Source: a virus
Virus record (IMG/VR): IMGVR_UViG_3300045988_134091
Coordinates: 1-52,932 of that record
DNA length: 52,932 nt
Strand: one strand, 5' to 3'
Part shown: piece by piece, positions 1-52,932 of the stretch
Numbering within the stretch: position 1 is the first letter of the stretch
Layout: every line of letters begins with the position of its first letter
The notes under the pieces: model-generated
What the model was told of the DNA's origin: nothing
Databases searched by the model: none
The model's input: the letters and a program-made list of their open reading frames with translations, nothing else
Program-made: the position numbers and the translations under genes

Positions 1-55
1 AAGCACTCTTTTATGAGAAATATCCGCTCCCAGGGGTTCAAGGAATCAAGAGATG
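1..55. repeat. Terminal direct repeat, copy 1 (identical to 52878-52932); overlap of a circular or terminally redundant assembly
   Basis: Read directly: aagcactcttttatgagaaatatccgctcccaggggttcaaggaatcaagagatg is present at both window ends. Confidence 0.95.
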
Positions 56-105
56 GGAAGTCAAGGGAATACCTTTGGCTAGGAATTGGGCTGAAGAAGG
101 GGTGA
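1..105 (+). CDS. 3' end of the primase-helicase ORF that begins at 51054 (continues across the circular junction)
   Basis: Position 52878 equals position 1, so the frame of the 51054 ORF maps to frame 1 here. It reads KHSFMRNIRSQGFKESRDGKSREYLWLGIGLKKG and stops at TGA 103-105. Confidence 0.8.
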   Translation, partial: KHSFMRNIRSQGFKESRDGKSREYLWLGIGLKKG

Positions 106-353
106 TTGACTTGACTGTAAACTTGTCTGATGGGAGTTGGACACCCATACCCGGCTATGACGGAGCATACTTCATCAATCAAAAAGGGCTGGTATGCAAT
201 CTTGATGGGCATATTATCAAGCCAGCCCCTTCAAAGGCTGGTCTCAGAGTTGAGCTGAGAAGGAACGGCCAGCGCGAGAAAATTTTAGTGCTTGACTTAT
301 TGAGTCAAATCGGGTATAATACCCTTGGAGGTGGTATCGATGAGACAAGTTGA
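75..353 (+). CDS. NUMOD4-like motif protein (homing-endonuclease-associated DNA-binding module; no nuclease domain seen)
   Basis: WTPIPGYDGAYFINQKGLVCN...GLRVELRRNGQREKILVLDLL resembles NUMOD4. The likely true start is GTG 102, overlapping the primase stop (GTGA). Confidence 0.4.
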   Translation: MARNWAEEGVIDLTVNLSDGSWTPIPGYDGAYFINQKGLVCNLDGHIIKPAPSKAGLRVELRRNGQREKILVLDLLSQIGYNTLGGGIDETS

Positions 354-696
354 TGTATATCGGTTGGCCGTCAAACTTTTAAAAAAGATGGCCAAAGAAA
401 ACCCTGGCAAGAGTTTTACCAACTCAGCCGGGGAAACGGCTACAATTGAAGACATTGCTGATGCTTTGGATAAAATGTCCAAGTGGTTGTATAAAGATTT
501 CCATACTGAGGATATAGACAGAGTTGTCCGCTGCAAAAAATGCAAGTTCTATAAGAAGTACAAGAAGAAGGGCGCATTCAAAGCTCAAGCATTCCAAGCC
601 TGTAGCAAGGATATGAAGAGGCGTGACCCTATGTTTTTCTGTAAGGATGGTGACGAAAGACTTGAAGCAAAAAATTGGGACCCTGAAGCCGATTGA
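340..696 (+). CDS. Hypothetical Cys-pair (zinc-ribbon-like) protein
   Basis: ggagg lies upstream of ATG 340; CKKCKF...FCKDG motif; same strand as flanking genes. Confidence 0.5.
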   Translation: MRQVDVYRLAVKLLKKMAKENPGKSFTNSAGETATIEDIADALDKMSKWLYKDFHTEDIDRVVRCKKCKFYKKYKKKGAFKAQAFQACSKDMKRRDPMFFCKDGDERLEAKNWDPEAD

Positions 697-1036
697 TGAA
701 CCCGTAACGGACCTGGATGTGGCTTTTGTTGCAATTTACAATGTTCTGTATGAAAAGATTGAGCAAGAGCCCAATAAGGGGATTGTTGTATCTAAAGGAA
801 ACCCCAATCAACGCAAAGCAACCTGGAACGAGGTTATGTCCATAGCACACATGCTTGAAGATTTCTTCACTATGAGGGAACAGCGCACTGGGTGTAAAAT
901 CTGTGAAGAATGTGCCTATTGGAAGTCGATTTCTGTAGCCTCTCCTCATATCGGGGAGTGTACCAAATATGGGAAGCATTTGCACAAGTTCAACAGCTGT
1001 AAAAAGGGATTCAAGCCCAAGGAGGGAGAAAAATGA
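623..1036 (+). CDS. Hypothetical Cys-rich protein (start uncertain: ATG 647 or GTG 719)
   Basis: ORF track; CKICEECAYW...GEC...SCKKG motif; ends in an ATGA overlap with the next gene. Confidence 0.45.
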   Translation: MTLCFSVRMVTKDLKQKIGTLKPIDEPVTDLDVAFVAIYNVLYEKIEQEPNKGIVVSKGNPNQRKATWNEVMSIAHMLEDFFTMREQRTGCKICEECAYWKSISVASPHIGECTKYGKHLHKFNSCKKGFKPKEGEK

Positions 1037-1452
1037 ACCGTAGGGAACGCAGAAAACTGGAGCGCCAGGGGAAAATACCCAAGGCTGAGCCTGTCTATTT
1101 GATGAAGCCCTCAGACATTAAGGATGCGGCCCTGAAGGGGGCTGGTGAACAGGCTATGCTGAATGAGATTCATCAGCAGTGTTTGGCTGCAGACAAGTCA
1201 TTCACCCTTGATATGGATACCATATATCTCTGGACACTCCATAGCAAATATGGCTGGGGACTGAAACGCCTGAAACAGTTCTACAAGGAGGTGTTTGTTG
1301 AACACCGCCGTATGCGGGAGTTCTATGAGATGGATAGCACATATCCAGAGCGTTATCAACTGAAAAGCAAGGGCATAGACATTGAAGCTTGGTATAATGA
1401 GCTGTTTGATGAAGAAGGAAACTTCAAGAAGCCTGAGGAGATCAACATATGA
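1033..1452 (+). CDS. Hypothetical protein
   Basis: ORF track; RBS ggaggg upstream; start and stop both overlap the neighbouring genes. Confidence 0.55.
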   Translation: MNRRERRKLERQGKIPKAEPVYLMKPSDIKDAALKGAGEQAMLNEIHQQCLAADKSFTLDMDTIYLWTLHSKYGWGLKRLKQFYKEVFVEHRRMREFYEMDSTYPERYQLKSKGIDIEAWYNELFDEEGNFKKPEEINI

Positions 1453-3155
1453 GTTATGGTTTTGCCACAATTGATATTGAGACTACAGGTCTGAATCGGT
1501 ACAAGGATAAAATCACCTGGATTGGTGTTGGATTGGCAAAAGACATTGACAGTCCCATATCCAAGTTGTTGATATACGATGCATCCAATGGGGATGACCT
1601 GAGAAAATTCAGGAATGTGGTTAAACACATCAAGAAGGAGAAAGCCCAGACAGTGTTCCAAAATGGCAAGTTTGATACCCTATTCATAGAACACCATCTT
1701 GGGCTGAGAATCCCTATTGACGAGGATGTAATGCTGATGGGCACGGCTTATGATTTGGTAGCAGAGCATGGTCTGAAAAAGATGGCTCAAGCCTATCTGG
1801 GAGTGCCTGATTGGGATATCAAGAAGAAGGACAAGCTGGGTGGAGAGAGGGACACAATTGTTCCATACCTGAGCTGCGATGTTCGGTACACTTGGGAATT
1901 GTATCAGTACTTCTATCAGAACATGAGTGAGCGATCTATGAAGATATATAGAGAGCTTCTGAGACCTGCTTACAGAGCATACCGGGACATTGAACGAAAT
2001 GGGTTGTACCTTGATCTGGATTCACTGGAGGAAGTCAGAAAGAAGTACAACAAGGAAGAAAAGAGGCTGCTCAAAGAACTGAAATCACACTACGACATCA
2101 ACTGGAATAGCTCTGCGCAAGTGGCCCATGCCTTCTTTGATTTGGAGGGTATGCCAGTCATTTACAAGACCGGGAAGGGTGCTCCATCCACCGCAGCGGA
2201 TGTGTTGAAGGAGCTTGCAATGAAGGGGTATGAGCTTCCAGACCTTCTGATGAAGTACAAGGATGCGGCCACACGAAACAAGATGTTTTTGAACAGATGG
2301 GCAGATGACTGCTATGAAAGCCGAATTCACCCCAACTTCAACCTTACAAATGTGGTGTCAGGACGTACATCTTGTAACAGTCCCAATCTTCAGCAAGTCC
2401 CCCGGACAAAGGACATCAGAGGCTTGTTCAGTGGTGCACCCGGTATGATTTTATTTGAGGCAGACTATTCTCAGCTGGAGTTGCGTATTGCGGCGCATTA
2501 TGCGAAGGATAAAACCATGCTGAATATCTATCTACATGATGGCGATATTCACACAGAGACCGCAAGGCTGTTCACAAATGGGAGAGAGCCCACCAAGGAG
2601 GAAAGAGGCAAGGCAAAAGCAGTCAACTTTGGATTTTTGTATGGTATGCAGGCAAAGAAGTTTGTCAAGTATGCCTTGGACAGCTATGGGCAAGTATTCA
2701 CGCTGGCTGAAGCAAAGCACATCCGTGACCTGTATTTTGCCAAGTATTCCAGACTGCTTCCCTGGCACAAGGAGCAAGAGGACTTGTGTGAAATGCAGGG
2801 TGGTGTATCCAATATGTTTGGACGGTTTCGCCGCCTCCCTCTCATATACTCCCCCAACAAATGGGAGAGAGCCAGTGCAGCACGCAGAGCTATCAATACC
2901 CCAGTTCAGGGTTCTGGTTCTGACCTTTTGATTTCTGCAGTAACTCAAATCAATAAGGAACTCAAAGGCATTGCTTGGATTGGAGCAACTGTTCATGACT
3001 CAATCATTGGTGAATGCAGGGTGGAAGACAAGGACTATGTTGATGAAACCATCAGACGGATTATGAAGCACCCAAAGGTGCTGGATGATTTTGGGGTTGA
3101 GCTTCTGGTTCCTTTGGATGTAGACATCGGATGGGGCCCATGGGGAACGCATTAA
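1449..3155 (+). CDS. Family A (Pol I-like) DNA polymerase with N-terminal 3'-5' exonuclease domain
   Basis: ATIDIETTGL (Exo I DxE), DYSQLELRIAAH (motif A), RGKAKAVNFGFLYGM (motif B), TVHDSII (motif C). Confidence 0.95.
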   Translation: MSYGFATIDIETTGLNRYKDKITWIGVGLAKDIDSPISKLLIYDASNGDDLRKFRNVVKHIKKEKAQTVFQNGKFDTLFIEHHLGLRIPIDEDVMLMGTAYDLVAEHGLKKMAQAYLGVPDWDIKKKDKLGGERDTIVPYLSCDVRYTWELYQYFYQNMSERSMKIYRELLRPAYRAYRDIERNGLYLDLDSLEEVRKKYNKEEKRLLKELKSHYDINWNSSAQVAHAFFDLEGMPVIYKTGKGAPSTAADVLKELAMKGYELPDLLMKYKDAATRNKMFLNRWADDCYESRIHPNFNLTNVVSGRTSCNSPNLQQVPRTKDIRGLFSGAPGMILFEADYSQLELRIAAHYAKDKTMLNIYLHDGDIHTETARLFTNGREPTKEERGKAKAVNFGFLYGMQAKKFVKYALDSYGQVFTLAEAKHIRDLYFAKYSRLLPWHKEQEDLCEMQGGVSNMFGRFRRLPLIYSPNKWERASAARRAINTPVQGSGSDLLISAVTQINKELKGIAWIGATVHDSIIGECRVEDKDYVDETIRRIMKHPKVLDDFGVELLVPLDVDIGWGPWGTH

Positions 3156-3255
3156 AATTTGTGAAAATTCACGATATGGTGAGCAATCAGAAGAAAAAGT
3201 GAGTTATTGGGGCATAATTGAGCAAAACCTTGTGAAAATAGTTTAAAATTACCCC

Positions 3256-3284
3256 TTTACTTTTGATTGAAGATAGGGTATGAT
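3256..3284 (+). promoter_or_regulatory. Class B promoter B1 (CTTTACTTTT type)
   Basis: TTTACT 3256-61, 17 nt, TATGAT 3279-84, then ACCAATGTAAGCAGGAGG. Confidence 0.55.
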
Positions 3285-3350
3285 ACCAATGTAAGCAGGA
3301 GGGAACGCCAGAAGCCCTCCCACAATAAAAATTTTAAGGAGTGTATTACA

Positions 3351-3899
3351 ATGCTGGAAATGAACAAGGGTGATAAGGTTATTCTAAAGGGTTTCACGGG
3401 TATCAAGCTGGGTGTGTTCCCGGTTGCGAGCACCACCAAAAAGACCATCACTGTGCTGAAAAAGAATGGTGATGAGATGGTGTTCGACCGCAAGACCGGT
3501 AAGCAGGTCAATGTTGAGGAGGGCAAGGAGAAGTATGCCAACAGCATCATCCCTGATGATGGCAGCTTTGTTGCTCCTTCCACGGCTGGTGCCAAGCGCA
3601 AGTCCACCAAGAAGGCAGCCAAGGTCAAGACCAAGGTTGAGGATGAGGCTGACGAGGACGATGAGGAGGACGATGAGGACAAGGCCCCCAAGAAGTCCAA
3701 GAAGGCAGCCAAGAAGCCTGCAAAGAAGTCTGCCCCCGTTGAGGATGACGAGGACGAGTATGAAGACGATGACGAGGACGATGAGCCCGTCCCTGTCAAG
3801 AAGTCCGTAAAGAAGGGCAAGAAAGCTGCCAAGAAGGGCAAGAAAGCAGCTGCGGATGACGACGAGGACGACGATGAGTTTGAGGAAGTTGATGACTGA
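3351..3899 (+). CDS. Early protein: N-terminal FTG domain (paralogs at 45214 and 45734) plus Lys-rich/acidic block tail
   Basis: RBS aaggag upstream of ATG 3351; KGFTGIKLGVF...FDRKTGKQVN...KYANSI motif; tail made of KKAAKK and DEDDE blocks. Confidence 0.7.
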   Translation: MLEMNKGDKVILKGFTGIKLGVFPVASTTKKTITVLKKNGDEMVFDRKTGKQVNVEEGKEKYANSIIPDDGSFVAPSTAGAKRKSTKKAAKVKTKVEDEADEDDEEDDEDKAPKKSKKAAKKPAKKSAPVEDDEDEYEDDDEDDEPVPVKKSVKKGKKAAKKGKKAAADDDEDDDEFEEVDD

Positions 3900-4168
3900 T
3901 TGTCATACCCTCTAAACTGAATACGGGTGGGGCAACAGCCCCTCCCTTAATGCGGCTGACTGAGGAGCCTCCCAGCTGAAGTCAACGGTGACAAGCCCGT
4001 GTAAACTGCAGAGTCAAGGGACTGTATACCCGGCTCTTGTTTAGGCGCCAGCGAAGAGCAAAGGAAAAGAGTACAGAAGGAAGGAGTTCCCTTGGAGTGC
4101 TCCAAGGTAGAGAAGCTACTACAGCCAGGTGCTAAACCAGTCCTGGCATTAAGTTACAATAAACGGGG

Positions 4169-5134
4169 GTGAGTGAGATACACATCAGCTACTCCAGGGA
4201 AAGCTCCTATTTGCGTTGCCCGTATCAGCATTGGCTAAGGTATGTACGAAGATTGGAGAAGAAGAAGCCTGAACGCCCATTGTATTTTGGAACAGACTTT
4301 CATAAGCTCCTTGAGCTCCGTAATGACCCTGAAGCCCTGAGAGATGCAAAGGAAACCATCAGAGACACCTACTATGAAATGCCGGCATCTTGGCAGGGAG
4401 AGCTGGGTGAGAATTACCTTGATGACCTGTTTAACATTTTCAAGGACTACAGACGGGTGTACAAAGGAGTGAGGCAACCCCAAGTAACAGAGCATGAGTT
4501 TGAGCTTGATGTTGGTGATTGTAAGGGTGAGCCCATAATCTTTGTAGGGAAGATTGATGAGCTGTATTTGCTGAAGCACAGTGGTGTAAAGTCCATAACG
4601 GTTGGTGAACATAAAACTTTCTCCAATAAGCCTAATATGGACATCTTGGTTATGAACACACAAAAGTGCTTGTATGCGAAAGCAGTCCAATTTTTAAGAG
4701 GTATTTTACCCGACAAGGTAAAATGGGATTACATTCGTTCAACACCTGCGGCTGAGCCGATTTGGCTTGAGAAGTCAAAGAGATTCAGTGAGGCAGCATC
4801 AACCAAGATTACACCCATGAGCTGGAAAAGGGCCTGCAAAGCACGCGGGATAATTGACCCAGAGGTTATCCAGAAGGGACAAAAGTACAAGTCCAATATC
4901 CCTGAGTTTTTCTTCCAAGTTGAGCTGGATATTGACCCGGCTATGGTAGATGTGATTTGGGACGGTTTCTTGTACACGGCAAAGCAGATTATCCGGTTTG
5001 GAGACAAGAACAAAACCCGGAATGTAACACGGGACTGTTCCTGGTGTCCGTACCATGATATTTGCTATACAGAAATGACTGGAGGAGATGTACAATATGT
5101 CATCGGTAGAGACTTCAAAGAAAGAGAACACTGA
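4169..5134 (+). CDS. PD-(D/E)XK nuclease, Cas4/RecB-like, with 4-Cys cluster
   Basis: N-terminal YLRCPYQHW Cys; GKIDELYLL...VGEHKT (D...ExK); C-terminal CSWCPYHDIC; GTG start after gggg. Confidence 0.8.
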   Translation: MSEIHISYSRESSYLRCPYQHWLRYVRRLEKKKPERPLYFGTDFHKLLELRNDPEALRDAKETIRDTYYEMPASWQGELGENYLDDLFNIFKDYRRVYKGVRQPQVTEHEFELDVGDCKGEPIIFVGKIDELYLLKHSGVKSITVGEHKTFSNKPNMDILVMNTQKCLYAKAVQFLRGILPDKVKWDYIRSTPAAEPIWLEKSKRFSEAASTKITPMSWKRACKARGIIDPEVIQKGQKYKSNIPEFFFQVELDIDPAMVDVIWDGFLYTAKQIIRFGDKNKTRNVTRDCSWCPYHDICYTEMTGGDVQYVIGRDFKEREH

Positions 5135-5474
5135 GGAGAAAGCTCTGCTGCCCCTCAGGGTCATAATTGAAGACCCAAACACAGGGGATAAATTTGTGAC
5201 TCATCCCAACTTGTTTGTTGGGGTCTATACCCGTAAAACAGAGGACATGCCTGAAGGAACGGTTGGTATTGGTCAGGTTCTGAAAGGTCACGCCAATACT
5301 CTTGAACAGATTTCTGTGGCAAAGGCACTGCAGGAAAAAGTTATCCCCATGCTTCTGGACCAGATTGAGTCCAAATTGACTGGGGAAGGAGGAGAGGATG
5401 CCAGAAACTATACCGACAAGTTGAGCGTACTTCTTTCCACTCTCCTGCTGGGTTCTCTGTTTTCAGACGATTAA
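5097..5474 (+). CDS. Hypothetical protein
   Basis: ggaggag lies upstream of ATG 5097, within track ORF 5088-5474. Confidence 0.5.
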   Translation: MSSVETSKKENTEEKALLPLRVIIEDPNTGDKFVTHPNLFVGVYTRKTEDMPEGTVGIGQVLKGHANTLEQISVAKALQEKVIPMLLDQIESKLTGEGGEDARNYTDKLSVLLSTLLLGSLFSDD

Positions 5475-5489
5475 ACAAGGAGGATTCCA

Positions 5490-6221
5490 ATGGCCCTGTT
5501 AGACTCAGCAGTTGACATCCAAGAATTGGGTCAACGCAACCTTTGGGTGCTGTATGGGAAGTCAAACAGTGGAAAAACATATGTTGCTTCCACTTTCCCC
5601 AAGCCCCTTCTGTACCTTCGGATTGGTGATGATGGTTCCAATACCATTGCTCATGTAGGCAGTATCAGAGCAATACCTATTTCCACGGTCAAAGAGCTCA
5701 AAGACATAGCAAAGGAGCTGCTCAAAGACAAGAAGTATGTGACTGTTGTGGCTGACACATTCTCTCTTATTGTCAATGAGTGGACAGACCAGAATGTAAT
5801 TAGCAAGAACAAAAAGATGACACAGCAGCTTTGGGGTGAGCTCAAGACCGAAACCGAAGAGGTTATCAAGGCCATGCATAAAGTTGCGAAGAACCATATT
5901 GTTGTTCTGACCTGTCATGAGAGTACAGACGCAATCGAAGGGATGGAAGATGAGATTGCCCCGGACATCCGCCCCTCTGTGTCAAAGGGTGCCCGCACAT
6001 ATTTGGAAGGTATGGCCAATTATGGTATTCATACCACCAAAATTATAAAAGAAATTACAAAGGGGAACAGCACCAAAGAAGTGGTGAAGTATGCGGCTGA
6101 CATTGGCCCCAACCCCTATTACTGGACCAAGCTCCAGATTGACCCATCAATCAAAGTCCCCAAACGCATCATCAATCCGACCTATGACAAGTTCATGGAG
6201 ATTATTGGTGCGGTGGAATAA
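5490..6221 (+). CDS. AAA_24 / Sak4-like RecA-fold ATPase
   Basis: Walker A LYGKSNSGKT; hydrophobic strand plus D (VTVVADTF); usual position next to a DUF669-type gene. Confidence 0.75.
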   Translation: MALLDSAVDIQELGQRNLWVLYGKSNSGKTYVASTFPKPLLYLRIGDDGSNTIAHVGSIRAIPISTVKELKDIAKELLKDKKYVTVVADTFSLIVNEWTDQNVISKNKKMTQQLWGELKTETEEVIKAMHKVAKNHIVVLTCHESTDAIEGMEDEIAPDIRPSVSKGARTYLEGMANYGIHTTKIIKEITKGNSTKEVVKYAADIGPNPYYWTKLQIDPSIKVPKRIINPTYDKFMEIIGAVE

Positions 6222-6248
6222 TTTAACAACTACAGGAGGAACCAAGCA

Positions 6249-6932
6249 ATGAGCAGAAAAGTCAAAGTCAACATGGAAGGTGTTGAGAGTTTCACCCGCT
6301 GCCCCGAAGGAGAGTGGCTGGCCCGTCTGAAGAAAGCTGAGATGGGTGAAGTGCAGGGTAGTGGTGATGACTGCATCAAGGCACAGTTTGAGGTCATCAA
6401 AGGCAGCGCCAAAGGAAATACTGTTTTTGAGACCTTCTCCCTGACCGAAAAGGCCCTGTGGAAGCTGAAAAGTTTCCTGGATGCAGTTGGCATGAAGTCC
6501 AATGGCAAGTTGACCCTGGACCTGGACAAGATGGAAGGCAAGGTGTGTATCATCGATGTCATCCATGATGAGTACAATGGCCAGAAGCGGGCCAAGATTT
6601 CTTCTTACATCAAGCCCGGTGAGGACGAAGATGATGAGGATGAGGACGACGATGACGAAGATGACGACATCGATGAGGACGATGAGGAGGAAGAAGCCCC
6701 CAAGAAGAAGGGCAAAAAGGCTGCTTCCAAGTCTGCTCCTGCCAAGAAGTCCAAGAAGCGTCCTGAGCCGGAAGATGAGGATGAAGACGAAGATGAGGAG
6801 GAAGATGAACCTGCTCCTGCCAAGTCTAAGAAGGGCAAGAAAGCTGCCCCTGCCAAGTCCAAGAAGAAAGCCAAGGATGAGGACGATGACGAAGACGATG
6901 AGGACGATGATTGGGAAGAGGACGATGACTGA
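6249..6932 (+). CDS. DUF669-like protein (putative ssDNA-binding) with long Lys-rich/acidic block tail ending DDDWEEDDD
   Basis: N-terminal PEGEWLARLKKAE...KAQFEVIKGSAKGNTVFETFSL pattern typical of DUF669; aromatic-acidic C-terminal tip as in SSB tails. Confidence 0.6.
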   Translation: MSRKVKVNMEGVESFTRCPEGEWLARLKKAEMGEVQGSGDDCIKAQFEVIKGSAKGNTVFETFSLTEKALWKLKSFLDAVGMKSNGKLTLDLDKMEGKVCIIDVIHDEYNGQKRAKISSYIKPGEDEDDEDEDDDDEDDDIDEDDEEEEAPKKKGKKAASKSAPAKKSKKRPEPEDEDEDEDEEEDEPAPAKSKKGKKAAPAKSKKKAKDEDDDEDDEDDDWEEDDD

Positions 6933-6982
6933 AATGCTATCGACTGGCCCCCATCCGATTTACCATTTTAACTGACAGGCAC

Positions 6983-7010
6983 GAGGGGGCCTCAGCCCCC
7001 TCTCCTGATT
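6983..7010 (+). terminator. Intra-operon hairpin (attenuator/terminator-like)
   Basis: gagggggc-ctca-gccccctc followed by tcctgatttt. Confidence 0.5.
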
Positions 7011-7022
7011 TTGGAGGTTTAC

Positions 7023-8018
7023 ATGGATTTGTATCATATACCGGGTGATACAGGCGGGGACTGGAGACTGGGAAAGTTTGTTGAGTATCAACATGAAGTC
7101 CCAAGCATCCATTACCGGGTTATGGGGCACTACATTGTTGACTGGGTACCAGATCGTGATGATGCTGTCATGATGTGTTGGTATATGTCGGCTACATACA
7201 ATGAAATAACCTGTATGCTGCTACAGGAACTGTTTGATTGGAGAAGCCTGACCCCAAAAACAGTGAAGGACTATTGCCAGAGATTTTGGCAGGAAACTAA
7301 ACCTGTACTTGACTTTGGGTCATCCCGAAGGTATGCCAAGAATATGGATTGGTTTCCAACCTTGATGGAGGCTTTTATCAGAACCACACACCGTAAACCC
7401 TACTCTTGGCTGCGAGGCTTAATTCAGGGTGATCCTGTGGAAGATTACAGACGGGTATTCAGTGCAGTTTCTGCCCTCCCCTACACAGGTAGGTTTGCAG
7501 CAGACCTGTTTATGGAGTCAGTCCTGTATTTGGGTGAGTATCTGGGCATAGAACTGACTGAGCCCTCCCTGTTAAACTGGAAAAAGTGCAGCAATCTCAC
7601 TTCCGGGTTGTTGAATATCTTCTATCGTGATGAGGAAGCAAATGAGTATGACAAGACTGGGAAACTCCCTGTGTCAGAAAAGTTCCTGACCAAGAAACTT
7701 GAAACTGTTCAGAGAAAGATTGAAAAGGTTTACCCTGAACAAGACAATGACATCAACCTATTCATTGGGAAAATCTGTAGCTTCAGAAACTTATTCAAAG
7801 CAACCCGTTATGGTGGATTTCATCATGACAGAGAGCTGGGTGTGCTGAGAGAGTACGAGCATGTATTGCCTGACTTTCAATACATTTGGGATAGGGCTTT
7901 TGACCTCAGAGAACAGATGTTTGATAAGCGGTTTCTTGGAGAGTTCCATGACTGGGATGGAATACGCCCAGAAAGAAAAAAGCTATGGCTGAGAGAGGGG
8001 TTGACTGGGGTTGAGTAG
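7023..8018 (+). CDS. Divergent paralog of the 47915 DNA base hypermodification protein (aGPT-Pplase / 5-hmdU-DNA-kinase helical-domain-like)
   Basis: Same length class as 47915-48922; shared GRFAADLF/GKFLSYQIF and CSFRNLFK/CFCELSKY motif positions; stop overlaps the start of the P-loop kinase; RBS tggagg upstream of ATG 7023. Confidence 0.4.
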   Translation: MDLYHIPGDTGGDWRLGKFVEYQHEVPSIHYRVMGHYIVDWVPDRDDAVMMCWYMSATYNEITCMLLQELFDWRSLTPKTVKDYCQRFWQETKPVLDFGSSRRYAKNMDWFPTLMEAFIRTTHRKPYSWLRGLIQGDPVEDYRRVFSAVSALPYTGRFAADLFMESVLYLGEYLGIELTEPSLLNWKKCSNLTSGLLNIFYRDEEANEYDKTGKLPVSEKFLTKKLETVQRKIEKVYPEQDNDINLFIGKICSFRNLFKATRYGGFHHDRELGVLREYEHVLPDFQYIWDRAFDLREQMFDKRFLGEFHDWDGIRPERKKLWLREGLTGVE

Positions 8019-8613
8019 AGTGCTGGTCAATGTACGGGGTTGTAACGGGGCTGGGAAGTCTACCATTCCCATGTCCATGATGGATGACCCTGAAATGTAT
8101 GTACACGAGATTATGGGGAGTGACGGGAAGAAAATAAGTGCCATCACCGTCTTTCCCTCCTATGGCTGGGTTGCCTTGGGAACATACTTCAACAAAACAG
8201 GTGGCCTGGATACCCTGAAGAACAATGCAGTTACCAAGCTGACTTTGTTCGCTGCCCTTGATGGGTTTCCTGAGTATGATGTGCTCCTGGAGGGCATTAT
8301 GGCAAGCACTATTCGCTCAACTTACATTGACTTGTTCCATGAAGTTGAGGACTACTACGGGAAGAAGCAGCTGAAGGTCATCGTGGTGTCCCTTCTCCCA
8401 CCCGTAGATGTGGCACTGAGCCGTGTTTATAAGCGCAATGGGGGTAAACCCATCAATGAAGCTGCGGTGGCAGGGAAGTGGAAGACTGTGGCAAGAAATG
8501 TGGCTGAATTTGCTGATGCTGGGTTCACCTCTATCAAAGTTAATTCCGCCAAGGTTAAAAAGAAGAACATGTTGCCGGCTTTTCTCAAGACCGTGAACAA
8601 ATACAGGGGGTAA
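8011..8613 (+). CDS. P-loop kinase, candidate 5-hydroxymethylpyrimidine DNA kinase (5-HMUDK-like)
   Basis: Walker A GCNGAGKST near the N-terminus; about 200 aa; translationally coupled to the upstream hypermodification-like gene. Confidence 0.5.
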   Translation: MSRVLVNVRGCNGAGKSTIPMSMMDDPEMYVHEIMGSDGKKISAITVFPSYGWVALGTYFNKTGGLDTLKNNAVTKLTLFAALDGFPEYDVLLEGIMASTIRSTYIDLFHEVEDYYGKKQLKVIVVSLLPPVDVALSRVYKRNGGKPINEAAVAGKWKTVARNVAEFADAGFTSIKVNSAKVKKKNMLPAFLKTVNKYRG

Positions 8614-8618
8614 CAAGA

Positions 8619-8906
8619 ATGGACAAAGTTCAGATTCATAAGCAGCTGTGTGACAGCATGCATGCTTTGTATGAGAGAAAAAACGCTGACTATGGTGACT
8701 CCTTCGCTCAGCTCAGAAAGAGATACCCCAATTTTGTATGTATGAGGTTGTTTGACAAGCTCAACCGTTTAGATACCATCATTCAGCCTGGGTATGAATG
8801 CAAGGTGTCTGACGAGAAGATTGAGGACACCCTGATGGACATAGCAAATTATGCCGTCATGGAGCTGACTGAGCGGAGAGCAGAAGGAGGATTCAATGAA
8901 GATTGA
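8619..8906 (+). CDS. DUF1599 / MazG-like all-alpha NTP pyrophosphohydrolase-fold protein
   Basis: KNADYGDSF...RLFDKLNRL...EDTLMDIANYAVM signature. Confidence 0.55.
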   Translation: MDKVQIHKQLCDSMHALYERKNADYGDSFAQLRKRYPNFVCMRLFDKLNRLDTIIQPGYECKVSDEKIEDTLMDIANYAVMELTERRAEGGFNED

Positions 8907-9030
8907 TACCAATTGGCTGGATGAGGCTGTGGCCATTATTTCCAAGGGTACAGCTGACAGGCTCACAAAAGGAAACATTACTGTATACCGGGTGACGAAC
9001 ATCATCCGGATTGATATCAAGGAGGTTTAA
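8896..9030 (+). CDS. Small hypothetical protein (44 aa, below the ORF-track cutoff)
   Basis: gaaggagg lies 5 nt upstream of ATG 8896; the stop lies immediately upstream of the RBS-preceded ATG 9032. Confidence 0.4.
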   Translation: MKIDTNWLDEAVAIISKGTADRLTKGNITVYRVTNIIRIDIKEV

Positions 9031-9031
9031 C

Positions 9032-9742
9032 ATGGTCACCGTATTTGAAGGAAGAACTGTAAATGACGCTTGGCTGGCTGGGTTCAATGCCCTTCAGACT
9101 CAGGCTGAGAAAGGATACACCGCTGACTCCAGAGACGGGGGTGTGGTTGGGGAGATTTGCGATGCGGTTTTCTGTATTGAAGACCCCACACGGAACATCG
9201 TGAGCAGCCCCATTCGCAAGATGCCTATGCGGTATGCTGTGGGTGAGCTGGCCTGGTATCTTTCTGGATCCAATAAGGTCAAGGACATCTCCCAGTTTGC
9301 CAAGAAGTGGGCTGACATCTCTGATGATGGCGAGACAAACAACTCTGCCTATGGTTGGAGAATCTTTGACAAGTTTGGTTTTGACCAGTGGCAGTACGTG
9401 AAGGAGCTGCTTTGGAAAGACCCCAGTAGCCGTCAAGCCGTTATCCACATCAAGGATGCAAACAATCAGCCTACCAAAGATGTACCCTGCACGGTGTATC
9501 TTCAGTTCTTCATCCGGGATGGAAAACTGAACCTGTCTACCCATATGCGCTCCAATGATATTTGGATGGGTGTACCCTATGATATGTTCAGCTTCTGCTT
9601 CCTTCAGATGTTGATGGCTATGCAGCTGGGTGTTGAGATTGGGCATTATACCCATTATGCTGGTTCTCTCCACATGTACGCCAGAGACTATGAAGCAGCC
9701 AAGAAAAACATTTCAGCGTTGCCTCAGGCATCTTCTAACTGA
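9032..9742 (+). CDS. ThyA-family deoxypyrimidylate hydroxymethylase (T4 gp42-like; Asp at the TS Asn177 position suggests dCMP)
   Basis: aggagg RBS; NNSAYGWRIF, DPSSRQAVIHI, PCTVYLQFFIRDGKL, MRSNDIWMGVPYDMF, GSLHMYARDY. Confidence 0.8.
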   Translation: MVTVFEGRTVNDAWLAGFNALQTQAEKGYTADSRDGGVVGEICDAVFCIEDPTRNIVSSPIRKMPMRYAVGELAWYLSGSNKVKDISQFAKKWADISDDGETNNSAYGWRIFDKFGFDQWQYVKELLWKDPSSRQAVIHIKDANNQPTKDVPCTVYLQFFIRDGKLNLSTHMRSNDIWMGVPYDMFSFCFLQMLMAMQLGVEIGHYTHYAGSLHMYARDYEAAKKNISALPQASSN

Positions 9743-9757
9743 GGGTGGGGTGGTATT

Positions 9758-10108
9758 ATGCGGGAAGGGCTTATCAAGTTTCTGATAAAGGTTCTTGATG
9801 AGAACAGAGATAAGCTGGTCTGGGAACACCTCTGTTATGCCCCCAAGGGCTTGTATTTGAAGTTTATTGACACCATGGGGATAGAGCGGTTTGAGATGGC
9901 TGATTTTGTGTCCAAATGGGCCAAGGAGGACTTCAATATTGACCTCCCCATGACAACCGCCAAGGACATTACCATTCTCCGGGAGCTTGTTCTGGACAAG
10001 TACAGTAGCGCATACCCCCATCTGCTGAGGAAGTCTGCTACAGATCACCAAGGCTGGGTCAGGGTTTGGGTATCAACACATATGGAAAGGGATTTACAAA
10101 GACAATGA
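9758..10108 (+). CDS. Hypothetical protein
   Basis: ORF track; ATGA overlap with the next gene. Confidence 0.5.
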   Translation: MREGLIKFLIKVLDENRDKLVWEHLCYAPKGLYLKFIDTMGIERFEMADFVSKWAKEDFNIDLPMTTAKDITILRELVLDKYSSAYPHLLRKSATDHQGWVRVWVSTHMERDLQRQ

Positions 10109-10497
10109 TTGAATCTACACAGTACAATGAGAAAGAGCTGTTCCCGCCCATCCTTGCGGTGGACTTTGATGGAACGCTGGTTGAAAACAAGTTCCCTGAG
10201 ATCGGGGAAGTCAACCCCGTGATTTGGGAAGCGGTATCTGCTTACAAAGCTGCGGGTTGGAAAATCATCTTGTGGAGCTGCCGAACAGAGACTATGCTTC
10301 AGGATGCGGTGGACTTCTGCGCATATCGGGGCTTGACCTTTGATGCTGTGAATGAAAACCTTCCTGAAGTTCAGGCATATTATGGCGGTGATACCAGGAA
10401 AGTGTTTGCCAATATGTACATCGATGACCGCTCCGCCGCCCTCTTTGTACAGCCGGATGTATCAGAGTTTGCCCCGGTCAATCTGGTATGGGGGTGA
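10105..10497 (+). CDS. HAD-superfamily hydrolase (putative nucleotidase/phosphatase)
   Basis: AVDFDGTL (DxDxT motif I); WSCRT (motif II-like); IDDR near the C-terminus. Confidence 0.6.
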   Translation: MIESTQYNEKELFPPILAVDFDGTLVENKFPEIGEVNPVIWEAVSAYKAAGWKIILWSCRTETMLQDAVDFCAYRGLTFDAVNENLPEVQAYYGGDTRKVFANMYIDDRSAALFVQPDVSEFAPVNLVWG

Positions 10498-10502
10498 GCA
10501 GG

Positions 10503-10826
10503 ATGTCTGTAAAACGGTTGTGTGATTGCTGTGGCACGGAAATTGCCGAGGATGATTTCATGGTGCTCAATCTTCTTCCCAAATGGAAAACCCGTGGGTT
10601 CAGCTTTGATATACCCTTTGCTACTCCAATGCCCAATCAGGAGTTGTGTGATAGTTGCGCTGCAGAAGTATATGAGCATTATCAGCTGATGAAAGCCAAT
10701 AAGCAGGGCAAAACCCTGAAGCGGGTGTGTCTCAATTGTGGTCAAGAGAATGACTACGATATTGTTTGTCCGATTTGCGGATTCTCCGCATTCAAATTGA
10801 CAGAGGGGGATACAAGTGGGGCTTGA
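10503..10826 (+). CDS. Zinc-ribbon protein (three CxxC pairs)
   Basis: CDCCGTE, CDSCAAE, CLNCGQ...CPICG. Confidence 0.5.
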   Translation: MSVKRLCDCCGTEIAEDDFMVLNLLPKWKTRGFSFDIPFATPMPNQELCDSCAAEVYEHYQLMKANKQGKTLKRVCLNCGQENDYDIVCPICGFSAFKLTEGDTSGA

Positions 10827-11178
10827 ATCTACACTTCAAAGCCGTGTACTTGATTATCTCAATCAGCTGCCCGGTTGTAAAGCAGAAAATGTCTCAGGAA
10901 ATGCTTCACAATCGGGCAGACCTGATATCAATGGATGCTTCCGGGGGAGAATGTTCAAGCTGGAGTTGAAAACCCCTGACCACAGGTACAAGGCCAGTAA
11001 AAAGCAACAGCTTGAGTTGAGACGCTGGAAGAATACCGGGTGTGTTGTTGGGGTTATCTACAGTATGGCTATGATTTACAAATTGTTCTCTTTGGACTGG
11101 GAAGAATACCCTGGTTATGAAGAAAAGACTGAGGCCAATAATTGCTTGTCATGGTTTGACATTCCTGACTGGGGGTGA
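10816..11178 (+). CDS. VRR-NUC domain nuclease
   Basis: GRPDINGCFRGRMFKLELKTP (D...ExK); position next to an SNF2 helicase. Confidence 0.75.
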   Translation: MGLESTLQSRVLDYLNQLPGCKAENVSGNASQSGRPDINGCFRGRMFKLELKTPDHRYKASKKQQLELRRWKNTGCVVGVIYSMAMIYKLFSLDWEEYPGYEEKTEANNCLSWFDIPDWG

Positions 11179-11182
11179 GTTC

Positions 11183-12601
11183 GTGGTTGTACATGGGTTT
11201 ACAATGAAGACAAAGCCTTGGGAACATCAGCTCAAGGCTTTGGAGTATTTATACCCCAGAGATGCCGCTGCACTGTACACAAAACCAGGAAGTGGCAAAA
11301 CCAAAATCATGATTGATTTGATTGTCAATAGAGAGTTCAAGAGAGTGTTGGTTGTGGCTCCGAAAAAACCTTGTGATGTTTGGCCCCCTCAAATCAAACT
11401 CCATTCAAGTTTGGAGTATGGCAATATAATCCCGCTTCATAAGTTGAATTGGGAAGGAAAGAAAAAAGCCCTTCAGTCGGCTATGAAACAGCCAAAAGAC
11501 AAGCCCTTGATATTCGTATGTAACTATGAATCGGTTTGGAGAAAACCCCTGGACAAGATGCTATTCTACAAAAAGCTAGGGATTGACTGCGTTATTTGTG
11601 ATGAAAGCCATAGAATCAAATCGCCCAGTAGCAAATGCTCCAGATTCCTTGCCCGGTTAGGAAAGAGTGTGCCACACCGATACTTGCTCACGGGCACTCC
11701 GTTGGCAGAAAACCCCATGGATGTATATGCGCAGTATAGGTTTCTTGACCCGGCGATATTTGGTACCAACTACTATGCATTTTGCGAGGAATACCAGAAT
11801 GTAGATACAGCACTCAGCTCCAGAGTTGGATTTCCTGTTTTGAACAAGAAGGAACCATACAAAAACCTGGATAGACTAAGGGAGAAAATGTTCAGTTGTG
11901 CTTTCTACATGAAGTCAACTGTAAAACTTCCCAAAACAACCCGCATGGTTATCAAAGTTCCTATGGACCAAAAGACTGAGGAAGTGTACAGGGAGCTGGC
12001 AAAAGAGGGTGCTGTGGAGCTGGGTGAGGGCTTTATGACAGTGAACAATGTCTTGGCTATGACCATCCGTAAACAACAAGTCACAAGCGGATATCTCCCT
12101 ATTGAGTATGACGATGGTACAAAAGAGCTGAAAAGAATCAGCACATACAGACGAACATTTCTGTACAACTTTGTGAAAAATCTCCCTGATGAGGAGCCAC
12201 TGGTCATATTTGCCAAGTTCAGAAAAGACTTGTATGCCATCCGAAAAGTGGCTGAGAAACTGGGATGCGGATATTCTGAGGTGTCCGGTTCAGAAGATAC
12301 CTTGAAGGATTGGAAGGAAGGCAAAACCCGGATATTGGGTGTTCAGTACACCTCTGGCTCTGAAAGTATAGACTTGACCCGTGCCCACATATGTATCTTT
12401 TACACACTGGACCACTCTTTGGGGAAGTATGACCAAGCCAGGAAACGGGTACACCGTCCCGGTCAGGAGAATCCTTGTTTGTACTACCATTTTGTAGCAA
12501 CCATGTCCACAGGAAAGACTGTTGACCAAGATATACTACAATGCTGGAAGAACAAAGAAGACTATGTCAAAGCTGTAATGAATGGGGCTGAGGCCCACTG
12601 A
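11183..12601 (+). CDS. SNF2-family helicase (start uncertain: GTG 11183 or ATG 11204)
   Basis: GSGKTK Walker A, DESHRIK (DExH), QARKRVHRPGQ (motif VI). Confidence 0.9.
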   Translation: MVVHGFTMKTKPWEHQLKALEYLYPRDAAALYTKPGSGKTKIMIDLIVNREFKRVLVVAPKKPCDVWPPQIKLHSSLEYGNIIPLHKLNWEGKKKALQSAMKQPKDKPLIFVCNYESVWRKPLDKMLFYKKLGIDCVICDESHRIKSPSSKCSRFLARLGKSVPHRYLLTGTPLAENPMDVYAQYRFLDPAIFGTNYYAFCEEYQNVDTALSSRVGFPVLNKKEPYKNLDRLREKMFSCAFYMKSTVKLPKTTRMVIKVPMDQKTEEVYRELAKEGAVELGEGFMTVNNVLAMTIRKQQVTSGYLPIEYDDGTKELKRISTYRRTFLYNFVKNLPDEEPLVIFAKFRKDLYAIRKVAEKLGCGYSEVSGSEDTLKDWKEGKTRILGVQYTSGSESIDLTRAHICIFYTLDHSLGKYDQARKRVHRPGQENPCLYYHFVATMSTGKTVDQDILQCWKNKEDYVKAVMNGAEAH

Positions 12602-12631
12602 AAAATTTTTCAGAAAACTTTGAAAAATCTC

Positions 12632-12677
12632 TTGACTTTTGTTTGAGAGCGGAGTATAATCATGATTGTAAGGAAGG
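12632..12677 (+). promoter_or_regulatory. Class A promoter A1 plus conserved leader box
   Basis: TTGACT 12632-37, 17-nt spacer, TATAAT 12655-60, then CATGATTGTAAGGAAGG. Confidence 0.75.
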
Positions 12678-12710
12678 TAAAACCACAAACAAACTGAGGA
12701 GGAATACAAA

Positions 12711-12899
12711 ATGAAGACCATCTCTGAAATTCGCAGCACTATGAAGCTCCATCACACCGCAAGCCGTAGAGGTTATGAAAGCCGCAAAACTGAGGGTCAT
12801 GTTGAAGAGTACAAAGGCAGATTTGGAACTGGTTATATCATTGTAACCCCCAGATTTGATACAACCCAGTATGTTAACATTGAGTACTACATTGTATAA
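12711..12899 (+). CDS. Small early protein (62 aa), monocistronic unit between promoter A1 and a terminator
   Basis: gaggagg RBS; consensus promoter 12632-12660 upstream; hairpin plus T-run immediately downstream. Confidence 0.65.
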   Translation: MKTISEIRSTMKLHHTASRRGYESRKTEGHVEEYKGRFGTGYIIVTPRFDTTQYVNIEYYIV

Positions 12900-12906
12900 A
12901 AGACAG

Positions 12907-12933
12907 CCCCGCCACACGGCGGGGTTTTCTTTT
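12907..12933 (+). terminator. Rho-independent terminator
   Basis: ccccgcc-acac-ggcgggg followed by ttttctttt. Confidence 0.85.
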
Positions 12934-12964
12934 GAAAATTTTTCATCTATTTTCAAAATAATGC

Positions 12965-13012
12965 TTGACTTTTGATTCAGTTGGTAGTACAATATGATTG
13001 TAAAGAGGAAAG
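12965..13012 (+). promoter_or_regulatory. Class A promoter A2 plus conserved leader box
   Basis: TTGACT 12965-70, 17 nt, TACAAT 12988-93, then ATGATTGTAAAGAGGAAAG. Confidence 0.75.
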
Positions 13013-13235
13013 CCCCCTGAAGAAAGAACCGGGGGAAGGAACCAAGGCCACTCGCCAAAGGGAAATAGTTCTGAGGGAACGGCGTGGAGCGGGTCAACGG
13101 CTTAGATGCGACAGTGAGACCCCGCACATACACTACAGCGACTGAGTAGTGGGAATGGGTGGTACAGTGAGCTGACTTAAAGAGCCGTAGACGGGGGCTG
13201 ACCTCTTTCTTATGAATGACTTGGAGGAACAAACA

Positions 13236-14399
13236 ATGCTGTATGAGATTTTTGAGGACAATATGCCTCGTCTGCAGAAGAAGCTGGCCCGTATTCAGAA
13301 GAAGTGCATTGAATATGGCTGTGAGTTCTCTTACAAAGAGCTGGGTGAGACCTTCAGAAAGGTCAAGGATGAGGAAACTGGCCTGGTACACACTGCCAAG
13401 TTCATCACTGTTGATGTTTCTGGAACGGCCCATGTAAATGACTGGGAGTTCATTGCTACCATTGAACACTCCAAGCCCATCAACATCATTCGCTCTTTCC
13501 GTCCTGAAGTTGAGATCCCTGAGAACTACTACACCGCTGATACCCGCTGTGATCACTGCAATACCAAGCGCAACCGCAAGGACACCTATCTCATCCGCAA
13601 TACCGTTACAGGTGAGTTCAAGCAGGTGGGCAAGACTTGCCTGAAGGATTTCACCAAAGGCCTGTCTGCTGAAGCCGTGACTGCTTACGTGTCTTGGTTT
13701 GATGAGCTCATCAAAGGTGAGCAGCCCACCCCCGGTTTCAAGCCCTATTACCCTGTGTCTGAAGTTCTTCAGTATGCGGTTGAAGCTGTTCGTCTGTATG
13801 GCTACACCAAGACCTATTCTGAGGGTGTCAGTACTCAAACAATTGTCCGTGAGCAGATGTTCCAGCAAGCTGGCTGGGAGGAAAGAGTCAGAGAAGACGG
13901 CTTTGATGTTGACCACCGTGGTAATAAGCAGCGTGTTGAGCAGATTTTGACTTGGGTGCCCTCTCTGGCTGATGAGTTTGGATACAACACCAACCTGAAG
14001 GCTGTTTGCCATAAGGAGTTCTGTGAAGGCCGGGATTTTGGTTTGATTTGCTCTGCTGTTGCGGTTTACAACCGCGAGATGGAGCGCAAAGCCCGTCAGG
14101 AGTTCTCCCACAGAGCGGATGAGAAGTCTGTATGGGTTGGGGCTGAGGGTGACCGCATTGAGCTTCATGACCTCAGTGTGCGTCTCTTGACAGGGTGGGA
14201 GACTCAGTTTGGGTATACCTATCTGTACAAGCTCACTGCTCCTGATGGAACCATTTTCACCTGGAAAACCGGAAAGTGGCTGGGGAGTTCTGATGAGATC
14301 TCTGACAATGATCGCGTGTCCCTGAAAGGAACGATCAAAGGGCATAATGAGTACAAGGGAGTTATGCAGACTGAGCTCACCCGCTGCCGGGTGATTTAA
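13236..14399 (+). CDS. Hypothetical protein with CxxC...C zinc-ribbon-like centre; has its own promoter and a roughly 240-nt leader
   Basis: ggagg lies upstream of ATG 13236 (track start 13212); RCDHCNTKRNRKDTYLIRN...VGKTCLKDF. Confidence 0.7.
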   Translation: MLYEIFEDNMPRLQKKLARIQKKCIEYGCEFSYKELGETFRKVKDEETGLVHTAKFITVDVSGTAHVNDWEFIATIEHSKPINIIRSFRPEVEIPENYYTADTRCDHCNTKRNRKDTYLIRNTVTGEFKQVGKTCLKDFTKGLSAEAVTAYVSWFDELIKGEQPTPGFKPYYPVSEVLQYAVEAVRLYGYTKTYSEGVSTQTIVREQMFQQAGWEERVREDGFDVDHRGNKQRVEQILTWVPSLADEFGYNTNLKAVCHKEFCEGRDFGLICSAVAVYNREMERKARQEFSHRADEKSVWVGAEGDRIELHDLSVRLLTGWETQFGYTYLYKLTAPDGTIFTWKTGKWLGSSDEISDNDRVSLKGTIKGHNEYKGVMQTELTRCRVI

Positions 14400-14557
14400 C
14401 AGAAATACCAGGCCGGGAGTAGGAAAGAAACCTGCCCCCGGCCCGGATTCGCGAGAGTCTGGCAATCCTCTCAATCTATTTCCTCACGGAAAGAAGGTGG
14501 GTGTATAACTACCACCCCAGGAATAAAAACACCGCTGCAGCCATTCTACGATGGAAA

Positions 14558-14586
14558 AGTGCCCCCAGCCTGAAACCGGGGGCACT
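14558..14586 (-). terminator. Terminator at the convergent junction of + and - strand transcription
   Basis: 9-bp stem agtgccccc/gggggcact with an 11-nt loop; the - strand RNA is followed by UUUUCC. Confidence 0.6.
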
Positions 14587-14589
14587 CCC

Positions 14590-14712
14590 TTATTGGGTCT
14601 GCTGAACCTTTTCTTTGAGGATAATGCGCTGGAGAGAATCATCCCATGCATAGATGTCGTGGTCAGGCCAGGGTCGCTCCACGGGAACATACTTGTTTGG
14701 GCCAATCTTCAT
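14590..14712 (-). CDS. Possible small ORF (40 aa) ending just before the - strand terminator
   Basis: Hand translation MKIGPNKYVPVERPWPDHDIYAWDDSLQRIILKEKVQQTQ; no clear RBS. Confidence 0.25.
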   Translation of the reverse strand: MKIGPNKYVPVERPWPDHDIYAWDDSLQRIILKEKVQQTQ

Positions 14713-14729
14713 AAACAGCTGGGGTTGTT

Positions 14730-15338
14730 TTAACAAGTGCTGACCCCGATGTTTTTGAGCTTTCCCTTGTATTTCTTGTGGTAGCTGTCCTGAAGTTCAG
14801 CGATGTAGTCTGCACTGTACTCAACAGACTCCAATTCAATGCACAGCCGTTCCAGGCGTTTGAGCTCCATGTCAACATCCTTTACCAGCTCATTGACCCT
14901 GTTGAAGTCTGCAATCTTCTGCCATGCCATCAGGTATGCGGCACACTTCTCGTACAGTTCCTTGGTGCCACATTCCCATTCCTTGTATTGCTCCATGGCT
15001 CTCTGAACAGCCTGTTTGCGAACAGCCAGGGTGACATCCATGCGGTTGTACTGATACCAGTCATCCGGGGCAACATCAACAGGGTTGATTTCCTCATCGG
15101 GAAGAAGCATACCATGATGATTGAGGTAATACCTTTTGAGAGCACGATGTTCAGCAGATTCAGCAAAATACTGATATTCATGCATTCGCTTGAACCCTCT
15201 CAGTCCAAGGAAGTCGAACAAATCTGCCATCTCGTCATGAAACATGAGAGCGGTAATCTGTCTTGTATTGATGACACTGAAGACATCTTTACAATTTTTG
15301 GGCTCATAATCCATGAATACGGATTTGGACTTTGACAC
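14730..15338 (-). CDS. Hypothetical protein
   Basis: ORF track; last large gene of the - strand transcription unit. Confidence 0.6.
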   Translation of the reverse strand: MSKSKSVFMDYEPKNCKDVFSVINTRQITALMFHDEMADLFDFLGLRGFKRMHEYQYFAESAEHRALKRYYLNHHGMLLPDEEINPVDVAPDDWYQYNRMDVTLAVRKQAVQRAMEQYKEWECGTKELYEKCAAYLMAWQKIADFNRVNELVKDVDMELKRLERLCIELESVEYSADYIAELQDSYHKKYKGKLKNIGVSTC

Positions 15339-15340
15339 TT

Positions 15341-15550
15341 TCAGTCCTCCTTTTCTTGTAGTTTGTTCAAGAGAAAGTTCAATTTCTCATCTTGTTCTTT
15401 GAGGTGATTGTGTATGTCCAACACAGCCTCATTTACGGTTTCTTGTAGTTGACTTTGACCCACATTCTCAGAATAGTTGGCCAACCCAACAAGAAAAGAC
15501 ACAATTGCTATTGCATCCAGAATTGAGAATTGTTCCCCTTGGTTGCTCAT
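15341..15550 (-). CDS. Small single-TM protein
   Basis: ATGA overlap with the upstream gene at 15547-15550; FSILDAIAIVSFLVGLANY hydrophobic segment. Confidence 0.5.
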   Translation of the reverse strand: MSNQGEQFSILDAIAIVSFLVGLANYSENVGQSQLQETVNEAVLDIHNHLKEQDEKLNFLLNKLQEKED

Positions 15551-15969
15551 GCCAGTTTCACAGCTCCCACACAAGTGTGATTCACCGTACCTGCAACACC
15601 ACTGATGTCCAGTGTGATGAGAGGATGGTTCACGCAGCAGGTAGTCAAGCACAGGTCAGTTTCGATGTGGCTTGTGTACACATCCCCAGCCGCTACGGTT
15701 TGCTGAGCAATAGCGCAGGGAAGGGCAACCCCATCTTTGTACAGCTGAAGGATGGCTACGCCCGCAGCGGTTGGAGTATAGGTGACATCAGCGGAAAGAT
15801 GATACAGACCAGACTTGTTAACCCGGATGCTTGCCGTGTTCAGGGTCAGAGAGCATCCGCTGTTTACAACAGGAGTTCCTTCCAGATTCAGAGGGGTCAG
15901 AGCAGCCGTGAAAGCCTGAGCGGTGTTGTTGTATACCCGGATACAAGATTTTGCATACTGATTATTCAT
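15547..15969 (-). CDS. C1q/TNF-like (BclA C-terminal-domain-like) jelly-roll protein
   Basis: About 140 aa of beta-rich sequence; ...SGLYHLSADVTYTPTAAGVAILQLYKDGVALP... pattern as in BclA-type C-terminal domains. Recognition by eye only. Confidence 0.35.
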   Translation of the reverse strand: MNNQYAKSCIRVYNNTAQAFTAALTPLNLEGTPVVNSGCSLTLNTASIRVNKSGLYHLSADVTYTPTAAGVAILQLYKDGVALPCAIAQQTVAAGDVYTSHIETDLCLTTCCVNHPLITLDISGVAGTVNHTCVGAVKLA

Positions 15970-16056
15970 ACAAAAGCTCCTTTCATAGATAAAGGGGGAG
16001 AGCAGCGTGCCCTCCCCCCTTCAAGTTGGGCATAAGTATATGCCAGTGTTCAGATG

Positions 16057-16749
16057 TTAGCAGCCGCAGCCGTTGCCGCAACCACAAACCCCATAGCCAT
16101 TCGCTGCAGTATAGGGGCTGCAGGTGACATAGCTAGGAATGGGGAAGGGACGCACCGCATTGATGATGGTCTGCGTCTGAGAGAAGTTGCCCAACTGGAG
16201 CTGAGCCGCCTGCAGGTTGTCACGCAGCTCCTGGATAGTGTTCTGAGTCATCAGAGCACGAGTGGCATCGCCGTCAGCCTTGATGGCATTGACAATGTCG
16301 CAGGTGTTGCGTGCGTTCTCATAGCGTACCGCATCAATGTTTCGGTTGGTTTCGCAGCAGCACTGCTGAGCAGCAAAACGGCTCTCAGCGATGTTGCTGT
16401 TCACGCCGTTGAAGCCCTGGCACAGCTGGTTCTGAATTCCATTCATGCCCTGCAGCATGGTAGTGTTCTGAGCATAAAAGCCATCACACAGACCATTCTG
16501 GATGCCGCGCACAGCATGATCCAGCTGGCTGTAGTTCAGGCCGTCATACAGCTCAGCACGAGTCAGAGCACCCTGAGCCGCTGCGTTGTTGCCAAAGCCA
16601 AAGCCACCGCCACCCCAGGCAAGCAGGAAGAACAGGAAGAACACCCAGATCCAGGTACTACTGCCACCTCCAAACATGCCATCGTTGTCTTTGTTCTGAA
16701 GAGCCAGAGCATCAGCAACAGACAGACCGCTACCAGATTCCATACCCAT
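16057..16749 (-). CDS. Membrane-anchored Cys-rich protein (C-terminal CGCGNGCGC)
   Basis: aaggagg RBS; TM segment WIWVFFLFFLLAW; repeated QNxLCxGF units; QQCCCE. Confidence 0.6.
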   Translation of the reverse strand: MGMESGSGLSVADALALQNKDNDGMFGGGSSTWIWVFFLFFLLAWGGGGFGFGNNAAAQGALTRAELYDGLNYSQLDHAVRGIQNGLCDGFYAQNTTMLQGMNGIQNQLCQGFNGVNSNIAESRFAAQQCCCETNRNIDAVRYENARNTCDIVNAIKADGDATRALMTQNTIQELRDNLQAAQLQLGNFSQTQTIINAVRPFPIPSYVTCSPYTAANGYGVCGCGNGCGC

Positions 16750-16773
16750 ACAATTGTCCTCCTTGTAATAGAT

Positions 16774-17019
16774 TTATTTCACCCCAGGAAACTGGGATTG
16801 AAACTGAGCCCAAGCATCATCAAAGCTGATGCCACGCTGTTTACAGAGGTTTTCACAAGTCTGCTTTAGTTCCTCTGGGGATTTCCCCTGAGCCATCTGT
16901 TGAGCCTGTCGAAACATTGGATTGGCATTTAGCTGACTCATCATGAGGTTCATAGGATTCAGACCTTTGCCCCCATTCATAAGCATGCCCATCATCTGCA
17001 TTGGATTGAAACCCATCAC
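16774..17019 (-). CDS. Met/Asn/Gln-rich small protein
   Basis: ORF track; MMGFNPMQMMGMLMNGG...; ATGA overlap with the upstream gene. Confidence 0.55.
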   Translation of the reverse strand: MMGFNPMQMMGMLMNGGKGLNPMNLMMSQLNANPMFRQAQQMAQGKSPEELKQTCENLCKQRGISFDDAWAQFQSQFPGVK

Positions 17020-17522
17020 TTGTTTCCTCCTTTGCCGTTATGCACGGGCAACCTCTGCTCTAGCCCGTTGAATCTCTGGTGGATTTCTATAAGTTTCTGG
17101 TTCAGGTCATCCTTCTTCACATACTCACTCATATCCTGACCACTGACCCCAGCAGAAGTGGGATTCTGACCATTTCCAGGTTGTCCCCCGGATTCTAGGG
17201 AGTATTTCAGGAAGATAATGTTGCCATCCAGCCCCAGCTGCTTTGTATAGATTTTTCCATGAGCCTTGTCCGGGAATACGAACAATGACCCATCAAAATC
17301 AATCATAGCAGCATTTGCTTCTTCCTCATTGGAAACAGGCCGCCCTTTGAGAATAGGAGCAGCGGGAGCTGCTTGCTGAGGATTGGGTGTATAATTCCCA
17401 GGCTGCGGATAACCCATAGCAGGGTTGGCAGCAAACTGTGGATACTGGGATTCCATTATTTGGAGCCTTTGCTGAGCAGTCTGCATAGCCGGGTTGGGGT
17501 AGTAGGTCGGTTGACCATACAT
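17016..17522 (-). CDS. Hypothetical protein with Pro/Gln-rich N-terminus
   Basis: caggagg RBS directly after a 16-bp inverted repeat. Confidence 0.6.
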   Translation of the reverse strand: MYGQPTYYPNPAMQTAQQRLQIMESQYPQFAANPAMGYPQPGNYTPNPQQAAPAAPILKGRPVSNEEEANAAMIDFDGSLFVFPDKAHGKIYTKQLGLDGNIIFLKYSLESGGQPGNGQNPTSAGVSGQDMSEYVKKDDLNQKLIEIHQRFNGLEQRLPVHNGKGGNK

Positions 17523-17538
17523 GATGCTTTACCTCCTG

Positions 17539-17578
17539 TAATTGAATTGTAAGGCCCATCCCCCTTACAATTCAATTA
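17539..17578. repeat. Perfect 16-bp inverted repeat with 8-nt spacer in the leader/promoter of gene 17522
   Basis: taattgaattgtaagg (17539-54) and ccttacaattcaatta (17563-78). Confidence 0.9.
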
Positions 17579-17603
17579 TACTATACTAGCAAATGGCAGA
17601 AGT
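17575..17603 (-). promoter_or_regulatory. Candidate promoter with good -10 and poor -35, overlapping a 16-bp inverted repeat
   Basis: - strand TATAAT (17580-75) followed by TGAATTGTAAGGGGG, which resembles the class A leader box; the -35 reads ACTTCT. Confidence 0.35.
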
Positions 17604-17640
17604 ATACAGAAAGGATCTCGAAAGTATCCCTAAAAGGTAA

Positions 17641-17674
17641 AGAAAACCCCCGCACCACAGTAGCAGTGCGGGGG
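17641..17674 (-). terminator. Rho-independent terminator after the sigma-like gene
   Basis: 9-bp GC stem cccccgcac/gtgcggggg; the - strand RNA is followed by UUUUCU. Confidence 0.8.
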
Positions 17675-17679
17675 TTTCC

Positions 17680-17910
17680 TCAAAAGAGTTTATTCAGTTT
17701 GGAAAGTGCTTTTGCGTGTCGTTTCTTGATTGTGACTTCCGCATAACCCAAGGTGTCTCCAATGTATCGGAAATCTTTTCCCTTGAGGTAGTGCAAACGC
17801 AAGATTTCCTTGTCTTCATCAGTCAATGTTGACCGTTCTAACAAGTCATCAAACCGGGATACATCAGGGATGTCCTTGAGCTTTCTTCTGGTGTCAAGAT
17901 GAACGCTCAA
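17680..17910 (-). CDS. Sigma-70 region-4-like HTH regulator (candidate late activator)
   Basis: LTDEDKEILRLHYLKGKDFRYIGDTLGYAEVTIKKRHAKALSKL; TTG start; followed by a terminator. Confidence 0.55.
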   Translation of the reverse strand: MSVHLDTRRKLKDIPDVSRFDDLLERSTLTDEDKEILRLHYLKGKDFRYIGDTLGYAEVTIKKRHAKALSKLNKLF

Positions 17911-17995
17911 TCTTTACATCCCTCACTTTGATCTATACCTCCCACAAGTAGGGCAACGGGATAGACCCCCACGGTGACCAGAACCGATATGGGTT

Positions 17996-18430
17996 TTACC
18001 CGATGGGTTGGAGTGAGTCACTGTTGATCCCTTGCTCTTGCTGCTGGATGTTCGTGTCCTGGTTACTGTTCTTGTGGTTGTCACTGTTTGTTTCGCCATT
18101 TGGTGTTACCTCCTCAAAGTTCCCTTGGATGTAGTCGGCATTTTCTCCAGCTTGATACACATTGTTACCTGAGCCCTCTCCTGTATCTTGAGTGACTGTA
18201 GTTGCGGTTGTACTATTGTATTCCCACCCACTCTCATACCAGGTGAAAATTCCTGCAATAGCGATGTTGACCAGGAGGCTGATGATGAGGATAATCCTCA
18301 ACCAAAAGTCTTCCCGCCTTTTGGATTCAAGCATGGTTATAACAATTCGGTTGAGTGCCACGCTCTGGTCCAGTGCATCCTCCTCTTTGTGAAGGGCATC
18401 CAGTTCCTGGATTGGAGTATCTGGTTTCAT
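17996..18430 (-). CDS. Coiled-coil plus single-TM protein (XhlA-like architecture; lysis-associated?)
   Basis: WLRIILIISLLVNIAIAGIF TM after an N-terminal helical segment; lies downstream of the tail fibre gene. Confidence 0.35.
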   Translation of the reverse strand: MKPDTPIQELDALHKEEDALDQSVALNRIVITMLESKRREDFWLRIILIISLLVNIAIAGIFTWYESGWEYNSTTATTVTQDTGEGSGNNVYQAGENADYIQGNFEEVTPNGETNSDNHKNSNQDTNIQQQEQGINSDSLQPIG

Positions 18431-18432
18431 TG

Positions 18433-18750
18433 TTATGCACCTCTGTCCTTTATGTGGTTTAGGGTTTCCATGATAGTAATTAGAGCTTGTGTATTGGCAT
18501 CAGATGCATGCATCATATTGAACAAAGTTTTGATTTGTTCCTCATGAGAGTTGACAAGGAGCGCAAGAGATTGTTGGCTTGACGTCAAGCCCTTCACATC
18601 TGATTTCAACTCCTCAATGCCCTCGATTGCTTGGTTGATTTTCTGGACTACAACGCCATCACCCTTGGCTCGTCCATTCATACCAACGACAAATGTGAGA
18701 ATACCTATCAAACAAGCCACAATACTACATACAAACAGTATGTAGTCCAT
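18433..18750 (-). CDS. N-terminal TM plus coiled-coil protein (holin-like candidate)
   Basis: aaggaggg lies upstream of ATG 18750; ILFVCSIVACLIGILTFVVG TM; consensus promoter upstream. Confidence 0.4.
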   Translation of the reverse strand: MDYILFVCSIVACLIGILTFVVGMNGRAKGDGVVVQKINQAIEGIEELKSDVKGLTSSQQSLALLVNSHEEQIKTLFNMMHASDANTQALITIMETLNHIKDRGA

Positions 18751-18776
18751 TAGTTGAGACCCTCCTTTCACTTTCT

Positions 18777-18806
18777 ATTATACTCCCGTTCGGTAGTAGA
18801 AGTCAA
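18777..18806 (-). promoter_or_regulatory. Sigma-70-type promoter on the - strand upstream of 18750
   Basis: - strand TTGACT (18806-18801), 18-nt spacer, TATAAT (18782-18777), followed by agaaagtgaaaggaggg. Confidence 0.6.
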
Positions 18807-18850
18807 GCAGGAATTTTTACAACTTGGGGGGGGGAGGTTTTGACTACCAC

Positions 18851-20089
18851 TTAAAAAATCCCTACATATGCAAAAGTACCTCCCAGGGTATCTAGCTGAT
18901 TGGCCGGATGAGAATCGGTTGACCTATAATACCAAGATACTGTATTGCCAGAAATGCTAACCACCAGATCTGACATCGTTCCTTCCACCCAAGAAAGCCC
19001 GGTGGAAGCAGACGGGGTGATAAGTAGCAACCCCCATCTTACAAGAGCACGATCCGCTTGTTTGATAAATACAACTTTTGGAGCTCCATTTACGAATGTG
19101 ATTGTATTTGGAGAATCTGCGCCAGTTCGACCTTGTCCTTGGTATGTACCAGCCTCGCTCGGGTAGCCCCAATAAGGTGCACCAGAAGTGTTTTGCTTAA
19201 GAAATGCCCCAGCTTGCGGGGGGAATGCGAGTTGAGCAAGAGTTGTTGCTGCTGATGGGTAGATGAGTCTATTTGCCGACCAGGATGATTTACCAGTACC
19301 ACCTTTTGCAACAGACAGGATAAGCTTATTATAAAGGTTGTCCCACCAGCTTTTTACTTTGGCCGGAGTCATCCATTTGGTGTCATCAGTCCCAGCTTGA
19401 GCTTGAGCCGTACTGGCCTTGTCAGATATGTTTACTTTGTTAGTTTCCAAGGCTGTAATTCGGCGTTGAAGATTTGCTGCTACATTCTCATCGAGCTGTA
19501 GTTGAAGATCAGAAAACCAAGTTTGAAACGCATCATCATATTGAGCAAACAAGCCCTCAGTATCAATTTGGTCAATTGTTCCAGCAACAATACCGCAGCG
19601 GGAAGTATTCTGCCGCATATCAATGATACTGGACTGAGAAATGCTTGCCATACCAGCGCTCACAGTAATCTGTGCAAGTTCAAGCTCATACAAGTCCTTG
19701 TCCCTTTGAAGAGAAACCGAAGACGGGCTGGCTGATACTGCACCCGATTTGATATACAGCTGAATTTTGCGGTCAACATAGTTCAAACCCATAATGACAG
19801 AATCAATACGGGACAAACTGGAATTGGCAGTAGGAACTGTTAGCTGCTCCGGGACATTGTCCTCAACTGTAATGTAGTACCCATTTATCCATCCGCTGCC
19901 CGGCTGAACGCTCACGTGCATATCCGGGTTGGAAGAGGCTTTTACCTGCATACCTGTAGATGGGTCAGGGAAAACACCATTTTTCACCAACAGGCTGAAG
20001 TAGTGGGCAAAGGATGATGCGCTGTAAACCCGGTCATAATCCCCACCGCCTTGGTCTACAGCATCAAAAAATCCGCTTGTGTATGACAT
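18851..20089 (-). CDS. Tail fibre / receptor-binding protein (BppU-like N-terminus)
   Basis: Position after Dit and Tal; coiled segment LQLQLDENVAANLQRRITALE; TDDTKWMTPAKV motif. Confidence 0.6.
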   Translation of the reverse strand: MSYTSGFFDAVDQGGGDYDRVYSASSFAHYFSLLVKNGVFPDPSTGMQVKASSNPDMHVSVQPGSGWINGYYITVEDNVPEQLTVPTANSSLSRIDSVIMGLNYVDRKIQLYIKSGAVSASPSSVSLQRDKDLYELELAQITVSAGMASISQSSIIDMRQNTSRCGIVAGTIDQIDTEGLFAQYDDAFQTWFSDLQLQLDENVAANLQRRITALETNKVNISDKASTAQAQAGTDDTKWMTPAKVKSWWDNLYNKLILSVAKGGTGKSSWSANRLIYPSAATTLAQLAFPPQAGAFLKQNTSGAPYWGYPSEAGTYQGQGRTGADSPNTITFVNGAPKVVFIKQADRALVRWGLLLITPSASTGLSWVEGTMSDLVVSISGNTVSWYYRSTDSHPANQLDTLGGTFAYVGIF

Positions 20090-20091
20090 TG

Positions 20092-21198
20092 TTATGTCCT
20101 CCTTCTTAGTTTATTTGCAAGGGTTGGCTGTTCGTATCCAAATGTGATGTCCAGCCGTTCTCCATCTTCATCAAAGGTTCTCATTACCTCTGTGATTACA
20201 GCGTTCGCTCTGACTTTGAATCTGCTGTCATACACAGTGACTTTGTCCCCCAAGAAGAAGTCCACTCCATACTCATACCCGGTCACACCAAATGTTCTCA
20301 GAGTAGCAGAGAATGACTCAATATCCTTGTAATCTTCCAAGGAGGTTTTTCCACGTTCAACTAGCATAGAGTTGTACTCAGTTTCTGGTATCGTGGTCCC
20401 ATCTGTTTTCTCACTCTGCAAATCTCTTGCATCAACAAACAGTTCCCTTCGGAAAAGTCCTGTTGTTGAACCAACGGTTTGAGTTTTCCGTGATGTTCCA
20501 CTGTCTTCCCCAGCGACGTATGCAAAATTTCTTAGCTCAGACTTGTTATGTGAGTAGGTCGATTCAAGGATGTCATCAAGGTCGGACGAAAACAACACCG
20601 GGTTGACCTCAGATTGGTCTAATGTTCTGTCTGTACCCTGGTACACTCGGAAAACGAATTTGGTTTGTCTGGGGAAGAACTGAAGTCTGAACCCCAGAGA
20701 ATTGGCCTCACAGAGTTTTGAGGATTCCAGCAAAACAGTGTCGCCCGTTTTCTGGTAAGAAACCGATGGACCATAGGCAACTTGGTCAGAAGCCAGCTCA
20801 ATCAATGGAATTTTCCGGGCTGTGTCTGTCGGGTTTATCAGGTTGTCATTCACATGTTTGCGAAGTATGCTACTGATTTTTCCTGTCATAATCACAGTTG
20901 GGTAAATCGTCCTGTAATCAAGATAGCTTTCAGCCAAACGGCCTTGAATATGAATTGTCTTGGTCCCATCTTCATCGCTGGTCAATTCTTTGAACTCAAT
21001 GACACCAGCGGATTCTCCACCAATCCACAACAAGTTGTCCTCTTTCAACAGCTCTGCGTTTTGGTCATTTAAGGGGCACCACAGCTCAAAGTTTCCTGCA
21101 TCAGAGAACTTTTCCAACCAAGTCAACCCTGTGACCACATCGATGACCCCTAGAGGGGTGATGGAGCTGTCAAACACATACAAATCAAGCCCCATCAC
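20092..21198 (-). CDS. Tail tip protein (Tal / siphovirus Gp37-like)
   Basis: Position directly after Dit; overlapping start and stop. Confidence 0.55.
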   Translation of the reverse strand: MMGLDLYVFDSSITPLGVIDVVTGLTWLEKFSDAGNFELWCPLNDQNAELLKEDNLLWIGGESAGVIEFKELTSDEDGTKTIHIQGRLAESYLDYRTIYPTVIMTGKISSILRKHVNDNLINPTDTARKIPLIELASDQVAYGPSVSYQKTGDTVLLESSKLCEANSLGFRLQFFPRQTKFVFRVYQGTDRTLDQSEVNPVLFSSDLDDILESTYSHNKSELRNFAYVAGEDSGTSRKTQTVGSTTGLFRRELFVDARDLQSEKTDGTTIPETEYNSMLVERGKTSLEDYKDIESFSATLRTFGVTGYEYGVDFFLGDKVTVYDSRFKVRANAVITEVMRTFDEDGERLDITFGYEQPTLANKLRRRT

Positions 21199-22076
21199 TG
21201 CACCTCCAGGTATCTGGGCAAGAAGGAGATGAGCACCTCCAGCCCGGCCACATTGTTATCAGCATCATACTTGAGGGTGTTTTCTCCAGTATGAAGCTGA
21301 AGCCAAGTGGAATCAAAATCCATGTACTTGAAATAGTTGTATTCCACACCATTGACGATTCCTTTGATGTACTTCTCACCACTTCCCGTAGAAATGACAA
21401 TCTGTTCACCAGCGGACATAGTCTTGTTAACCTTAATGAATTCTCTGGTATCTACATTCAACAAGCTGGGGTTTGTAACGGTGCTTGTACAGGAGAATGT
21501 AACCAGCAACCCAGTGTCAATATCCCCTCCATTGTTGAGTGTGGCCAACAACGAAGGTTCACGCAGCCCCATAAGGATTCCAGTGCCCTGAGGAATAACC
21601 AAAGGAAACCGAAACTTGGGAATAGTGGATGCAATCAAAGCGGACTGTTTATCTTTTGTGGTAAACATTGGGTCAGCACAGGTTCCTTGAATGAGGAACT
21701 TGCACAATACCTCATTGTTTTCCTCATAGGACACAGAGTACTTTACAGAGTAGTCAGGCTTGAATGAAAGTTTGTACTTTTCCTGAACAATCGCATCAAT
21801 CGGATGTAGGGGGTTCACCAGACGGTTCAAAGTCTTTTTGTTTTCCCTGAGCTCATCATAGGTATCTCCAATCACCCAACCGCTGATTGCCACAGTCCTT
21901 TGTTCGAGCGTTGTACTGTCGATATAAACCCCTACTTGACTCACATATTTGTAGCTGTGATGAGTCCCTTCCACAGTTCCAAGGTCTGCTTCATCAAGTA
22001 CAAGGTGACTATCATCTTTGTCCAATAACACGGACTGGAGAGTGACCGTGTTTGTAAGTATCAAGGATTCAATCAT
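21195..22076 (-). CDS. Distal tail protein (Dit)
   Basis: Position directly after the tape measure gene; ggaggg RBS. Confidence 0.6.
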   Translation of the reverse strand: MIESLILTNTVTLQSVLLDKDDSHLVLDEADLGTVEGTHHSYKYVSQVGVYIDSTTLEQRTVAISGWVIGDTYDELRENKKTLNRLVNPLHPIDAIVQEKYKLSFKPDYSVKYSVSYEENNEVLCKFLIQGTCADPMFTTKDKQSALIASTIPKFRFPLVIPQGTGILMGLREPSLLATLNNGGDIDTGLLVTFSCTSTVTNPSLLNVDTREFIKVNKTMSAGEQIVISTGSGEKYIKGIVNGVEYNYFKYMDFDSTWLQLHTGENTLKYDADNNVAGLEVLISFLPRYLEVQ

Positions 22077-22089
22077 GATTCACCCTCCT

Positions 22090-24792
22090 TTACGCGATAC
22101 CCATAGAAATTTGTTGAGATGTCTGCTTGAGCTTCTTTGCGGCGACAGTGGGTGTAACAGCAACAGGGCTGTTGAACACGTAGGTGTTACCGGATTGCTG
22201 GCTTGTTCTTCCTGCCGAATCCCAAGCTGAGAGTTTGCTTCCAGAGGATTTTGCAGCGTTACTGCTAGAAAGGGAAAGGGCATTGTTGCTAACAGAAAGC
22301 GTTTTGGCAACTGAGGCTGCAGTTTGAATAGCTTGAAGATCTCGCAGTGCTGTAATCTGTTGTTTTATACTTTCTGTAACCCTGTCATAGGCAGCCTTTT
22401 GGCTATCCATAACAGCAATAACAGAAGTACTCTGTCCAATCAAGGTTTTATACAAGTCAGTATTCATCAGCTGAGCTACTTGAGAAACAAGGGATTCCAG
22501 CTTTGTGATTAACGTATCAGCCATTTCCATGACCGCAGACATAACCACATTAGAAGAATCTGACACACCCCCTGCCAAGCCCTGCATGAGCATATTGCCC
22601 ATTTTTGCTGTTGCTTTGGATGGAGAATGGATATCAAATGCATCTCTGAAACCGCTCAGAATACTTCCAGCAACACTCTTGACCTTGTCTACAACAGCCC
22701 CCACTGCGCTTGAGATACCATCAGCCAAGCCCCTCAGAAGGTTTTTACCAATCTCAAGCATCTTTCCGGGGAGTTCCTCAAAGAAACTTATGATTGTATG
22801 GATGACATTTGGGATAGCAGTTCGAGCCCAGCTTATGATGTCTGAACCCCACTGTTTAATTTTGGCGATTGCATTCAACAGGGCATTCCAGATCCGCTCA
22901 GGCAGCTGAAGGAAAAAGTTCACAACTGTGTCGACGATTTGAGGGCCTACAGTCAAGGCTGTTTCCTTGGCCTGAACAACCCAGTTTGCAAAGTTGGTAG
23001 CGATCTGAACAAGAAAATCCCAGATTTTACCCGGCAACTGGCTGAAGAAGTTTACAATGGCATCGATGACCAGGGGGCCGACTTCTGCGGCTTTTTCAGC
23101 CAAGCTCACAACCCAGTTCGCCAGTGTACCAATCGCAAAGCCAATAGCATAGCCAATCCGTTCAGGAAGCCCCGTGAACCACTGTACAAGCTCATTGATT
23201 TTCTCAGGTATGACAACAGTAAAGAAATTGGATATGTTATCAGCCAGAGTCTGGAACCAAGCAACTACAGCGTCAATGGCTCCAGGAATGGTAACTGTAA
23301 AGAAAGTTACAAGGGCATTTACAACACTGCTGATGACTTCCTTGATTTGAGCCCAGGCCGTGTTGACAAAGTTTCTGAATGTCTCATTTTTGTTGTAGAG
23401 AGTAACCAGAGCGGCTACCAGCCCTGCGATTGCTACAATGACAATTCCAACCGGATTTGCTGCCATAACAGCATTCAGAGCTGCAAAAGCAGGTTTCAGT
23501 AAATTCACAACCTTAATGATGTCAGTCACAGCAGTTATGAGTTTTCCAATAATGAGAAGGGCTGGTCCAATGGCTGCTACAACCATTGCGATTGTTACAA
23601 CCAGCTGCTTTTGGCCATCAGTTAGTCCATTCAGCCAGCTCAAGAAGTCTTGAAGAGATTCAGCAACTTTCTTCACAGCCGGGAGAAGAATGTTGCCAAA
23701 GCTGATAGCGATACCTTCCAGGGTGGACTTGAGGATGGTTAGCTGACCCCCCAAGTTGTCCATCATAACATCAGCTACATTCTGGGCTGCTCCACTGGAG
23801 TTATTGATTGCTTCAGTCAGGTTGTCGAAGTCAGTCTGAGAAGAATTAACGATGGCCAACAGACCAGACATACCTTCCTTGCCGGCAATACCTGCCGCAT
23901 ACTCCGCTTTTTCAGCTTCTGTCAAGCCATTGAACCCATCTCTCATCTCATTGAGGAGCTGATTTAGGGGCTTTACATTCCCGGCTGAGTCAGTCAAGGA
24001 GATGTTCAGTTTGTCCATATAAGCCTGGACTTGGTCGGTGGGTTTGGCAAGGTTGGTCAACACATTCTTCAAGGATGTACCAGCCTGAGAGCCTTTGATA
24101 CCGGAATTGGCCATCAGACCGATGGCAACAGAAGTATCTTCAATGCTGTACCCCAGAGCACCAGCAACAGGGGCTACATATTTGAATGTTTCACCCATAA
24201 GGGCCACACTTGTGTTGGAACGGTTGGCTGTCTGAGCCAGAACATCAGCGAAACGGGTGGACTGGTCTGCGGAAAGACCAAAAGCGGTCATTGCATCTGT
24301 AACGATATCAGAGGTGCTGGCGAGATCTTCACCAGAGGCCGCAGCAAGCTGCATAACACCATTGATACCATTCAGCATAGCCTCGGTGTCCCAACCCGCC
24401 ATTGCCATGTATTTCAGGGCCGCAGCGGATTCACTGGCGCTAAACTTTGTGGTTGCACCCATTTCTTGAGCTTTGTCTGTCAGTGCTTGGAGCTCATCCC
24501 CGGATGCACCAGAGATAGCTGCCACCTCAGACATTGCACTCTCAAACTTGGCTGCTACACCTGCAACTGCGGCACCTGCGCCAGCAATTGGGACAGTGAG
24601 GTTTTTGGTCATAGCTGACCCAGCGCCTTGGAATGCTGAGCCAAGTGCGCCCAACTTGGTTGTCGCAGTTGCAGAATTATCGTTGAATGTTCGGAGGTCT
24701 TGCAGAGCGGACTTGAAACCCCGTTGAAACCCGGATGTATCCAAATCCAGATACCCTACTGCTTGACCTACATTAATGGACACTGGGCTCAC
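22090..24792 (-). CDS. Tail tape measure protein
   Basis: 900 aa; Ala/Gly-rich helical repeats; central hydrophobic stretch; canonical position. Confidence 0.9.
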   Translation of the reverse strand: MSPVSINVGQAVGYLDLDTSGFQRGFKSALQDLRTFNDNSATATTKLGALGSAFQGAGSAMTKNLTVPIAGAGAAVAGVAAKFESAMSEVAAISGASGDELQALTDKAQEMGATTKFSASESAAALKYMAMAGWDTEAMLNGINGVMQLAAASGEDLASTSDIVTDAMTAFGLSADQSTRFADVLAQTANRSNTSVALMGETFKYVAPVAGALGYSIEDTSVAIGLMANSGIKGSQAGTSLKNVLTNLAKPTDQVQAYMDKLNISLTDSAGNVKPLNQLLNEMRDGFNGLTEAEKAEYAAGIAGKEGMSGLLAIVNSSQTDFDNLTEAINNSSGAAQNVADVMMDNLGGQLTILKSTLEGIAISFGNILLPAVKKVAESLQDFLSWLNGLTDGQKQLVVTIAMVVAAIGPALLIIGKLITAVTDIIKVVNLLKPAFAALNAVMAANPVGIVIVAIAGLVAALVTLYNKNETFRNFVNTAWAQIKEVISSVVNALVTFFTVTIPGAIDAVVAWFQTLADNISNFFTVVIPEKINELVQWFTGLPERIGYAIGFAIGTLANWVVSLAEKAAEVGPLVIDAIVNFFSQLPGKIWDFLVQIATNFANWVVQAKETALTVGPQIVDTVVNFFLQLPERIWNALLNAIAKIKQWGSDIISWARTAIPNVIHTIISFFEELPGKMLEIGKNLLRGLADGISSAVGAVVDKVKSVAGSILSGFRDAFDIHSPSKATAKMGNMLMQGLAGGVSDSSNVVMSAVMEMADTLITKLESLVSQVAQLMNTDLYKTLIGQSTSVIAVMDSQKAAYDRVTESIKQQITALRDLQAIQTAASVAKTLSVSNNALSLSSSNAAKSSGSKLSAWDSAGRTSQQSGNTYVFNSPVAVTPTVAAKKLKQTSQQISMGIA

Positions 24793-24989
24793 CCCCTCTT
24801 GTAGCTATCATACATCTCAGTGAAGCTCCTGTATTTGGTCTTGAATCTGGGGCTGTCCCCAGATTCAATTCTTGCTTGGATGTATGCACAGGCTTCATTT
24901 AGGCAATAACCCGTGTACTCATCTTCAATAGCCAGAAGCTCACTGGGCGTCCTGTTGTACAGGCTGCTCATCCTCAGAAGTTCCATCAC
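24789..24989 (-). CDS. Tail assembly chaperone, downstream frame (probable frameshift extension of 24940-25395)
   Basis: Overlaps the upstream chaperone ORF by 50 nt; no RBS; lies between the chaperone and tape measure genes. Confidence 0.5.
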   Translation of the reverse strand: MMELLRMSSLYNRTPSELLAIEDEYTGYCLNEACAYIQARIESGDSPRFKTKYRSFTEMYDSYKRG

Positions 24990-25395
24990 CCGTGAGCTGG
25001 CTACGAAAGCTGCCCAGGGCGGTCACCCCCCTCTGAGTATAATTGAACACAAACATCAGCTGGTCATCCGTGAGAGTGACACCGGCATCCTTCATCTGAG
25101 CATAGGTGGGCTCAACAAAGCATGCTTCACAGATAGCATCCAGGACATCGAACAGATTGCTCATGGCCTGATCATCTTCAGTGTCAAGGCTCCCCTTGGA
25201 GAACAGCTCACTGGCCGTGGCGATGAGAGCATTGGGGATTTTACCAGCCCGGACAAGGGCCAGCATGGAAGGTCGCTTCAGACGGGCCACAAAAGGCTGA
25301 CCCTCAGCAAACGGGGGCAGCTCAATAAGTGTGCCTTGACTTGCTTTTACAAGGTCATCAATGGGAGTGACAACCAGCCCATTCTGATTATACAT
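24940..25395 (-). CDS. Tail assembly chaperone (gpG-like)
   Basis: Position between the major tail and tape measure genes; aaggagg RBS; acidic C-terminus. Confidence 0.65.
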   Translation of the reverse strand: MYNQNGLVVTPIDDLVKASQGTLIELPPFAEGQPFVARLKRPSMLALVRAGKIPNALIATASELFSKGSLDTEDDQAMSNLFDVLDAICEACFVEPTYAQMKDAGVTLTDDQLMFVFNYTQRGVTALGSFRSQLTGDGTSEDEQPVQQDAQ

Positions 25396-25419
25396 ATTGC
25401 CTTTTCCTCCTTCTTGTTA

Positions 25420-26016
25420 TCAGCTCACGCTGGGCAAAGTCTGCACATAATGAATATCATACGGGGATTCATCCTTCTTGGGTGCAGAGTTGATAGTGTA
25501 CTCAGGAGCACGGAAAGCTCCGTCCTCAGAGCCAAATGCCACAGGAACACCCTGGCAGTTGGGATAGGTAATCTGTTCATACTGAACAATCTGACCGCTG
25601 GCGTCATACTGAGCAGAGTAGGCATGGAGCTTGAACACCTCGCCCTTCTCCCCGCTGCCGACAGTGGGCGGCGTATAGGAACTCACGCCAAAAGCGGTTT
25701 CCTCAGTGCCTTCAGTGGTTTTTTCAGCACTGGTCCAGTACTTGATAGTGCCACCCTGCAGGATTTTGACCAACTCAGGAGCAAACACATTGTCGGTCAG
25801 AGTAATCTTGTTACCAGTGATAGTGCTCACTGCAGGCTTCTGAGCCTTCAGCTTGCCCTTGATGACCAGCTTGACCGCATCTTCCTCCTCAATCTGGGGC
25901 TCAACCCCGATCTGAGAGGCCGTATCCAGAGCATAGGACTTGGTGGCAGTTTCAACCACAACCATGACTACATCAATGGTCGGGATTTCAGTGATTGCTT
26001 TGGGAGTAACAGCCAT
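25420..26016 (-). CDS. Major tail protein
   Basis: aaggagg RBS; about 200 aa, beta-rich; canonical position. Confidence 0.7.
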   Translation of the reverse strand: MAVTPKAITEIPTIDVVMVVVETATKSYALDTASQIGVEPQIEEEDAVKLVIKGKLKAQKPAVSTITGNKITLTDNVFAPELVKILQGGTIKYWTSAEKTTEGTEETAFGVSSYTPPTVGSGEKGEVFKLHAYSAQYDASGQIVQYEQITYPNCQGVPVAFGSEDGAFRAPEYTINSAPKKDESPYDIHYVQTLPSVS

Positions 26017-26033
26017 TGTTACATACCTCCTTG

Positions 26034-26381
26034 TTAATTTTTACGGTTATTTCTGTACTGTACGCTAATCATGTGCCCTTTAACTGTATCATCCAGGAAG
26101 GAGGCTGTCTGGAAGTAAACCGGGATGATGGCCGGGTACAATCCTTTCATCGCCTCTTTCACCTTCTCCACATAGGGTTCAAGGGTGCTGAACTGATCTT
26201 TGGGTACATAACACATCACATCATACAGAGCTTGGGAGCTGGAAAAGCTGGAGAGCGGATTCAAGCCGGCATCCTTCAAGACAACATATGGGCTTGTGCA
26301 TTCACCCTGGTGCTGACCGGGGCTATACACATCCAGTCCGCTTGCTTTCAGATGCTTGTAGATGTTCTGCCACTGGCTCAT
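26034..26381 (-). CDS. Tail terminator / neck protein candidate
   Basis: Gene order only. Confidence 0.35.
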   Translation of the reverse strand: MSQWQNIYKHLKASGLDVYSPGQHQGECTSPYVVLKDAGLNPLSSFSSSQALYDVMCYVPKDQFSTLEPYVEKVKEAMKGLYPAIIPVYFQTASFLDDTVKGHMISVQYRNNRKN

Positions 26382-26743
26382 ACCTTCCCCAACCTTTCCA
26401 TAAGTCTTTCAAACCCAGGCATAATTTCAAATGCTCCCACGTATTCGATTGCCTGGGGAATAATGCTGAATCGTTTTTCGTTGGCCAGCTCCAACCAGAT
26501 ACCATAGTCAACTCCGTGGGCCAAGTAGATTCTGTAGCCTGTTTCAGACTTGCCTACATATCCAGTGAGCCTCTGCCGGGCATGACCAGTTCGGTCTGTC
26601 CAACGGCGGTTTTCTTTGGCAAAGTTTTCAAGCTGGCGTGCTCCTTGTTCGGCATACATACGGATGGCCAAATCAGCTTTGTCCTGAGCCCCAATGAGCC
26701 CATTGGCCAGTTTGCTGATATCAAGTCGAAACCCGTTGGCCAT
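26378..26743 (-). CDS. HK97 gp10-like head-tail component
   Basis: RWTDRTGHARQRLTGYV...YGIWLE pattern; ATG 26743 lies inside track ORF 26378-26869. Confidence 0.5.
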   Translation of the reverse strand: MANGFRLDISKLANGLIGAQDKADLAIRMYAEQGARQLENFAKENRRWTDRTGHARQRLTGYVGKSETGYRIYLAHGVDYGIWLELANEKRFSIIPQAIEYVGAFEIMPGFERLMERLGKV

Positions 26744-27104
26744 TCGTCTGCACCTCCTCAAGAGAAATGTCACCGACAATATTGACCTCAGAGATGTTTT
26801 TGACCTCTCCCACCTTGTAGGTTTTCCCATTGAAGGAAAGCTCATCAGTGTGTAGGATTTTCTGAGCATCTTCCCACAGACACAGAATCATGGGGGAAGG
26901 TTTCTGCCGGATTGTAGTGGATTCAGTTGCAGTCTTGGACAAGAAACTTGTAGTTTCGTGATATACCCCTACAATATCAACAGATTCGGTCTGTCCGTTG
27001 GGTTCACCAAACTCGTTTGTTTCTTTCCTCTGAAAACTGAAGTGCTGCCCTTGAGTATTGATGAGACGGCGCACTTTGTTCAGTTGAAAAGATACAGCAT
27101 CCAC
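26721..27104 (-). CDS. Head closure / head-tail joining protein candidate
   Basis: GTG 27104 lies 7 nt after aaggaggg, right after the upstream stop; gene order. Confidence 0.4.
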   Translation of the reverse strand: MDAVSFQLNKVRRLINTQGQHFSFQRKETNEFGEPNGQTESVDIVGVYHETTSFLSKTATESTTIRQKPSPMILCLWEDAQKILHTDELSFNGKTYKVGEVKNISEVNIVGDISLEEVQTNGQRVST

Positions 27105-27105
27105 A

Positions 27106-27363
27106 TCAATACCCTCCTTGTAGCACGCCAGAATTGTAAGGCCGATACTTTGCCGCAAGTCTGCGGAAGTACTTGGAGCTGTCCCCGGCACTGAGGCCGG
27201 ACACGGAGAGGGTTGTGTCCTCAGCTTTGATGAGCAGACACTGGTATGCCGTGGCATTGTAGTCCCCGCCATTCTCTTTGAGGTAGAAGTTCAGCTGTTC
27301 ATCGGTAAAGAACGGCACATCAGCCTCTCTGAGCACAAGTTTGAGTTCTTCCATGCTGCTCAT
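27106..27363 (-). CDS. Head-tail connector candidate
   Basis: Gene order; 85 aa. Confidence 0.35.
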   Translation of the reverse strand: MSSMEELKLVLREADVPFFTDEQLNFYLKENGGDYNATAYQCLLIKAEDTTLSVSGLSAGDSSKYFRRLAAKYRPYNSGVLQGGY

Positions 27364-27376
27364 GATTTTGCCTCCT

Positions 27377-27763
27377 TTACTTCTTCAGGTGTTCCCGGAT
27401 GAGGGCACGCAGCTCCTTTTTGGAGCGGATGCCATCGTGGTCCAGTTCCAGCTGGTCGGCGTACTCATTGAGCTGGTCAAAGCTCATCTCACCCAGAGGG
27501 ATTTCCGACAGGTCAACATCGTCCTCGGTGTCGTCATCGTCATCCTCGTCTTCGTCCTTCGGGGCATCGATGTCCTGCCGCAATTCCTGCTGAGAGGAAT
27601 GGCCGGGGTGGCCAGTTTCGGGGGTGGGGTGGGTAGTTACCACCCCGGCCTCCTCGTGGCCATCCTCACCATCTACGGCGTGGAAACCGTTAGGCTCATA
27701 GAAGGACTTGAACGCGCCCTTTGTAACCATGAGGGTTACAGTCCCATTAGTGACCTGGAGCAT
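27377..27763 (-). CDS. Protein with acidic linker and C-terminal Rho_N/HeH-like domain
   Basis: MSFDQLNEYADQLELDHDGIRSKKELRALIREHL; DEDEDDDDDTEDD linker. Confidence 0.5.
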   Translation of the reverse strand: MLQVTNGTVTLMVTKGAFKSFYEPNGFHAVDGEDGHEEAGVVTTHPTPETGHPGHSSQQELRQDIDAPKDEDEDDDDDTEDDVDLSEIPLGEMSFDQLNEYADQLELDHDGIRSKKELRALIREHLKK

Positions 27764-27782
27764 GTTCTTGTACCCCCTTTAC

Positions 27783-28823
27783 TCAGGATGCAATGACATC
27801 CAGGATGTACACGCTGTCCGCAGCCTCAAAGGAAGGCAGGCAAATCATGGTCACCTTAGTTTCCACATTCACCGGGTCAGCCTTTTCAATGGTGGTTACA
27901 GCCACACCCACATCAGTGAGGGAGACATTGGCCACCTTGCCACCCATCAGATCGGATTCTTCCGGGGTGGTGCCGAACCAGGTGGTGCCCAGATTACCCG
28001 CAGGGAACAGAACCACAGTGTCATCAGGAACAAACTGAGTAGCAGTGCCGGCATCGTTTTTGTAACGCTTGCCATACACAATCAGCTCCAGACCCAGCTC
28101 ATCCATCAGATACTGGCTCAGGCGGGCATCAGACAGGGCAGACACCTGACCGTTGGACAGGACAAAGATGGACTTGATGATTTTCTCGTTTTTGCGCAGA
28201 TAACCCCAAGTCTTGCGGGTGCAGACACCGCGGGTGGGACGGATGCCAGTGTCATCCTCAATCTTGTCCATGGCAGTGCGCATATCCTCGATGGGATCGG
28301 AAGTCGTGGTGCTCCAAGAAGTGGTCACCTCAGACTTGTGGTCAGCGGGCATGCCATAGTCATAATTGTAAGCCTGGCCATTGGCCGTGATGGCGATAGC
28401 ACCAGTGGTCAGGGCCATCATGCGCATTTCCTCACGGCGGGCACGAGCACCTTCCAGCAGGTGAGTCTCATCGGCAAACACCCGGCGCACAACAGCGTCA
28501 ATGTAAGCCTGATTGCCGGTTTCCAGCACCATGTTCAGCTCCTGGCGCAGTTCCTCATCCACATAGGTGGATTCTTTGAAGAACGGCATCTGAGTGGACA
28601 GTTTGTCGAAACCGATGCGGGCACGGGGAACAGCGCCAGCATCAAAGGCAGAGGGCTTCAGAACAACGGGCAGACCGTTGGCGCCCTTGATCCAATCCAG
28701 CTTCAGGCCCAGCTTCTTGTCGGCGGGGAACAGTTCCTCACCCAGATACGGGGGCATGTCCTGGATATGTTCTTCCCAGTAGGAAGTCAGCTCAGGGGCT
28801 TTGATGAGGTCAAAGATAGACAT
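27783..28823 (-). CDS. Major capsid protein (lambda gpE-like family)
   Basis: MSIFDLIKAPELTSYWEE...LPVVLKPSAFDAG... pattern; aaggagg RBS; follows scaffold and decoration genes. Confidence 0.85.
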   Translation of the reverse strand: MSIFDLIKAPELTSYWEEHIQDMPPYLGEELFPADKKLGLKLDWIKGANGLPVVLKPSAFDAGAVPRARIGFDKLSTQMPFFKESTYVDEELRQELNMVLETGNQAYIDAVVRRVFADETHLLEGARARREEMRMMALTTGAIAITANGQAYNYDYGMPADHKSEVTTSWSTTTSDPIEDMRTAMDKIEDDTGIRPTRGVCTRKTWGYLRKNEKIIKSIFVLSNGQVSALSDARLSQYLMDELGLELIVYGKRYKNDAGTATQFVPDDTVVLFPAGNLGTTWFGTTPEESDLMGGKVANVSLTDVGVAVTTIEKADPVNVETKVTMICLPSFEAADSVYILDVIAS

Positions 28824-28856
28824 ATATTGTTTCCTCCTTTTCTACAGTTGTGTTGG

Positions 28857-29270
28857 TTAGTCCTTCAGGAACCAGACCTTACCAGCCAGCTCGGTCTTGC
28901 GGCTGTCGGTAATCTTAGCCGCAGTGGTAGAATCCACACGGGACAGATTCACGAAACCCCAAATGAGCAGGGTGGCATTGGCGGCGTCATCAGTGACATC
29001 CACATCGTGGAGCAGGATGCCCACGGCGGGCTTGGCATCGCCAGCACTGCCAGTGGAATCATCCGCAGCGGCAACGAAAGCTGTGCCACGAGCCGTTAGG
29101 TCACCGTTCAGGGGAGTGCCAGCCTTCACAATCTTGCGGCCATTCTCGGTGACCGCACCTGCGAAGTTCTTGGCCAGCTTGATGCCCACAGACATCTGAT
29201 TCTGCACATTGAACAGAATCTGAACCGGGGCAGCGCCAGTAGTTTTCTTGATACCAGACTGATTGAGCAT
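28857..29270 (-). CDS. Head decoration protein candidate
   Basis: Lies between the scaffold and capsid genes; 137 aa; aaggagg RBS. Confidence 0.45.
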   Translation of the reverse strand: MLNQSGIKKTTGAAPVQILFNVQNQMSVGIKLAKNFAGAVTENGRKIVKAGTPLNGDLTARGTAFVAAADDSTGSAGDAKPAVGILLHDVDVTDDAANATLLIWGFVNLSRVDSTTAAKITDSRKTELAGKVWFLKD

Positions 29271-29291
29271 GTTGTTTTCCTCCTTATGTTG

Positions 29292-29915
29292 TTAGTTTTT
29301 GAAATAAGAACTTTTGGCTGTGGGCTTGTTGACCTTTGCCAGTCTCTGACCCAGGCCTTCAGTCCCAGCCGGGGGCTTGCGGGGCGGATTGTTGGAACGG
29401 CCAGTGCCGGAACCACCAGAGGTTTCTGCGAAAAAAGACGGATATTTGGTCTTGAATTCCTCCATGACCTTCTCCACAGGCATAGTTTCGGAAACTTTGG
29501 ACTGAGCCAGGACGATGACATCATCCAAAAACTCAGGGTTGACTCCAGCAGCCAGTGCAGCCACCTTCATCTCCAGCTTGGCTGCCTTGGTCTCAGCCTC
29601 AGCCTTTGCGGTCTCAGCCGCAGCCTTGGCTTCAGCATCCAGCTGTGCCTGGGTTTTACCCGCATCAAGGGTGGCTTTGATGTTCTTCATGGTGTCCTTG
29701 AAATTCTTGTCGTCCTTGATGTCAAACCCCAGTTCTTTGAGAATTGCCTGACGGGCAGTGCGCTTCTCGTTGGCCATCATGGAGTTTAGCTGCTCCTGCG
29801 TGTAAGTTTTCCCAGAAGTAGGTTCAGCCGGGGGCTCAGCGGGAGCTGCGGAAGGTGCGAGGGGCTCAGTGGTGGGTGTAGTGGGTGTCGTTGCGTCTTT
29901 GATGGGTTCTGCCAT
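29292..29915 (-). CDS. Scaffolding protein
   Basis: taaggagg lies upstream of ATG 29915; Ala/Lys/Glu-rich coiled coil AEAKAAAETAKAEAETKAAKLE. Confidence 0.7.
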   Translation of the reverse strand: MAEPIKDATTPTTPTTEPLAPSAAPAEPPAEPTSGKTYTQEQLNSMMANEKRTARQAILKELGFDIKDDKNFKDTMKNIKATLDAGKTQAQLDAEAKAAAETAKAEAETKAAKLEMKVAALAAGVNPEFLDDVIVLAQSKVSETMPVEKVMEEFKTKYPSFFAETSGGSGTGRSNNPPRKPPAGTEGLGQRLAKVNKPTAKSSYFKN

Positions 29916-29943
29916 TGTTCGTTCCTCCTTATGATATCCATGC

Positions 29944-30354
29944 TCACCGTGCATGGTAACGGTAATCCAGTTGAATTGTATCACCCTCAGACTGGTAAAG
30001 GGCACCATTAAACTTCTCCGCCAACTGATGGCGTTTGAAGTCTAATTTCCGATTTAGTTCTGTATACTTCCCTTGAAGCTTCCGGGGGATGGGCTTCTGT
30101 TTCCCGTAAAACTTCATGCGGCGCACCATGCAACCCTTGAGCTCATGGAGAATGGGAAGTGTTTCTGCGTCATCCATGATAACAGGGTATCTTTTTCCGC
30201 AGCTAGGGCAACACAGATAGGTCAGGACAACATCATGGGTTAGACCGTCTTTCTCAAGTGTGACATTCTCCTCCTTGAGTGTGTCCCGGCTGACCTGAAA
30301 CTGTTGGTGACAAAGGTCACAAACCGTATTGTTGTCAGGCAGAATGTTCTTCAT
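29944..30354 (-). CDS. Zinc-ribbon protein
   Basis: CDLCHQ...CCPSCGK. Confidence 0.5.
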   Translation of the reverse strand: MKNILPDNNTVCDLCHQQFQVSRDTLKEENVTLEKDGLTHDVVLTYLCCPSCGKRYPVIMDDAETLPILHELKGCMVRRMKFYGKQKPIPRKLQGKYTELNRKLDFKRHQLAEKFNGALYQSEGDTIQLDYRYHAR

Positions 30355-30512
30355 AGGTTTACTCCTTCTTTTTCAGCTTTTGCATAATCGGCAAGGAACT
30401 CATAAAATGCTTTTTTCACTTGTTCGGGAGCAGTGTCTTTCACTTTCCAGTCACCAAAGTCGAACTCTATGTACTCTTCTGTTAGGAAAGGCAAATCTTT
30501 TGAAGATAGCAT
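30351..30512 (-). CDS. Small acidic protein (53 aa), coupled on both sides; candidate immunity/antidote to the MuF C-terminal domain
   Basis: Hand translation MLSSKDLPFLTEEYIEFDFGDWKVKDTAPEQVKKAFYEFLADYAKAEKEGVNL; TGATG overlap with the MuF stop and ATGA overlap with the next gene. Confidence 0.45.
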   Translation of the reverse strand: MLSSKDLPFLTEEYIEFDFGDWKVKDTAPEQVKKAFYEFLADYAKAEKEGVNL

Positions 30513-32146
30513 CACTCTACACCTCCAAGAAGGATTTCAATTTGTTTTCCAAGTGACACTGCTGCTTTACTTGGATTTTCACTTGTTATGTACTCCGAAA
30601 ACAGCTCTGCAAAGCACTCTCTCTCATTCTTTGATGCATAGGTGCTGATTTTCAGTTTCACCTGGTTCTCTTTGATTCCCCCTGCTTTCAGAGCTTTCTT
30701 TACAACATCAGAAGATATTGTATCTTTCCCTAGGCTTCTTCCAATGTACCCATCCAAGGCATGACCAAACTCGTGAGCAATTATTCCTGTGGCATTTGTA
30801 CCCTCCGGGTGAAGCCCTATGAATATATCATACTTGTAAGATTTTTTGACCTTGTCCCAATCAGAAAAATATGCTTTGCTCAGGCTTATACCACCATCTG
30901 TAGTTGTCCTGCAGTTTGCATACACTCCTTTTCTCAGCTCCTTCACTTCTGGAGCAGGGAATTTTCCTACCAGTGATGGGTATCTTTTAAACAGGGTATC
31001 ATACATTTCTCCTACTGCTCTTGCGCTTTCTACATCGCAACCTCTCATGTAGGTTTTCGTCTTGAACCATTTTGATTCATTGAATACCTTGTCTATGTCT
31101 TTTATTGAAGAAGCCTCCTGAAGTCGTTTCTGTGTAGGCTTAGAGGGGGCCTGTTTGCTAGTGCTTTCTCTTATACGTTTATGTGTTGGTGCTGAAGTCC
31201 CTTTCAAGTCAGCAGCCCAAGTATCAAGAGCCTCGTCAGGTGCACCCTGAGCCCAGTCAGCAATCCTGTCTGCTGTGTCAGTCATACTGTTTTCAATGAC
31301 AGCGATGAATGTACACATACCGTTGGGATGGTCCAGCGGGAGATCTGTTTTGGAGTATTCAACTCCATCACGCTCTGCACAAATCTCGCATGTGCGTGCG
31401 CCTCCTGCGGATACCCATTTGTATTTTGTGACAAAGGGGTTTTTCTGTGTGGTTCTCACAAAGCTCTGTTGATAAGCATGTGAAACCATTGTGCGGGCAA
31501 GTCTTTGAGCACTATAGTCAACTTTTCTGGCCGTTCCCGGATAGACTTTAGACCAGCCCCAATCCTTCCTGGCTGAAGGGTCAACATACTTCTCCAAATC
31601 CTTGGCAATGTCGTAGGCACTTTTGTTCTGAGCAATACCCTGGGCAACCACATTCTGGACATCTCTCTGTGTCCTCTTGGTGTTTTTCCATAGTGCCCTG
31701 CTCAGGCTCCATTTACCCTCATAGAGCTGTCCTGTAGCCACAGCACGCACAACCTCATCGGGAACATGGGAGAAAGCACCCTGTACAGGCATACCAACTT
31801 CTTTCAAGAAGTCAATATTGTCTCCTACAACAGCCTCAGCTGTTTTCTTCATGTTGCCCTTAACAGTGGATTCAATCTCACCTCGGATTTTGTCCAGCTC
31901 CTTGTTGAGCTGATTCTGAAGCTGACTGAGATACTGTTTTCTGAGTGCATCTGATGGCACCCTGGGGGCTTTCTCAGCTTGCTTGGCTACTTCCTTGGCT
32001 GCATTCTCATACAGCCTCTGAATCTGCTTCTGTTGGGCAGCTGTAAGCCGTACACGCTCTTGTTCCGCAGCTCTGAGGTTCAGTTTTCCGGTGCTCCGGG
32101 TCATGTGTTGTTTTACAGTCTTGCTTGAAAAGTCGGCTGTAGACAA
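30512..32146 (-). CDS. MuF / SPP1 gp7-like minor head protein with C-terminal HExxH zincin-like domain
   Basis: GGARTCEICAERDGV (Mu F motif) in the first two thirds; C-terminal GIIAHEFGHALD...NERECFAELFSEY. Confidence 0.8.
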   Translation of the reverse strand: MSTADFSSKTVKQHMTRSTGKLNLRAAEQERVRLTAAQQKQIQRLYENAAKEVAKQAEKAPRVPSDALRKQYLSQLQNQLNKELDKIRGEIESTVKGNMKKTAEAVVGDNIDFLKEVGMPVQGAFSHVPDEVVRAVATGQLYEGKWSLSRALWKNTKRTQRDVQNVVAQGIAQNKSAYDIAKDLEKYVDPSARKDWGWSKVYPGTARKVDYSAQRLARTMVSHAYQQSFVRTTQKNPFVTKYKWVSAGGARTCEICAERDGVEYSKTDLPLDHPNGMCTFIAVIENSMTDTADRIADWAQGAPDEALDTWAADLKGTSAPTHKRIRESTSKQAPSKPTQKRLQEASSIKDIDKVFNESKWFKTKTYMRGCDVESARAVGEMYDTLFKRYPSLVGKFPAPEVKELRKGVYANCRTTTDGGISLSKAYFSDWDKVKKSYKYDIFIGLHPEGTNATGIIAHEFGHALDGYIGRSLGKDTISSDVVKKALKAGGIKENQVKLKISTYASKNERECFAELFSEYITSENPSKAAVSLGKQIEILLGGVE

Positions 32147-32170
32147 AACAGGTCACCTCTCCTCCCAGGA

Positions 32171-33121
32171 TTAAGTTGCGTGGCCCCCAAGCATTCTGTG
32201 CACGATCACCAGCGTCCGCATCATATCCATGGACAGAGCGAGATTGCCATCCCCAGTACCTCTAAGTGTACCATCATTGACGAATGCCTGCAAGCTATCA
32301 AGCGCCCAATCGGGCACATCAGTCACCTTGCCATCAACGATACGGCCATAGGTTTTGTGATTCGCATCCGCCATGCGCTTCATCACATAAAACATTCGCA
32401 CCATATCGGTGGACAGATCAAGATTGCCGCCACCCGTCCCGGCGATAAGACCTTCATTCATCATTTCTTTGATCGTGCCACGTGCCCAGCCGGGCACATC
32501 GTCAATGCTGTTGTATCTCATAACATCTTCCTCCTCATCGTTATCGTTGTTGATGCAGTGCATCGCATTGTAGACATCGCGTCGGAACATATCCATCGTC
32601 AGGCCAAAAGCGCTCCAGAGATGTGCGGGATCGGCGTGGGGACTAGCAACGCCACGCATACGTCCTTCTGCATGACTGATAATCACGCCGTCAGCCAAGG
32701 GGTCAAGGCCAAACTGGTCACAAAGCTGTGCAAAAAGCGGCACGGCTGCGGCGTAAGTACCTTTTACATGCGTTTCGGTTGCTGTAGGATCAAGATCGCG
32801 CCACTCAGCGCCATGACCAGTGTAGACGATAGATGCAGGCTCGGTCATCTCGATACCGATGTGCGTGCTGTTGGCGCTCCCGCCACAATGCCACGCTTGA
32901 ACAGTCCATGGCAGTGTCTGGTATACTGTGCCATCCCGCTGCACAAAAGCATGGACGCAAACAGATTGGCCATTTGGCCTGTACTGATTGTAACTTTGTG
33001 CCATGACGGATGCATTAGGTTGAGGGCACCCAATGCTATGTAGCATAATGCCGCGTGGTTTAAGTGGCGTACCAATCTGGTAGCACCTATTTCTGGTTGT
33101 AAATGCCTTGATGATCTTCAT
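32171..33121 (-). CDS. Endolysin: N-acetylmuramoyl-L-alanine amidase (Amidase_2/PGRP) with two C-terminal SLH-like repeats
   Basis: IMLHSIGCPQ, WHCGGSANSTHIGIEMTEP, HAEG; repeats DVPGWARGTIKEMMNEGLIAGTGGGNLDLS and DVPDWALDSLQAFVNDGTLRGTGDGNLALS. Confidence 0.85.
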   Translation of the reverse strand: MKIIKAFTTRNRCYQIGTPLKPRGIMLHSIGCPQPNASVMAQSYNQYRPNGQSVCVHAFVQRDGTVYQTLPWTVQAWHCGGSANSTHIGIEMTEPASIVYTGHGAEWRDLDPTATETHVKGTYAAAVPLFAQLCDQFGLDPLADGVIISHAEGRMRGVASPHADPAHLWSAFGLTMDMFRRDVYNAMHCINNDNDEEEDVMRYNSIDDVPGWARGTIKEMMNEGLIAGTGGGNLDLSTDMVRMFYVMKRMADANHKTYGRIVDGKVTDVPDWALDSLQAFVNDGTLRGTGDGNLALSMDMMRTLVIVHRMLGGHAT

Positions 33122-33194
33122 TCCGTTGCCCCCTTGTTTTCCCTTCTCCTGGATGATTTCAAGCCCATTCTTCATCAGTCATTTAAGCGCCTCC

Positions 33195-35117
33195 TCATGG
33201 GATCGGTTCGTTGATGGTAGCGATAACTGCCGACGCATCAGTGCAGATCAGACTTACGCGGATGTAATGCTCTGCGGATGCTGTGACCGTGACGATGTCT
33301 CCGCTGCTGGTAAAATGAAGACTATTCCATGCATACCCGTTGTATAGGTAGCCCGCGCTTATAAACATTGCTGTTGCGCTATATGCCACCGCTATGCTGT
33401 GCCCATCGTTCGCTGCAGGAAGGCTCACACCCTTGATACGAAGTGTATCGCCAGCTTTCAGGTGGATCAAGCTTGTAGCGTTCATATTTGCGCCAATCGT
33501 CGCCCAGCCCGCTTGCGCTTTGTTCGTACCGCTCCCTGCGCTCAACCTTGTGTCTGCAGAGATTCCGACTGTATCAAGGATGTTTGTAACGGTCGCAGCG
33601 CATGTAATTACAATATTGCCCGTTACCTTGGCAATAGTGATCGTGTTCCCGGACACCGCCGACGCGGAAATATCTGTTCCACCCATTGTGACAGTGATCG
33701 CACCGAGCTTCTTGTATGTTCCCGTCGGAGAGAGCATCGTTGTGTAAGCTGCACCCTCGGCAATGGTATTCGCCGTGTTAGACGATGCGCAGTTGATCAG
33801 ATTGCGTGTGATACTGTAATGTACAGTCGGCGCAGAGGCCGCCGCAGTAATCGTTATTGCCCCCGTTACATTGGCGATGTTGATTGCGCCGCTTCCGGCC
33901 GAATAAGCAGTGGCCGTTATATCAACGCCGCCCATTTTGATCACTACCGACGTGATCGTCTTCCCGTTATCCGCCGAGAGTACTGCAGTATAAGCATCCC
34001 CATAGTCTACCTGCGCTGCGCCATTGCTAATACTGCATCCTGTGAGATTTTTTGTAATTGATTGATACCAGTGCAACACTTCGGGCGTCCCATTGATCAT
34101 AGCCGCGCGGTAAGCGTTGATGTAGGCCATCGACATTCCGCACGTTCCCACGGCAAAATGCACGCATTTGTCACGGAACGTGTCTCCGGAAACGGCGTTG
34201 ATCGCATTGATAAGCCCCTTCCACTCTGGCTCATTACGGCGGCGGGCAAGTGCGTCTGTCCCGGAGCCGGAATAAAAGGTAGTCAACTCGTAGTCTTTGT
34301 CGATGTCGGACTGGCTCATGCCGAGCAGCCCCTCCAGCACGCAGGCCAGCGTGCCTGTACGGTCCGCACCTGCGGTGCAGTGAAAATATACCGGCTCACG
34401 ATGCGTCACTGCGTCGATAACGCATCGAAGATAGAGCTGCCACGTTGCAACCGGCGTCAGCGCGTAGGACGCCGCCTTGTCAGCAATTGTAAACCGTACA
34501 TCGTTACCAAGCGGGGATTCCGTTGCAACGTCACCGTCGGACGGATCGCGTCCCTCTTTGCCTCTGAGGTCGATTTCATGCTGCACACCGAACTGGCCAA
34601 CCAGCACCGCCCGGTCTGCTGCAGAGATACGCCCGCCGCGAATCAGCAGTCCATATTTCACCGTGCCGCCGTCACAAGCCCAGCCACCAAGGTCGCGTAC
34701 ATTCCACGCCTCGGCGGAGTTGTCCCGCGTGCGAATCCATCTTAATGCGTCCAGCGGTTTGAGCGTCCCAGCTTTCCCGCCAGAGGCAAATGGCGTGAGC
34801 ACATTTGGCACTTCGTTGTAGTACGTAACGCCGCCAACCGTCTGCCCGATGGGCTTGTAATTGCTCACTATCGCTGTTGCGGGGGCATAATTTGCAATTT
34901 GAGATGTGCTGTAATCGCCGGGGTCATAGGTCACGTTGGCCAGATAATGACGCACCGCCTCTGGGCACTGATGCCACTCGAATGCTTCACTCCCAGAAAG
35001 CGCCCGCACAGCATCTGCCATATCAGCAACTTTGTACTTCAGCGTGGACCCGTTTTTTTCGCGGATAGCATCTGCGATGTCCTGTATGGAAGCTTCTTCG
35101 TAAAGCTTCTTTGCCAT
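33195..35117 (-). CDS. Structural (fibre-like) protein containing a CX5R protein-tyrosine-phosphatase-like domain
   Basis: VYFHCTAGADRTGTLACV (HCxxGxxRT P-loop); N-terminal IADAIREKNGS...MADAVRAL fibre-type motif; two Ig-like repeats (MGGVDITATAYS / MGGTDISASAVS). Confidence 0.7.
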   Translation of the reverse strand: MAKKLYEEASIQDIADAIREKNGSTLKYKVADMADAVRALSGSEAFEWHQCPEAVRHYLANVTYDPGDYSTSQIANYAPATAIVSNYKPIGQTVGGVTYYNEVPNVLTPFASGGKAGTLKPLDALRWIRTRDNSAEAWNVRDLGGWACDGGTVKYGLLIRGGRISAADRAVLVGQFGVQHEIDLRGKEGRDPSDGDVATESPLGNDVRFTIADKAASYALTPVATWQLYLRCVIDAVTHREPVYFHCTAGADRTGTLACVLEGLLGMSQSDIDKDYELTTFYSGSGTDALARRRNEPEWKGLINAINAVSGDTFRDKCVHFAVGTCGMSMAYINAYRAAMINGTPEVLHWYQSITKNLTGCSISNGAAQVDYGDAYTAVLSADNGKTITSVVIKMGGVDITATAYSAGSGAINIANVTGAITITAAASAPTVHYSITRNLINCASSNTANTIAEGAAYTTMLSPTGTYKKLGAITVTMGGTDISASAVSGNTITIAKVTGNIVITCAATVTNILDTVGISADTRLSAGSGTNKAQAGWATIGANMNATSLIHLKAGDTLRIKGVSLPAANDGHSIAVAYSATAMFISAGYLYNGYAWNSLHFTSSGDIVTVTASAEHYIRVSLICTDASAVIATINEPIP

Positions 35118-35278
35118 CAGTAGCTCACCTCATCCCCATTGAGAATTGTGCCAGTAATGCGCTCACCAGCTGCGTTGTGGGCGGTTGTCCCGAATACCAT
35201 CTTATCCGGTGTTACGCTGTCACTGGAAACGTCCAATAGGATCGTTCCATTTGAAAGTTGTACTTTGTTGTTTGCCAT
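35117..35278 (-). CDS. Small ORF (53 aa), paralog of the N-terminus of 35314-35904
   Basis: gaggag RBS; MANNKVQLSNGTILLDVSSDSVTPDKMVFGTTAHNAAGERITGTI compared with MADKYNSKVVLASGEVLMDLTGDDITAADLAKGKKAHDKTGAPIVGT; ATGA overlap with the next gene. Confidence 0.45.
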   Translation of the reverse strand: MANNKVQLSNGTILLDVSSDSVTPDKMVFGTTAHNAAGERITGTILNGDEVSY

Positions 35279-35313
35279 TGCGCATCTCCTCTTTTCGGGG
35301 GCAGACCCATCCG

Positions 35314-35904
35314 TTATCCGATCGTGACCGTTTGACCACCCTGCGGATTGTCGGCATACTTAACCGGAATAGCGCCCACAGTCACCTGAGACAGATAGTT
35401 ATATGTGGGGCTGTCGGGGGCAATGACCTGCTGCTTGAACGATGGAGTTACAGTCTTGGCCTGTGCCTTTGCACCCTCGGTGCCGGACATGGTTCCCTCA
35501 ACACCCAGAATCGAAATGCCCTGACGGATGTTGTTAGGGAGAATCTTTGCCGCCTCGGTTGGGTCAATCTGTGCAGCGCCACTGCCATCATGATAGCCAT
35601 GAGGAATGGGGATAGAAACGCCCTTTTTGGCAACATTCAAAGTCTTTGCGCCGTTGTTGGGCATGGTACCAGTAACCTTGGCCCCGGTCACATACGCTGT
35701 TTTACCGAGCAGAATTTCTGCTGCTCCCGCATTGGCATCACTGGTATCAGCATCCTTTGTGCTTGTACCCACAATCGGAGCACCAGTTTTGTCATGAGCT
35801 TTCTTGCCTTTCGCAAGGTCAGCAGCGGTAATGTCATCCCCGGTCAAATCCATCAGGACTTCTCCAGATGCCAGGACCACTTTGCTGTTGTACTTGTCAG
35901 CCAT
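35314..35904 (-). CDS. Fibre-associated structural protein
   Basis: ILLGKTAYVTGAKVTGTMPNNGA motif; C-terminal NPQGGQTVTIG shared with 35897-36148. Confidence 0.5.
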   Translation of the reverse strand: MADKYNSKVVLASGEVLMDLTGDDITAADLAKGKKAHDKTGAPIVGTSTKDADTSDANAGAAEILLGKTAYVTGAKVTGTMPNNGAKTLNVAKKGVSIPIPHGYHDGSGAAQIDPTEAAKILPNNIRQGISILGVEGTMSGTEGAKAQAKTVTPSFKQQVIAPDSPTYNYLSQVTVGAIPVKYADNPQGGQTVTIG

Positions 35905-36148
35905 TTATTGTACCTCCAATGTATACTGTTGTGCCTCCGCTGGGGTTGCTTACGCGTGTCACTTCTATGGGGTTGACAATAACGTCTTCATTCATGGTTT
36001 TACCCTTTGTTTCAAGAGTTTTGCCACTAAAGTCCGGGTTAACCGTATAATCTCCTGTATAGAGGTCTCCACCAACACTCACTGTAACGGCAGGTTCCAC
36101 AATAAGTATATACTCTTCCGGGCAGATATGACCAATCCAGTTACTCAT
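35897..36148 (-). CDS. Small structural protein (shares the NPxGGxTVxIG C-terminal motif)
   Basis: VSNPSGGTTVYIGG; overlapping start and stop. Confidence 0.45.
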   Translation of the reverse strand: MSNWIGHICPEEYILIVEPAVTVSVGGDLYTGDYTVNPDFSGKTLETKGKTMNEDVIVNPIEVTRVSNPSGGTTVYIGGTING

Positions 36149-36452
36149 AACCAGTCTCCCTCAACAGCTCTTCTACACACAGAGGCGCAGCTAAAGATGC
36201 TTTTTTATTGCCATACTCATCTGTCCAGCAAAGTTGGCCTTTAGTCGGAGATGTGGTTAGCTTCATTGCATCTTTATATGGTATGGTGACTAAAAGCTTC
36301 CCATTCACATACTGCGCCGGAAACTCCATATATGCACCATACTGTTGTTTCACACAGAACAGGAAGTTTCTTGCATTGGAAAAGTCAACCAGCTCGCCGT
36401 TCCTGCCTTTTCGCACCGACAAAACCAGTTTTGATTCAATTCTCTGGAGCAT
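36141..36452 (-). CDS. Hypothetical protein
   Basis: ORF track; overlaps the portal stop. Confidence 0.5.
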   Translation of the reverse strand: MLQRIESKLVLSVRKGRNGELVDFSNARNFLFCVKQQYGAYMEFPAQYVNGKLLVTIPYKDAMKLTTSPTKGQLCWTDEYGNKKASLAAPLCVEELLRETGYE

Positions 36453-37986
36453 TGTTATTCACATCCTCCTCGGCCTGACCATTGATGCTCTCTCCTCCCT
36501 CACTCTCATTCAGATCCATAAAAGAATCTTCAAGGATTTGGCGCTCAAGAGCAATCTGTCTCAGCTCCTCCTCGGCCTCATCATCGGTCAGATTGCGCCA
36601 CTTCTTCATGTAGGATTTGCGGCTCATAGTCTGCGCGGTGACCTCAGCCAAGTCGGTCTGCTTCTCCTCTTGCTCATCCTCAGGCAGAGAATATTGATTG
36701 TCCACTCGGATTGTATATCCAATATCAGGCAGGGCCTCGTCAATGTAAAACTGCCCAGCCTTGGGGTACAGCCGTACACCCTCAATGATACATCTACCAA
36801 GGAACTGAAGTGCGGGCCTCCAGGCAAGCATCTTCTCGTCGCAGCGGACAATCAAATCCCAGTAAATGGCCTTCAGGGTCTTTCCAGAGGACACAACACC
36901 TTTCAGAGCTTCAGGAGATACATTGGGAACAGCGCACTGCTCATACATTGTGTTCTTGATTCTGTCAAGTGTGGTTCCCAGTGGGGTGGAATAACTCATA
37001 GGAGAATCCAACACACCCACCTGAGCAGAGCGGTCAACAGCCTGATTCTGGTCTGAAGACAAATCCCAAAAAGCACCTGCGGAAATAGACAATCCCTTGG
37101 TGGACTCAGGAGAGGCATCCACAGTATAGCGGATCGGATTCATACCTTTGCGCTCTGCATCCATATCGGCTGCGGCCAAACGGCTGTACCAGCTTTCATA
37201 ATCCTCCAGCTGAGAGATTTCAGACACTCCAATCAGGTCACCCGTCAGGCCATCGTTTACAATGACCCAAGCAGGGATGAAGGAAAACCGGGTCTGTGTA
37301 TCAGGCTGGATTTCCTCAACCAGCTGGCCCATACCGTTGTACACATTCTCAGAGTAGTAGCACAGGCCATTCTGCATCCAATACTTCTTCTTGTAAATGC
37401 GTTGGTCAACCTTGGCTTTCTCGTCATTCAACCCATAAAATGCCACAATCTTGGTCAGAATGTTGGCGTTGTTAGGATCAACATCGTACACAAACTCAAG
37501 GCTGGGAAGGAAGCTGACCTGAATGCCGCTGTCCTCGTTGATGTTGAACATGAGGGCCACTCTTTTGCTGATGAAGCAATCCTTGGCAGCTTTGAGCAGA
37601 GCATTTTTGAAGCCGTTTTCCTCCAGAACATTGTCAATCAAAGTCTGGTAAATGGTTCCCGCATCTTTGGCTGCTTCCCGCTCCGCTTTGTTCCCACCCA
37701 GGTCTACATCCACATAAAAGTCGGGGGATTTGGAGAACAAAAAGCGCACTTCTTTGTCCAGCAGAGAGCGGGTCGTCTTGTATCTCAGGTCTGCAGGCGT
37801 GTAGTCCAGCTGGCCCTCCTGAACATAGGGAGCACCGTGCTCATACACATTATACAGCCGGATAACTTCATACATATCCTCCAGGACATTTGTGCCATAC
37901 AAGCCCTCCAACTCAGCCTTGATAATGCTGGTAGGAATGTTCAAAAGCCTTGTTACATCAACCGTTGCTTGTAATTTGTCAGCCAT
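36436..37986 (-). CDS. Portal protein (SPP1 gp6-like)
   Basis: ggggtgag RBS upstream of ATG 37986; size, position and acidic C-terminus. Confidence 0.85.
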   Translation of the reverse strand: MADKLQATVDVTRLLNIPTSIIKAELEGLYGTNVLEDMYEVIRLYNVYEHGAPYVQEGQLDYTPADLRYKTTRSLLDKEVRFLFSKSPDFYVDVDLGGNKAEREAAKDAGTIYQTLIDNVLEENGFKNALLKAAKDCFISKRVALMFNINEDSGIQVSFLPSLEFVYDVDPNNANILTKIVAFYGLNDEKAKVDQRIYKKKYWMQNGLCYYSENVYNGMGQLVEEIQPDTQTRFSFIPAWVIVNDGLTGDLIGVSEISQLEDYESWYSRLAAADMDAERKGMNPIRYTVDASPESTKGLSISAGAFWDLSSDQNQAVDRSAQVGVLDSPMSYSTPLGTTLDRIKNTMYEQCAVPNVSPEALKGVVSSGKTLKAIYWDLIVRCDEKMLAWRPALQFLGRCIIEGVRLYPKAGQFYIDEALPDIGYTIRVDNQYSLPEDEQEEKQTDLAEVTAQTMSRKSYMKKWRNLTDDEAEEELRQIALERQILEDSFMDLNESEGGESINGQAEEDVNNNAPEN

Positions 37987-37999
37987 GTTCTCACCCCTT

Positions 38000-38203
38000 T
38001 CAAAATCGTTTTCTGTTGCATTTTTCACTTATCAAGTTGCGTTTCCAAATTTGTTCTGACTCATATGCGTCTGCAGGATGTACTTTGCGTTCTTCAGCCT
38101 TTACCCGCTCAAGCTCTGCCTTGAAAGTCTTGTATGCTGTACAACTCCCATGGCAGAGCTCAGAACGGGATTCACACCCCAAACAGGGGGCATGGGGCCT
38201 CAT
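38000..38203 (-). CDS. Small Cys-rich protein
   Basis: CLGCESRSELCHGSC. Confidence 0.45.
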   Translation of the reverse strand: MRPHAPCLGCESRSELCHGSCTAYKTFKAELERVKAEERKVHPADAYESEQIWKRNLISEKCNRKRF

Positions 38204-38409
38204 TCCTTGCCAGAGTTTGCATCAATTGCGTTCTGCTGCTTCTGGCTCTGAGTACCAAAGTAAAACGCAATGACAACAGCATAGACGGTCATAAATTCCT
38301 GGCTGATGGTCCCGTTCAGTGCCATGATTGCAAAAACAACCGTCAGACACAGCGTCACCAAAGACTTCACAGACAGAAGATCGGTCACCCGTTTAATCAC
38401 CTTGTCCAT
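38200..38409 (-). CDS. Small two-TM membrane protein (holin-like candidate)
   Basis: aaggagg lies upstream of ATG 38409; SLVTLCLTVVFAIMAL and FMTVYAVVIAFYFG. Confidence 0.4.
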   Translation of the reverse strand: MDKVIKRVTDLLSVKSLVTLCLTVVFAIMALNGTISQEFMTVYAVVIAFYFGTQSQKQQNAIDANSGKE

Positions 38410-38686
38410 CTGCTTCACCTCCTTTACTCCTTCCGAACACAACTCCATCGTTGTGCTCAAAAATATTCTCCAAAACCTTCAGAAACCCCACCCCCAGAAT
38501 TGTGCGAATTGCGGGTTCAGAAAGCTCTGCCATGGTGTAGACTTGCCCCAGCTTGACTGTGGCATAGATTGCTATGCCATAGCTGGCGAATACCCAAATC
38601 AGGGCTGAGATTTGCGTTGTGACGAAGATGAACCGAGTGATTTGCATCAGCCGGGTTTTGGTCATCAGATTCTTTCCTTTGCTCAC
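38393..38686 (-). CDS. Small membrane protein
   Basis: ggagggg lies upstream of GTG 38686; [24 protein letters not shown]. Confidence 0.4.
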
Positions 38687-39996
38687 GCTGCTCCCCTCCT
38701 GCTGTTTCTGGGGATCTCTTTCACATCGGCCACCTCATAGTTGTCCAAGGCGTACCAGATTGCAGAGAATGTATGTGGGTCGATATTGAACTGATCATAG
38801 ATGGGATTATCCTGCTTATCTTTGGCATAGATGAGTGTGGACAGCTCCCGGATTGTATTGGGACAATTGGGAGAACAGATAATCTTGTGGAATCTCTTGA
38901 CTTTTCTGGTGTTCGCCAGTCTGGAGCCAGGGAATTTGTGGCAACCACGCATCCTGAAGCCGTTTTGGCGATAGAAAGCAATTGCCTTGGGGTCTTCACA
39001 GTCCGCAACAATCTGCTCATGGTCCAGACCTTCCTTGGCCAGCTCCTTGGCTGTCTTGTCATCGGTCATACCATTCTTGTAATATTCCCAATAGATGTAT
39101 AGGTATTTGTTCTTGTCATCAACAGCCAACCGTACAACAGCATTGTAAGATTCTTCAAAACCAAAGTCCATACCCACAAACCGGAACTTGGCCGGGATAG
39201 ACTGTACAGCTCTGAGCACTTCGTTGTGGCTCTTGGCCACCTCAAACTGGGGCAGCACCCTTTTACCATTCAGACCGAAACGACCCAATCTGGCAACTCT
39301 GTACAGATCAGGATCATATTCCTTCATCTGGTCCAGAGTCTCAATGTAGGATTGAGGCAGGAATAGATTGTCATCAGCAACGCTGTGATGGTAGTAGACC
39401 CCGTTCTTGACGATGGTTCTGCGCTGATACAGCAGGTTGTCGTCCAGAGTCACATGCTCATTTCCGTCCTCGTCTATTCTCTTGAAAAAGTGCTGATACA
39501 CCCAGTTCTCTGTGCCCACCGGGTTGGTGGAGAGAATGAAGTGAAGGCTGAGTGTGGGATGACGCAGACGACCAAGCAGCTCCTTGTAACCGGCATATTT
39601 GATTTCACTGCACTCCTCAAGCCATACGATGGAAACGCCATTGATGGATTTGAGCTTTGTGGGCTTGTCCATGCCCTTGAAGATGATTTTGGACCCATTA
39701 GGAAACTTGATTGTCATAGGACTTGTGGTGCAGCGCACCTTTTGTTTACCCGTGCCAATCAAGTCCAGCTCTTCCAGAATCTCAACAAGGAGGTCATAGC
39801 AGCTGTCTCGGATGGTATCAAAGACCTCACGAACAACCAGCACCTTGCGCTTCTCCTGTAGGCACTTGAGGATGATTTTGAGTGCAATGTGGTAGGATTT
39901 ACTGGAGCCATACCCACCCACTAGCAGGTATGTCTTGTAGTCCCAGTCAAAGAGGAAGGATTCAAACCGGGGATTGACCTCCTTGTCAACTACCAT
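38683..39996 (-). CDS. terL: Terminase large subunit (PBSX/XtmB-like)
   Basis: Walker [12 protein letters not shown]; LEECSE (Walker B-like); C-terminal nuclease-domain length. Confidence 0.9.
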
Positions 39997-39998
39997 TG

Positions 39999-40229
39999 TC
40001 AGTCACCCGCCTCAGCAATCTGCTTGTTGATGTACTCACCCTCAGAGATGTACTGTTGAGCCATATCAACAGTGTACTGATAGATGGTCATCTTGCGCTG
40101 GATATTTGCCACAGCTCTTTTGTCCCCACGCTTCAGGGCATTGACCAGATTGGTCTTGGCCCGTCTAAGCTGAGTCTTATTGAACCGAACAACATCAGAA
40201 GGGGTTGCCACAAAAGTTTCAACTTTCAT
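39999..40229 (-). CDS. Hypothetical protein between terS and terL
   Basis: ATG 40229 lies inside track ORF 39999-40253. Confidence 0.45.
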
Positions 40230-40911
40230 CAGTGTCCCTCCTTCCTCGCACAATATTGATGGTCAGGTTGTCATCCTCGTTACCCTCATCAATCAGTCTG
40301 CGCTTGAGCTCAAACTCATCCCGACGCAGCTGAGAATCGGCTTTGGCTTTCTTGATATCAGCCTGTTCCTTGTGCCCAACCCAATTGTAGCAACAGTCAA
40401 GAACAAATTGAGCACCCCTCTGACCATCTTTGTCATACAATCGTTTTTCAGCATAGGCTTCAATGGTCTGCTTTGCTTTCAGTATAACGCGGGAGAATGT
40501 CAGCTTGTCATCTGTCTCAGCTTTCATCTCATCCAATACTTCATCAATGAACCCGTCTTGGTATTTCTTCAGGGTAGTCGTTGATACTCCCAAGTACAAG
40601 CTCAAGCCTGACACTGTGTAAGGTTGAACTTGGACTTTTACAAGGTTTCCTTGCTTGTCATACACAAGTTGACCCCATTTGTCAATCAAAGGCCCATTGC
40701 AGCTCTCAAAGTACTCGTTGACCATACACTGCAGATGTTCCGGGCTCATGAATTTCCGCTTCATCCCTTTTGAAGGGTTCAACCGTCCATTGAAAGGATT
40801 GTGCGGATTTCTGATACCTCTCAAGTCCAGTTCCAGATGTCGCTCATCCTTGAGGATGTACCGCACAACAGGCTTCTTTGGTGCGTCAATAATGATTTGC
40901 TTTTTTGCCAT
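40219..40911 (-). CDS. terS: Terminase small subunit
   Basis: gggaggg lies upstream of ATG 40911; PYTVSGLSLYLGVSTTTLKKY HTH; first gene of the late operon. Confidence 0.75.
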   Translation of the reverse strand: MAKKQIIIDAPKKPVVRYILKDERHLELDLRGIRNPHNPFNGRLNPSKGMKRKFMSPEHLQCMVNEYFESCNGPLIDKWGQLVYDKQGNLVKVQVQPYTVSGLSLYLGVSTTTLKKYQDGFIDEVLDEMKAETDDKLTFSRVILKAKQTIEAYAEKRLYDKDGQRGAQFVLDCCYNWVGHKEQADIKKAKADSQLRRDEFELKRRLIDEGNEDDNLTINIVRGRRDTDES

Positions 40912-40960
40912 GTACACCCTCCCTTCTTTGTCAATACAACGGGTTCCCCCGTTTACACCT

Positions 40961-40989
40961 ATATTACTATAAGTATTCGGAAAAGTAAA
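40961..40989 (-). promoter_or_regulatory. Class B promoter B3 (CTTTACTTTTCCGA type) upstream of terS
   Basis: - strand TTTACT (40989-84), 17 nt, TAATAT (40966-61); the 14-mer CTTTACTTTTCCGA is shared with B2. Confidence 0.55.
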
Positions 40990-41158
40990 GCATTTACTCC
41001 CAAAATAAACAAGATTTGTGTATTTTTCACGATTTTTCTTGAGTTTTACCCTCAAAATAAATAGAAATTCGAGCCCAGGGGGCACGCCCTATACCCGGCG
41101 CAGCCGATTTTACCGAAAAACATGTGAGTGTTCATGTATTCAGACTTGTTTACACTTT

Positions 41159-41214
41159 CACGATTATAACGCCGTAATCGTGTCTTGAACCACGCGATTA
41201 TGGCGGCGTATCGC
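41159..41214. repeat. Two related short inverted repeats upstream of the late operon
   Basis: cacgatta-taacgccg-taatcgtg (41159-82) and gcgatta-tggcggc-gtatcgc (41194-214). Confidence 0.6.
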
Positions 41215-41672
41215 ATCTGTGGAAATACACTCAAGCCCTCATAATTCCATACAAGTACACGACTATTTTCTGTTTTCCCTTGAGGGGTTGAGCCCTTTTC
41301 CTTGACTTTTGAGGGAGGCTTTTTCTTGATATTACTTCTGGGAGTTATTCATTCACCCCGAAAAATAGGCGGAAATGCGAAAAATTGCTTGATACTACTC
41401 CCGCGAGTAATGCAAAAATAGGTAAAATAGTCTCATAATCACACTCAAGTGCACGAAAATGGTGGTGAAGGTTCATTGGTGAAAAAGTGAGAAAACGAAA
41501 CTTTCTCTCAATGGTGGTTCAGCAGCCTTGAAAATCCCGCCTATTTTTAGTCCTATCTCTTTTATATATAAATAGTATATTATACTTTCTATTTTATATA
41601 TATTTTCTATTACCTCTAAAAATAGAGTGTAAAAATAGGCGTTGATAAACTTGAGTGAATCTTGTGTGTTTA

Positions 41673-41761
41673 CGCCTATTTTACTGTTACTCCACGGAGT
41701 AAAATGTTTGAACTCTCAGAGACACTTTTTCCGCTTTACGCCTATTTTTATACCTATTTTT
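41673..41761. repeat. 89-bp direct repeat, copy a
   Basis: Aligns without gaps to 41902-41990, about 85 percent identity by hand count. Confidence 0.85.
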
Positions 41762-41901
41762 CGATTTCATCCCCAATAAATCCGCCTATTTTTAGAAAAT
41801 TCCCCCATACTTGTACACCCTCCCCCCTTAAATTTTCGTTACCTCCGGCGATAGAGTGTAAAAATAGTCTCATAATTTGCCCCAAAATCCTTGGGGAATT
41901 G

Positions 41902-41990
41902 CGCCTATTTTACTGTTACTCCGTGAAGTAAAATCCTTGAACTCTCAGAGGCGATTTTTTCATTTCCCGCCTATTTTTATACCTATTTTT
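41902..41990. repeat. 89-bp direct repeat, copy b
   Basis: Aligns without gaps to 41673-41761. Confidence 0.85.
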
Positions 41991-41996
41991 GCAAAA

Positions 41997-42059
41997 TTGA
42001 TATATCAACAAATTCCTTGACCCCTATTGAGACTATTTTTACACTTTTTGATATATCAA
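41997..42059 (+). promoter_or_regulatory. Promoter-like element flanked by two identical 12-bp palindromes (candidate operators)
   Basis: TTGATATATCAA at 41997-42008 and 42048-42059; TTGACC 42017-22, 17 nt, TACACT 42040-45 between them. Confidence 0.5.
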
Positions 42060-42190
42060 AAACTCGCTCCCGCTGTGAAAAATTATTCTTGACTCCCAAG
42101 TGACCATTTGTGAGGATTTCAACAAGCCCAAGCAATAACTTCTGGAGCTGCCACAGTTTCAAAATTTTTTCAAAAGTTTCAAAATTTCGC

Positions 42191-42238
42191 TTGACTTTTC
42201 CAATTCTTGGTAGTATGATATGATTGTAAAGAGGAAAG
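42191..42238 (+). promoter_or_regulatory. Class A promoter A3 plus conserved leader box
   Basis: TTGACT 42191-96, 17 nt, TATGAT 42214-19, then ATGATTGTAAAGAGGAAAG. Confidence 0.75.
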
Positions 42239-42287
42239 AACACTCAAAGAAAACACGACAGGCCAAAAGGCCGGAAAGGACAACAAA

Positions 42288-42779
42288 ATGGAAAGCATTA
42301 AAGTCACCTCTCAGAATCAGCTTGATAAGCTGCCGACCAATTACATTGGAAGAATTTGCGTTTGCTTCGGGACTCCGATCAACCCCGCAATTATAAGAGG
42401 CGAGCATAAATACGCCACTATTCTAGTCGCTGGCCACAGTTGCGCGGTAGTTATGGGCGATGCCCACATCATCGCGCGCGACAGCAGCAGCGTTGTGGCA
42501 CTTGGCGGCAGCACTGTTGCGGCGCACAATAGCAGCCATGTCGAGGCACGAGACGTCAGCAGCGTTGTGGCTTTTGATTATAGCACCGTCGTCGCTTGGG
42601 ATCGCAGCCACGTCGAGGCACGCGGCCACGTATGCGTCGACGCGCGCGATGACAGTGAGATTAACGTCGTTATGCTGAACAACACCATTGTCGCGCGGGA
42701 CAACAGCAAAGTTGAGGCATGGAGCGGCAACAACATCACGGCGCTTGGCAACGCCACTGTCCTGTATTTTGATCTCTAA
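42288..42779 (+). CDS. Beta-solenoid-like repeat protein (about 8-residue xSxVxAxD repeats)
   Basis: SSHVEARD/VSSVVAFD/YSTVVAWD/RSHVEARG/HVCVDARD... tandem units; GC-rich; first gene after promoter A3. Confidence 0.65.
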   Translation: MESIKVTSQNQLDKLPTNYIGRICVCFGTPINPAIIRGEHKYATILVAGHSCAVVMGDAHIIARDSSSVVALGGSTVAAHNSSHVEARDVSSVVAFDYSTVVAWDRSHVEARGHVCVDARDDSEINVVMLNNTIVARDNSKVEAWSGNNITALGNATVLYFDL

Positions 42780-42797
42780 TCCCGCACCACTGATGTG

Positions 42798-42854
42798 CCC
42801 AACTGACGAGAGCCGGATGGCGACCGGCCGAAACGTCCTGATGGGCGTCTTGGG
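42798..42854 (+). ncRNA. Type I hammerhead ribozyme HH-2
   Basis: Stem I CCCAA/UUGGG. CUGACGA 42803-09. Stem II GCCGG/CCGGC. GAAA 42830-33. Stem III ACGUCC-UGAU-GGGCGU. GUC 42847-49. Compensatory changes in stems II and III relative to HH-1. Confidence 0.85.
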
Positions 42855-42898
42855 AAGCCAAAACAGCAGGCCGCAGTGCGGCCGGAAAGGACAACAAA

Positions 42899-43054
42899 AT
42901 GAAAGTATTTGGAGACCCGCGCGCACGGGCAAAGGCGCGCAAATACATCGTCTGGGGCATCGAGGATGGTATCGTCTGCGCAAGCTTCCTCGGTGGTATC
43001 GCGCTGGCTGGATGGGTATTCCATGTGATCTTCACGGCATTGGGGGTGGAATGA
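42899..43054 (+). CDS. Small TM protein (51 aa)
   Basis: Hand translation MKVFGDPRARAKARKYIVWGIEDGIVCASFLGGIALAGWVFHVIFTALGVE; same leader sequence as gene 42288. Confidence 0.45.
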   Translation: MKVFGDPRARAKARKYIVWGIEDGIVCASFLGGIALAGWVFHVIFTALGVE

Positions 43055-43326
43055 TGGAGAATCCAATCGAGAAGGTGCGTGAGTTGCTGAACCGGCCGCG
43101 CTCAAGTACAGATTTCTCGCCGGCTGCAAGATACGCCGTCAGCAGATTGTGCGACTATGCCGCGCAGGAGCACGAGCAGCGGGAGAAGGCGGAAACCATG
43201 CTCTGTAACGAACGGCGCAAGGCACTTGCGTTTTCCGCAGAAATGGCGCGGCAGGAACGCAACATCGACGACCTGCGGCAGCAGCTGTCATTTATGCAAC
43301 AGGCAATGCAGGACGCGGGGATGTAA
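43051..43326 (+). CDS. Small coiled-coil protein (91 aa)
   Basis: ATGA overlap with the previous ORF; internal part of track ORF 42688-43326. Confidence 0.5.
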   Translation: MMENPIEKVRELLNRPRSSTDFSPAARYAVSRLCDYAAQEHEQREKAETMLCNERRKALAFSAEMARQERNIDDLRQQLSFMQQAMQDAGM

Positions 43327-43333
43327 ATCTGAA

Positions 43334-43469
43334 TCCCACCTGACGATGGCCCAGCTGGTAACTGGCCGAAACACCCCGAAACGGAAAGCCTGGTTGGAAA
43401 GTACCTGCAACGACAGGGAGGATACAATTAGATGCGCCGTGGCGATAGTGCGAGAGGGGTGTCGTGGGA
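43334..43469 (+). ncRNA. Type I hammerhead ribozyme HH-3 with a roughly 78-nt insertion in stem III
   Basis: Stem I UCCCAC(43334-39)/GUGGGA(43464-69). CUGACGA 43340-46. Stem II GGCC.AG/CU.GGCC. GAAA 43368-71. Stem III ACACCCC(43371-77)/GGGGUGU(43456-62). GUC 43461-63. Confidence 0.65.
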
Positions 43470-43507
43470 AACCACCCAATCTTGAAACCATATAGGAGGT
43501 ATTCAAC

Positions 43508-43771
43508 ATGAAGTTTGAAACCGTGAGCCCGGAAACCGTGAACAAGCTCTTCAAGCCCACCAAGCTCCAGACTATCCTTGACTCATTTATGCGCAGTGAT
43601 GCTCTGGCTGTCCGCTGCGTGATGGCTCCTGGAGAATACGCCAATGCAGACTCTGCTCAGAGTAGCTATCACGCCGCAATCAAGCGGTTGGGTTATCCGA
43701 TTGCAGCCCGTGTCTTCAATGGGGATATGTATCTTATCAAAATCAGTCCTGACAAGGAGGAGAACAAATGA
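43508..43771 (+). CDS. Hypothetical protein
   Basis: taggagg RBS. Confidence 0.6.
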   Translation: MKFETVSPETVNKLFKPTKLQTILDSFMRSDALAVRCVMAPGEYANADSAQSSYHAAIKRLGYPIAARVFNGDMYLIKISPDKEENK

Positions 43772-43812
43772 GCATTTCTAAAGTCATTCAAGAAGGAGGA
43801 TTTTGAGAAGCT

Positions 43813-44106
43813 ATGAACAGTGTACCATTTCAGTGCTTGGAAAGTTCTGAGCCACTTGGTAGCGGTATAACCAGAGAAATTTGGTTCATTACCACAGCTG
43901 AGGGTCAGCCTGTAAGACGCACAGTGTACAAGGAGGAGGATGGCTCAGTGGTAGCCATTCAGGACTATGGGCAAGGACTGAGTACTGATTTGTATGTTGA
44001 GGCTATGTTCTATGAGCTTTTCAAAGGAGAAGACAACTGGTTGAAGATTCAGACCGACAGTGGGGTATATAGCACCAGTCGCATACAGTTGTTCAATATG
44101 AGGTGA
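43813..44106 (+). CDS. Hypothetical protein
   Basis: ORF track; aggagg upstream. Confidence 0.55.
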
Positions 44107-44110
44107 AACC

Positions 44111-44380
44111 ATGAATGCTATCAATATTGGATTGGGCAACTTTGTCTCCGCAGACCGGGTGGTTGCCATTGTGAGTCCGGAATCTGCCCCCATCAAGCGT
44201 ATGGTACAGGAGGCCAAGGACAAGGGAACGGCAGTTGATTCCACCTATGGTCGTAGAACAAGAGGGGTGTTGATTATGGATAGCGGGCAGCTTGTGCTGT
44301 CCTCTCTCCAGCCCTCTACGATTGTTGCCAAGAGCACAACAAAGAATGCCAAAGAAAAGGCGGTTGATGACGATGACTGA
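44111..44380 (+). CDS. remA: RemA (DUF370) family DNA-binding regulator homolog
   Basis: [68 protein letters not shown] matches the B. subtilis RemA pattern recalled from memory. Confidence 0.85.
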
Positions 44381-44564
44381 TTGTGTACTGTTCTCCAAAG
44401 AAGACTATGACAGCATACTATCTCATCTCAAGTCAATACAGATTGAGTGTGAGAATTCTCAAGCCATCAATCTGTCTGGTCGGAGAAACAACTCATACCA
44501 TATCTGTGAGATTGAGAGACACATCGAAGCAATTGAGGCCCTGCTGAAGAAGGAGGGGCTGTAA
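44367..44564 (+). CDS. Hypothetical protein (65 aa)
   Basis: ATG 44367 lies inside track ORF 44292-44564. Confidence 0.45.
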
Positions 44565-44800
44565 TGGATAAAGGCTTTCTCAGGCCCTGTGAAGTCACAG
44601 TTGAATCCAAAGGGGGGAAGACTGTATACAAAGGTTGGTTTCATTGCTGGGAGCATTATTCAGAAGTTGTTGGTGAATCTCCTTTGAGGGGTGGTCACTC
44701 TGCTGGTCAAATCTCTTTTGTTCTTGGTATTGTTGAGAATGAGGAAGGGCAGATTGCCCGGTTTTACCCAACACAGATACGGTTTACAGACCGAGATTGA
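44564..44800 (+). CDS. Hypothetical protein
   Basis: ORF track; its ATG begins on the last base of the upstream stop codon (TAATG overlap). Confidence 0.55.
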   Translation: MDKGFLRPCEVTVESKGGKTVYKGWFHCWEHYSEVVGESPLRGGHSAGQISFVLGIVENEEGQIARFYPTQIRFTDRD

Positions 44801-44806
44801 AAATAC

Positions 44807-44844
44807 AAGCCCTTGTGGAAGCTACACAGTTTCCGCAGGGGCTT
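44807..44844 (+). terminator. 14-bp hairpin immediately upstream of promoter A4
   Basis: aagcccttgtggaa / ttccgcaggggctt (includes G:U pairs), 10-nt loop, followed by gaaaattttt. Confidence 0.55.
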
Positions 44845-44875
44845 GAAAATTTTTCAACAAATTTCAAAATAATGC

Positions 44876-44923
44876 TTGACTTCTTGTAGTGCTGGTAGTA
44901 TACTAATGATTGTAAGGAACAGG
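44876..44923 (+). promoter_or_regulatory. Class A promoter A4 plus conserved leader box
   Basis: TTGACT 44876-81, 17 nt, TATACT 44899-904, then AATGATTGTAAGGAACAGG. Confidence 0.75.
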
Positions 44924-44953
44924 AACACCTGATAAAACAAGGAGGATTACAAA

Positions 44954-45127
44954 ATGATGTATACCGTAACAACCTATTTCAAGCTTGAGCGTTTGTACCA
45001 TATAACGGAAAAGATTGAAGCAGAGAATCCAAAAGAGGCAAAGAAAATTGCACTTGTAAAAGTTTTGTCTTCCAATCCTGAAGCTACAAACATCCGTCAA
45101 AGGGCTCAAAAATCTCACAGAGAATAA
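44954..45127 (+). CDS. Small early protein (57 aa), followed immediately by a hammerhead ribozyme
   Basis: aaggagg RBS; promoter A4 upstream; hand translation MMYTVTTYFKLERLYHITEKIEAENPKEAKKIALVKVLSSNPEATNIRQRAQKSHRE. Confidence 0.55.
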   Translation: MMYTVTTYFKLERLYHITEKIEAENPKEAKKIALVKVLSSNPEATNIRQRAQKSHRE

Positions 45128-45184
45128 CCCAACTGATGAGAGCTGGATGGTGACCAGCCGAAACCAGGGCAACCTGGTCTTGGG
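45128..45184 (+). ncRNA. Type I hammerhead ribozyme HH-1
   Basis: Stem I CCCAA(45128-32)/UUGGG(45180-84). CUGAUGA 45133-39. Stem II GCUGG/CCAGC, closed by G45140:C45159. GAAA 45160-63. Stem III ACCAGG-GCAA-CCUGGU. Cleavage triplet GUC 45177-79. Confidence 0.85.
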
Positions 45185-45213
45185 AAACCAAACCAAACTG
45201 AGGAGGTTCAATT

Positions 45214-45603
45214 ATGAATTACATATACATCAACACCCGTGACAATCGTCAGTACATCCTCAACCCCATGATCACAATGGGTGAGAAGGTTTGCTTGGTT
45301 GATATGGCCAATTGTGAGGACAAGTTTGTATCCCTCAAGACCTTGAAGCGGTGGTACAGCAAAACCATTACTGAGCAGCCTGTTGTTGAACTGCGGGCCT
45401 TTACTGGTATGAAGATTGGACTATTCCGGGCTGAGCTTGCTACCAATACCAACACTCTGTATCTGTGGACCAAGCAGAACAAGCTCCTGACCTTTGACCT
45501 AGATATGGGGAATCAGACCAATGCCAAGAATCCCAAGTTTGCCAATCGCATTCACGACACATACGACTTCTTGGAAAGCTCCTTGAACTGGGTTTTGTCT
45601 TGA
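45214..45603 (+). CDS. Early protein with C-terminal FTG domain
   Basis: gaggagg RBS; RAFTGMKIGLF...FDLDMGNQTN...KFANRI. Confidence 0.65.
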   Translation: MNYIYINTRDNRQYILNPMITMGEKVCLVDMANCEDKFVSLKTLKRWYSKTITEQPVVELRAFTGMKIGLFRAELATNTNTLYLWTKQNKLLTFDLDMGNQTNAKNPKFANRIHDTYDFLESSLNWVLS

Positions 45604-45636
45604 ATCGAAATTTTTGAGAGAAGTTCAAATTTGTGC

Positions 45637-45686
45637 TTGACTTTTCCTTGATACAAGAGTATAATCATAATTGTAAAGAGGAAAAC
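45637..45686 (+). promoter_or_regulatory. Class A promoter A5 plus conserved leader box
   Basis: TTGACT 45637-42, 17 nt, TATAAT 45660-65, then CATAATTGTAAAGAGGAAAAC. Confidence 0.75.
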
Positions 45687-45733
45687 ACATACAGACCGGA
45701 ACACCTGTACATTTGAAAAGGAGATTGAATACA

Positions 45734-46483
45734 ATGAAAAAGACCATCATCACCTACACCAGCCGCAAGAATGCTTCCAAGGTTTACACCCTGGTTTCCT
45801 TCGATGAGGCCAATAACACCGCTGTTCTGACTGATTCCAATGGAACTGAGCACATCATGAAGCTGACCACTCTTCGCAAGACCTTCAAGAAGTCCGTTGA
45901 GGAAGTCGAGGTTGAGGAGCCCAAGACCGAAACCGAGACTATGACCAAGCATCAGAAGAGTGCCCTGAAGAATATCCGCTGCGGATACAACTGGGTCATC
46001 GGTGGCCTGGAAAACGCCGTTCAGGATGGTGAGATGGAAGAGATGCCCGCTGTCGAGGAGATGTTTGAGGAAGTGTACGATGAGGTTACCAGCTGCACCT
46101 TTGATGAAGGTTTCGGTGATTCCCAGGCTGCTCCCATCTGCATGAAGTTCGCTGGTAAGAAGTTCATCCGTGAGCAGATTGCCAAGCTGTTCCGGGCTGA
46201 TGGTTATGAGGTGTCTGAGGAACTGGTTGCTGTTCCTGAGCACAAGACTGGTCACAGCAACTTTGTAGATGGTGAGCGCATCAATCTCCGCAAGGATGAG
46301 GGCGAGAGAGTGGTCAAGGTCAGAGCCTTCACGGGTATGCTGATTGGGACATTCAAGGTGGAGAAGGAAACCAAGACCACCATCACCGTCAAGACTGCCA
46401 AAGGAAAGATGAAGTTTGATCGAGAAACTGGAATCCAGGTTAACTCGAACAACAAGAAGTTCGCCAACCGCATCGAAGTCTGA
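45734..46483 (+). CDS. Early protein with C-terminal FTG domain
   Basis: aaaggag lies upstream of ATG 45734; RAFTGMLIGTF...FDRETGIQVN...KFANRI. Confidence 0.65.
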   Translation: MKKTIITYTSRKNASKVYTLVSFDEANNTAVLTDSNGTEHIMKLTTLRKTFKKSVEEVEVEEPKTETETMTKHQKSALKNIRCGYNWVIGGLENAVQDGEMEEMPAVEEMFEEVYDEVTSCTFDEGFGDSQAAPICMKFAGKKFIREQIAKLFRADGYEVSEELVAVPEHKTGHSNFVDGERINLRKDEGERVVKVRAFTGMLIGTFKVEKETKTTITVKTAKGKMKFDRETGIQVNSNNKKFANRIEV

Positions 46484-46595
46484 TGCGGTGGTGGATTTCA
46501 CGAAAAGAAAAGCAGGGGTGAGATAGGGGAAGAAAAGTCTGTGAGTGCACGATATAATGATGTGATTTCCGGGCTTTTCTCCCCGTTTCCCGGCC

Positions 46596-46625
46596 TTTAC
46601 TTTTCCGAGGGTGATACCTTATAAT
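46596..46625 (+). promoter_or_regulatory. Class B promoter B2 (CTTTACTTTTCCGA type)
   Basis: TTTACT 46596-601, 18 nt, TATAAT 46620-25; upstream of the HD gene. Confidence 0.55.
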
Positions 46626-46666
46626 ATATGCATGAGGCTGAATGGCCAGAAAAGGAGGTATCACCA

Positions 46667-47245
46667 GTGAAACAGTATCTGTTATCGGAGGAAGATCGCA
46701 AGAAGGACTTGTTGGAGCTGCTTGAAAAGAACAATGTTCCGCTTGAGTTGTTCCCGTATGAGTGGTTGTGTACCACAGATTTCTTCAGAGCACCTGCTTC
46801 AAAAGGATTCCACGCAGCATATCCGGGGGGATTGTATGACCACTGTGTAAATGTCACTTCCCAGCTCTTGGATATGAGAGACAAGGGAGTGACGCAAACT
46901 TGGGGCCGGGTTGAAAGCCCAATTATTGTGGGCATGCTACACGATGTCACAAAGATCGGTATGTACATCCTGAGTCAAGACATGAACCCAATCAAGCAGG
47001 GGATTGAAACATTTCACATCAAAAACCCTCTGTACAGCGGCTTTGGTGGACATGGGTATGATTCAGTATGCAAGATTGAACAGCACATGAGGCTGACAGA
47101 AGAGGAACGGTTGTGTATCAGATACCATATGGGTGCCTATGAGACAGATGATTGGAGCGGGTATGATAGAGCAATCAGAAAGTTTCCAAATGTACTCTGG
47201 ACACACACCGCTGATATGTTGGCCTCCAAACTGATGGAGGATTGA
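46667..47245 (+). CDS. HD-domain phosphohydrolase
   Basis: aaaggagg lies 8 nt upstream of GTG 46667; FHAAYPGGLYDHCVNV and MLHDVTKIG (H...HD) motifs. Confidence 0.65.
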   Translation: MKQYLLSEEDRKKDLLELLEKNNVPLELFPYEWLCTTDFFRAPASKGFHAAYPGGLYDHCVNVTSQLLDMRDKGVTQTWGRVESPIIVGMLHDVTKIGMYILSQDMNPIKQGIETFHIKNPLYSGFGGHGYDSVCKIEQHMRLTEEERLCIRYHMGAYETDDWSGYDRAIRKFPNVLWTHTADMLASKLMED

Positions 47246-47249
47246 AACA

Positions 47250-47918
47250 ATGGTTCTATACTCTGGGAACAAGGGGAAACCTCTCAAGAAAAGACACTCC
47301 AACCCGTACTGCATATTTTTCTTTATCTGCTGTGTGCTTCTGATGGCCTCAGTACTGTTGAATGTGAAGGCCATTAACCTGCTCAGGGCCTCTGTGGAAC
47401 AAACCAAACAGGCTATCTCTGTGGCAGAGGATGCACAGACGATTGCAAACCAGGCTGTGTACAATATGAGAACCACAAAATACCCTGAGCTTGAGCCTGA
47501 GTTATGCTGTGACAAGGAAGCCTATGTGGACTCTGTAGCGGCAGAATACCTGGCCAATGTTGCTTGGGGCGAGGCTCGTGGTTGCTCTGTGACAGAACAG
47601 GCAGCTGTTATGTGGTGTGTACTCAACAGAGTGGATAGCCCTTTGTACCCAGATTCTGTAGGGGAGGTTGTTACACAGAGGGCTCAATTTAATGGATATT
47701 CTGCAAGCAACCCGATTACTCCAGAGTTACTCCAGTTGGCTAATGATGTGTTGACCTATTGGTCTAAGGAGGATGACTCTGGCCGGGTTTTGCCAAAAGA
47801 ATATCTGTATTTCATCGGGGATGGTAAACATAACTATTTTTATAAAACATGGGGTGGCAATGCAACAGCTTGGGATTGGAGCTTGCCCAGCCCTTATAAG
47901 GAGGATACGATAAAATGA
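47250..47918 (+). CDS. SleB/CwlJ-family cell wall hydrolase with N-terminal signal-anchor TM
   Basis: YCIFFFICCVLLMASVLL TM; NVAWGEARGCSVTEQAAVMWCVLNRV...QRAQFNGY. Confidence 0.75.
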   Translation: MVLYSGNKGKPLKKRHSNPYCIFFFICCVLLMASVLLNVKAINLLRASVEQTKQAISVAEDAQTIANQAVYNMRTTKYPELEPELCCDKEAYVDSVAAEYLANVAWGEARGCSVTEQAAVMWCVLNRVDSPLYPDSVGEVVTQRAQFNGYSASNPITPELLQLANDVLTYWSKEDDSGRVLPKEYLYFIGDGKHNYFYKTWGGNATAWDWSLPSPYKEDTIK

Positions 47919-48922
47919 GAACCAAGCCTGCAGATACCCTGTATTGCGGAGTAGACAAGGAGCGCATCAAGAAAGCTAAACCTGTGCTGAATGAGCGCAA
48001 TCTTTTGTACCTGTACAATTTTATCAAGCGAAGATATGTCATCCACTTGAGAAAGGATGTTTTGAAGAAAGACCCACCCTGGACCAATGACCAAGTGCTG
48101 CGGAATTTCCGGTTCACCAACATTCGCCGAGAGCATGACAAGGAGAGCAAGTGGGTGATTGAGCACATCGCCAATAACCCTGAGCTGTCTTATGAGGACA
48201 AACTGCTCAATGCCATCCTTTTTCGGCTTTACAACAAGCATGAAACCGCTGAGCTGATTTCCATGCCGATCAAGTTCAGCCAAACCCCTGACTGGAATCC
48301 TGAGTGGTACAGAAGTCTGTTTGAAGCTGCTCTGGCTGAAGATCCTCATGTGAAGTTCTTTACTGGTGCATTTAACACCGGAGGCCTGAAGCGCGCCTTG
48401 AAATGGTATCTTCCCAAGGATGACCCAAAAAACAGTATGCCCATGAGGGTGCTTTGGTTTATCCAGTATCTTATTGGGGAAGACATCGTTGGTCAAGTGA
48501 AGAGCTGTACCAGACAAGATGAAGTATGTAATACATTGTCATCTTATATGGGTCTTGGGAAATTCCTTTCCTACCAGATTTTTGTTGATATGACTTATAT
48601 CAAGGAGTTTCCATTCTCTGAGAATGAGTACACACAGGCTGGCCCCGGCTGCGTTATGGGCCTCGACTATCTGTTTGAAGACAGAGATGGGATGACCTAT
48701 GAGGAATGTCTGTTTTGGCTGAGGGATAACCTGGACAGGCTGTTTGTGGAGGAGCTGGGAAAAGACTGGGATGCCAAACGGGTATTCTGGGATTTGCCTG
48801 AAGAAGACAGGTGCTTCAATGTTATGTCCCTGGAAAATTGCTTCTGCGAGTTGTCAAAGTACATCCGAGCCAAGGATGGAACAGGCAGACCTCGGAAAAA
48901 GTACAATGGTGGTGGAAGATGA
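47915..48922 (+). CDS. DNA base hypermodification protein family (aGPT-Pplase / 5-hmdU-DNA-kinase helical-domain-like)
   Basis: PPWTNDQVLRNFRFTNIRREHDKESKW signature plus GKFLSYQIFVDMTY...GPGCVMGL and ENCFCELSKY, recalled from phage thymidine-hypermodification genes. Confidence 0.55.
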   Translation: MRTKPADTLYCGVDKERIKKAKPVLNERNLLYLYNFIKRRYVIHLRKDVLKKDPPWTNDQVLRNFRFTNIRREHDKESKWVIEHIANNPELSYEDKLLNAILFRLYNKHETAELISMPIKFSQTPDWNPEWYRSLFEAALAEDPHVKFFTGAFNTGGLKRALKWYLPKDDPKNSMPMRVLWFIQYLIGEDIVGQVKSCTRQDEVCNTLSSYMGLGKFLSYQIFVDMTYIKEFPFSENEYTQAGPGCVMGLDYLFEDRDGMTYEECLFWLRDNLDRLFVEELGKDWDAKRVFWDLPEEDRCFNVMSLENCFCELSKYIRAKDGTGRPRKKYNGGGR

Positions 48923-49737
48923 TTCCTGTATTTGTACCATCCTATCAGAGACCTGACGCTGTATTTTTGAAGAGGAGTGTTCTGTACAAGTTTCCTCTAT
49001 ACGTGTTCATTCGCAAAGAAGAGAAAAGTGAATACGAGTGGCTGAAATGTCGCCCTGAAACAACCTTGGTTTTACTTAAGAATGTGGAAAACATTGGAGA
49101 AACCAGACGAGCAATGTTCAATTATGCTGTCAAGAAAGGAATTGACAAAGTTTTCATGATTGATGATGATGTTTCTCGGTTAGACATATCCGTGTGGGAT
49201 GAGGAAAGAGAAGTAGTTCGTGCTTCTGGAACAGTCAAAGGGAAACCTGAGGATTGGAGAAAGGCTCTGACCAAATGGGAGACCGAATGGGAAAATGAAG
49301 CCCTATTTGGTGCATCCTATCGCCCATTCAGCTGGTCTATGAAGAAAGAAGTGTTTGGAGGGAAAAGTCGGGCACAACTACAACAAGCTGTTGGTGTGAA
49401 TATTGCTCTTCTCAACTCTGCCGGCCTCAACTACCAAAGCAATTCTGTAGTTGGTAATGAAGATCTGTTTCTTCAACTGGAGTGCTATCAACATGGACTT
49501 GAGTGCCTAAAGACTTCTATGGTTCAGTATGACTGCCCAGCAATGGGTTCCGGTACAGGAGGATGCAACTCATCAGAATTGGGAACAATACAAGAAAAAC
49601 AAGAAGTCCGGGTAGAACGATTTTGTCGTGCTTGTACTGAGCCCTCTTTGATTCGTGTTGGCCAAACTCGTTCTGGCGTAAAGAGTGTGAAATTTGTTTG
49701 GTCACAAATTTCAAGATTGATGGAGGATACAAAATAA
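48919..49737 (+). CDS. GT-A-fold glycosyltransferase-like protein (TET/JBP-associated-glycosyltransferase-like)
   Basis: N-terminal IPVFVPSYQRPD strand; FMIDDDV (DxD); ATGA overlap with the upstream gene. Confidence 0.5.
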   Translation: MIPVFVPSYQRPDAVFLKRSVLYKFPLYVFIRKEEKSEYEWLKCRPETTLVLLKNVENIGETRRAMFNYAVKKGIDKVFMIDDDVSRLDISVWDEEREVVRASGTVKGKPEDWRKALTKWETEWENEALFGASYRPFSWSMKKEVFGGKSRAQLQQAVGVNIALLNSAGLNYQSNSVVGNEDLFLQLECYQHGLECLKTSMVQYDCPAMGSGTGGCNSSELGTIQEKQEVRVERFCRACTEPSLIRVGQTRSGVKSVKFVWSQISRLMEDTK

Positions 49738-50228
49738 TGAGTAAATTGAAAAGCCTGTGTCGGAAAGACTGTCTGGATATGGCTCAGTCCTATGCTGACA
49801 AAGTCAGTGGGTGTAGAAAAGTGGCAGTGGGTTCTGCCATTGTGAGTGCTGAGGGGAATGTTATTGCTATGGGGGCCAACCGGGCTGTGCCTGACTTGTG
49901 TAAAACACCCCGTGGATGCCTCCGTGTGGAAAAATATGGGGAGGATAGCAAGAATCACAGAAACCCTGAAGACTGCCGTGCAATTCACAGCGAGATTGAT
50001 GCCATTTGTAGTGCAGCCTCTTCTGGTGTGCCTGTAAAGGGTTCTTCCATTTTTGTAACCAGATACCCATGCGAGGGTTGTGCCAAAGCCATTATTGCTG
50101 CTGGTATCAAGAAGGTGTACTATGGTGGGACAGCCCATATAAGCCCGCAGACGGCAGTTATGTTCAGGGCCTTTGGTGTGGATTGTACCTATATCTCAGA
50201 CTGGAAGGAAGACAATAGTGATAGATGA
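49737..50228 (+). CDS. dCMP deaminase (ComEB/T4 Cd-like)
   Basis: CRAIHSEIDAI (HxE) and RYPCEGCAKAI (PCxxC); ggagg RBS; TAATG overlap. Confidence 0.85.
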   Translation: MSKLKSLCRKDCLDMAQSYADKVSGCRKVAVGSAIVSAEGNVIAMGANRAVPDLCKTPRGCLRVEKYGEDSKNHRNPEDCRAIHSEIDAICSAASSGVPVKGSSIFVTRYPCEGCAKAIIAAGIKKVYYGGTAHISPQTAVMFRAFGVDCTYISDWKEDNSDR

Positions 50229-50320
50229 GCCAGTTTCGGCTGAGTAGAATGGCCAGGGTGCCATTTTAAGTGTTCGGAGGTATAAACTACCCACCCCCAT
50301 ATAAGGAAGGAGAAAAGTGT

Positions 50321-50656
50321 ATGGAAAACACTGAACAGTTAGTTCTGCCCACTCTGCCTGTTACGCCTATATTGACCGAAGAAACCTGTACCAAATTGGT
50401 AGAGGCTTTTCAGGCCATTGGAGATGCTATTGTAAAAGCGTTTGAGCCTGTAGTATTGGCTATATCTGAGGTTGTAAATAGCCTGGTTATCCCCGTAGTA
50501 CAGGAGCTGATGAAAAAGCTGTTCAAGATTGCATCACCTTCCAAAGTGTATTATTTGGCATATCATGGAAAGAAGCGTCGAACAAGAAAGAAAAATCTGA
50601 AACGCTTGATGCGTTATTGGGAGGAATTCATCAATGGATGTTACAAGGTTCATTAA
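50321..50656 (+). CDS. Hypothetical protein with basic C-terminus
   Basis: ggaaggag lies upstream of ATG 50321, inside track ORF 50270-50656. Confidence 0.5.
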   Translation: MENTEQLVLPTLPVTPILTEETCTKLVEAFQAIGDAIVKAFEPVVLAISEVVNSLVIPVVQELMKKLFKIASPSKVYYLAYHGKKRRTRKKNLKRLMRYWEEFINGCYKVH

Positions 50657-51050
50657 CAAAAAGCAGCGGGAAGTTCTGGCAAGGGCAAGAAAAACTTATG
50701 GGGACACTGCCCAAATTCTGGTGTCTACGGAAGAACTGTGTGAGCTGGCTGCGGTCTGTTCCAAATACCCCCGGTACCAGACCAAGGAAAAGGCTCAGGA
50801 TGAGCTTCATGACAAGGCTGTAGATGAGGTTGCAGATGTCCTAATTGTACTTGACCATGTCATCAATATTTTTGGTTTGACTCCGGTTGATATTGGGGAC
50901 AGGATTGCTGGGAAGGTTGCCCGTCTGGAAAGATGGCTCAATACATCTAACAGCATGGAACAGACCACGGTAGACAGAAAGGTTCCTGGTCAGCTTCACA
51001 TCACAGAAATGTGCCAGGGAGGTTTGTTTGAGCCGATTGAGGAGGAATGA
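50634..51050 (+). CDS. MazG-like nucleoside triphosphate pyrophosphohydrolase
   Basis: EELCELAA...DEVADVLIVLDHV EExxE/D-type helices. Confidence 0.65.
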   Translation: MDVTRFINKKQREVLARARKTYGDTAQILVSTEELCELAAVCSKYPRYQTKEKAQDELHDKAVDEVADVLIVLDHVINIFGLTPVDIGDRIAGKVARLERWLNTSNSMEQTTVDRKVPGQLHITEMCQGGLFEPIEEE

Positions 51051-51053
51051 CGC

Positions 51054-52932
51054 ATGAAGCTGAGTGAGTTTGACTCTCTCATTGGTCAAGACAGCTATGT
51101 GCGTTGTATGGGAAAGAAGCGGTTGGACAACTCCATCGTGAACGAAAAGGCCGCAGACGCTCACCTGTTCTCTGGGGGACAGATTGGCTGGTGGGTGCGG
51201 TCTGGCTACATAGTTGTAGATATAGATGAAGGAAAAGAAGAAGCCATGAAAGTGGTGAAGAGGCTGGGTCTCAAAACTCTGATGGCTCAGACTCCAAAAG
51301 GGCTTCATCTGTATTTCAAATGTGATAAGGAATACCCCCAGCGGGTTGGAATGGTTCTCCCTTGTGGATTGAAATGTGACTTTCGCTGTGCCAATAAGGG
51401 TTATGTCATATTGCCTTTTGGGTCAGAGGGTCGCCGGTTCAATAAGTGCAGAAAGATTGCAGAGCTGCCACCTGAGTTTACACCGATGGTGAACCGCAAA
51501 GAAAGCCTGTTGGGGTTGAAAGATGGGGATGGAAGAAATGCAACCCTGTTTGCTCACCTTATGGCCTACAAGAACAGAGGTGCTTCAGATGAGCAGATTG
51601 AGGAAATGGCTGATGTTATCAACAGTATCATATTCGCTGACCCTATGGATGAGAAGGAACTGGAGAAAATTGTTGAGAACACCAGGAAATATGAGGCATC
51701 AAAGCAGTTCGACAACCCCTATCTGATTTACAGTGCAAAAGGAGTCCCCACAAATATCAACCATAGGGCTATCTGTGACTACTTTGTGAACAAAGGGGGC
51801 ATCTTTGTACTAGGCGGGGAGTGCTATCAATACCGGGATGGCGTGTATGTTGAAGCAAGCAGCCATGTCCGGAATACCATCAAGGATATGATTGTTGTGG
51901 ATACGCTTATCACACAAAATCGTATCATGGAGTGCTTCAGGTTGATTTGTGATGATGTGAGGCTTCAGCGGACTGCAGCCGAACTGAACCATGACAAAAA
52001 CCTTATCAATTTCCAGAACGGGGTTTGGGATATAGAACGAGGAGAGCTTTTGCCTCATGACAGCAAGTATCTCCAGACGCTTCAAATTCCGCACCCGGTT
52101 GGAGAGTATAAGCCATTCAAGGAAACCCGGCTGTATGACTTTTTCAAGAAAACCAACCTGCCCAAAGAGGACATCAAGATGCTGCTCAAATACATGGCCT
52201 ATTGTCTCACCTTGGACTACGGGTTGAAGACATTCATGATTCTCTGCGGTCAGTCCAATACCGGTAAATCTGTGTTGATTCGATTCTTTGAAAACCTTGT
52301 TGGCAAGCAAAATGTGTCCTCTCTGAGCATGCATGAGCTGAATATGCGGTTCTACCCATCCCAGCTGTACAATAGGTTACTGAACTCTTGTGCAGATAAC
52401 TCATCTTTGCCATTGTCATCTATTGAAAACCTGAAGAAGATTACAGGCGGTGACCAGATTATGCATGAGAAGAAGGGCAAGGAACCATTTTTCTTTGTGC
52501 CGTTCTGTAAGTTGATTTTTAGTTTCAACCAGTTACCGCTTCAGCTGGAAGAAAAGTCCAATGCATTCTACAAGCGCATGAGGATTCTGTTCATGAACAA
52601 TGAGTTGTTTTTGAACAATGACTATGTAAATGACCTATGTAGTGAGGAGAGTGTATCTGAGATTATTCCATACCTGCTTCATCTTCTGCCAGTGAAAGAC
52701 ATCCCTCGTACATCGACCAGTGACAAGTATGTGGAGGCACTGCGGCAGGATTCTGACAGCATCCACGCCTTCATTGCTAAACATTGTGAGCTGGGACCAG
52801 GGTTGTCTGTAGAGAAAAATGCACTATATGAGGCATACTGCCGGTTTTGTGTGGATACGGGCCGGGAAAACAGCAAAAAGCACTCTTTTATGAGAAATAT
52901 CCGCTCCCAGGGGTTCAAGGAATCAAGAGATG
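51054..52932 (+). CDS. Bifunctional prim-pol / D5-like SF3 helicase (continues to 105 across the junction)
   Basis: No stop before the window end; YIVVDIDEG and TPKGLHLYF (prim-pol); LCGQSNTGKS Walker A; LIFSFNQLP (SF3 motif). Confidence 0.85.
   Translation, partial: MKLSEFDSLIGQDSYVRCMGKKRLDNSIVNEKAADAHLFSGGQIGWWVRSGYIVVDIDEGKEEAMKVVKRLGLKTLMAQTPKGLHLYFKCDKEYPQRVGMVLPCGLKCDFRCANKGYVILPFGSEGRRFNKCRKIAELPPEFTPMVNRKESLLGLKDGDGRNATLFAHLMAYKNRGASDEQIEEMADVINSIIFADPMDEKELEKIVENTRKYEASKQFDNPYLIYSAKGVPTNINHRAICDYFVNKGGIFVLGGECYQYRDGVYVEASSHVRNTIKDMIVVDTLITQNRIMECFRLICDDVRLQRTAAELNHDKNLINFQNGVWDIERGELLPHDSKYLQTLQIPHPVGEYKPFKETRLYDFFKKTNLPKEDIKMLLKYMAYCLTLDYGLKTFMILCGQSNTGKSVLIRFFENLVGKQNVSSLSMHELNMRFYPSQLYNRLLNSCADNSSLPLSSIENLKKITGGDQIMHEKKGKEPFFFVPFCKLIFSFNQLPLQLEEKSNAFYKRMRILFMNNELFLNNDYVNDLCSEESVSEIIPYLLHLLPVKDIPRTSTSDKYVEALRQDSDSIHAFIAKHCELGPGLSVEKNALYEAYCRFCVDTGRENSKKHSFMRNIRSQGFKESRD
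52878..52932. repeat. Terminal direct repeat, copy 2 (identical to 1-55)
   Basis: Exact 55-nt match to the window start. Confidence 0.95.

What the first reader, a model, noticed from the sequence alone, without database searches (positions are those of the whole stretch)
42798..42854. Second type I hammerhead (HH-2) with compensatory stem changes relative to HH-1
The sequence is CCCAA-CUGACGA-G-A-GCCGG-AUGGCGA-CCGGC-C-GAAA-CGUCC-UGAU-GGGCG-UC/UUGGG.

The core is intact (N7 is C here and U in HH-1, the one free core position), with a GUC triplet. Cleavage is predicted after C42849.

Stem II differs from HH-1 by a paired change: GCUGG/CCAGC becomes GCCGG/CCGGC. Stem III differs at four of six pairs, and every pair stays complementary (C:G to G:C, A:U to U:G, G:C to C:G twice). 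That is the covariation expected for a functional RNA, not for chance motif matches. The stem II loop AUGGYGA and the post-cleavage UUGGGAARCCA are conserved between the two copies.

HH-2 sits 18 nt after the stop of the solenoid-repeat gene and upstream of a 51-aa TM ORF.
Basis: seen in the sequence. Interest (0 to 1): 0.85.

Follow-up and report, generated by a model that had tools for sequence, protein, structure and literature searches.

The report
Phage hammerhead ribozyme on a gene cassette
The sequence is a well-supported self-cleaving hammerhead RNA of a kind known in phages since 2011, one of three in this genome; it sits at the end of a small accessory-gene cassette and probably cuts the messenger RNA between two genes.

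Summary
Window 42798-42854 (+) reads exactly as described. It has a complete type I hammerhead core, three helices and a GUC site, with cleavage predicted between C42849 and U42850.

A covariance model built only from 123 copies in 74 other viral contigs scores it 75.7 bits (E~5e-19). The window has exactly three such hits: HH-1, HH-2 and HH-3.

Across 109 distinct family members, 94.5% of pair cells are canonical and 17 of 21 pairs show double changes. An independent set of 38 gives 96.6%.

Loop II G42819-G42820-C42821 pairs with G42857-C42858-C42859 in the "AAGCCA" tail, and the variable pair covaries (U:A, C:G, A:U, G:C). The element therefore ends at 42860.

HH-2 belongs to a 611-bp cassette (163-aa gene plus ribozyme) flanked by 25-nt direct repeats. 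The cassette is absent from a 95-98% identical relative and present at about 95% identity in unrelated phages.

Clustered prophage hammerheads with pseudoknots were described by Perreault et al. 2011, so this is a new member of a known kind. Rfam's thresholds miss the whole subclass. Self-cleavage itself is untested.

The parts
42798..42802 (+). Stem I, 5' strand (CCCAA)
   Evidence: Read. Pairs with 42850-42854. Stem I is 99.8% paired across 109 family members.
42803..42809 (+). Catalytic core C3-A9 (CUGACGA; N7 = C)
   Evidence: CUGA[C/U/A]GA occurs in 106 of 109 distinct family members.
42810..42829 (+). Stem II hairpin: G42810:C42829, bulged A42811, GCCGG/CCGGC (42812-16 with 42824-28), and the 7-nt loop II AUGGCGA (42817-42823)
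   Evidence: The five inner pairs all show double changes and are 97.8% paired. Loop II is 7 nt in 105 of 109 members.
42819..42821 (+). Pseudoknot, loop II side (GGC). U42818 can add a fourth pair with A42860.
   Evidence: Pairs with G42857-C42859. Family counts at the three pairs: 105/105, 103/106 and 105/106 canonical, with UA 56, CG 26, AU 15 and GC 4 at the variable pair. Replicated.
42830..42833 (+). Core G12 A13 A14 and A15.1 (GAAA)
   Evidence: CGAAA occurs in 107 of 109 members.
42834..42848 (+). Stem III hairpin CGUCC-UGAU-GGGCG plus U16.1 (42848), which pairs with A42833
   Evidence: Stem III is 99.1% paired and five of six pairs show double changes. The loop length is free, ranging from 2 to 80 nt.
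42849..42850 (+). Predicted cleavage site: C17 (42849) | U1.1 (42850)
   Evidence: Position follows from the hammerhead consensus. U16.1-C17 occurs in 108 of 109 members. Cleavage was not tested.
42850..42854 (+). Stem I, 3' strand (UUGGG)
42855..42860 (+). Tail AAGCCA: a 2-nt linker plus the pseudoknot partner of loop II. It can alternatively pair with 42850-42853 to form a hairpin flush with the 5' end of the cleaved product.
   Evidence: pseudoknot. (alternative hairpin: 4 bp in 64 of 103 members, predicted at the 5' end of all three 3' products).
42869..42901 (+). Leader of the downstream gene: GC hairpin GGCCGC-AGU-GCGGCC (42869-42883), Shine-Dalgarno-like GGAAAGGA (42884-42891) and ATG at 42899
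42269..42293 (+). Left copy of the 25-nt direct repeat GGCCGGAAAGGACAACAAAATGGAA (hairpin arm, ribosome-binding site and start codon of the 163-aa gene)
   Evidence: It is the left boundary of the 611-bp presence/absence cassette.
42880..42904 (+). Right copy of the direct repeat (96% identical), at the start of the 51-aa ORF
   Evidence: L114 has a single copy.
42288..42779 (+). 163-aa repeat-rich (solenoid-like) protein gene, the cargo of the cassette that ends in HH-2
   Evidence: phrog_15773, E 3e-10. It is 94% identical in L086-L088.
42899..43054 (+). 51-aa ORF with a C-terminal hydrophobic segment, the first gene on the 3' cleavage product
   Evidence: In L114 it directly follows the promoter.
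42191..42219 (+). Promoter-like site TTGACT-17-TATGAT that would drive the transcript carrying HH-2 and HH-3
   Evidence: consensus match only. Conserved in L114.
43335..43474 (+). HH-3: same class, with U inserted before stem II and a 79-80-nt insert in the stem III loop. C17 is 43463.
   Evidence: 42.4 bits. Orthologues with a 4-nt loop (L001) and a 28-nt insert (L002).
45128..45190 (+). HH-1: same class. C17 is 45179.
   Evidence: 80.5 bits. Identical ribozyme in L001-L003 beside divergent upstream DNA.
44806..44845 (+). Strong terminator-like hairpin (18 pairs plus a T run) that would separate the HH-2/HH-3 transcript from the HH-1 transcript
   Evidence: consensus match only.

Best explanation
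HH-2 is a functional type I hammerhead ribozyme. It is transcribed as part of a rightward early-region polycistronic mRNA of a siphovirus-like phage that probably infects gut Clostridia.

Once the whole 63-nt element (42798-42860) has been transcribed, three things are expected to form:
- stems I, II and III;
- a 3-4-bp pseudoknot between loop II (U)GGC and the tail GCC(A), which holds stems I and II parallel;
- as a result, an active core that cleaves the RNA between C42849 and U42850.

The upstream product is the 163-aa gene mRNA. It keeps the entire ribozyme body as a structured 3' end with a 2',3'-cyclic phosphate.

The downstream product starts with a 5'-OH at UUGGGAAGCCAA and has a 49-nt leader containing a GC hairpin and the ribosome-binding site of the 51-aa gene.

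The likely effect is to uncouple the two cistrons physically. An accessory gene cassette inserted into a 5' UTR would then leave the downstream gene with a defined leader that resembles its native one.

Shown: sequence, fold, covariation, family membership, genomic context and cassette polymorphism.

Inferred: self-cleavage, the nature of the ends, and the consequences for stability or translation. The sign of that effect (stabilising or destabilising) is not known.
For: - All invariant hammerhead positions are present, and the three helices abut the core.
- The minimum-free-energy fold of the isolated 57-mer is the three-way junction.
- Independent model R2, trained without the window or its close relatives, gives 75.7 bits (E 4.6e-19). 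Only three hits occur in the window, all on the coding strand.
- Covariation: 94.5% of 2268 pair cells are canonical, 17 of 21 pairs show double changes, 0 of 500 shuffles reach this, and slid controls give 29-41%. Replicated at 96.6%.
- The pseudoknot is supported by four pair types at the variable position. That position was not constrained by the search pattern or by the model.
- Geometry is fixed where tertiary contact needs it and free elsewhere: stem I 5 bp, linker AA in 97 of 109, loop II 7 nt in 105 of 109, stem III loop 2-80 nt.
- Context across 116 distinct copies: median 9 nt from the upstream stop codon and median 44 nt from the cleavage site to a start codon preceded by a Shine-Dalgarno-like motif. 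HH-2 has 18 and 49 nt.
- The window contains terminase, SPP1-type portal and tape-measure genes, so it is a phage.
- Cassette: L114 is 95-98% identical but lacks 42294-42904 and has one repeat copy. L058/L086 share only 42249-42902, at 95.4%.
- Published precedent: tandem prophage hammerheads cleave in vitro and in E. coli, and pseudoknots are needed for fast cleavage (PMC3088659).
Against: - There is no experimental or transcript evidence for this element.
- Rfam RF00163 scores it 16.2 bits against a gathering score of 34.
- Folding energy is not better than shuffles (z = -1.08).
- In a 121-nt context the minimum-free-energy fold replaces stem I with other pairings, so misfolding could compete.
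- Stem I plus the pseudoknot is short (5 + 3-4 bp).
- The family alignments were partly gathered with a pattern that fixes the core and stem I, so their invariance there is partly ascertainment.
- The biological role of phage hammerheads is still undefined in the literature (PMC6765202).
- From my own knowledge, RNase J1 degrades the 5'-OH product of the glmS ribozyme in Bacillus. If the same applies in a Firmicute host, cleavage could destabilise the downstream message rather than protect it.
Confidence: 0.85

Rival explanations
1. The element cleaves, but cleavage is only the first step. Pairs of hammerheads (HH-2 with HH-3, or HH-2 with HH-1) would excise an RNA with 5'-OH and 2',3'-cyclic phosphate ends. 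That RNA would then be religated, by the ribozyme or by an RtcB-type ligase, into a circular or spliced RNA.
For: - Three same-strand type I hammerheads lie within 2.4 kb.
- HH-1 and HH-2 have identical stem I strands and compatible pseudoknot partners, so a chimeric ribozyme could form on ring closure.
- Perreault et al. raised this possibility.
Against: - Perreault et al. looked for spliced or circular products from tandem prophage hammerheads and found none.
- A strong terminator-like hairpin lies between HH-3 and HH-1.
- The excised segments are ordinary protein-coding genes with their own ribosome-binding sites.
Confidence: 0.05
2. The sequence is conserved mainly as DNA. It would be a shared intergenic linker that promotes homologous recombination and module shuffling between phages, with catalysis incidental or lost.
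For: - Similarity breakpoints between related loci pile up at hammerhead edges.
- HH-1's 5' edge (45125-45128) is where similarity to L001, L002, L003 and L064 begins.
- Hammerhead intervals cover 1.5% of the DNA but hold 7.9% of breakpoints.
Against: - A DNA linker would not need compensatory changes in three helices and a pseudoknot, or an invariant catalytic core.
- A share of 7.9% is about what is expected if breakpoints simply fall at gene boundaries, of which roughly one in ten carries a hammerhead.
- The HH-2 cassette recombined at the hairpin and ribosome-binding-site repeats, not within the ribozyme.
Confidence: 0.05
3. HH-2 is a decaying or inactive copy: a recently transferred relic that looks intact but no longer cleaves at physiological Mg2+.
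For: - A sister lineage (L087, L088, L116) carries a clearly disabled copy with no 3' strand of stem I.
- L030 and L118 show other degenerate copies.
- The third pair of stem III in HH-2 is a U:G wobble, where the orthologue has C:G.
Against: - Every core position, all 17 helix pairs and the pseudoknot are intact in HH-2.
- Its score is close to that of HH-1 (75.7 against 80.5 bits).
- The only differences from L058 are neutral.
Confidence: 0.04
4. The match is a chance motif, or a structure with another role such as an intrinsic terminator or attenuator hairpins.
For: - The simple motif search is not significant (5 found, 2.4 expected).
- Folding energy is not exceptional.
Against: - E 4.6e-19 with an independent covariance model.
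- At least 170 related copies in viral, bacterial and metagenomic DNA, with covariation.
- No T run follows stems II or III on the + strand, and the terminator scan lists nothing here on the + strand.
Confidence: 0.01

Closest known systems
Type I hammerhead ribozyme (Rfam RF00163, clan CL00010)
   Same: Same invariant core (CUGANGA, GAAA, UH), three helices, stem I open and stems II and III capped. Cleavage is expected 3' of C17.
   Different: Stems II and III are longer than in the Rfam seed, so the score is 16.2 bits against a gathering score of 34. The tertiary contact is a Watson-Crick pseudoknot between loop II and the 3' tail, not the loop/bulge contact of the Schistosoma or satellite-RNA type.
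Clustered prophage hammerheads of Perreault et al. 2011 (Agrobacterium tumefaciens triple arrangement around ardA, Clostridium scindens, Azorhizobium caulinodans; PMC3088659)
   Same: Several hammerheads on one strand within about 2 kb flank single genes or short gene blocks of varying identity in phage DNA. A pseudoknot links the stem I and stem II regions. The proposed role is processing of polycistronic phage mRNA.
   Different: This is a different phage lineage (gut Clostridia, Oscillospiraceae-associated). I could not check whether this exact 5-bp stem I / AA / NCCA-tail subclass is in their alignments, because the supplements held as text contain no such sequence. The cassette polymorphism described here is not in that paper.
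Pseudoknot-containing hammerhead with solved structure (PDB 8YDC; Zhan et al. 2024, PMC11300833)
   Same: Hammerhead core with a pseudoknot as the stabilising tertiary element.
   Different: In 8YDC the pseudoknot helix replaces helix II, giving a pistol-like connectivity. HH-2 keeps a normal 6-bp stem II, and its loop pairs with a tail 3' of stem I.
Synthetic ribozyme insulators such as RiboJ (my own knowledge; not checked in the library)
   Same: A self-cleaving ribozyme placed between an upstream sequence and a ribosome-binding site gives the downstream gene a fixed 5' leader, often followed by a hairpin, whatever lies upstream.
   Different: RiboJ is an engineered element derived from a satellite RNA. 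HH-2 is natural, and the insulating effect is only inferred here from comparing the window with L114.
glmS ribozyme (my own knowledge; Collins et al. 2007)
   Same: A self-cleaving RNA in a bacterial mRNA whose 5'-OH product determines the fate of the downstream message.
   Different: glmS is ligand-dependent, lies in a 5' UTR and belongs to an unrelated fold. Its cleavage destabilises the message through RNase J1. Whether the same happens here is unknown.

Membership tests
Hammerhead ribozyme | Invariant core: C3 U4 G5 A6 N7 G8 A9; G12 A13 A14; A15.1-U16.1; H17 | tested here: met
   CUGACGA at 42803-09, GAAA at 42830-33, U42848, C42849.
Hammerhead ribozyme | Three helices around the core, with standard pairs next to it (1.1-2.1, 10.1-11.1, 15.1-16.1) | tested here: met
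   A42802:U42850, G42810:C42829, A42833:U42848. The minimum-free-energy fold and centroid give the three-way junction.
Hammerhead ribozyme | Helices supported by compensatory change in homologues | tested here: met
   94.5% and 96.6% of pair cells canonical, 17 of 21 and 16 of 20 pairs with double changes, 0 of 500 shuffles.
Hammerhead ribozyme | Tertiary contact between the stem I and stem II regions, needed for activity at physiological Mg2+ | tested here: met
   Pseudoknot between loop II GGN and the tail N'CC. It is 97-100% paired, with U:A, C:G, A:U and G:C at the variable pair. This is by covariation only, not by kinetics.
Hammerhead ribozyme | Site-specific self-cleavage giving 2',3'-cyclic phosphate and 5'-OH ends | not testable with these tools
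   Needs in vitro transcription or end-specific RNA-seq.
Type I topology | Stem I open (5' and 3' ends of the motif); stems II and III closed by loops | tested here: met
   Order along the strand: I-5', core, II hairpin, GAAA, III hairpin, UC, I-3'.
Rfam RF00163 Hammerhead_1 (database model, not a biochemical criterion) | Score at or above the curated gathering threshold (34 bits) | tested here: not met
   16.2 bits, E 0.33 on 251 nt. The alignment shows 18-nt and 10-nt insertions where the model expects 12 and 2. No hammerhead family reached its gathering score in the window or in 12 loci holding roughly 40 copies.
Clustered phage/prophage hammerheads (Perreault et al. 2011) | Two or more hammerheads on one strand flanking single genes or short gene blocks in phage DNA | tested here: met
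   HH-2, HH-3 and HH-1 lie within 2.4 kb on the + strand, separated by 2 and about 6 small genes. Phage hallmark genes. Many related loci carry 2-6 copies.
Clustered phage/prophage hammerheads (Perreault et al. 2011) | All copies of the cluster cleave during transcription | not testable with these tools
   Shown for other clusters in PMC3088659, not for this one.

The most novel reading that the evidence does not exclude
Gene cassettes that end in a type I hammerhead may sometimes be moved or rearranged through an RNA intermediate.

The observation behind this:
- In L087, L088 and L116, similarity to the window, and similarity of L087 to its 90% relative L086, stops exactly at the scissile phosphate (...GGGCGUC|GACGGUCGAG...).
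- A unique 32-nt filler and a different gene follow.
- This is the footprint expected if a cleaved 5' fragment (gene plus ribozyme body ending in a 2',3'-cyclic phosphate) had been joined to another nucleic acid and copied back into DNA.
- Type I is the only hammerhead topology that leaves the catalytic body on the fragment with the reactive end, a point made by Perreault et al..

A milder reading is that HH-2 is a natural 'insulator' that makes accessory genes plug-and-play in 5' UTRs. That reading is more likely (about 0.3) but less surprising.
Probability: 0.03. Interest if true: 0.9.

Novelty: new member of a known kind. Interest (0 to 1): 0.38.

Why it matters
The hammerhead itself is textbook, and its occurrence in phage gene clusters has been known since 2011. 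What these ribozymes do for phages is still open.

This locus offers three practical handles on that question:
- A natural isogenic-like pair. The window and L114 are 95-98% identical and differ by the 611-bp gene-plus-HH-2 cassette inserted in the 5' UTR of the same gene. This allows a direct test of whether the ribozyme insulates the downstream gene.
- A cultured relative. Faecalibacterium phage FP_Brigit carries an unannotated member between gp72 and gp73.
- A covariance model for a subclass that Rfam's thresholds miss entirely: at least 170 copies in IMG/VR, GTDB genomes and metagenomes, mostly linked to Oscillospiraceae and other Clostridia. Standard annotation of gut phages is therefore blind to these elements.

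Tried and rejected
1. Rfam at gathering thresholds found nothing in the window or in 12 hammerhead-rich loci. The permissive scan gave only a sub-threshold RF00163 hit plus two chance hits (M23, poplar-1) on the downstream hairpin.

2. The plain motif search was not significant.

3. Folding-energy z-scores were uninformative.

4. blastn of 41000-47000 against GenBank phages gave no useful relative.

5. I looked for other hammerheads truncated exactly at C17.
   - A viral scan without the 3' requirement found only the L087 lineage, plus L118 with two stem I mismatches.
   - The apparent breaks in L040 and L122 are artefacts of my regular expression picking an early GTC.

6. I tested whether the L087 junction arose from recombination between two hammerheads.
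   - The 32-nt filler is unique.
   - Of the 26 loci returned for the downstream 107-aa gene, two are L087/L088's own contigs. None of the other 24 has a hammerhead upstream, and they share only the ribosome-binding site.
   - The idea is rejected, and the junction stays unexplained.

7. I tested whether hammerheads are recombination hotspots.
   - Breakpoints are about five times denser than uniform.
   - That is roughly what gene boundaries in general would give.
   - The clustering at ribozyme edges is largely because the conserved ribozyme extends BLAST alignments. Inconclusive, and not claimed.

8. Supplementary files of Perreault et al. held as text contain no sequences, so I could not check whether this subclass is in their data set.

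9. The pseudoknot hammerhead of PDB 8YDC has a different architecture.

10. Literature searches for newer work on phage hammerhead function found nothing decisive.

11. The function of the 163-aa protein was not pursued beyond Pfam (no hit) and PHROGs (unknown function).

Full report
**1. The observation**

In hammerhead numbering:
- The core C3-A9 is 42803-42809, with N7 = C.
- G12-A14 is 42830-42832.
- A15.1 (42833) pairs with U16.1 (42848).
- C17 is 42849.

The predicted scissile bond is therefore C42849|U42850.

The 163-aa repeat-rich ORF ends at 42779, 18 nt upstream. A 51-aa ORF with a hydrophobic C-terminus starts at 42899.

HH-1 (45128-45184) differs by one paired change in stem II and by four of six pairs in stem III, all still complementary. 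HH-3 (43335-43468) is the same design with a 79-80-nt insertion in the stem III loop.

**2. Is it more than chance?**

Simple measures say little:
- A bare core pattern gives 5 matches against 2.4 expected.
- The 57-mer does not fold better than its shuffles (z = -1.08), although its minimum-free-energy fold is the hammerhead three-way junction.
- Rfam finds nothing at curated thresholds.
- In permissive mode Rfam gives RF00163 only 16.2 bits against a gathering score of 34. The model expects much shorter stems II and III.

The decisive test was an independent model.
- A pattern scan of IMG/VR for the shared design found 85 stretches.
- A seed model then found 134 copies in 81 sources.
- I rebuilt a model (R2) from 123 copies in 74 loci, excluding the window and its close relatives L001-L003, L027, L058 and L064.
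- I searched the whole window with filters off.

Results: HH-1 80.5 bits, HH-2 75.7 bits (E 4.6e-19), HH-3 42.4 bits. The next hit scores 10.9 bits (E 0.39). There are exactly three, all on the coding strand.

**3. Covariation and the pseudoknot**

On 109 distinct sequences:
- 94.5% of 2268 pair cells are canonical.
- 17 of 21 pairs show changes on both sides.
- None of 500 column shuffles reaches the observed values.
- Sliding the 3' partners by 1-3 columns drops pairing to 29-41%.

A second set from bacterial genomes and metagenomes (38 distinct sequences) gives 96.6% with the same controls.

In fact they pair with each other: loop GGN with tail N'CC.
- At the variable pair the family shows U:A 56, C:G 26, A:U 15 and G:C 4, with a single non-pair.
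- Further variants have GAA/UUC, GAC/GUC and AGC/GCU.
- That position was an N in the search pattern and is unpaired in the covariance model, so this test is unbiased.

In HH-2 the pairs are G42819:C42859, G42820:C42858 and C42821:G42857. U42818:A42860 is optional, being present in only 45 of 105 family members. The element therefore ends at 42860, not 42854.

Geometry is fixed where a tertiary contact needs it and free elsewhere:
- Stem I is 5 bp.
- The linker is AA in 97 of 109.
- Loop II is 7 nt in 105 of 109.
- The stem III loop ranges from 2 to 80 nt.

One caveat applies. The search pattern fixed the core and most of stem I for about two thirds of the sequences, so their invariance there is partly ascertainment.

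**4. Context**

The window looks like a complete siphovirus-type genome. It encodes:
- a large terminase, an SPP1-type portal and a tape-measure protein;
- a family A DNA polymerase and an SNF2 helicase;
- a 5-hmdU DNA kinase and a RemA-like protein.

HH-2 lies in a rightward block of small genes of unknown function. That block sits downstream of a promoter-like TTGACT-17-TATGAT at 42191-42219. A strong terminator-like hairpin at 44806-44845 separates it from the HH-1 unit.

Across 116 distinct family members the layout is stereotyped:
- The upstream stop codon is a median of 9 nt before the ribozyme.
- A start codon preceded by a Shine-Dalgarno-like motif is a median of 44 nt after the cleavage site.
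- HH-2 has 18 and 49 nt.

The same class occurs in genomes of Oscillibacter, Colidextribacter, Acutalibacter, other Oscillospiraceae, Christensenellales and other Clostridia. It also occurs, unannotated, in the cultured Faecalibacterium phage FP_Brigit between gp72 and gp73. A gut Clostridia host is therefore likely.

**5. HH-2 is part of a mobile cassette**

- A 25-nt direct repeat, GGCCGGAAAGGACAACAAAATG(G/A)AA, occurs at 42269-42293 and 42880-42904, a spacing of 611 nt.
- Metagenomic contig L114 is 95-98% identical to the window from 41676 to 49674. It has one repeat copy and goes straight from the promoter and hairpin leader into the 51-aa gene. It has no 163-aa gene and no HH-2.
- L001, an 80-85% relative, also lacks HH-2.
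- The otherwise unrelated phage L058/L086 shares only 42249-42902, at 95.4% identity. That segment is the leader hairpin, the 163-aa gene, HH-2 and the second hairpin.

The unit 'gene plus 3' ribozyme' has therefore moved recently between phages, by recombination at short shared leader sequences.

After cleavage the downstream gene would carry a 49-nt leader with the same hairpin and ribosome-binding site that it has behind the promoter in L114. This is why I favour an insulating or uncoupling role. That step is inference.

**6. How it most likely works**

Shown: the sequence, fold, covariation, context and polymorphism above.

Inferred from established hammerhead chemistry, and from Perreault et al. 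2011, who showed that tandem prophage hammerheads cleave in vitro and in E. coli and that pseudoknots are needed for fast cleavage:
- The RNA cleaves itself after C42849.
- The whole ribozyme stays on the 3' end of the 163-aa gene message, which ends in a 2',3'-cyclic phosphate.
- The downstream message begins with a 5'-OH.

A further possibility is that the tail switches partners. The sequence N1.1-UGG GAAN CCA-N' can form a hairpin flush with the new 5' end.
- It has 4 bp in 64 of 103 family members.
- It is predicted at the 5' end of all three products in this window, at -2.5 to -4.5 kcal/mol for the isolated 12-mers.
- It would compete with stem I and the pseudoknot, which would favour product release.

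Much of that complementarity is forced by the stem I and pseudoknot sequences, so I treat it as a hypothesis.

Whether cleavage stabilises or destabilises either message in a Firmicute host is unknown.

**7. Comparison with what is known**

This is a type I hammerhead in a clustered phage arrangement with a pseudoknot. All three features were described in PMC3088659.

It differs from the pseudoknot hammerhead of PDB 8YDC, where the pseudoknot replaces helix II.

The 2019 review still lists the function of bacterial and phage hammerheads as undefined, and I found nothing newer.

The finding is therefore a new member of a known kind. Two practical points stand out:
- Rfam's thresholds miss the subclass completely: no hammerhead reached its gathering score in 128 kb of loci holding roughly 40 copies.
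- The window/L114 pair offers a clean natural experiment.

**8. An unexplained detail**

In L087, L088 and L116 the HH-2 orthologue is intact up to GUC. Similarity to the window, and similarity of L087 to its 90% relative L086, stops exactly at C17. A unique 32-nt filler and a different gene follow, so stem I and the pseudoknot cannot form.

I found no second example and no evidence for recombination between two hammerheads.

It may be coincidence. An RNA-level origin cannot be excluded, but it rests on one event.

**9. Verdict**

Confidence that HH-2 is an active self-cleaving hammerhead is about 0.85. Novelty is low and interest is moderate to low (0.38).

Noticed in passing
window 42269-42904; L114 7350-7387; L058 6542-7194: A 611-bp presence/absence cassette (163-aa gene plus HH-2) is flanked by 25-nt direct repeats made of a hairpin arm, a ribosome-binding site and ATG. 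It is absent from the 95-98% identical contig L114 and present at 95% identity in an unrelated phage.
   Followed up: yes
L087 3511-3562, L088 3511-3562, L116 731-777 (-): The HH-2 orthologue is intact to GUC, but homology to the window, and homology of L087 to its close relative L086, ends exactly at the scissile phosphate. The 3' strand of stem I and the pseudoknot tail are replaced by a unique 32-nt filler and a different gene. The copy is predicted dead. The origin of the junction is unexplained.
   Followed up: yes
window 43335-43474; L001 3515-3592; L002 1082-1184: The stem III loop of HH-3 holds a 79-80-nt insertion in the window. Orthologues have 4 nt in L001 and a 28-nt insertion in L002. 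The insert has its own predicted hairpins and could be a regulatory or protein-binding add-on.
   Followed up: partly
window 42850-42861, 43464-43475, 45180-45191: The first 12 nt of each predicted 3' cleavage product (N-UGG GAAN CCA-N') can fold into a small hairpin flush with the 5' end. This is mutually exclusive with stem I and the pseudoknot. It has 4 bp in 64 of 103 family members and a GAAA loop in 47.
   Followed up: partly
window 41360-42060: The divergent intergenic region between the leftward structural operon and the rightward early genes is packed with 'CCTATTTTT / AAAAATAGG' boxes in both orientations. It also contains a 229-nt tandem duplication (41661-41761 and 41890-41990) and paired TTGATATATCAA palindromes. 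It looks like an operator array or a replication origin.
   Followed up: no
window 47915-48922 (+): The ORF matches Pfam HMUDK_hel, the 5-hmdU DNA kinase helical domain (E 1.8e-63). This suggests the phage hypermodifies thymidine in its DNA.
   Followed up: no
window 44111-44380 (+): A RemA-like protein (PF04025, E 1.7e-31), a family of bacterial biofilm/matrix regulators, is encoded among the early genes between HH-3 and HH-1.
   Followed up: no
window 33195-35117 (-): A 640-aa protein with a tyrosine-phosphatase domain (Y_phosphatase3) sits inside the head-morphogenesis gene block, next to a Mu F-like protein that carries a weak anthrax lethal-factor-like segment. It may be an ejected effector.
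   Followed up: no
L093 (MAG Geminicoccaceae, JANQPX010000040.1) 1900-6354: Six hammerheads of a related but more divergent design (stem I GCCGC/GCGGC, shorter stem II) lie within 4.5 kb of an alphaproteobacterial contig. The class is therefore not confined to Clostridia phages.
   Followed up: no
L031 9767-9845, L010 1117-1198, L111 5752-5829, L005 858-933: Some family members carry core variants: U4 to C (CCGAUGA, CCGACGA), and one copy has UGAAAG and H17 = A. These are candidates for slow or inactive natural variants.
   Followed up: no
NC_047909.1 52968-53041 (L128 7990-8063): The cultured Faecalibacterium phage FP_Brigit has an unannotated member of this hammerhead class between gp72 and gp73 (57 bits with model R2). 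It is usable as an experimental system.
   Followed up: partly

What the first reader, a model, noticed from the sequence alone, without database searches (positions are those of the whole stretch)
45128..45184. Complete type I hammerhead ribozyme between two early genes (HH-1)
The stop codon of the 57-aa gene is at 45125-27. Directly after it the RNA reads CCCAA-CUGAUGA-G-A-GCUGG-AUGGUGA-CCAGC-C-GAAA-CCAGG-GCAA-CCUGG-UC/UUGGG.

All invariant hammerhead core positions are present: CUGANGA, GAAA and the A15.1:U16.1 pair. Stem III is closed by a GNRA loop (GCAA). The cleavage triplet is GUC, so cleavage is predicted after C45179. Stem I (CCCAA/UUGGG) is the open stem, which makes this type I topology.

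The predicted 3' cleavage product begins UUGGGAAACCAAACCAAACUGAGGAGG, which is the leader and SD of gene 45214. That leader closely resembles the primary-transcript leader made from promoter A1 (GGUAAAACCACAAACAAACUGAGGAGG at about 12675-12700). The ribozyme may therefore generate an mRNA 5' end that mimics a promoter-derived one.
Basis: partly seen in the sequence, partly recalled or inferred. Interest (0 to 1): 0.85.

Follow-up and report, generated by a model that had tools for sequence, protein, structure and literature searches.

The report
Self-cleaving hammerhead ribozyme between phage genes
A small self-cutting RNA, a type I hammerhead ribozyme, sits between two small genes of an uncultured phage; it is genuine and conserved, but it is another example of an element already known from phages, not a new kind of thing.

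Summary
Bases 45128-45184 (+) read exactly as described and carry every conserved hammerhead core position in type I order.

It is not a chance motif. A structural descriptor finds two such sites in the window, against 0.003 per shuffled window. A covariance model built only from other metagenomic copies scores it 81.9 bits. Across 39 distinct relatives, 97% of cells pair and 16 of 20 pairs show changes on both sides.

Three points were missed:
- A 4-bp pseudoknot joins loop II (UGGU, 45148-51) to the 3' tail (ACCA, 45187-90). It covaries (UGGU/ACCA, UGGC/GCCA, UGAU/AUCA).
- The window holds two more copies, at 42798-42860 and 43335-43474. The second has a roughly 78-nt insert in stem III.
- A twister ribozyme lies at 3944-4019.

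No Rfam model reaches its curated threshold. The best hit, RAGATH-1, reflects the shared core only.

The copies lie 0-22 nt after a stop codon and 24-57 nt before the next start. They also sit at mosaic junctions between related phages. The most likely role is cutting polycistronic mRNA to give the downstream gene a defined 5'-OH leader; this is inferred, not shown.

Verdict: a new member of a known kind (prophage hammerheads, Perreault 2011).

The parts
45128..45132 (+). Stem I, 5' strand (CCCAA; positions 2.5-2.1). It starts directly after the TAA of the 57-aa ORF.
   Evidence: All 5 pairs with 45180-84 covary in relatives (CCCAA, CCACA, CUCGC, UCCAA, CCAUA, CUACA, CCCAC, CGACA, CCUGC).
45133..45139 (+). 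Core C3 U4 G5 A6 U7 G8 A9 (CUGAUGA).
   Evidence: Invariant apart from N7 in alignment A1.
45140..45159 (+). Stem II: G10.1-C11.1, a bulged A at 45141, then GCUGG/CCAGC, closed by the 7-nt loop AUGGUGA (45147-53).
   Evidence: Five of 6 pairs show changes on both sides. In some relatives the A pairs with a U instead of bulging.
45148..45151 (+). Pseudoknot, loop II side (UGGU).
   Evidence: Pairs with 45187-90. 100% paired in A1 and 95.5% in A2. Covariation is U-A/C-G at one pair and G-C/A-U at another.
45160..45162 (+). Core G12 A13 A14.
   Evidence: Invariant in A1.
45163..45178 (+). Stem III: A15.1-U16.1 plus CCAGG/CCUGG, closed by the GCAA tetraloop (45169-72).
   Evidence: A-U and C-G next to the core are conserved, and the outer three pairs covary.
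45179..45180 (+). Predicted scissile bond between C17 (45179) and U1.1 (45180).
   Evidence: Position follows from the standard hammerhead numbering applied. Cleavage itself is inferred, not shown.
45180..45184 (+). Stem I, 3' strand (UUGGG). It would be the 5' end of the downstream product.
45187..45190 (+). Pseudoknot, 3'-tail side (ACCA), two unpaired A after stem I.
   Evidence: The tail was not constrained by the search pattern or by the covariance model.
45200..45216 (+). SD (GAGGAGG, 45200-06) and start codon (45214-16) of the 129-aa ORF. The start codon is 34 nt from the cleavage site.
44876..44904 (+). Sigma-70-like promoter (TTGACT-17-TATACT) of the unit orf57 - hammerhead - orf129. 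A strong terminator-like hairpin lies just upstream at 44806-44845.
   Evidence: These are consensus matches only.
42798..42860 (+). Second copy (W2): CCCAA CUGACGA G A GCCGG AUGGCGA CCGGC C GAA A CGUCC UGAU GGGCG U C | UUGGG AA GCCA. Cleavage is predicted after C42849. It lies between orf163 and orf51.
   Evidence: 83.9 bits; 82.6 bits. Compared with the copy at 45128 it has one compensatory change in stem II, a different stem III, and pseudoknot UGGC/GCCA.
43335..43474 (+). Third copy (W3): CCCAC CUGACGA U GGCCCAG CUGGUAA CUGGCC GAA ACACCCC [78-nt insert] GGGGUGU C | GUGGG AA ACCA. Cleavage is predicted after C43463. There is an extra U between A9 and G10.1.
   Evidence: Homologues are L001:3521 (67 nt, no insert), L003:1088 (92 nt) and L009:6777 (143 nt, same insert). 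The MFE fold of 43335-43486 gives the three-way junction.

Best explanation
Bases 45128-45190 encode a genuine type I hammerhead ribozyme. It belongs to a subfamily with three features: a 5-bp open stem I, a 6-bp stem II capped by the loop AUGGYGA, and a 3-5-bp pseudoknot. The pseudoknot joins that loop to the 3' tail (AARCCA) two nucleotides beyond stem I. It takes the place of the loop-loop contact that holds stems I and II parallel in other natural hammerheads.

Proposed mechanism. The element is transcribed from the promoter at 44876 as part of an orf57-orf129 mRNA. It should fold and cut itself between C45179 and U45180. The upstream fragment keeps its stop codon and ends in the folded ribozyme with a 2',3'-cyclic phosphate. 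The downstream fragment starts with 5'-OH-UUGGGAAACCAAACCAAACUGAGGAGG and carries orf129. The cut uncouples the downstream gene from whatever lies upstream and gives it a fixed leader. The same phage uses two more copies and a twister ribozyme in the same way.

What is shown: the sequence anatomy, the covariation of the three stems and the pseudoknot, the intercistronic placement, the conservation and the mosaic context.

What is inferred: self-cleavage, the chemistry of the ends (established for hammerheads in general), and any effect on mRNA stability or translation.
For: - **Core and topology.** Read directly from the sequence.
- **Chance.** Two descriptor hits in the window against 0.003 per shuffle.
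- **Family model.** 84.0 bits with the model that includes the window; 81.9 bits with the model built without window sequences.
- **Covariation, A1 (17 distinct copies).** 99.7% of cells paired, 14 of 20 pairs changed on both sides, score 0.585 against 0.208 shuffled (0/500) and at most 0.114 when slid.
- **Covariation, A2 (39 distinct copies, window excluded).** 97.3% paired, 16 of 20 pairs changed on both sides, score 0.621 against 0.199.
- **Pseudoknot.** UGGU/ACCA in most copies. UGGC/GCCA or GCCG in four (W2, L055, L058, L005:5126). UGAUU/AAUCA in L011:18. It always starts 1-2 nt after stem I.
- **Placement.** In 30 of 41 distinct copies the element starts 0-22 nt after the stop of an ORF on the same strand. 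In 33 of 41 the cleavage site lies 24-57 nt before an SD-preceded start.
- **Multiple copies.** Contigs carry 2-5 copies each.
- **Conservation.** The 57 nt are 100% identical in L001, L003, L004 and L009, while the adjacent orf129 DNA is 83-96% identical and the upstream ORF is unrelated.
- **Precedent.** Perreault et al. 2011 (PMC3088659) reported hammerheads flanking single genes in prophages. They reported stem I-II pseudoknots in about 40% of representatives of all three types, needed for fast cleavage at 0.5 mM Mg2+. They also saw in vivo cleavage of an Agrobacterium triple arrangement.
Against: - No Rfam family reaches its gathering score. Hammerhead_1 scores 13.2 against 34, and RAGATH-1-hammerhead 26.4 against 56.3.
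- Folding energy is unremarkable: z = -1.6 for the 57-mer.
- In a 170-nt context the hammerhead fold is 5.8 kcal/mol above the MFE. The nearest-neighbour model does not count the pseudoknot. Upstream UCUCACAG can pair with the core CUG.AUGAGA.
- Stem I is only 5 bp with two A-U pairs, and stem II has a bulged A next to G10.1-C11.1.
- Orthologues of orf129 at 58% identity have no ribozyme, only 25 nt between stop and start, so the element is dispensable for that gene.
- There are no experimental data. The sequences in A1 were pre-filtered on stem I and stem III pairing, and A2 is fitted to the model. Stem II and the pseudoknot were free of the first bias, and the pseudoknot was free of both.
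Confidence: 0.85

Rival explanations
1. The ribozyme is real, but its effect is the opposite of protective. In a Firmicute host, the 5'-OH product would be a preferred substrate of RNase J1, as for the glmS ribozyme product in Bacillus subtilis. Cleavage would then lower expression of orf129 relative to orf57 instead of insulating or stabilising it.
For: The closest cellular carriers of this subfamily are Oscillospiraceae and Clostridia MAGs. The nearest named phages by DNA polymerase infect Clostridium perfringens. The review PMC6765202 cites degradation by cellular RNases after glmS cleavage in Gram-positives. That RNase J1 acts on the 5'-OH product is my own knowledge (Collins et al. 2007).
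Against: The 3' products of all three window copies can fold their first four nucleotides into a flush hairpin (UUGG-GAAA-CCAA and equivalents). This pairing covaries in 24 relatives and would be expected to hinder a 5' exonuclease. The copies precede strong SD sequences. Nothing here measures RNA stability.
Confidence: 0.25
2. The conserved 60-nt element matters mainly at the DNA level. It would act as a shared stretch of homology at which related phages exchange gene cassettes. RNA cleavage would be secondary or vestigial.
For: Copies with 96-100% identical ribozymes have unrelated sequence on one or both sides. Examples: the upstream side in window/L001/L003/L004, the downstream side in L007/L016/L046 and L041/L013, and both sides in L019/L044 and L011/L042. 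The homology blocks between the window and its relatives break exactly at 44956 and resume at 45125-45128. Different copies share up to 32 identical bases.
Against: Compensatory changes in three stems and the pseudoknot, with an invariant catalytic core, are the signature of selection on the RNA fold, not on DNA identity. The orientation is always that of the flanking genes. The two roles are not mutually exclusive.
Confidence: 0.12
3. It is a member of the RAGATH-1 / 'PK hammerhead' family (RF03152). In that family helix II is replaced by a pseudoknot with the loop of a hairpin upstream of stem I.
For: RF03152 is the best Rfam match, at 26.4 bits and local E = 0.012. Its alignment includes an upstream hairpin, UCUC-ACA-GAGA at 45113-23, followed by AUAA.
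Against: The score is far below the gathering score of 56.3, and E = 3.1 over the whole window. The window element keeps a 6-bp covarying helix II. The upstream hairpin lies in the unique orf57 and is absent from the four relatives that carry the identical ribozyme. Its 3-nt loop cannot form the 6-bp pseudoknot described for that family (PMC11300833).
Confidence: 0.02
4. It is a chance match to the hammerhead consensus, or a decayed and inactive relic.
For: There is no Rfam gathering-level hit and the folding z-score is ordinary. Decayed copies do exist in the family: L054:6113 has lost CUGANGA.
Against: Descriptor expectation is 0.003 per window. The leave-out covariance model gives 81.9 bits. 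Every core position is intact. The element is 100% conserved among relatives whose flanks have diverged 4-17%.
Confidence: 0.03

Closest known systems
Bacterial and prophage hammerhead ribozymes with a stem I-stem II pseudoknot (Perreault et al. 2011, PLoS Comput Biol, PMC3088659)
   Same: - Canonical core.
- Pseudoknot instead of a loop-loop contact.
- Several copies flanking single genes or short gene blocks in phage DNA.
- Flanking genes of varying identity.
- Proposed role in cutting long phage transcripts into gene-length mRNAs.
   Different: That paper's consensus pseudoknot is for type II, between loop I and the tail after stem II. Here the open stem is I, and loop II pairs with the 3' tail after stem I. 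I could not check whether this exact subfamily is in their alignments, because Dataset S1 is not held. The loop sequence does not occur in the supplementary files that are held.
Rfam RF00163 Hammerhead_1 (type I hammerheads of viroids, satellite RNAs, Schistosoma and other repeats)
   Same: Type I connectivity, the same core, and cleavage after H17.
   Different: The window element scores 13.2 bits against a gathering score of 34, and is misaligned. Those members use a loop II / stem I internal-loop contact and a longer stem I. They serve rolling-circle or repeat transcripts, not phage mRNAs.
Rfam RF03152 RAGATH-1 hammerhead ('PK hammerhead'; structure in Zhan et al. 2024, PMC11300833)
   Same: Type I order, a 5-bp stem I, the CUGAUGAG...CGAAAC core, and use of a pseudoknot.
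   Different: In that family helix II is replaced by a pseudoknot with an upstream hairpin (helix IV), joined by an AUA4 linker. Here helix II is intact and the partner is the 3' tail. Score is 26.4 against 56.3.
RiboJ-type synthetic insulators: a hammerhead followed by a hairpin, placed between promoter and RBS (my own knowledge, Lou et al. 2012)
   Same: A self-cleaving hammerhead removes variable upstream RNA. The downstream gene then always has the same leader, which begins with a small hairpin.
   Different: RiboJ is engineered from the sTRSV type III ribozyme. The natural element here sits between cistrons, and its insulating effect has not been tested.
Twister ribozymes of bacteria and phages (Roth et al. 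2014; Rfam clan CL00120)
   Same: Found in the same kind of genomic neighbourhood. One lies in this window at 3944-4019.
   Different: An unrelated fold and core.

Membership tests
Hammerhead ribozyme (class) | Conserved core strand C3-U4-G5-A6-N7-G8-A9 | tested here: met
   CUGAUGA at 45133-39. Invariant apart from N7 in 17 aligned copies.
Hammerhead ribozyme (class) | Conserved G12-A13-A14 followed by the A15.1-U16.1 pair | tested here: met
   GAA at 45160-62, with A45163 paired to U45178. A-U in 17 of 17 copies and 38 of 39.
Hammerhead ribozyme (class) | Cleavage-site nucleotide 17 is not G (H17) | tested here: met
   C45179. Relatives have C, A or U.
Hammerhead ribozyme (class) | Three helices around the core, supported by compensatory changes | tested here: met
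   In A1, both-side changes occur in 5 of 5 stem I pairs, 5 of 6 stem II pairs and 3 of 5 stem III pairs. In A2 the figures are 5/5, 5/6 and 4/5. Caveats: A1 was pre-filtered on stems I and III, and A2 is fitted to the model.
Hammerhead ribozyme (class) | Tertiary contact holding stems I and II parallel (loop-loop or pseudoknot) | tested here: met
   Loop II UGGU pairs with tail ACCA. 100% of cells pair in A1 and 95.5% in A2, with two covarying pairs. Its effect on rate is not testable here.
Hammerhead ribozyme (class) | Site-specific self-cleavage giving 2',3'-cyclic phosphate and 5'-OH ends | not testable with these tools
   Needs in vitro transcription or RNA-end mapping.
Type I topology | Stem I is open; stems II and III are closed by loops. 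Order: stem I 5' strand, CUGANGA, hairpin II, GAA, hairpin III, H17, stem I 3' strand. | tested here: met
   Read directly from the sequence. The centroid fold of the 57-mer gives this junction.
Rfam RF00163 Hammerhead_1 | Score at or above the curated gathering score (34 bits) | tested here: not met
   13.2 bits, with the stems misassigned. This is a property of that model, not of the ribozyme class.
Rfam RF03152 RAGATH-1 hammerhead | Score at or above the gathering score (56.3 bits) | tested here: not met
   26.4 bits.
Rfam RF03152 RAGATH-1 hammerhead | Helix II replaced by a pseudoknot with the loop of a conserved upstream hairpin (helix IV) | tested here: not met
   Helix II is 6 bp and covaries. 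The upstream hairpin is not conserved in relatives that carry the identical ribozyme. The family is described in PMC11300833.
Prophage/phage hammerheads of Perreault et al. 2011 | Located in phage DNA between genes on the same strand, often several per gene cluster | tested here: met
   The window is a phage of about 53 kb, with terminase, portal, tape measure and DNA polymerase. It has three copies. Relatives carry 2-5 copies.

The most novel reading that the evidence does not exclude
These hammerheads may be portable 'punctuation marks' for phage gene cassettes, with a tail that does two jobs. Before cleavage, the tail (AARCCNN) docks loop II. After cleavage, the same tail is a near copy of the stem I 5' strand. 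It can therefore capture the new 5' end in a flush 4-bp hairpin (UUGG-GAAA-CCAA). That would make the cut irreversible and shield the 5'-OH end.

On this reading, a gene inserted into an operon together with such a ribozyme leaves the next gene with a leader like the one it had directly behind the promoter. The comparison with L009 shows this arrangement: orf163 plus the ribozyme are inserted between a duplicated 22-nt leader segment. This would explain why the ribozymes sit at mosaic junctions.
Probability: 0.3. Interest if true: 0.6.

Novelty: new member of a known kind. Interest (0 to 1): 0.45.

Why it matters
Hammerhead and twister ribozymes have been known in phage and prophage DNA since 2011-2014. 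Reviews still state that their purpose there is undetermined (PMC6765202).

This window does not add a new ribozyme class. It does offer a compact, well-delimited test case:
- three hammerheads and a twister in one phage of about 53 kb;
- each between small genes downstream of recognisable promoters;
- close relatives that differ by presence or absence of a gene-plus-ribozyme cassette (L009), by the gene upstream of an identical ribozyme (L001, L003, L004), or by lacking the ribozyme before the orthologous gene (L066, L067).

These natural contrasts are what is needed to test whether the ribozymes insulate, stabilise or down-tune the downstream mRNA.

There is also a practical point. Rfam 15 detects none of the copies of this type I subfamily, so routine annotation will miss them. 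A dedicated covariance model, like R1 built here, would recover them.

Tried and rejected
- **Rfam.** The gathering-threshold scan of the whole window gave no hits. E-value scans gave only sub-threshold RAGATH-1 and a misaligned Hammerhead_1 hit.
- **RAGATH-1 membership.** Rejected, because the upstream hairpin is not conserved and helix II is intact.
- **GenBank phages.** Megablast of 44000-47000 found no match. Sensitive blastn of the 66-nt element also found none. The closest deposited phage, bajarodcaudo virus 5 (55.7% DNA polymerase identity), has no copy by covariance model.
- **The copy at 43335.** I first read it as degenerate: apparent G17, no stem III, only 18.4 bits. Its homologues and a fold of the longer region overturned this. 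It is intact, with a 78-nt insert in stem III.
- **Pattern-scan false positives.** About 18 hits in metagenomes and genomes were CTGAGGAGA...ATGGCGA, which is an SD plus a start codon. They were discarded because they lack stems.
- **Folding energy.** z-scores of -1.0 to -1.7 carry no weight either way.
- **Protein families.** PHROGs and Pfam searches of the flanking small ORFs gave no informative families.
- **Perreault 2011 supplements.** I searched them for this loop sequence and found nothing, but the alignment file itself is not held.
- **Recent literature.** Two searches for newer work on the function of phage hammerheads found nothing beyond the 2019 review.
Full report
**1. The observation**

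The 57-aa ORF stops at 45125-27. The following bases then give, in order:
- stem I 5' strand CCCAA;
- CUGAUGA;
- a hairpin, G-A-GCUGG / AUGGUGA / CCAGC-C;
- GAA;
- a hairpin beginning with A and ending with U (A-CCAGG / GCAA / CCUGG-U);
- C;
- stem I 3' strand UUGGG.

This is the order of a type I hammerhead. Every conserved core position is present: C3 to A9, G12 to A14, the A15.1-U16.1 pair, a non-G at position 17, and G10.1-C11.1. The SD GAGGAGG (45200-06) and the ATG of a 129-aa ORF (45214) follow, 34 nt after the predicted cleavage site.

**2. Is it more than chance?**

Rfam does not settle this.
- Nothing in the window reaches a gathering score.
- In a permissive local scan the best hit is RF03152, RAGATH-1 hammerhead, at 26.4 bits against a gathering score of 56.3.
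- RF00163, Hammerhead_1, reaches only 13.2 bits with the stems misassigned.
- Folding energy is not informative either: z = -1.6.

Three other tests are decisive.
- **Descriptor test.** A structural descriptor for a type I hammerhead finds two sites in the real window (45128 and 42798). Over 300 dinucleotide-preserving shuffles it found one in total.
- **Relatives.** Pattern scans used the core plus loop II, with the stems left free. They returned 6 loci from IMG/VR, 44 from metagenomes and 9 from genomes. About two thirds of these are true copies with different stem sequences. The rest are SD-plus-ATG coincidences.
- **Leave-out model.** A covariance model built from 15 of those copies, with no window sequence, scores the finding at 81.9 bits. 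It scores a second window site at 82.6 bits. The next best site in 53 kb scores 18.8 bits.

**3. Covariation**

On 17 distinct copies (alignment A1):
- 99.7% of cells form standard pairs;
- 14 of 20 pairs show changes on both sides;
- the covariation score is 0.585, against 0.208 for shuffles (0 of 500 reach it) and at most 0.114 when partners are slid.

On 39 distinct copies found by the model in the fetched loci, with the window excluded, the figures are 97.3%, 16 of 20, and 0.621 against 0.199.

Two biases need stating. A1 was pre-filtered for stem I and stem III pairing. A2 is aligned to the model's structure. Stem II escaped the first bias. The pseudoknot escaped both.

**4.

All copies share the loop AUGGYGA, or a close variant, and a tail AARCCA beginning right after stem I. 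Loop UGGY pairs with tail RCCA, two nucleotides beyond stem I.
- UGGU/ACCA occurs in most copies.
- UGGC/GCCA or GCCG occurs in W2, L055, L058 and L005:5126.
- UGGU/ACUA, with a G-U pair, occurs in L011, L042 and L044.
- UGAUU/AAUCA occurs in L011:18.

These are shown.

In the finding the partners are 45148-51 and 45187-90. The ribozyme therefore extends to 45190, and the first bases of the 'leader' belong to it. Perreault et al. 2011 reported such stem I-stem II pseudoknots in about 40% of hammerheads of all three types. They showed the pseudoknots are needed for fast cleavage at 0.5 mM Mg2+ (PMC3088659).

**5. It is not a RAGATH-1 hammerhead**

That family, the 'PK hammerhead', replaces helix II with a pseudoknot. 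The partner is the loop of a hairpin upstream of stem I (PMC11300833).

The Rfam alignment used an upstream hairpin at 45113-23. That hairpin lies inside orf57. orf57 is unique to this phage, and the hairpin is absent from four relatives that carry the identical ribozyme. Helix II here is 6 bp and covaries.

**6. Other ribozymes in the window**

- **W2, 42798-42860.** It has the same stem I, one compensatory change in stem II, an unrelated stem III, and pseudoknot UGGC/GCCA.
- **W3, 43335-43474.** I first took it for a relic. Homologues without an insert (L001:3521, 67 nt), with a different insert (L003:1088, 92 nt) and with the same insert (L009:6777, 143 nt) show otherwise. It is an intact hammerhead whose stem III (ACACCCC/GGGGUGU) encloses 78 nt. 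The MFE fold of 43335-43486 reproduces the three-way junction.
- **Twister, 3944-4019.** A type-P1 twister scores 44.4 bits, with E = 1.3e-6 over the whole window, below its gathering score. Seven IMG/VR relatives keep its core and vary P1 and the variable hairpin compensatorily.

**7. Context**

The window is a phage of about 53 kb with a siphovirus-like gene set: DNA polymerase, helicase, terminase, portal and tape measure. Its closest deposited relative is a rodent-gut metagenomic phage, at 55.7% DNA polymerase identity. Clostridium perfringens phages follow at 36%. Cellular carriers of the subfamily are Oscillospiraceae and Clostridia MAGs.

The finding lies in a unit that starts at a sigma-70-like promoter (TTGACT-17-TATACT, 44876-44904). 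This sits just after a strong terminator-like hairpin (44806-45). The unit runs through orf57, the ribozyme and orf129, to the next promoter at 45637-65.

Across 41 distinct copies:
- 30 start 0-22 nt after the stop codon of an ORF on the same strand;
- 33 have the cleavage site 24-57 nt before an SD-preceded start.

Contigs carry up to five copies. One marine contig, L013, has three of these plus two Rfam-recognised type II hammerheads within 1.9 kb. This matches the arrangement Perreault et al. described for prophages.

**8. Mosaic junctions**

In the relatives L001, L003, L004 and L009:
- the promoter and leader up to the start codon (44843-44956) are conserved;
- the ribozyme plus orf129 (45125/45128-45679) are conserved;
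- the ORF in between is unrelated to orf57.

The 57 nt of the ribozyme are 100% identical in all four relatives. The adjoining DNA is 83-96% identical. Elsewhere in the family, identical ribozymes have unrelated downstream genes, or unrelated sequence on both sides. More distant orthologues of orf129 (58% identity; L066, L067) have no ribozyme at all. The element is therefore an accessory module that sits at exchange points.

**9. A natural insertion**

L009 is about 95% identical to the window but lacks 42294-42866, which is orf163 plus W2. In L009 the promoter at 42191 is followed by a leader with the hairpin GGCCGC-AGC-GCGGCC and GGAAAGGACAACAAAAUG, and this runs straight into orf51.

In the window the 22-nt segment GGCCGGAAAGGACAACAAAATG occurs twice, at 42269-90 before orf163 and at 42880-901 before orf51. 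W2 cleavage would give orf51 an mRNA that starts 19 nt before its native leader hairpin.

The similarity is AAACCA, then an A/C-rich spacer, then the 12-mer AAACUGAGGAGG, which occurs only at these two places. The promoter there (12632-37 and 12655-60) predicts a transcript start near 12665-68, not at 12676.

**10. A possible second role for the tail**

The tail AARCCNN is a near copy of the stem I 5' strand (CCCNN). The 3' product can therefore fold its very first nucleotides into a hairpin:
- UUGG-GAAA-CCAA in the finding;
- UUGG-GAAG-CCAA in W2;
- GUGG-GAAA-CCAC in W3.

In 24 distinct family members with this register, 41 of 48 cells pair at the two variable positions: U-A 10, G-C 9, G-U 2 at one; U-A 17, C-G 3 at the other. 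Only 1 of 5000 shuffles reaches this. On A1 the helix is 73.5% paired.

The helix is not universal; members with a UGUGG stem I lack it. Relatedness of the sequences also inflates the shuffle statistic. I record it as a hypothesis: the hairpin may capture the product and shield the 5' end.

**11. Mechanism and its status**

Shown: the anatomy, covariation, placement, conservation and mosaic context.

Inferred from the established chemistry of hammerheads: cleavage between C45179 and U45180, giving a 2',3'-cyclic phosphate and a 5'-OH.

Inferred from context:
- The cut separates orf57 from orf129.
- The upstream fragment keeps its stop codon and a structured 3' end.
- The downstream gene gets a fixed leader that does not depend on the variable upstream ORF.

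The direction of the effect on expression is open. In Firmicutes a 5'-OH end can be a target for RNase J1, as with glmS (my own knowledge; also alluded to in PMC6765202). A down-tuning role is therefore a serious rival.

A caution specific to this copy: nearest-neighbour folding of 170 nt places the hammerhead fold 5.8 kcal/mol above the MFE. The pseudoknot is not counted in that model. The orf57 codons UCUCACAG can pair with the core CUG.AUGAGA. Efficiency may therefore depend on co-transcriptional folding or on ribosomes clearing that stretch.

**12. Novelty and verdict**

- **Known kind.** Hammerheads in phage and prophage operons, pseudoknot-stabilised hammerheads and ribozyme clusters are all published. 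This is a new member of a known kind.
- **What is not catalogued.** No Rfam 15 model detects this type I subfamily: 0 of 12 copies. The 66-nt element has no blastn match in 50,697 deposited phage genomes. I could not check the 2011 alignments.
- **Value.** It is a clean natural test bed for the still-open question of what these ribozymes do in phages.
- **Scores.** Interest is 0.45.

Noticed in passing
window 3944-4019 (+): Type-P1 twister ribozyme candidate in the 270-nt gap between ORF 3267-3899 and the PD-(D/E)XK nuclease gene 4169-5134. RF03160 scores 44.4 bits (gathering score 67.2), with E = 1.3e-6 over the whole window. Seven IMG/VR relatives keep the core (CGGUGACAAGCCCGUGUAAA...GCAGAG). 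P1 changes compensatorily (CCC/GGG to UCC/GGA), as does the variable hairpin.
   Followed up: partly
window 43378-43455 (+), inside stem III of the hammerhead at 43335-43474: The 78-nt insert in stem III carries an SD-like GGGAGGA (43416-22). An AUG at 43432 opens a 17-codon ORF ending at 43485, which runs across the predicted cleavage site (43463/64). The same insert is in L009. L001 has no insert and L003 has a different one. It could be chance, or a translation-dependent control of folding.
   Followed up: no
window 42269-42290 and 42880-42901 (+); L009 7350-7390: A 22-nt direct repeat, GGCCGGAAAGGACAACAAAATG, flanks a cassette of orf163 plus a hammerhead. The cassette is absent from the 95%-identical relative L009. 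The promoter-proximal leader has been duplicated, so the displaced gene orf51 keeps its hairpin and SD.
   Followed up: yes
window 12632-12680, 42191-42240, 44876-44925, 45637-45685 (+): A repeated promoter module. It has an AT-rich stretch with AAATTTTTC, then TTGACT, 17 nt, TATAAT or a near match, and then a conserved start region, cATGATTGTAAgGA. Terminator-like hairpins precede two of them, at 42143-61 and 44806-45.
   Followed up: partly
window 45180-45191, 42850-42861, 43464-43475 (+): The first 12 nt of each predicted 3' cleavage product can form a flush 4-bp hairpin (UUGG-GAAA-CCAA, UUGG-GAAG-CCAA, GUGG-GAAA-CCAC). This hairpin excludes both stem I and the pseudoknot. The two variable pairs covary in 24 relatives.
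   Followed up: partly
window 45113-45141 (+): The last codons of orf57 (UCUCACAG) are complementary to the ribozyme core and the start of stem II (CUG.AUGAGA). This pairing appears in the MFE of 141-170-nt contexts. It is specific to this phage, because orf57 is unique to it.
   Followed up: partly
window 45214-45603 and 45713-46483 (+): Residues 55-113 of orf129 are about 47-49% identical to the C-terminal part of the next gene, orf256 (VRAFTGM.IG.F ... NKKFANRI). The two neighbouring genes therefore share a domain of unknown function. Neither matches Pfam or PHROGs.
   Followed up: no
L054 6113-6195 (Oscillospiraceae MAG CANQTO010000013.1): A decayed copy of the hammerhead. CUGANGA is lost and GAAA has become GAAG, but stems II and III and the tail are retained. 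It lies 1.2 kb downstream of an intact copy, and each precedes a paralogous gene (MTNHPIDD... and MTNCPVDG...).
   Followed up: no
L013 38-102, 335-396, 763-826, 1081-1143, 1827-1889 (marine metagenome contig Ga0181577_10085345): Five hammerheads lie within 1.9 kb: two type II (RF02276, at 57.4 and 35.8 bits) and three of the type I pseudoknot subfamily. Each sits between small ORFs. The related contig L041 lacks one hammerhead-plus-gene unit.
   Followed up: partly
L066 1460-1490 and L067 (IMG/VR contigs 3300028886_000347 and 3300032007_000114): Orthologues of orf129 at 58% identity are preceded by only 25 nt (stop, SD, ATG) and have no ribozyme. This shows presence/absence polymorphism of the element at an orthologous position.
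   Followed up: yes

What the first reader, a model, noticed from the sequence alone, without database searches (positions are those of the whole stretch)
46667..51050. Pyrimidine hypermodification locus II: HD, hypermodification protein, GT-A glycosyltransferase, dCMP deaminase, MazG
Five of the seven ORFs in this interval fit a modified-nucleotide pathway:
- an HD phosphohydrolase
- a protein with the FRFTNIRREHDK signature I associate with aGPT-Pplase / 5-hmdU-kinase-helical-domain proteins
- a translationally coupled GT-A-like glycosyltransferase (PSYQRPD...FMIDDDV)
- a dCMP deaminase coupled to it
- a MazG pyrophosphohydrolase

The hypermodification gene, the glycosyltransferase and the deaminase are coupled through ATGA and TAATG overlaps, which argues for co-expression as one pathway. 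A sugar-transfer step alongside kinase/pyrophosphorylase-type chemistry would be unusual.

On the circular map, loci I and II bracket the replication genes (primase-helicase, DNA polymerase, nuclease, ATPase, DUF669 protein), forming one replication-plus-modification supermodule.
Basis: partly seen in the sequence, partly recalled or inferred. Interest (0 to 1): 0.8.

Follow-up and report, generated by a model that had tools for sequence, protein, structure and literature searches.

The report
Phage DNA sugar-tagging gene cluster
This stretch of a 53-kb phage genome encodes half of a system that replaces a normal DNA pyrimidine with a hydroxymethylated one and then decorates it, probably with a sugar. 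The gene families are known, but this combination has not been characterised experimentally.

Summary
The interval 46628-51050 holds an HD phosphohydrolase, a SleB-type hydrolase, a 335-aa HMUDK_hel protein (Pfam 1.8e-63), a TAGT-family GT-A glycosyltransferase, a dCMP deaminase, an unknown ORF and a MazG-like gene. The ATGA/ATGA/TAATG overlaps are as described.

The window is a complete circular genome, 52,877 bp plus a 55-nt assembly overlap. Locus II therefore runs through the primase-helicase and PolA into locus I, which holds an AADT-like protein, a P-loop 5-hydroxymethyl-base DNA kinase, DUF1599 and a ThyA homolog.

Three points change the picture:
- The hel protein is the counterpart of Salmonella phage ViI gp160, an orphan paralog of amino-acid:DNA transferases. 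It keeps their E-x-x-x-C catalytic motif.
- The ThyA homolog carries the dCMP-hydroxymethylase signature, not the dUMP one. The starting base is therefore probably 5-hmC.
- In 19 related contigs hel is always present. TAGT (17/19) and kinase+AADT-like (14/19) are optional cassettes, and no contig lacks both.

Best reading: a hydroxymethylpyrimidine hypermodification system in which TAGT adds sugar after replication. The product is unknown. I rate it a new variant of a known kind.

The parts
46628..47245 (+). HD-domain metal-dependent phosphohydrolase. Presumed nucleotide-pool enzyme: removes the canonical dNTP/dNMP that the modified base replaces.
   Evidence: phrog_28876 3.7e-20 and phrog_5889 5e-26. 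No Pfam family above its cut-off. No PDB sequence match. Conserved upstream of hel in relatives at 38-95% identity.
47250..47918 (+). SleB-type cell-wall hydrolase with an N-terminal hydrophobic segment. It is embedded in the operon but is not a nucleotide-pathway gene.
   Evidence: PF07486 2e-10; phrog_30550 3e-52. Its stop overlaps the hel start as ATGA.
47915..48922 (+). Stand-alone HMUDK_hel protein. It is the counterpart of Salmonella phage ViI gp160 and a paralog of amino-acid:DNA transferases. Motif E307-N308-x-x-C311-E312.
   Evidence: PF18723 1.8e-63. 36% identity, E 1e-72 to ViI orf00160, which itself matches PF18723 at 4e-83. AF2 pLDDT 96.1, all-helical. Foldseek top PDB hit is 8z2m PUGT, but weak (E 0.18). 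N308, C311, E312 and K315 are at least 90% conserved in 81 diverse homologs. hhalign against the AADT-like family gives E 3.7e-4 with the motifs in register.
48919..49737 (+). TAGT-family GT-A glycosyltransferase, a presumed DNA glycosyltransferase. R63, D82-D83-D84, E181-D182. Optional cassette.
   Evidence: PF20691 6.2e-10, above its cut-off. AF2 pLDDT 92.4. GT-A hits in the PDB at E about 1e-6. BFVD TAGT proteins at TM 0.7-0.98, including beta-glucosyl-HMC-alpha-glucosyltransferase at TM 0.71. DDD invariant. Replaced by a small membrane-protein gene in relative L007.
49737..50228 (+). dCMP deaminase (zinc deaminase fold). TAATG-coupled to TAGT.
   Evidence: PF00383 1.4e-16; phrog_174 5.5e-30. 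Found after hel or TAGT in nearly all lineage relatives.
50321..50656 (+). Unknown 111-aa protein. Overlaps the MazG start by 23 nt.
   Evidence: Only phrog_17847 (unknown function) 5e-6. No Pfam match.
50634..51050 (+). MazG-like all-alpha NTP pyrophosphohydrolase. Presumed to clear the canonical dNTP.
   Evidence: phrog_2245 3.7e-12. Weak match to YpjD, 2gta, E 0.03. Conserved after the deaminase in relatives.
51054..52932 (+). Primase-helicase (642 aa). It continues across the circular junction to window position 105 and links locus II to locus I.
   Evidence: Translation across the junction. The relative L003 has D5_N/DUF5906 at the same place.
7023..8018 (+). Divergent AADT-like protein. 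Cys252 is conserved but the E-T metal dyad is absent. Fused to the kinase in some relatives.
   Evidence: No Pfam hit itself. Chain of homology window to L038 (4e-36) to L035 (2e-11) and onward. 6 of 10 family members hit PF18724 ADDT and 2 hit aGPT-Pplase3. About 530-aa fusions with PF18748 occur in relatives.
8011..8613 (+). P-loop kinase of the 5-hmdU DNA kinase family. TTG start; Walker A GCNGAGKST. Overlaps the AADT-like stop by 8 nt.
   Evidence: PF18748 1.2e-17. The P-loop lies upstream of ATG 8071. Always co-present with the AADT-like gene (14/14 contigs).
8619..8906 (+). DUF1599 ('nucleotide modification associated domain 1') protein.
   Evidence: PF07659 3.1e-10. Conserved next to the ThyA homolog in most relatives.
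9032..9742 (+). ThyA homolog with a dCMP-hydroxymethylase signature: E. coli L143->D, D169 kept, N177->D.
   Evidence: PF00303 7.6e-29. Best PDB match is the CMP hydroxymethylase MilA, 5b6d, 6.8e-34, against about 1e-20 for true thymidylate synthases. D/D/D in all 27 relatives. Diagnostic residues are taken from PMC13326640.
10105..10497 (+). HAD-type phosphatase. Possible nucleotidase; role inferred only.
   Evidence: NF046079 1.7e-28, below its cut-off; phrog_24386 3e-34.
52878..52932 (.). 55-nt repeat of window positions 1-55. This is an assembly overlap that marks a circular contig.
   Evidence: Exact terminal identity.

Best explanation
Locus II is the upstream half of one early-gene module that makes and decorates a 5-hydroxymethylpyrimidine in the phage's DNA.

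Before replication:
- The ThyA homolog in locus I hydroxymethylates a pyrimidine mononucleotide. Its specificity residues point to dCMP, giving 5-hmdCMP.
- MazG, HD and probably DUF1599/HAD destroy the competing canonical nucleotide.
- The dCMP deaminase either feeds dUMP to thymidylate synthesis, as T4 cd does, or converts part of the 5-hmdCMP to 5-hmdUMP.
- The phage PolA then incorporates the hydroxymethylated base.

After replication:
- The TAGT-family GT-A enzyme transfers a sugar from a nucleotide-sugar to the hydroxymethyl group. T2/T6 TAGT-family enzymes, phage TET-associated GTs and the trypanosome base-J glucosyltransferase act this way.
- The ViI-gp160-like hel protein, a helical paralog of amino-acid:DNA transferases that keeps their E-x-x-x-C active-site motif, flips out and acts on the same base.
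- In genomes that carry them, the kinase and the AADT-like protein provide a second, phosphate-activated substitution route.

What is shown: the gene identities, folds, motifs, coupling and co-variation. What is inferred: the substrates, the order of steps and the final chemical structure.
For: - Family and fold assignments.
- Translational coupling of hel, TAGT and deaminase.
- The genome is circular, so both loci form one + strand module.
- ThyA homolog: Asp at the E. coli N177 and L143 positions, Asp169 retained, identical in 27 relatives. T-even gp42 shares the Asp at N177, whereas the Kuttervirus enzyme has Asn there. The meaning of these residues comes from PMC13326640.
- TAGT carries the R...DDD...ED motif described for phage DNA GT-A enzymes and JGT. 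It superposes at TM 0.71 on a T-even-type beta-glucosyl-HMC-alpha-glucosyltransferase model.
- TAGT-like genes sit next to hel (this lineage), next to the kinase (L038, L117, L118, L130-132), and within 2 kb of hel and a D-type ThyA homolog in Microbacterium phage WilliamStrong.
- Census of 19 contigs: hel 19/19, TAGT 17/19, kinase+AADT-like 14/19, none with hel alone.
- hel is homologous to AADTs with the catalytic motif in register. It occurs fused to the kinase in either order.
Against: - No chemistry was measured. The sugar, the acceptor base and even whether the DNA is modified are all inferred.
- The kinase, hel and AADT families are experimentally known only from thymidine (5-hmdU) pathways. 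That clashes with the dCMP-type ThyA signature.
- The window's hel is closer to the 5-hmdU phage ViI protein (36-39% identity) than to the Microbacterium one (26%).
- The Foldseek link of hel to PUGT is weak (E 0.18, TM about 0.3) and the hhalign probability is only 36%.
- ViI gp160 is not listed among the enzymes used to reconstitute 5-NeOmdU in Lee 2021. The family may therefore not be catalytic in the way proposed.
- No phage dNMP kinase was found in the window to phosphorylate 5-hmdCMP (searches gave no such hit).
- Two close relatives lack TAGT entirely, so glycosylation is not essential to the system.
Confidence: 0.6

Rival explanations
1. Canonical thymidine route. The deaminase supplies dUMP and the ThyA homolog makes 5-hmdUMP despite its Asp residues, so the DNA carries 5-hmdU. 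The kinase makes 5-PmdU. The AADT-like and/or hel proteins substitute the phosphate. TAGT either glucosylates the remaining 5-hmdU (a base-J-like product) or glycosylates a hydroxyl on the appended group.
For: - Kinase PF18748.
- hel is the ViI gp160 counterpart.
- AADT-like family link and kinase fusions.
- A dCMP deaminase is a standard part of the 5-hmdU pathway (PMC8989533).
- A JGT precedent exists for GT-A transfer to 5-hmU.
- YerA41 has glycosylated thymidines, and its relative RP13 carries an aGPT-Pplase gene.
Against: - Asp at the N177-equivalent position is the published determinant of cytosine specificity.
- All ThyA homologs that sit beside canonical AADT-kinase-hel clusters, and the Kuttervirus enzyme, have Asn there.
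- The best PDB match is a CMP hydroxymethylase.
- The window's AADT-like protein lacks the essential E-T metal dyad.
Confidence: 0.22
2. Two-base variant. The ThyA homolog makes 5-hmdCMP and the co-transcribed deaminase converts part of it to 5-hmdUMP. The DNA then carries both 5-hmC (glycosylated by TAGT) and 5-hmU (processed by kinase, AADT-like and hel).
For: - It reconciles the D-type ThyA signature with the thymidine-type kinase, hel and AADT families.
- It explains why the deaminase is a fixed core gene between hel/TAGT and MazG in the lineage.
- From my own knowledge, not tested here: dCMP deaminases from other sources tolerate 5-substituted dCMP.
Against: - I found no precedent in phages for this route.
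- Five contigs keep the deaminase but lack the kinase and AADT-like genes.
- Microbacterium phage WilliamStrong has hel, TAGT and a D-type ThyA homolog with no detectable deaminase.
Confidence: 0.2
3. The glycosyltransferase is not a DNA enzyme. It would modify a host or phage glycan (teichoic acid, capsule or a protein) and only happens to lie in the early operon.
For: - The top PDB structural neighbours are cell-envelope or protein GT-A enzymes: RmlT, chondroitin polymerase and COLGALT1.
- A cell-wall hydrolase gene sits two genes upstream.
- The gene is dispensable in close relatives.
Against: - It matches Pfam TAGT above the cut-off.
- Viral structural neighbours are TAGT proteins, including a T-even-type DNA glucosyltransferase at TM 0.71.
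- No signal peptide or TM segment is visible in the sequence or the model.
- It is translationally coupled to hel and to the deaminase.
- TAGT-like genes recur beside hel, the kinase and ThyA homologs in three different arrangements.
Confidence: 0.06
4. The hel protein is a non-catalytic DNA-binding or base-flipping adaptor for the kinase. On this view it is the kinase's detached helical domain, not an enzyme.
For: - Pfam names it the helical domain of the 5-hmdU DNA kinase.
- Fusions with the kinase occur in both orders.
- ViI gp160 is not among the enzymes listed for 5-NeOmdU synthesis.
Against: - Five related contigs and the Microbacterium phage have hel but no detectable kinase.
- [E/Q]-N-x-x-C-E-x-x-K is the most conserved stretch of the family. 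It aligns in register with the catalytic E-[ST]-x-x-C of AADTs.
Confidence: 0.12

Closest known systems
T-even phage 5-hmC glucosylation pathway: gp42 dCMP hydroxymethylase, dCTPase, cd dCMP deaminase, and the T2/T6 beta-glucosyl-HMC-alpha-glucosyltransferase of the TAGT family
   Same: - ThyA homolog with Asp at the N177-equivalent position, as in gp42.
- A dCMP deaminase and an NTP pyrophosphohydrolase are present.
- The GT-A enzyme is in the same Pfam family, with a TM 0.71 structural match.
- In RB7 the TAGT-family gene lies next to gene 42.
   Different: - No dNMP kinase, thymidylate synthase or GT-B alpha/beta-glucosyltransferase was found here.
- The T-even TAGT-family enzyme adds a second glucose to an already glucosylated base, whereas here it is the only GT.
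- This genome adds hel, a base kinase and an AADT-like protein, which T-even phages lack.
- The genome is a small 53-kb phage with a PolA, from metagenomes. The closest cultured ThyA relative infects Agathobaculum.
Thymidine hypermodification pathway of ViI, M6, PaMx11, PhiW-14 and SP10: dUMP hydroxymethylase, 5-HMUDK, AADT/aGPT-Pplase2, and the second paralog such as ViI gp160 (PMC5889632, PMC8989533, PMC11472151, PMC13458397)
   Same: - P-loop kinase of the same Pfam family.
- hel is the full-length counterpart of ViI gp160.
- A second glycosylase-like paralog is linked to the AADT family. This reproduces the 'paralogous pair' noted for these phages.
- Deaminase and MazG neighbours occur here, as in ViI, where gp160 lies next to a MazG-like gene.
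   Different: - The ThyA homolog is dCMP-type, not dUMP-type.
- There is no PLP decarboxylase, radical-SAM, FAD or acetyltransferase tailoring gene. The only tailoring enzyme is a glycosyltransferase.
- The AADT-like protein lacks the essential E-T dyad.
- The kinase/AADT pair is optional while hel is constant.
Base J synthesis in kinetoplastids (JBP hydroxylases plus the GT-A glucosyltransferase JGT), and phage 5mYOX/TET-associated GT-A pathways (PMC8256090; bioRxiv 10.1101/2023.12.21.572611; PMC13229309)
   Same: A GT-A enzyme of the TAGT/JGT type with the R...DDD...ED motif is placed beside the enzyme that creates the 5-hydroxymethyl acceptor. Mining in the cited work already noted GT-A genes with ThyA homologs and dCMP deaminases.
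   Different: - The acceptor here is made before replication by a ThyA homolog, not by a dioxygenase acting on DNA. No 5mYOX or C5-methyltransferase turned up among the + strand module ORFs scanned in the window.
- The full text of the GT-mining preprint never mentions a kinase, so the co-occurrence with hel, kinase and AADT-like genes is not described there.
Glycosylated thymidine of phages SP-15 and YerA41 (PMC5977210; bioRxiv 10.1101/2025.03.26.645540)
   Same: Sugars are attached to a C5-substituted pyrimidine. An aGPT-Pplase-type gene is present in relatives such as RP13, and those genomes carry a dCTP deaminase, a dUTP-cleaving enzyme and a ThyA homolog.
   Different: Those are large jumbo-type phages with a long linker and several sugars, and with sugar-nucleotide and teichoic-acid-like genes. 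Nothing of that kind is in this window. Sequence relatedness to them was not tested.

Membership tests
TAGT (PF20691, TET-associated / DNA GT-A glycosyltransferases) | Match to the family profile above the curated cut-off | tested here: met
   39.8 bits against a cut-off of 27.5, E 6.2e-10, profile positions 1-189 of 205. All close homologs carry PF20691.
TAGT (PF20691, TET-associated / DNA GT-A glycosyltransferases) | GT-A (single Rossmann-like) fold | tested here: met
   AF2 pLDDT 92.4, pTM 0.91. GT-A enzymes in the PDB at E about 1e-6. BFVD TAGT proteins at TM 0.68-0.98.
TAGT (PF20691, TET-associated / DNA GT-A glycosyltransferases) | R...DDD...ED[Y/F] active-site motif shared by phage DNA GT-A enzymes and JGT | tested here: met
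   R63, D82-D83-D84 and E181-D182 are invariant in 32 homologs. The residue after ED is Leu, followed by Phe.
TAGT (PF20691, TET-associated / DNA GT-A glycosyltransferases) | Genomic association with an enzyme that makes a 5-hydroxymethylpyrimidine | tested here: met
   A ThyA homolog lies in the same + strand module. In Microbacterium phage WilliamStrong the two genes are within 1.3 kb.
TAGT (PF20691, TET-associated / DNA GT-A glycosyltransferases) | Transfers sugar to a base in DNA | not testable with these tools
   Needs an enzyme assay or nucleoside mass spectrometry.
HMUDK_hel (PF18723) / ViI gp160 family | Profile match and full-length similarity to ViI gp160 | tested here: met
   215 bits, 1.8e-63. 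36% identity over the whole length, E 1e-72. ViI orf00160 matches PF18723 at 4e-83.
HMUDK_hel (PF18723) / ViI gp160 family | Fusion or adjacency to a P-loop 5-hmdU DNA kinase | tested here: not met
   Here the kinase gene is about 12 kb downstream on the circle. Five related contigs have hel with no detectable kinase. Fusions do exist elsewhere (L025, phrog_800). The name describes one architecture of the family, not this protein.
Amino-acid:DNA transferase (AADT, aGPT-Pplase2, PF18724), considered for hel 47915-48922 | Profile match to PF18724 | tested here: not met
   Only PF18723 is reported at E up to 0.01. hhalign against an AADT-like alignment gives E 3.7e-4, probability 36%.
Amino-acid:DNA transferase (AADT, aGPT-Pplase2, PF18724), considered for hel 47915-48922 | Catalytic Cys with a metal-binding E-T dyad four residues upstream (E-T-x-x-C) | tested here: inconclusive
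   hel has E307-N308-x-x-C311, so Asn stands in place of Thr. N308 and C311 are at least 90% conserved, and position 307 is E or Q across the family. The motif aligns in register. Structural superposition on 8z2n was not possible.
Amino-acid:DNA transferase (AADT, aGPT-Pplase2, PF18724), considered for hel 47915-48922 | Helical two-lobed fold of PUGT / YuA Pplase2 | tested here: inconclusive
   8z2m is the first of 350,542 chains, but at E 0.18 and TM 0.27-0.30. Next come the HhH glycosylases AGOG, AlkA and Ogg.
Amino-acid:DNA transferase (AADT, PF18724), considered for 7023-8018 | Profile match, and the E-T-x-x-C motif | tested here: not met
   No Pfam hit at E up to 1. Cys252 is invariant, but the E-T positions are Ile-Gly in this subfamily. 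It is related only through intermediates. I file it as AADT-like, not as an AADT.
5-hmdU DNA kinase (PF18748), for 8011-8613 | Profile match and an intact Walker A motif | tested here: met
   64.6 bits against a cut-off of 27. GCNGAGKST is present when the TTG start at 8011 is used. Substrate (5-hmU, 5-hmC or a nucleotide) was not tested.
dCMP hydroxymethylase (T4 gp42 / MilA type ThyA homologs), for 9032-9742 | Catalytic Cys146; N177->D (cytosine); L143->D/E (hydroxymethyl product); D169 retained (not a 5-hydroxy-dCMP synthase) | tested here: met
   C153, D150, D176 and D184 of the window protein fall in those alignment columns. The same holds in 27 relatives. The criteria come from PMC13326640. 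Activity was not tested.
dUMP hydroxymethylase (SPO1 / ViI type), for 9032-9742 | Asn at the E. coli N177 position | tested here: not met
   It is Asp here. Asn is found in the Kuttervirus enzyme and in 14 ThyA homologs beside canonical clusters.

The most novel reading that the evidence does not exclude
The system hypermodifies cytosine rather than, or as well as, thymine. On this reading the 5-hmdU-type kinase, the AADT-like protein and the gp160-like hel protein act on 5-hmC in DNA. The hel protein would be a phosphate-independent C6-attacking transferase that works with the glycosyltransferase, which would explain why it persists in kinase-less genomes. The product would be a glycosylated, and possibly amino-substituted, 5-methylcytosine derivative of a kind not yet described, carried by a widespread group of about 50-kb phages seen in many metagenomes.
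Probability: 0.25. Interest if true: 0.85.

Novelty: new variant of a known kind. Interest (0 to 1): 0.64.

Why it matters
Phage DNA hypermodifications decide which restriction, CRISPR and type IV defence systems a phage can escape. They have also supplied enzymes for DNA labelling.

Every family in this locus is known. Three things are not settled by published work:
- **The gp160/HMUDK_hel family.** What it does is unknown, although it is present in hundreds of sequenced phages, including all Ackermannviridae sampled.
- **The kinase/transferase chemistry.** It is not known whether this chemistry is confined to thymine.
- **The glycosyltransferase.** It is not known what product forms when a glycosyltransferase is the only tailoring enzyme.

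This lineage offers natural knock-outs that make these questions directly testable. Some genomes have TAGT only, some have kinase+AADT-like only, and some have both. If the dCMP-type ThyA signature holds, the lineage would also be the first case of thymidine-pathway enzymes associated with a 5-hmC precursor.

Tried and rejected
- **blastn against 50,697 phage records.** It found only a 174-bp, 68% match, so there is no annotated close relative to lean on.
- **Sequence searches of the PDB.** hel, TAGT, HD, and the profiles of hel and the AADT-like family gave nothing significant.
- **Iyer et al. 2013.** This is the source of the TAGT, aGPT-Pplase and HMUDK names, but the paper is not held. Its content is cited only through later papers.
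- **hel versus the single 7023-8018 sequence.** BLASTP and hhalign showed no usable similarity. The link appeared only with family alignments.
- **The search for related loci with the TAGT alignment.** It returned only 15 near relatives, so a broad census of TAGT neighbourhoods was not obtained.
- **Microbacterium phage gp45 ('AAA-ATPase').** I tested it as a possible base kinase and rejected it. It aligns only over the P-loop, whose motif looks dTMP-kinase-like to me.
- **Genes just downstream of distant hel homologs (L133, L135).** They did not match a TAGT HMM and gave only sub-threshold glycosyltransferase hints.
- **Cluster look-ups.** They gave no source names or hosts.
- **Promoter and terminator scans.** They were not clearly above shuffled expectation and were not used.
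- **First kinase alignment.** It used the ATG at 8071 and wrongly suggested a missing P-loop. This was corrected.

Full report
**Observation.**
- 46628-47245 is an HD-type metal-dependent phosphohydrolase (phrog_28876 3.7e-20).
- 47250-47918 is a SleB-type cell-wall hydrolase (PF07486 2e-10).
- 47915-48922 matches PF18723 HMUDK_hel (1.8e-63).
- 48919-49737 matches PF20691 TAGT (6.2e-10, above the curated cut-off).
- 49737-50228 is a dCMP deaminase (PF00383 1.4e-16).
- 50321-50656 has no assignable function.
- 50634-51050 is MazG-like (phrog_2245 3.7e-12).

The quoted peptide motifs are present. The junctions read ATGA at 47915, ATGA at 48919 and TAATG at 49735-49739.

**Genome context.** The first and last 55 nt of the window are identical. 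After removing the repeat, the ORF that starts at 51054 reads through the junction and ends at position 105. It is a 642-aa primase-helicase. The window is therefore a complete circular genome of 52,877 bp.

Locus II runs without a change of strand into the following genes:
- PolA (1449-3155), a PD-(D/E)XK nuclease, an AAA_24 ATPase and DUF669.
- A 331-aa protein (7023-8018).
- A P-loop kinase of the 5-hmdU DNA kinase family (PF18748 1.2e-17).
- DUF1599.
- A ThyA homolog (9032-9742, PF00303 7.6e-29).
- A HAD phosphatase and an SNF2 helicase.

The kinase gene must start at TTG 8011. The ATG at 8071 would cut off the Walker A motif GCNGAGKST. A 40-kb metagenomic relative shows the same order as one uninterrupted stretch: HD, hel, TAGT, deaminase, MazG, primase, PolA, nuclease, AAA_24, DUF669.

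**The hel protein.** tblastn finds full-length homologs in 488 phage records, mostly Ackermannviridae.
- The ViI copy is orf00160 (Vi01_130c), next to a MazG-like gene. It is 36% identical to the window protein (E 1e-72) and matches PF18723 at 4e-83.
- This is the 'gp160' of Lee et al. 2018. It was classed there as a DNA-glycosylase-like paralog of gp247 and included in the five-lysate reconstitution.
- The 2021 study attributes the chemistry to the kinase, gp247 and gp226, and assigns gp160 no function.
- A search of 1.84 billion representatives gives 3,017 clusters at E up to 0.001, mostly stand-alone proteins of 300-400 aa.
- In 81 diverse members, R40 and D75 are invariant and N308, C311, E312 and K315 are at least 90% conserved. 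The most conserved stretch is [EQ]-N-x-[FML]-C-E-[FLI]-x-K-[YFL].
- The AlphaFold model is all-helical (pLDDT 96.1).
- Its first Foldseek hit among 350,542 PDB chains is PaMx11 gp46/PUGT, the 5-PmdU glycinyltransferase. The scores are weak (E 0.18, TM 0.27-0.30). The next hits are AGOG, AlkA and Ogg glycosylases.
- In PUGT and in the Acinetobacter phage Pplase2, the catalytic Cys lies four residues after an essential metal-binding Glu-Thr pair. hel has E307-N308-x-x-C311.
- A profile-profile alignment of hel with the AADT-like family is collinear over 228 columns (E 3.7e-4, probability 36%) and puts the two motifs in register.
- hel domains are fused to the kinase in both orders elsewhere (phrog_800 and the 615-aa L025 protein).

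**The glycosyltransferase.** The model is confident (pLDDT 92.4).
- It matches GT-A enzymes in the PDB at E about 1e-6.
- In the viral structure library it matches TAGT-domain proteins at TM 0.68-0.98. These include a beta-glucosyl-HMC-alpha-glucosyltransferase at TM 0.71.
- R63, D82-D84 and E181-D182 are invariant in 32 homologs. They correspond to the R...DDD...ED[Y/F] motif that Pyle et al. describe for phage DNA GT-A enzymes and the base-J glucosyltransferase.

**Locus I partners.** The 7023-8018 protein has no Pfam match.
- It is related to L038 at 4e-36, and L038 to L035 at 2e-11.
- Of the ten family members collected, six match PF18724 (amino acid:DNA transferase) and two match aGPT-Pplase3.
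- In relatives the subfamily is fused to the PF18748 kinase as proteins of about 530 aa.
- It keeps an invariant Cys252 but has Ile-Gly where other members have the Glu-Ser/Thr pair. I call it AADT-like, not an AADT.

The ThyA homolog gave the main surprise.
- Its best PDB match is the CMP hydroxymethylase MilA (6.8e-34), against about 1e-20 for true thymidylate synthases.
- In alignments with E. coli ThyA it has Asp at the N177 position, Asp at the L143 position, and keeps Asp169.
- According to Lee et al. 2026, N177D marks dCMP substrates, L143D/E marks hydroxymethyl products, and D169N marks 5-hydroxy-dCMP synthases.
- T-even gp42 shares the Asp at N177.
- The Kuttervirus enzyme has Asn, and that genus is experimentally a 5-hmdU phage group. 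So do 14 ThyA homologs lying beside canonical AADT-kinase-hel clusters.
- All 27 lineage relatives are D/D/D.
- The ThyA homologs of Microbacterium phage WilliamStrong, Agathobaculum phage AB434P2 and L039 also have Asp at N177.

**Comparative genomics.** Eighty hel-centred loci and 27 ThyA-centred loci from IMG/VR were compared. An HMM census was then made over 19 contigs for which both regions were held.
- hel is present in 19/19 contigs.
- TAGT or a TAGT-like gene is present in 17/19.
- The kinase and the AADT-like gene are present in 14/19, and always together.
- Twelve contigs have both modules, five have only TAGT, two have only kinase+AADT-like, and none has hel alone.

The census covers only the sampled parts of each contig, and the contigs are related, so these counts are descriptive.

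Further points from the comparison:
- In relative L007 (hel 91% identical), homology to the window stops at 48905 and resumes at 49732. The TAGT gene is replaced by about 188 nt encoding a small membrane protein. TAGT is therefore a gene-sized cassette.
- In more distant relatives the slot holds small zinc-ribbon, Spo0A_C-like or SleB-like ORFs and no alternative enzyme.
- A divergent TAGT-like gene follows the kinase in L038, L117, L118 and L130-132.
- Microbacterium phage WilliamStrong has hel (gp52), a D-type ThyA homolog (gp49), TAGT (gp46), a P-loop protein (gp45) whose motif looks dTMP-kinase-like to me, and MazG (gp43) within 5 kb. No kinase of the PF18748 type, AADT-like gene or deaminase was detected.
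- In another group of phages, hel sits immediately upstream of an N-type ThyA homolog, often as AADT-kinase-hel-ThyA.

**How it most likely works.**

Shown:
- The gene families, folds, conserved motifs and coupling.
- The constant core (HD, hel, deaminase, MazG and the D-type ThyA homolog, with DUF1599 in most relatives).
- The two optional tailoring cassettes.

Inferred:
- The ThyA homolog makes 5-hmdCMP.
- MazG, HD and perhaps DUF1599/HAD remove the competing canonical nucleotide.
- The deaminase either feeds thymidylate synthesis, as in T4, or converts some 5-hmdCMP to 5-hmdUMP.
- PolA incorporates the modified nucleotide.
- TAGT glycosylates the hydroxymethyl group on DNA.
- hel flips out the same base and attacks it through Cys311.
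- The kinase and the AADT-like protein supply a phosphate-activated substitution route where present.

I put 0.6 on this general scheme. Any specific product deserves much less.

**Rivals.**
- Canonical thymidine route (0.22). It fits the kinase, hel and AADT families but contradicts the ThyA residues.
- Two-base variant (0.20). It reconciles both sets of evidence but has no precedent that I could find.
- Non-DNA role for the glycosyltransferase (0.06). The family, the structural neighbours and three independent gene arrangements argue against it.
- Purely adaptor role for hel (0.12). It is hard to square with the kinase-less genomes and the conserved catalytic-type motif.

**Relation to what is known.** Each component belongs to a described family.
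- GT-A genes near ThyA homologs and dCMP deaminases were already counted in metavirome mining.
- Glycosylated thymidines occur in SP-15 and YerA41.
- I found no report of a TAGT gene coupled to a gp160-type hel gene.
- I found no report of the kinase/AADT families together with a dCMP-type ThyA homolog.
- I found no assigned function for the hel family. 'glycosyltransferase' and 'helical domain' are absent from Lee et al. 2021, and 'kinase' is absent from the GT-mining preprint.

I therefore rate it a new variant of a known kind, of moderate to high interest. This lineage is common in metagenomes: hundreds of near-identical clusters on contigs of about 50 kb. It also provides natural variants that would let the open points be tested.

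**Limits.**
- No experiment was possible.
- The host is unknown. The closest cultured ThyA relative infects Agathobaculum, and the RemA-like and SleB-type genes suggest, to my knowledge of those families, a Firmicutes host.
- The hel-AADT relationship rests on weak structural and profile scores plus a motif.
- The specificity call for the ThyA homolog rests on published diagnostic residues, not on an assay.

Noticed in passing
window 1-55 and 52878-52932: Exact 55-nt terminal repeat. The window is a circular assembly of 52,877 bp, and the primase-helicase ORF (51054 to 105) spans the junction.
   Followed up: yes
window 9032-9742: The ThyA homolog has Asp at the E. coli L143 and N177 positions and keeps Asp169. 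This is the dCMP-hydroxymethylase signature, not the dUMP one. It is conserved in 27 relatives.
   Followed up: yes
window 8011-8613: The kinase gene starts at TTG 8011. An ATG-only gene call at 8071 removes the Walker A motif. The gene overlaps the stop of the upstream AADT-like gene by 8 nt.
   Followed up: yes
window 7023-8018: An AADT-like protein with no Pfam match. It keeps the family Cys but lacks the Glu-Ser/Thr pair, and it is fused to the kinase in some relatives (about 530-aa proteins).
   Followed up: partly
window 3351-3899, 45214-45603, 45734-46483: Three ORFs of unknown function share a motif, roughly FTG-x-x-[IL]-G-x-F, followed in the latter two by K-[FK]-F-A-N-R-I. They look like paralogs of a small phage domain.
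   Followed up: no
window 47250-47918: A SleB-type cell-wall hydrolase with a hydrophobic N-terminus sits inside the nucleotide-metabolism operon and is ATGA-coupled to hel. In relative L014 a similar gene lies between hel and TAGT.
   Followed up: partly
window 44111-44380: RemA-like protein (PF04025, 1.7e-31), a homolog of a Firmicutes biofilm regulator, encoded by the phage.
   Followed up: no
L007 8992-9178 (versus window 48906-49731): In a relative with a 91% identical hel, the TAGT gene is replaced exactly by a short gene for a membrane protein of about 60 aa.
   Followed up: yes
L135 514-11195 (Logan SRR34064822): A distant hel homolog lies in a cluster with GATase_6, ADDT (PF18724), LMWPc and HMUD2 (PF18747). 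The cluster also has several ORFs with GT-A-like N-termini or sub-threshold glycosyltransferase hits. It may be another sugar-plus-transferase pathway.
   Followed up: partly
L001 (Microbacterium phage WilliamStrong) 3328-8719: Annotated hypothetical proteins gp52 and gp46 are HMUDK_hel and TAGT members. They lie beside a D-type ThyA homolog, a P-loop protein with a dTMP-kinase-like motif, and MazG. This cultured phage group probably has modified DNA.
   Followed up: partly
window 44806-44845: An 18-bp-stem hairpin followed by a T-run on the + strand, upstream of the block of small early genes. It is a likely terminator or regulatory element.
   Followed up: no
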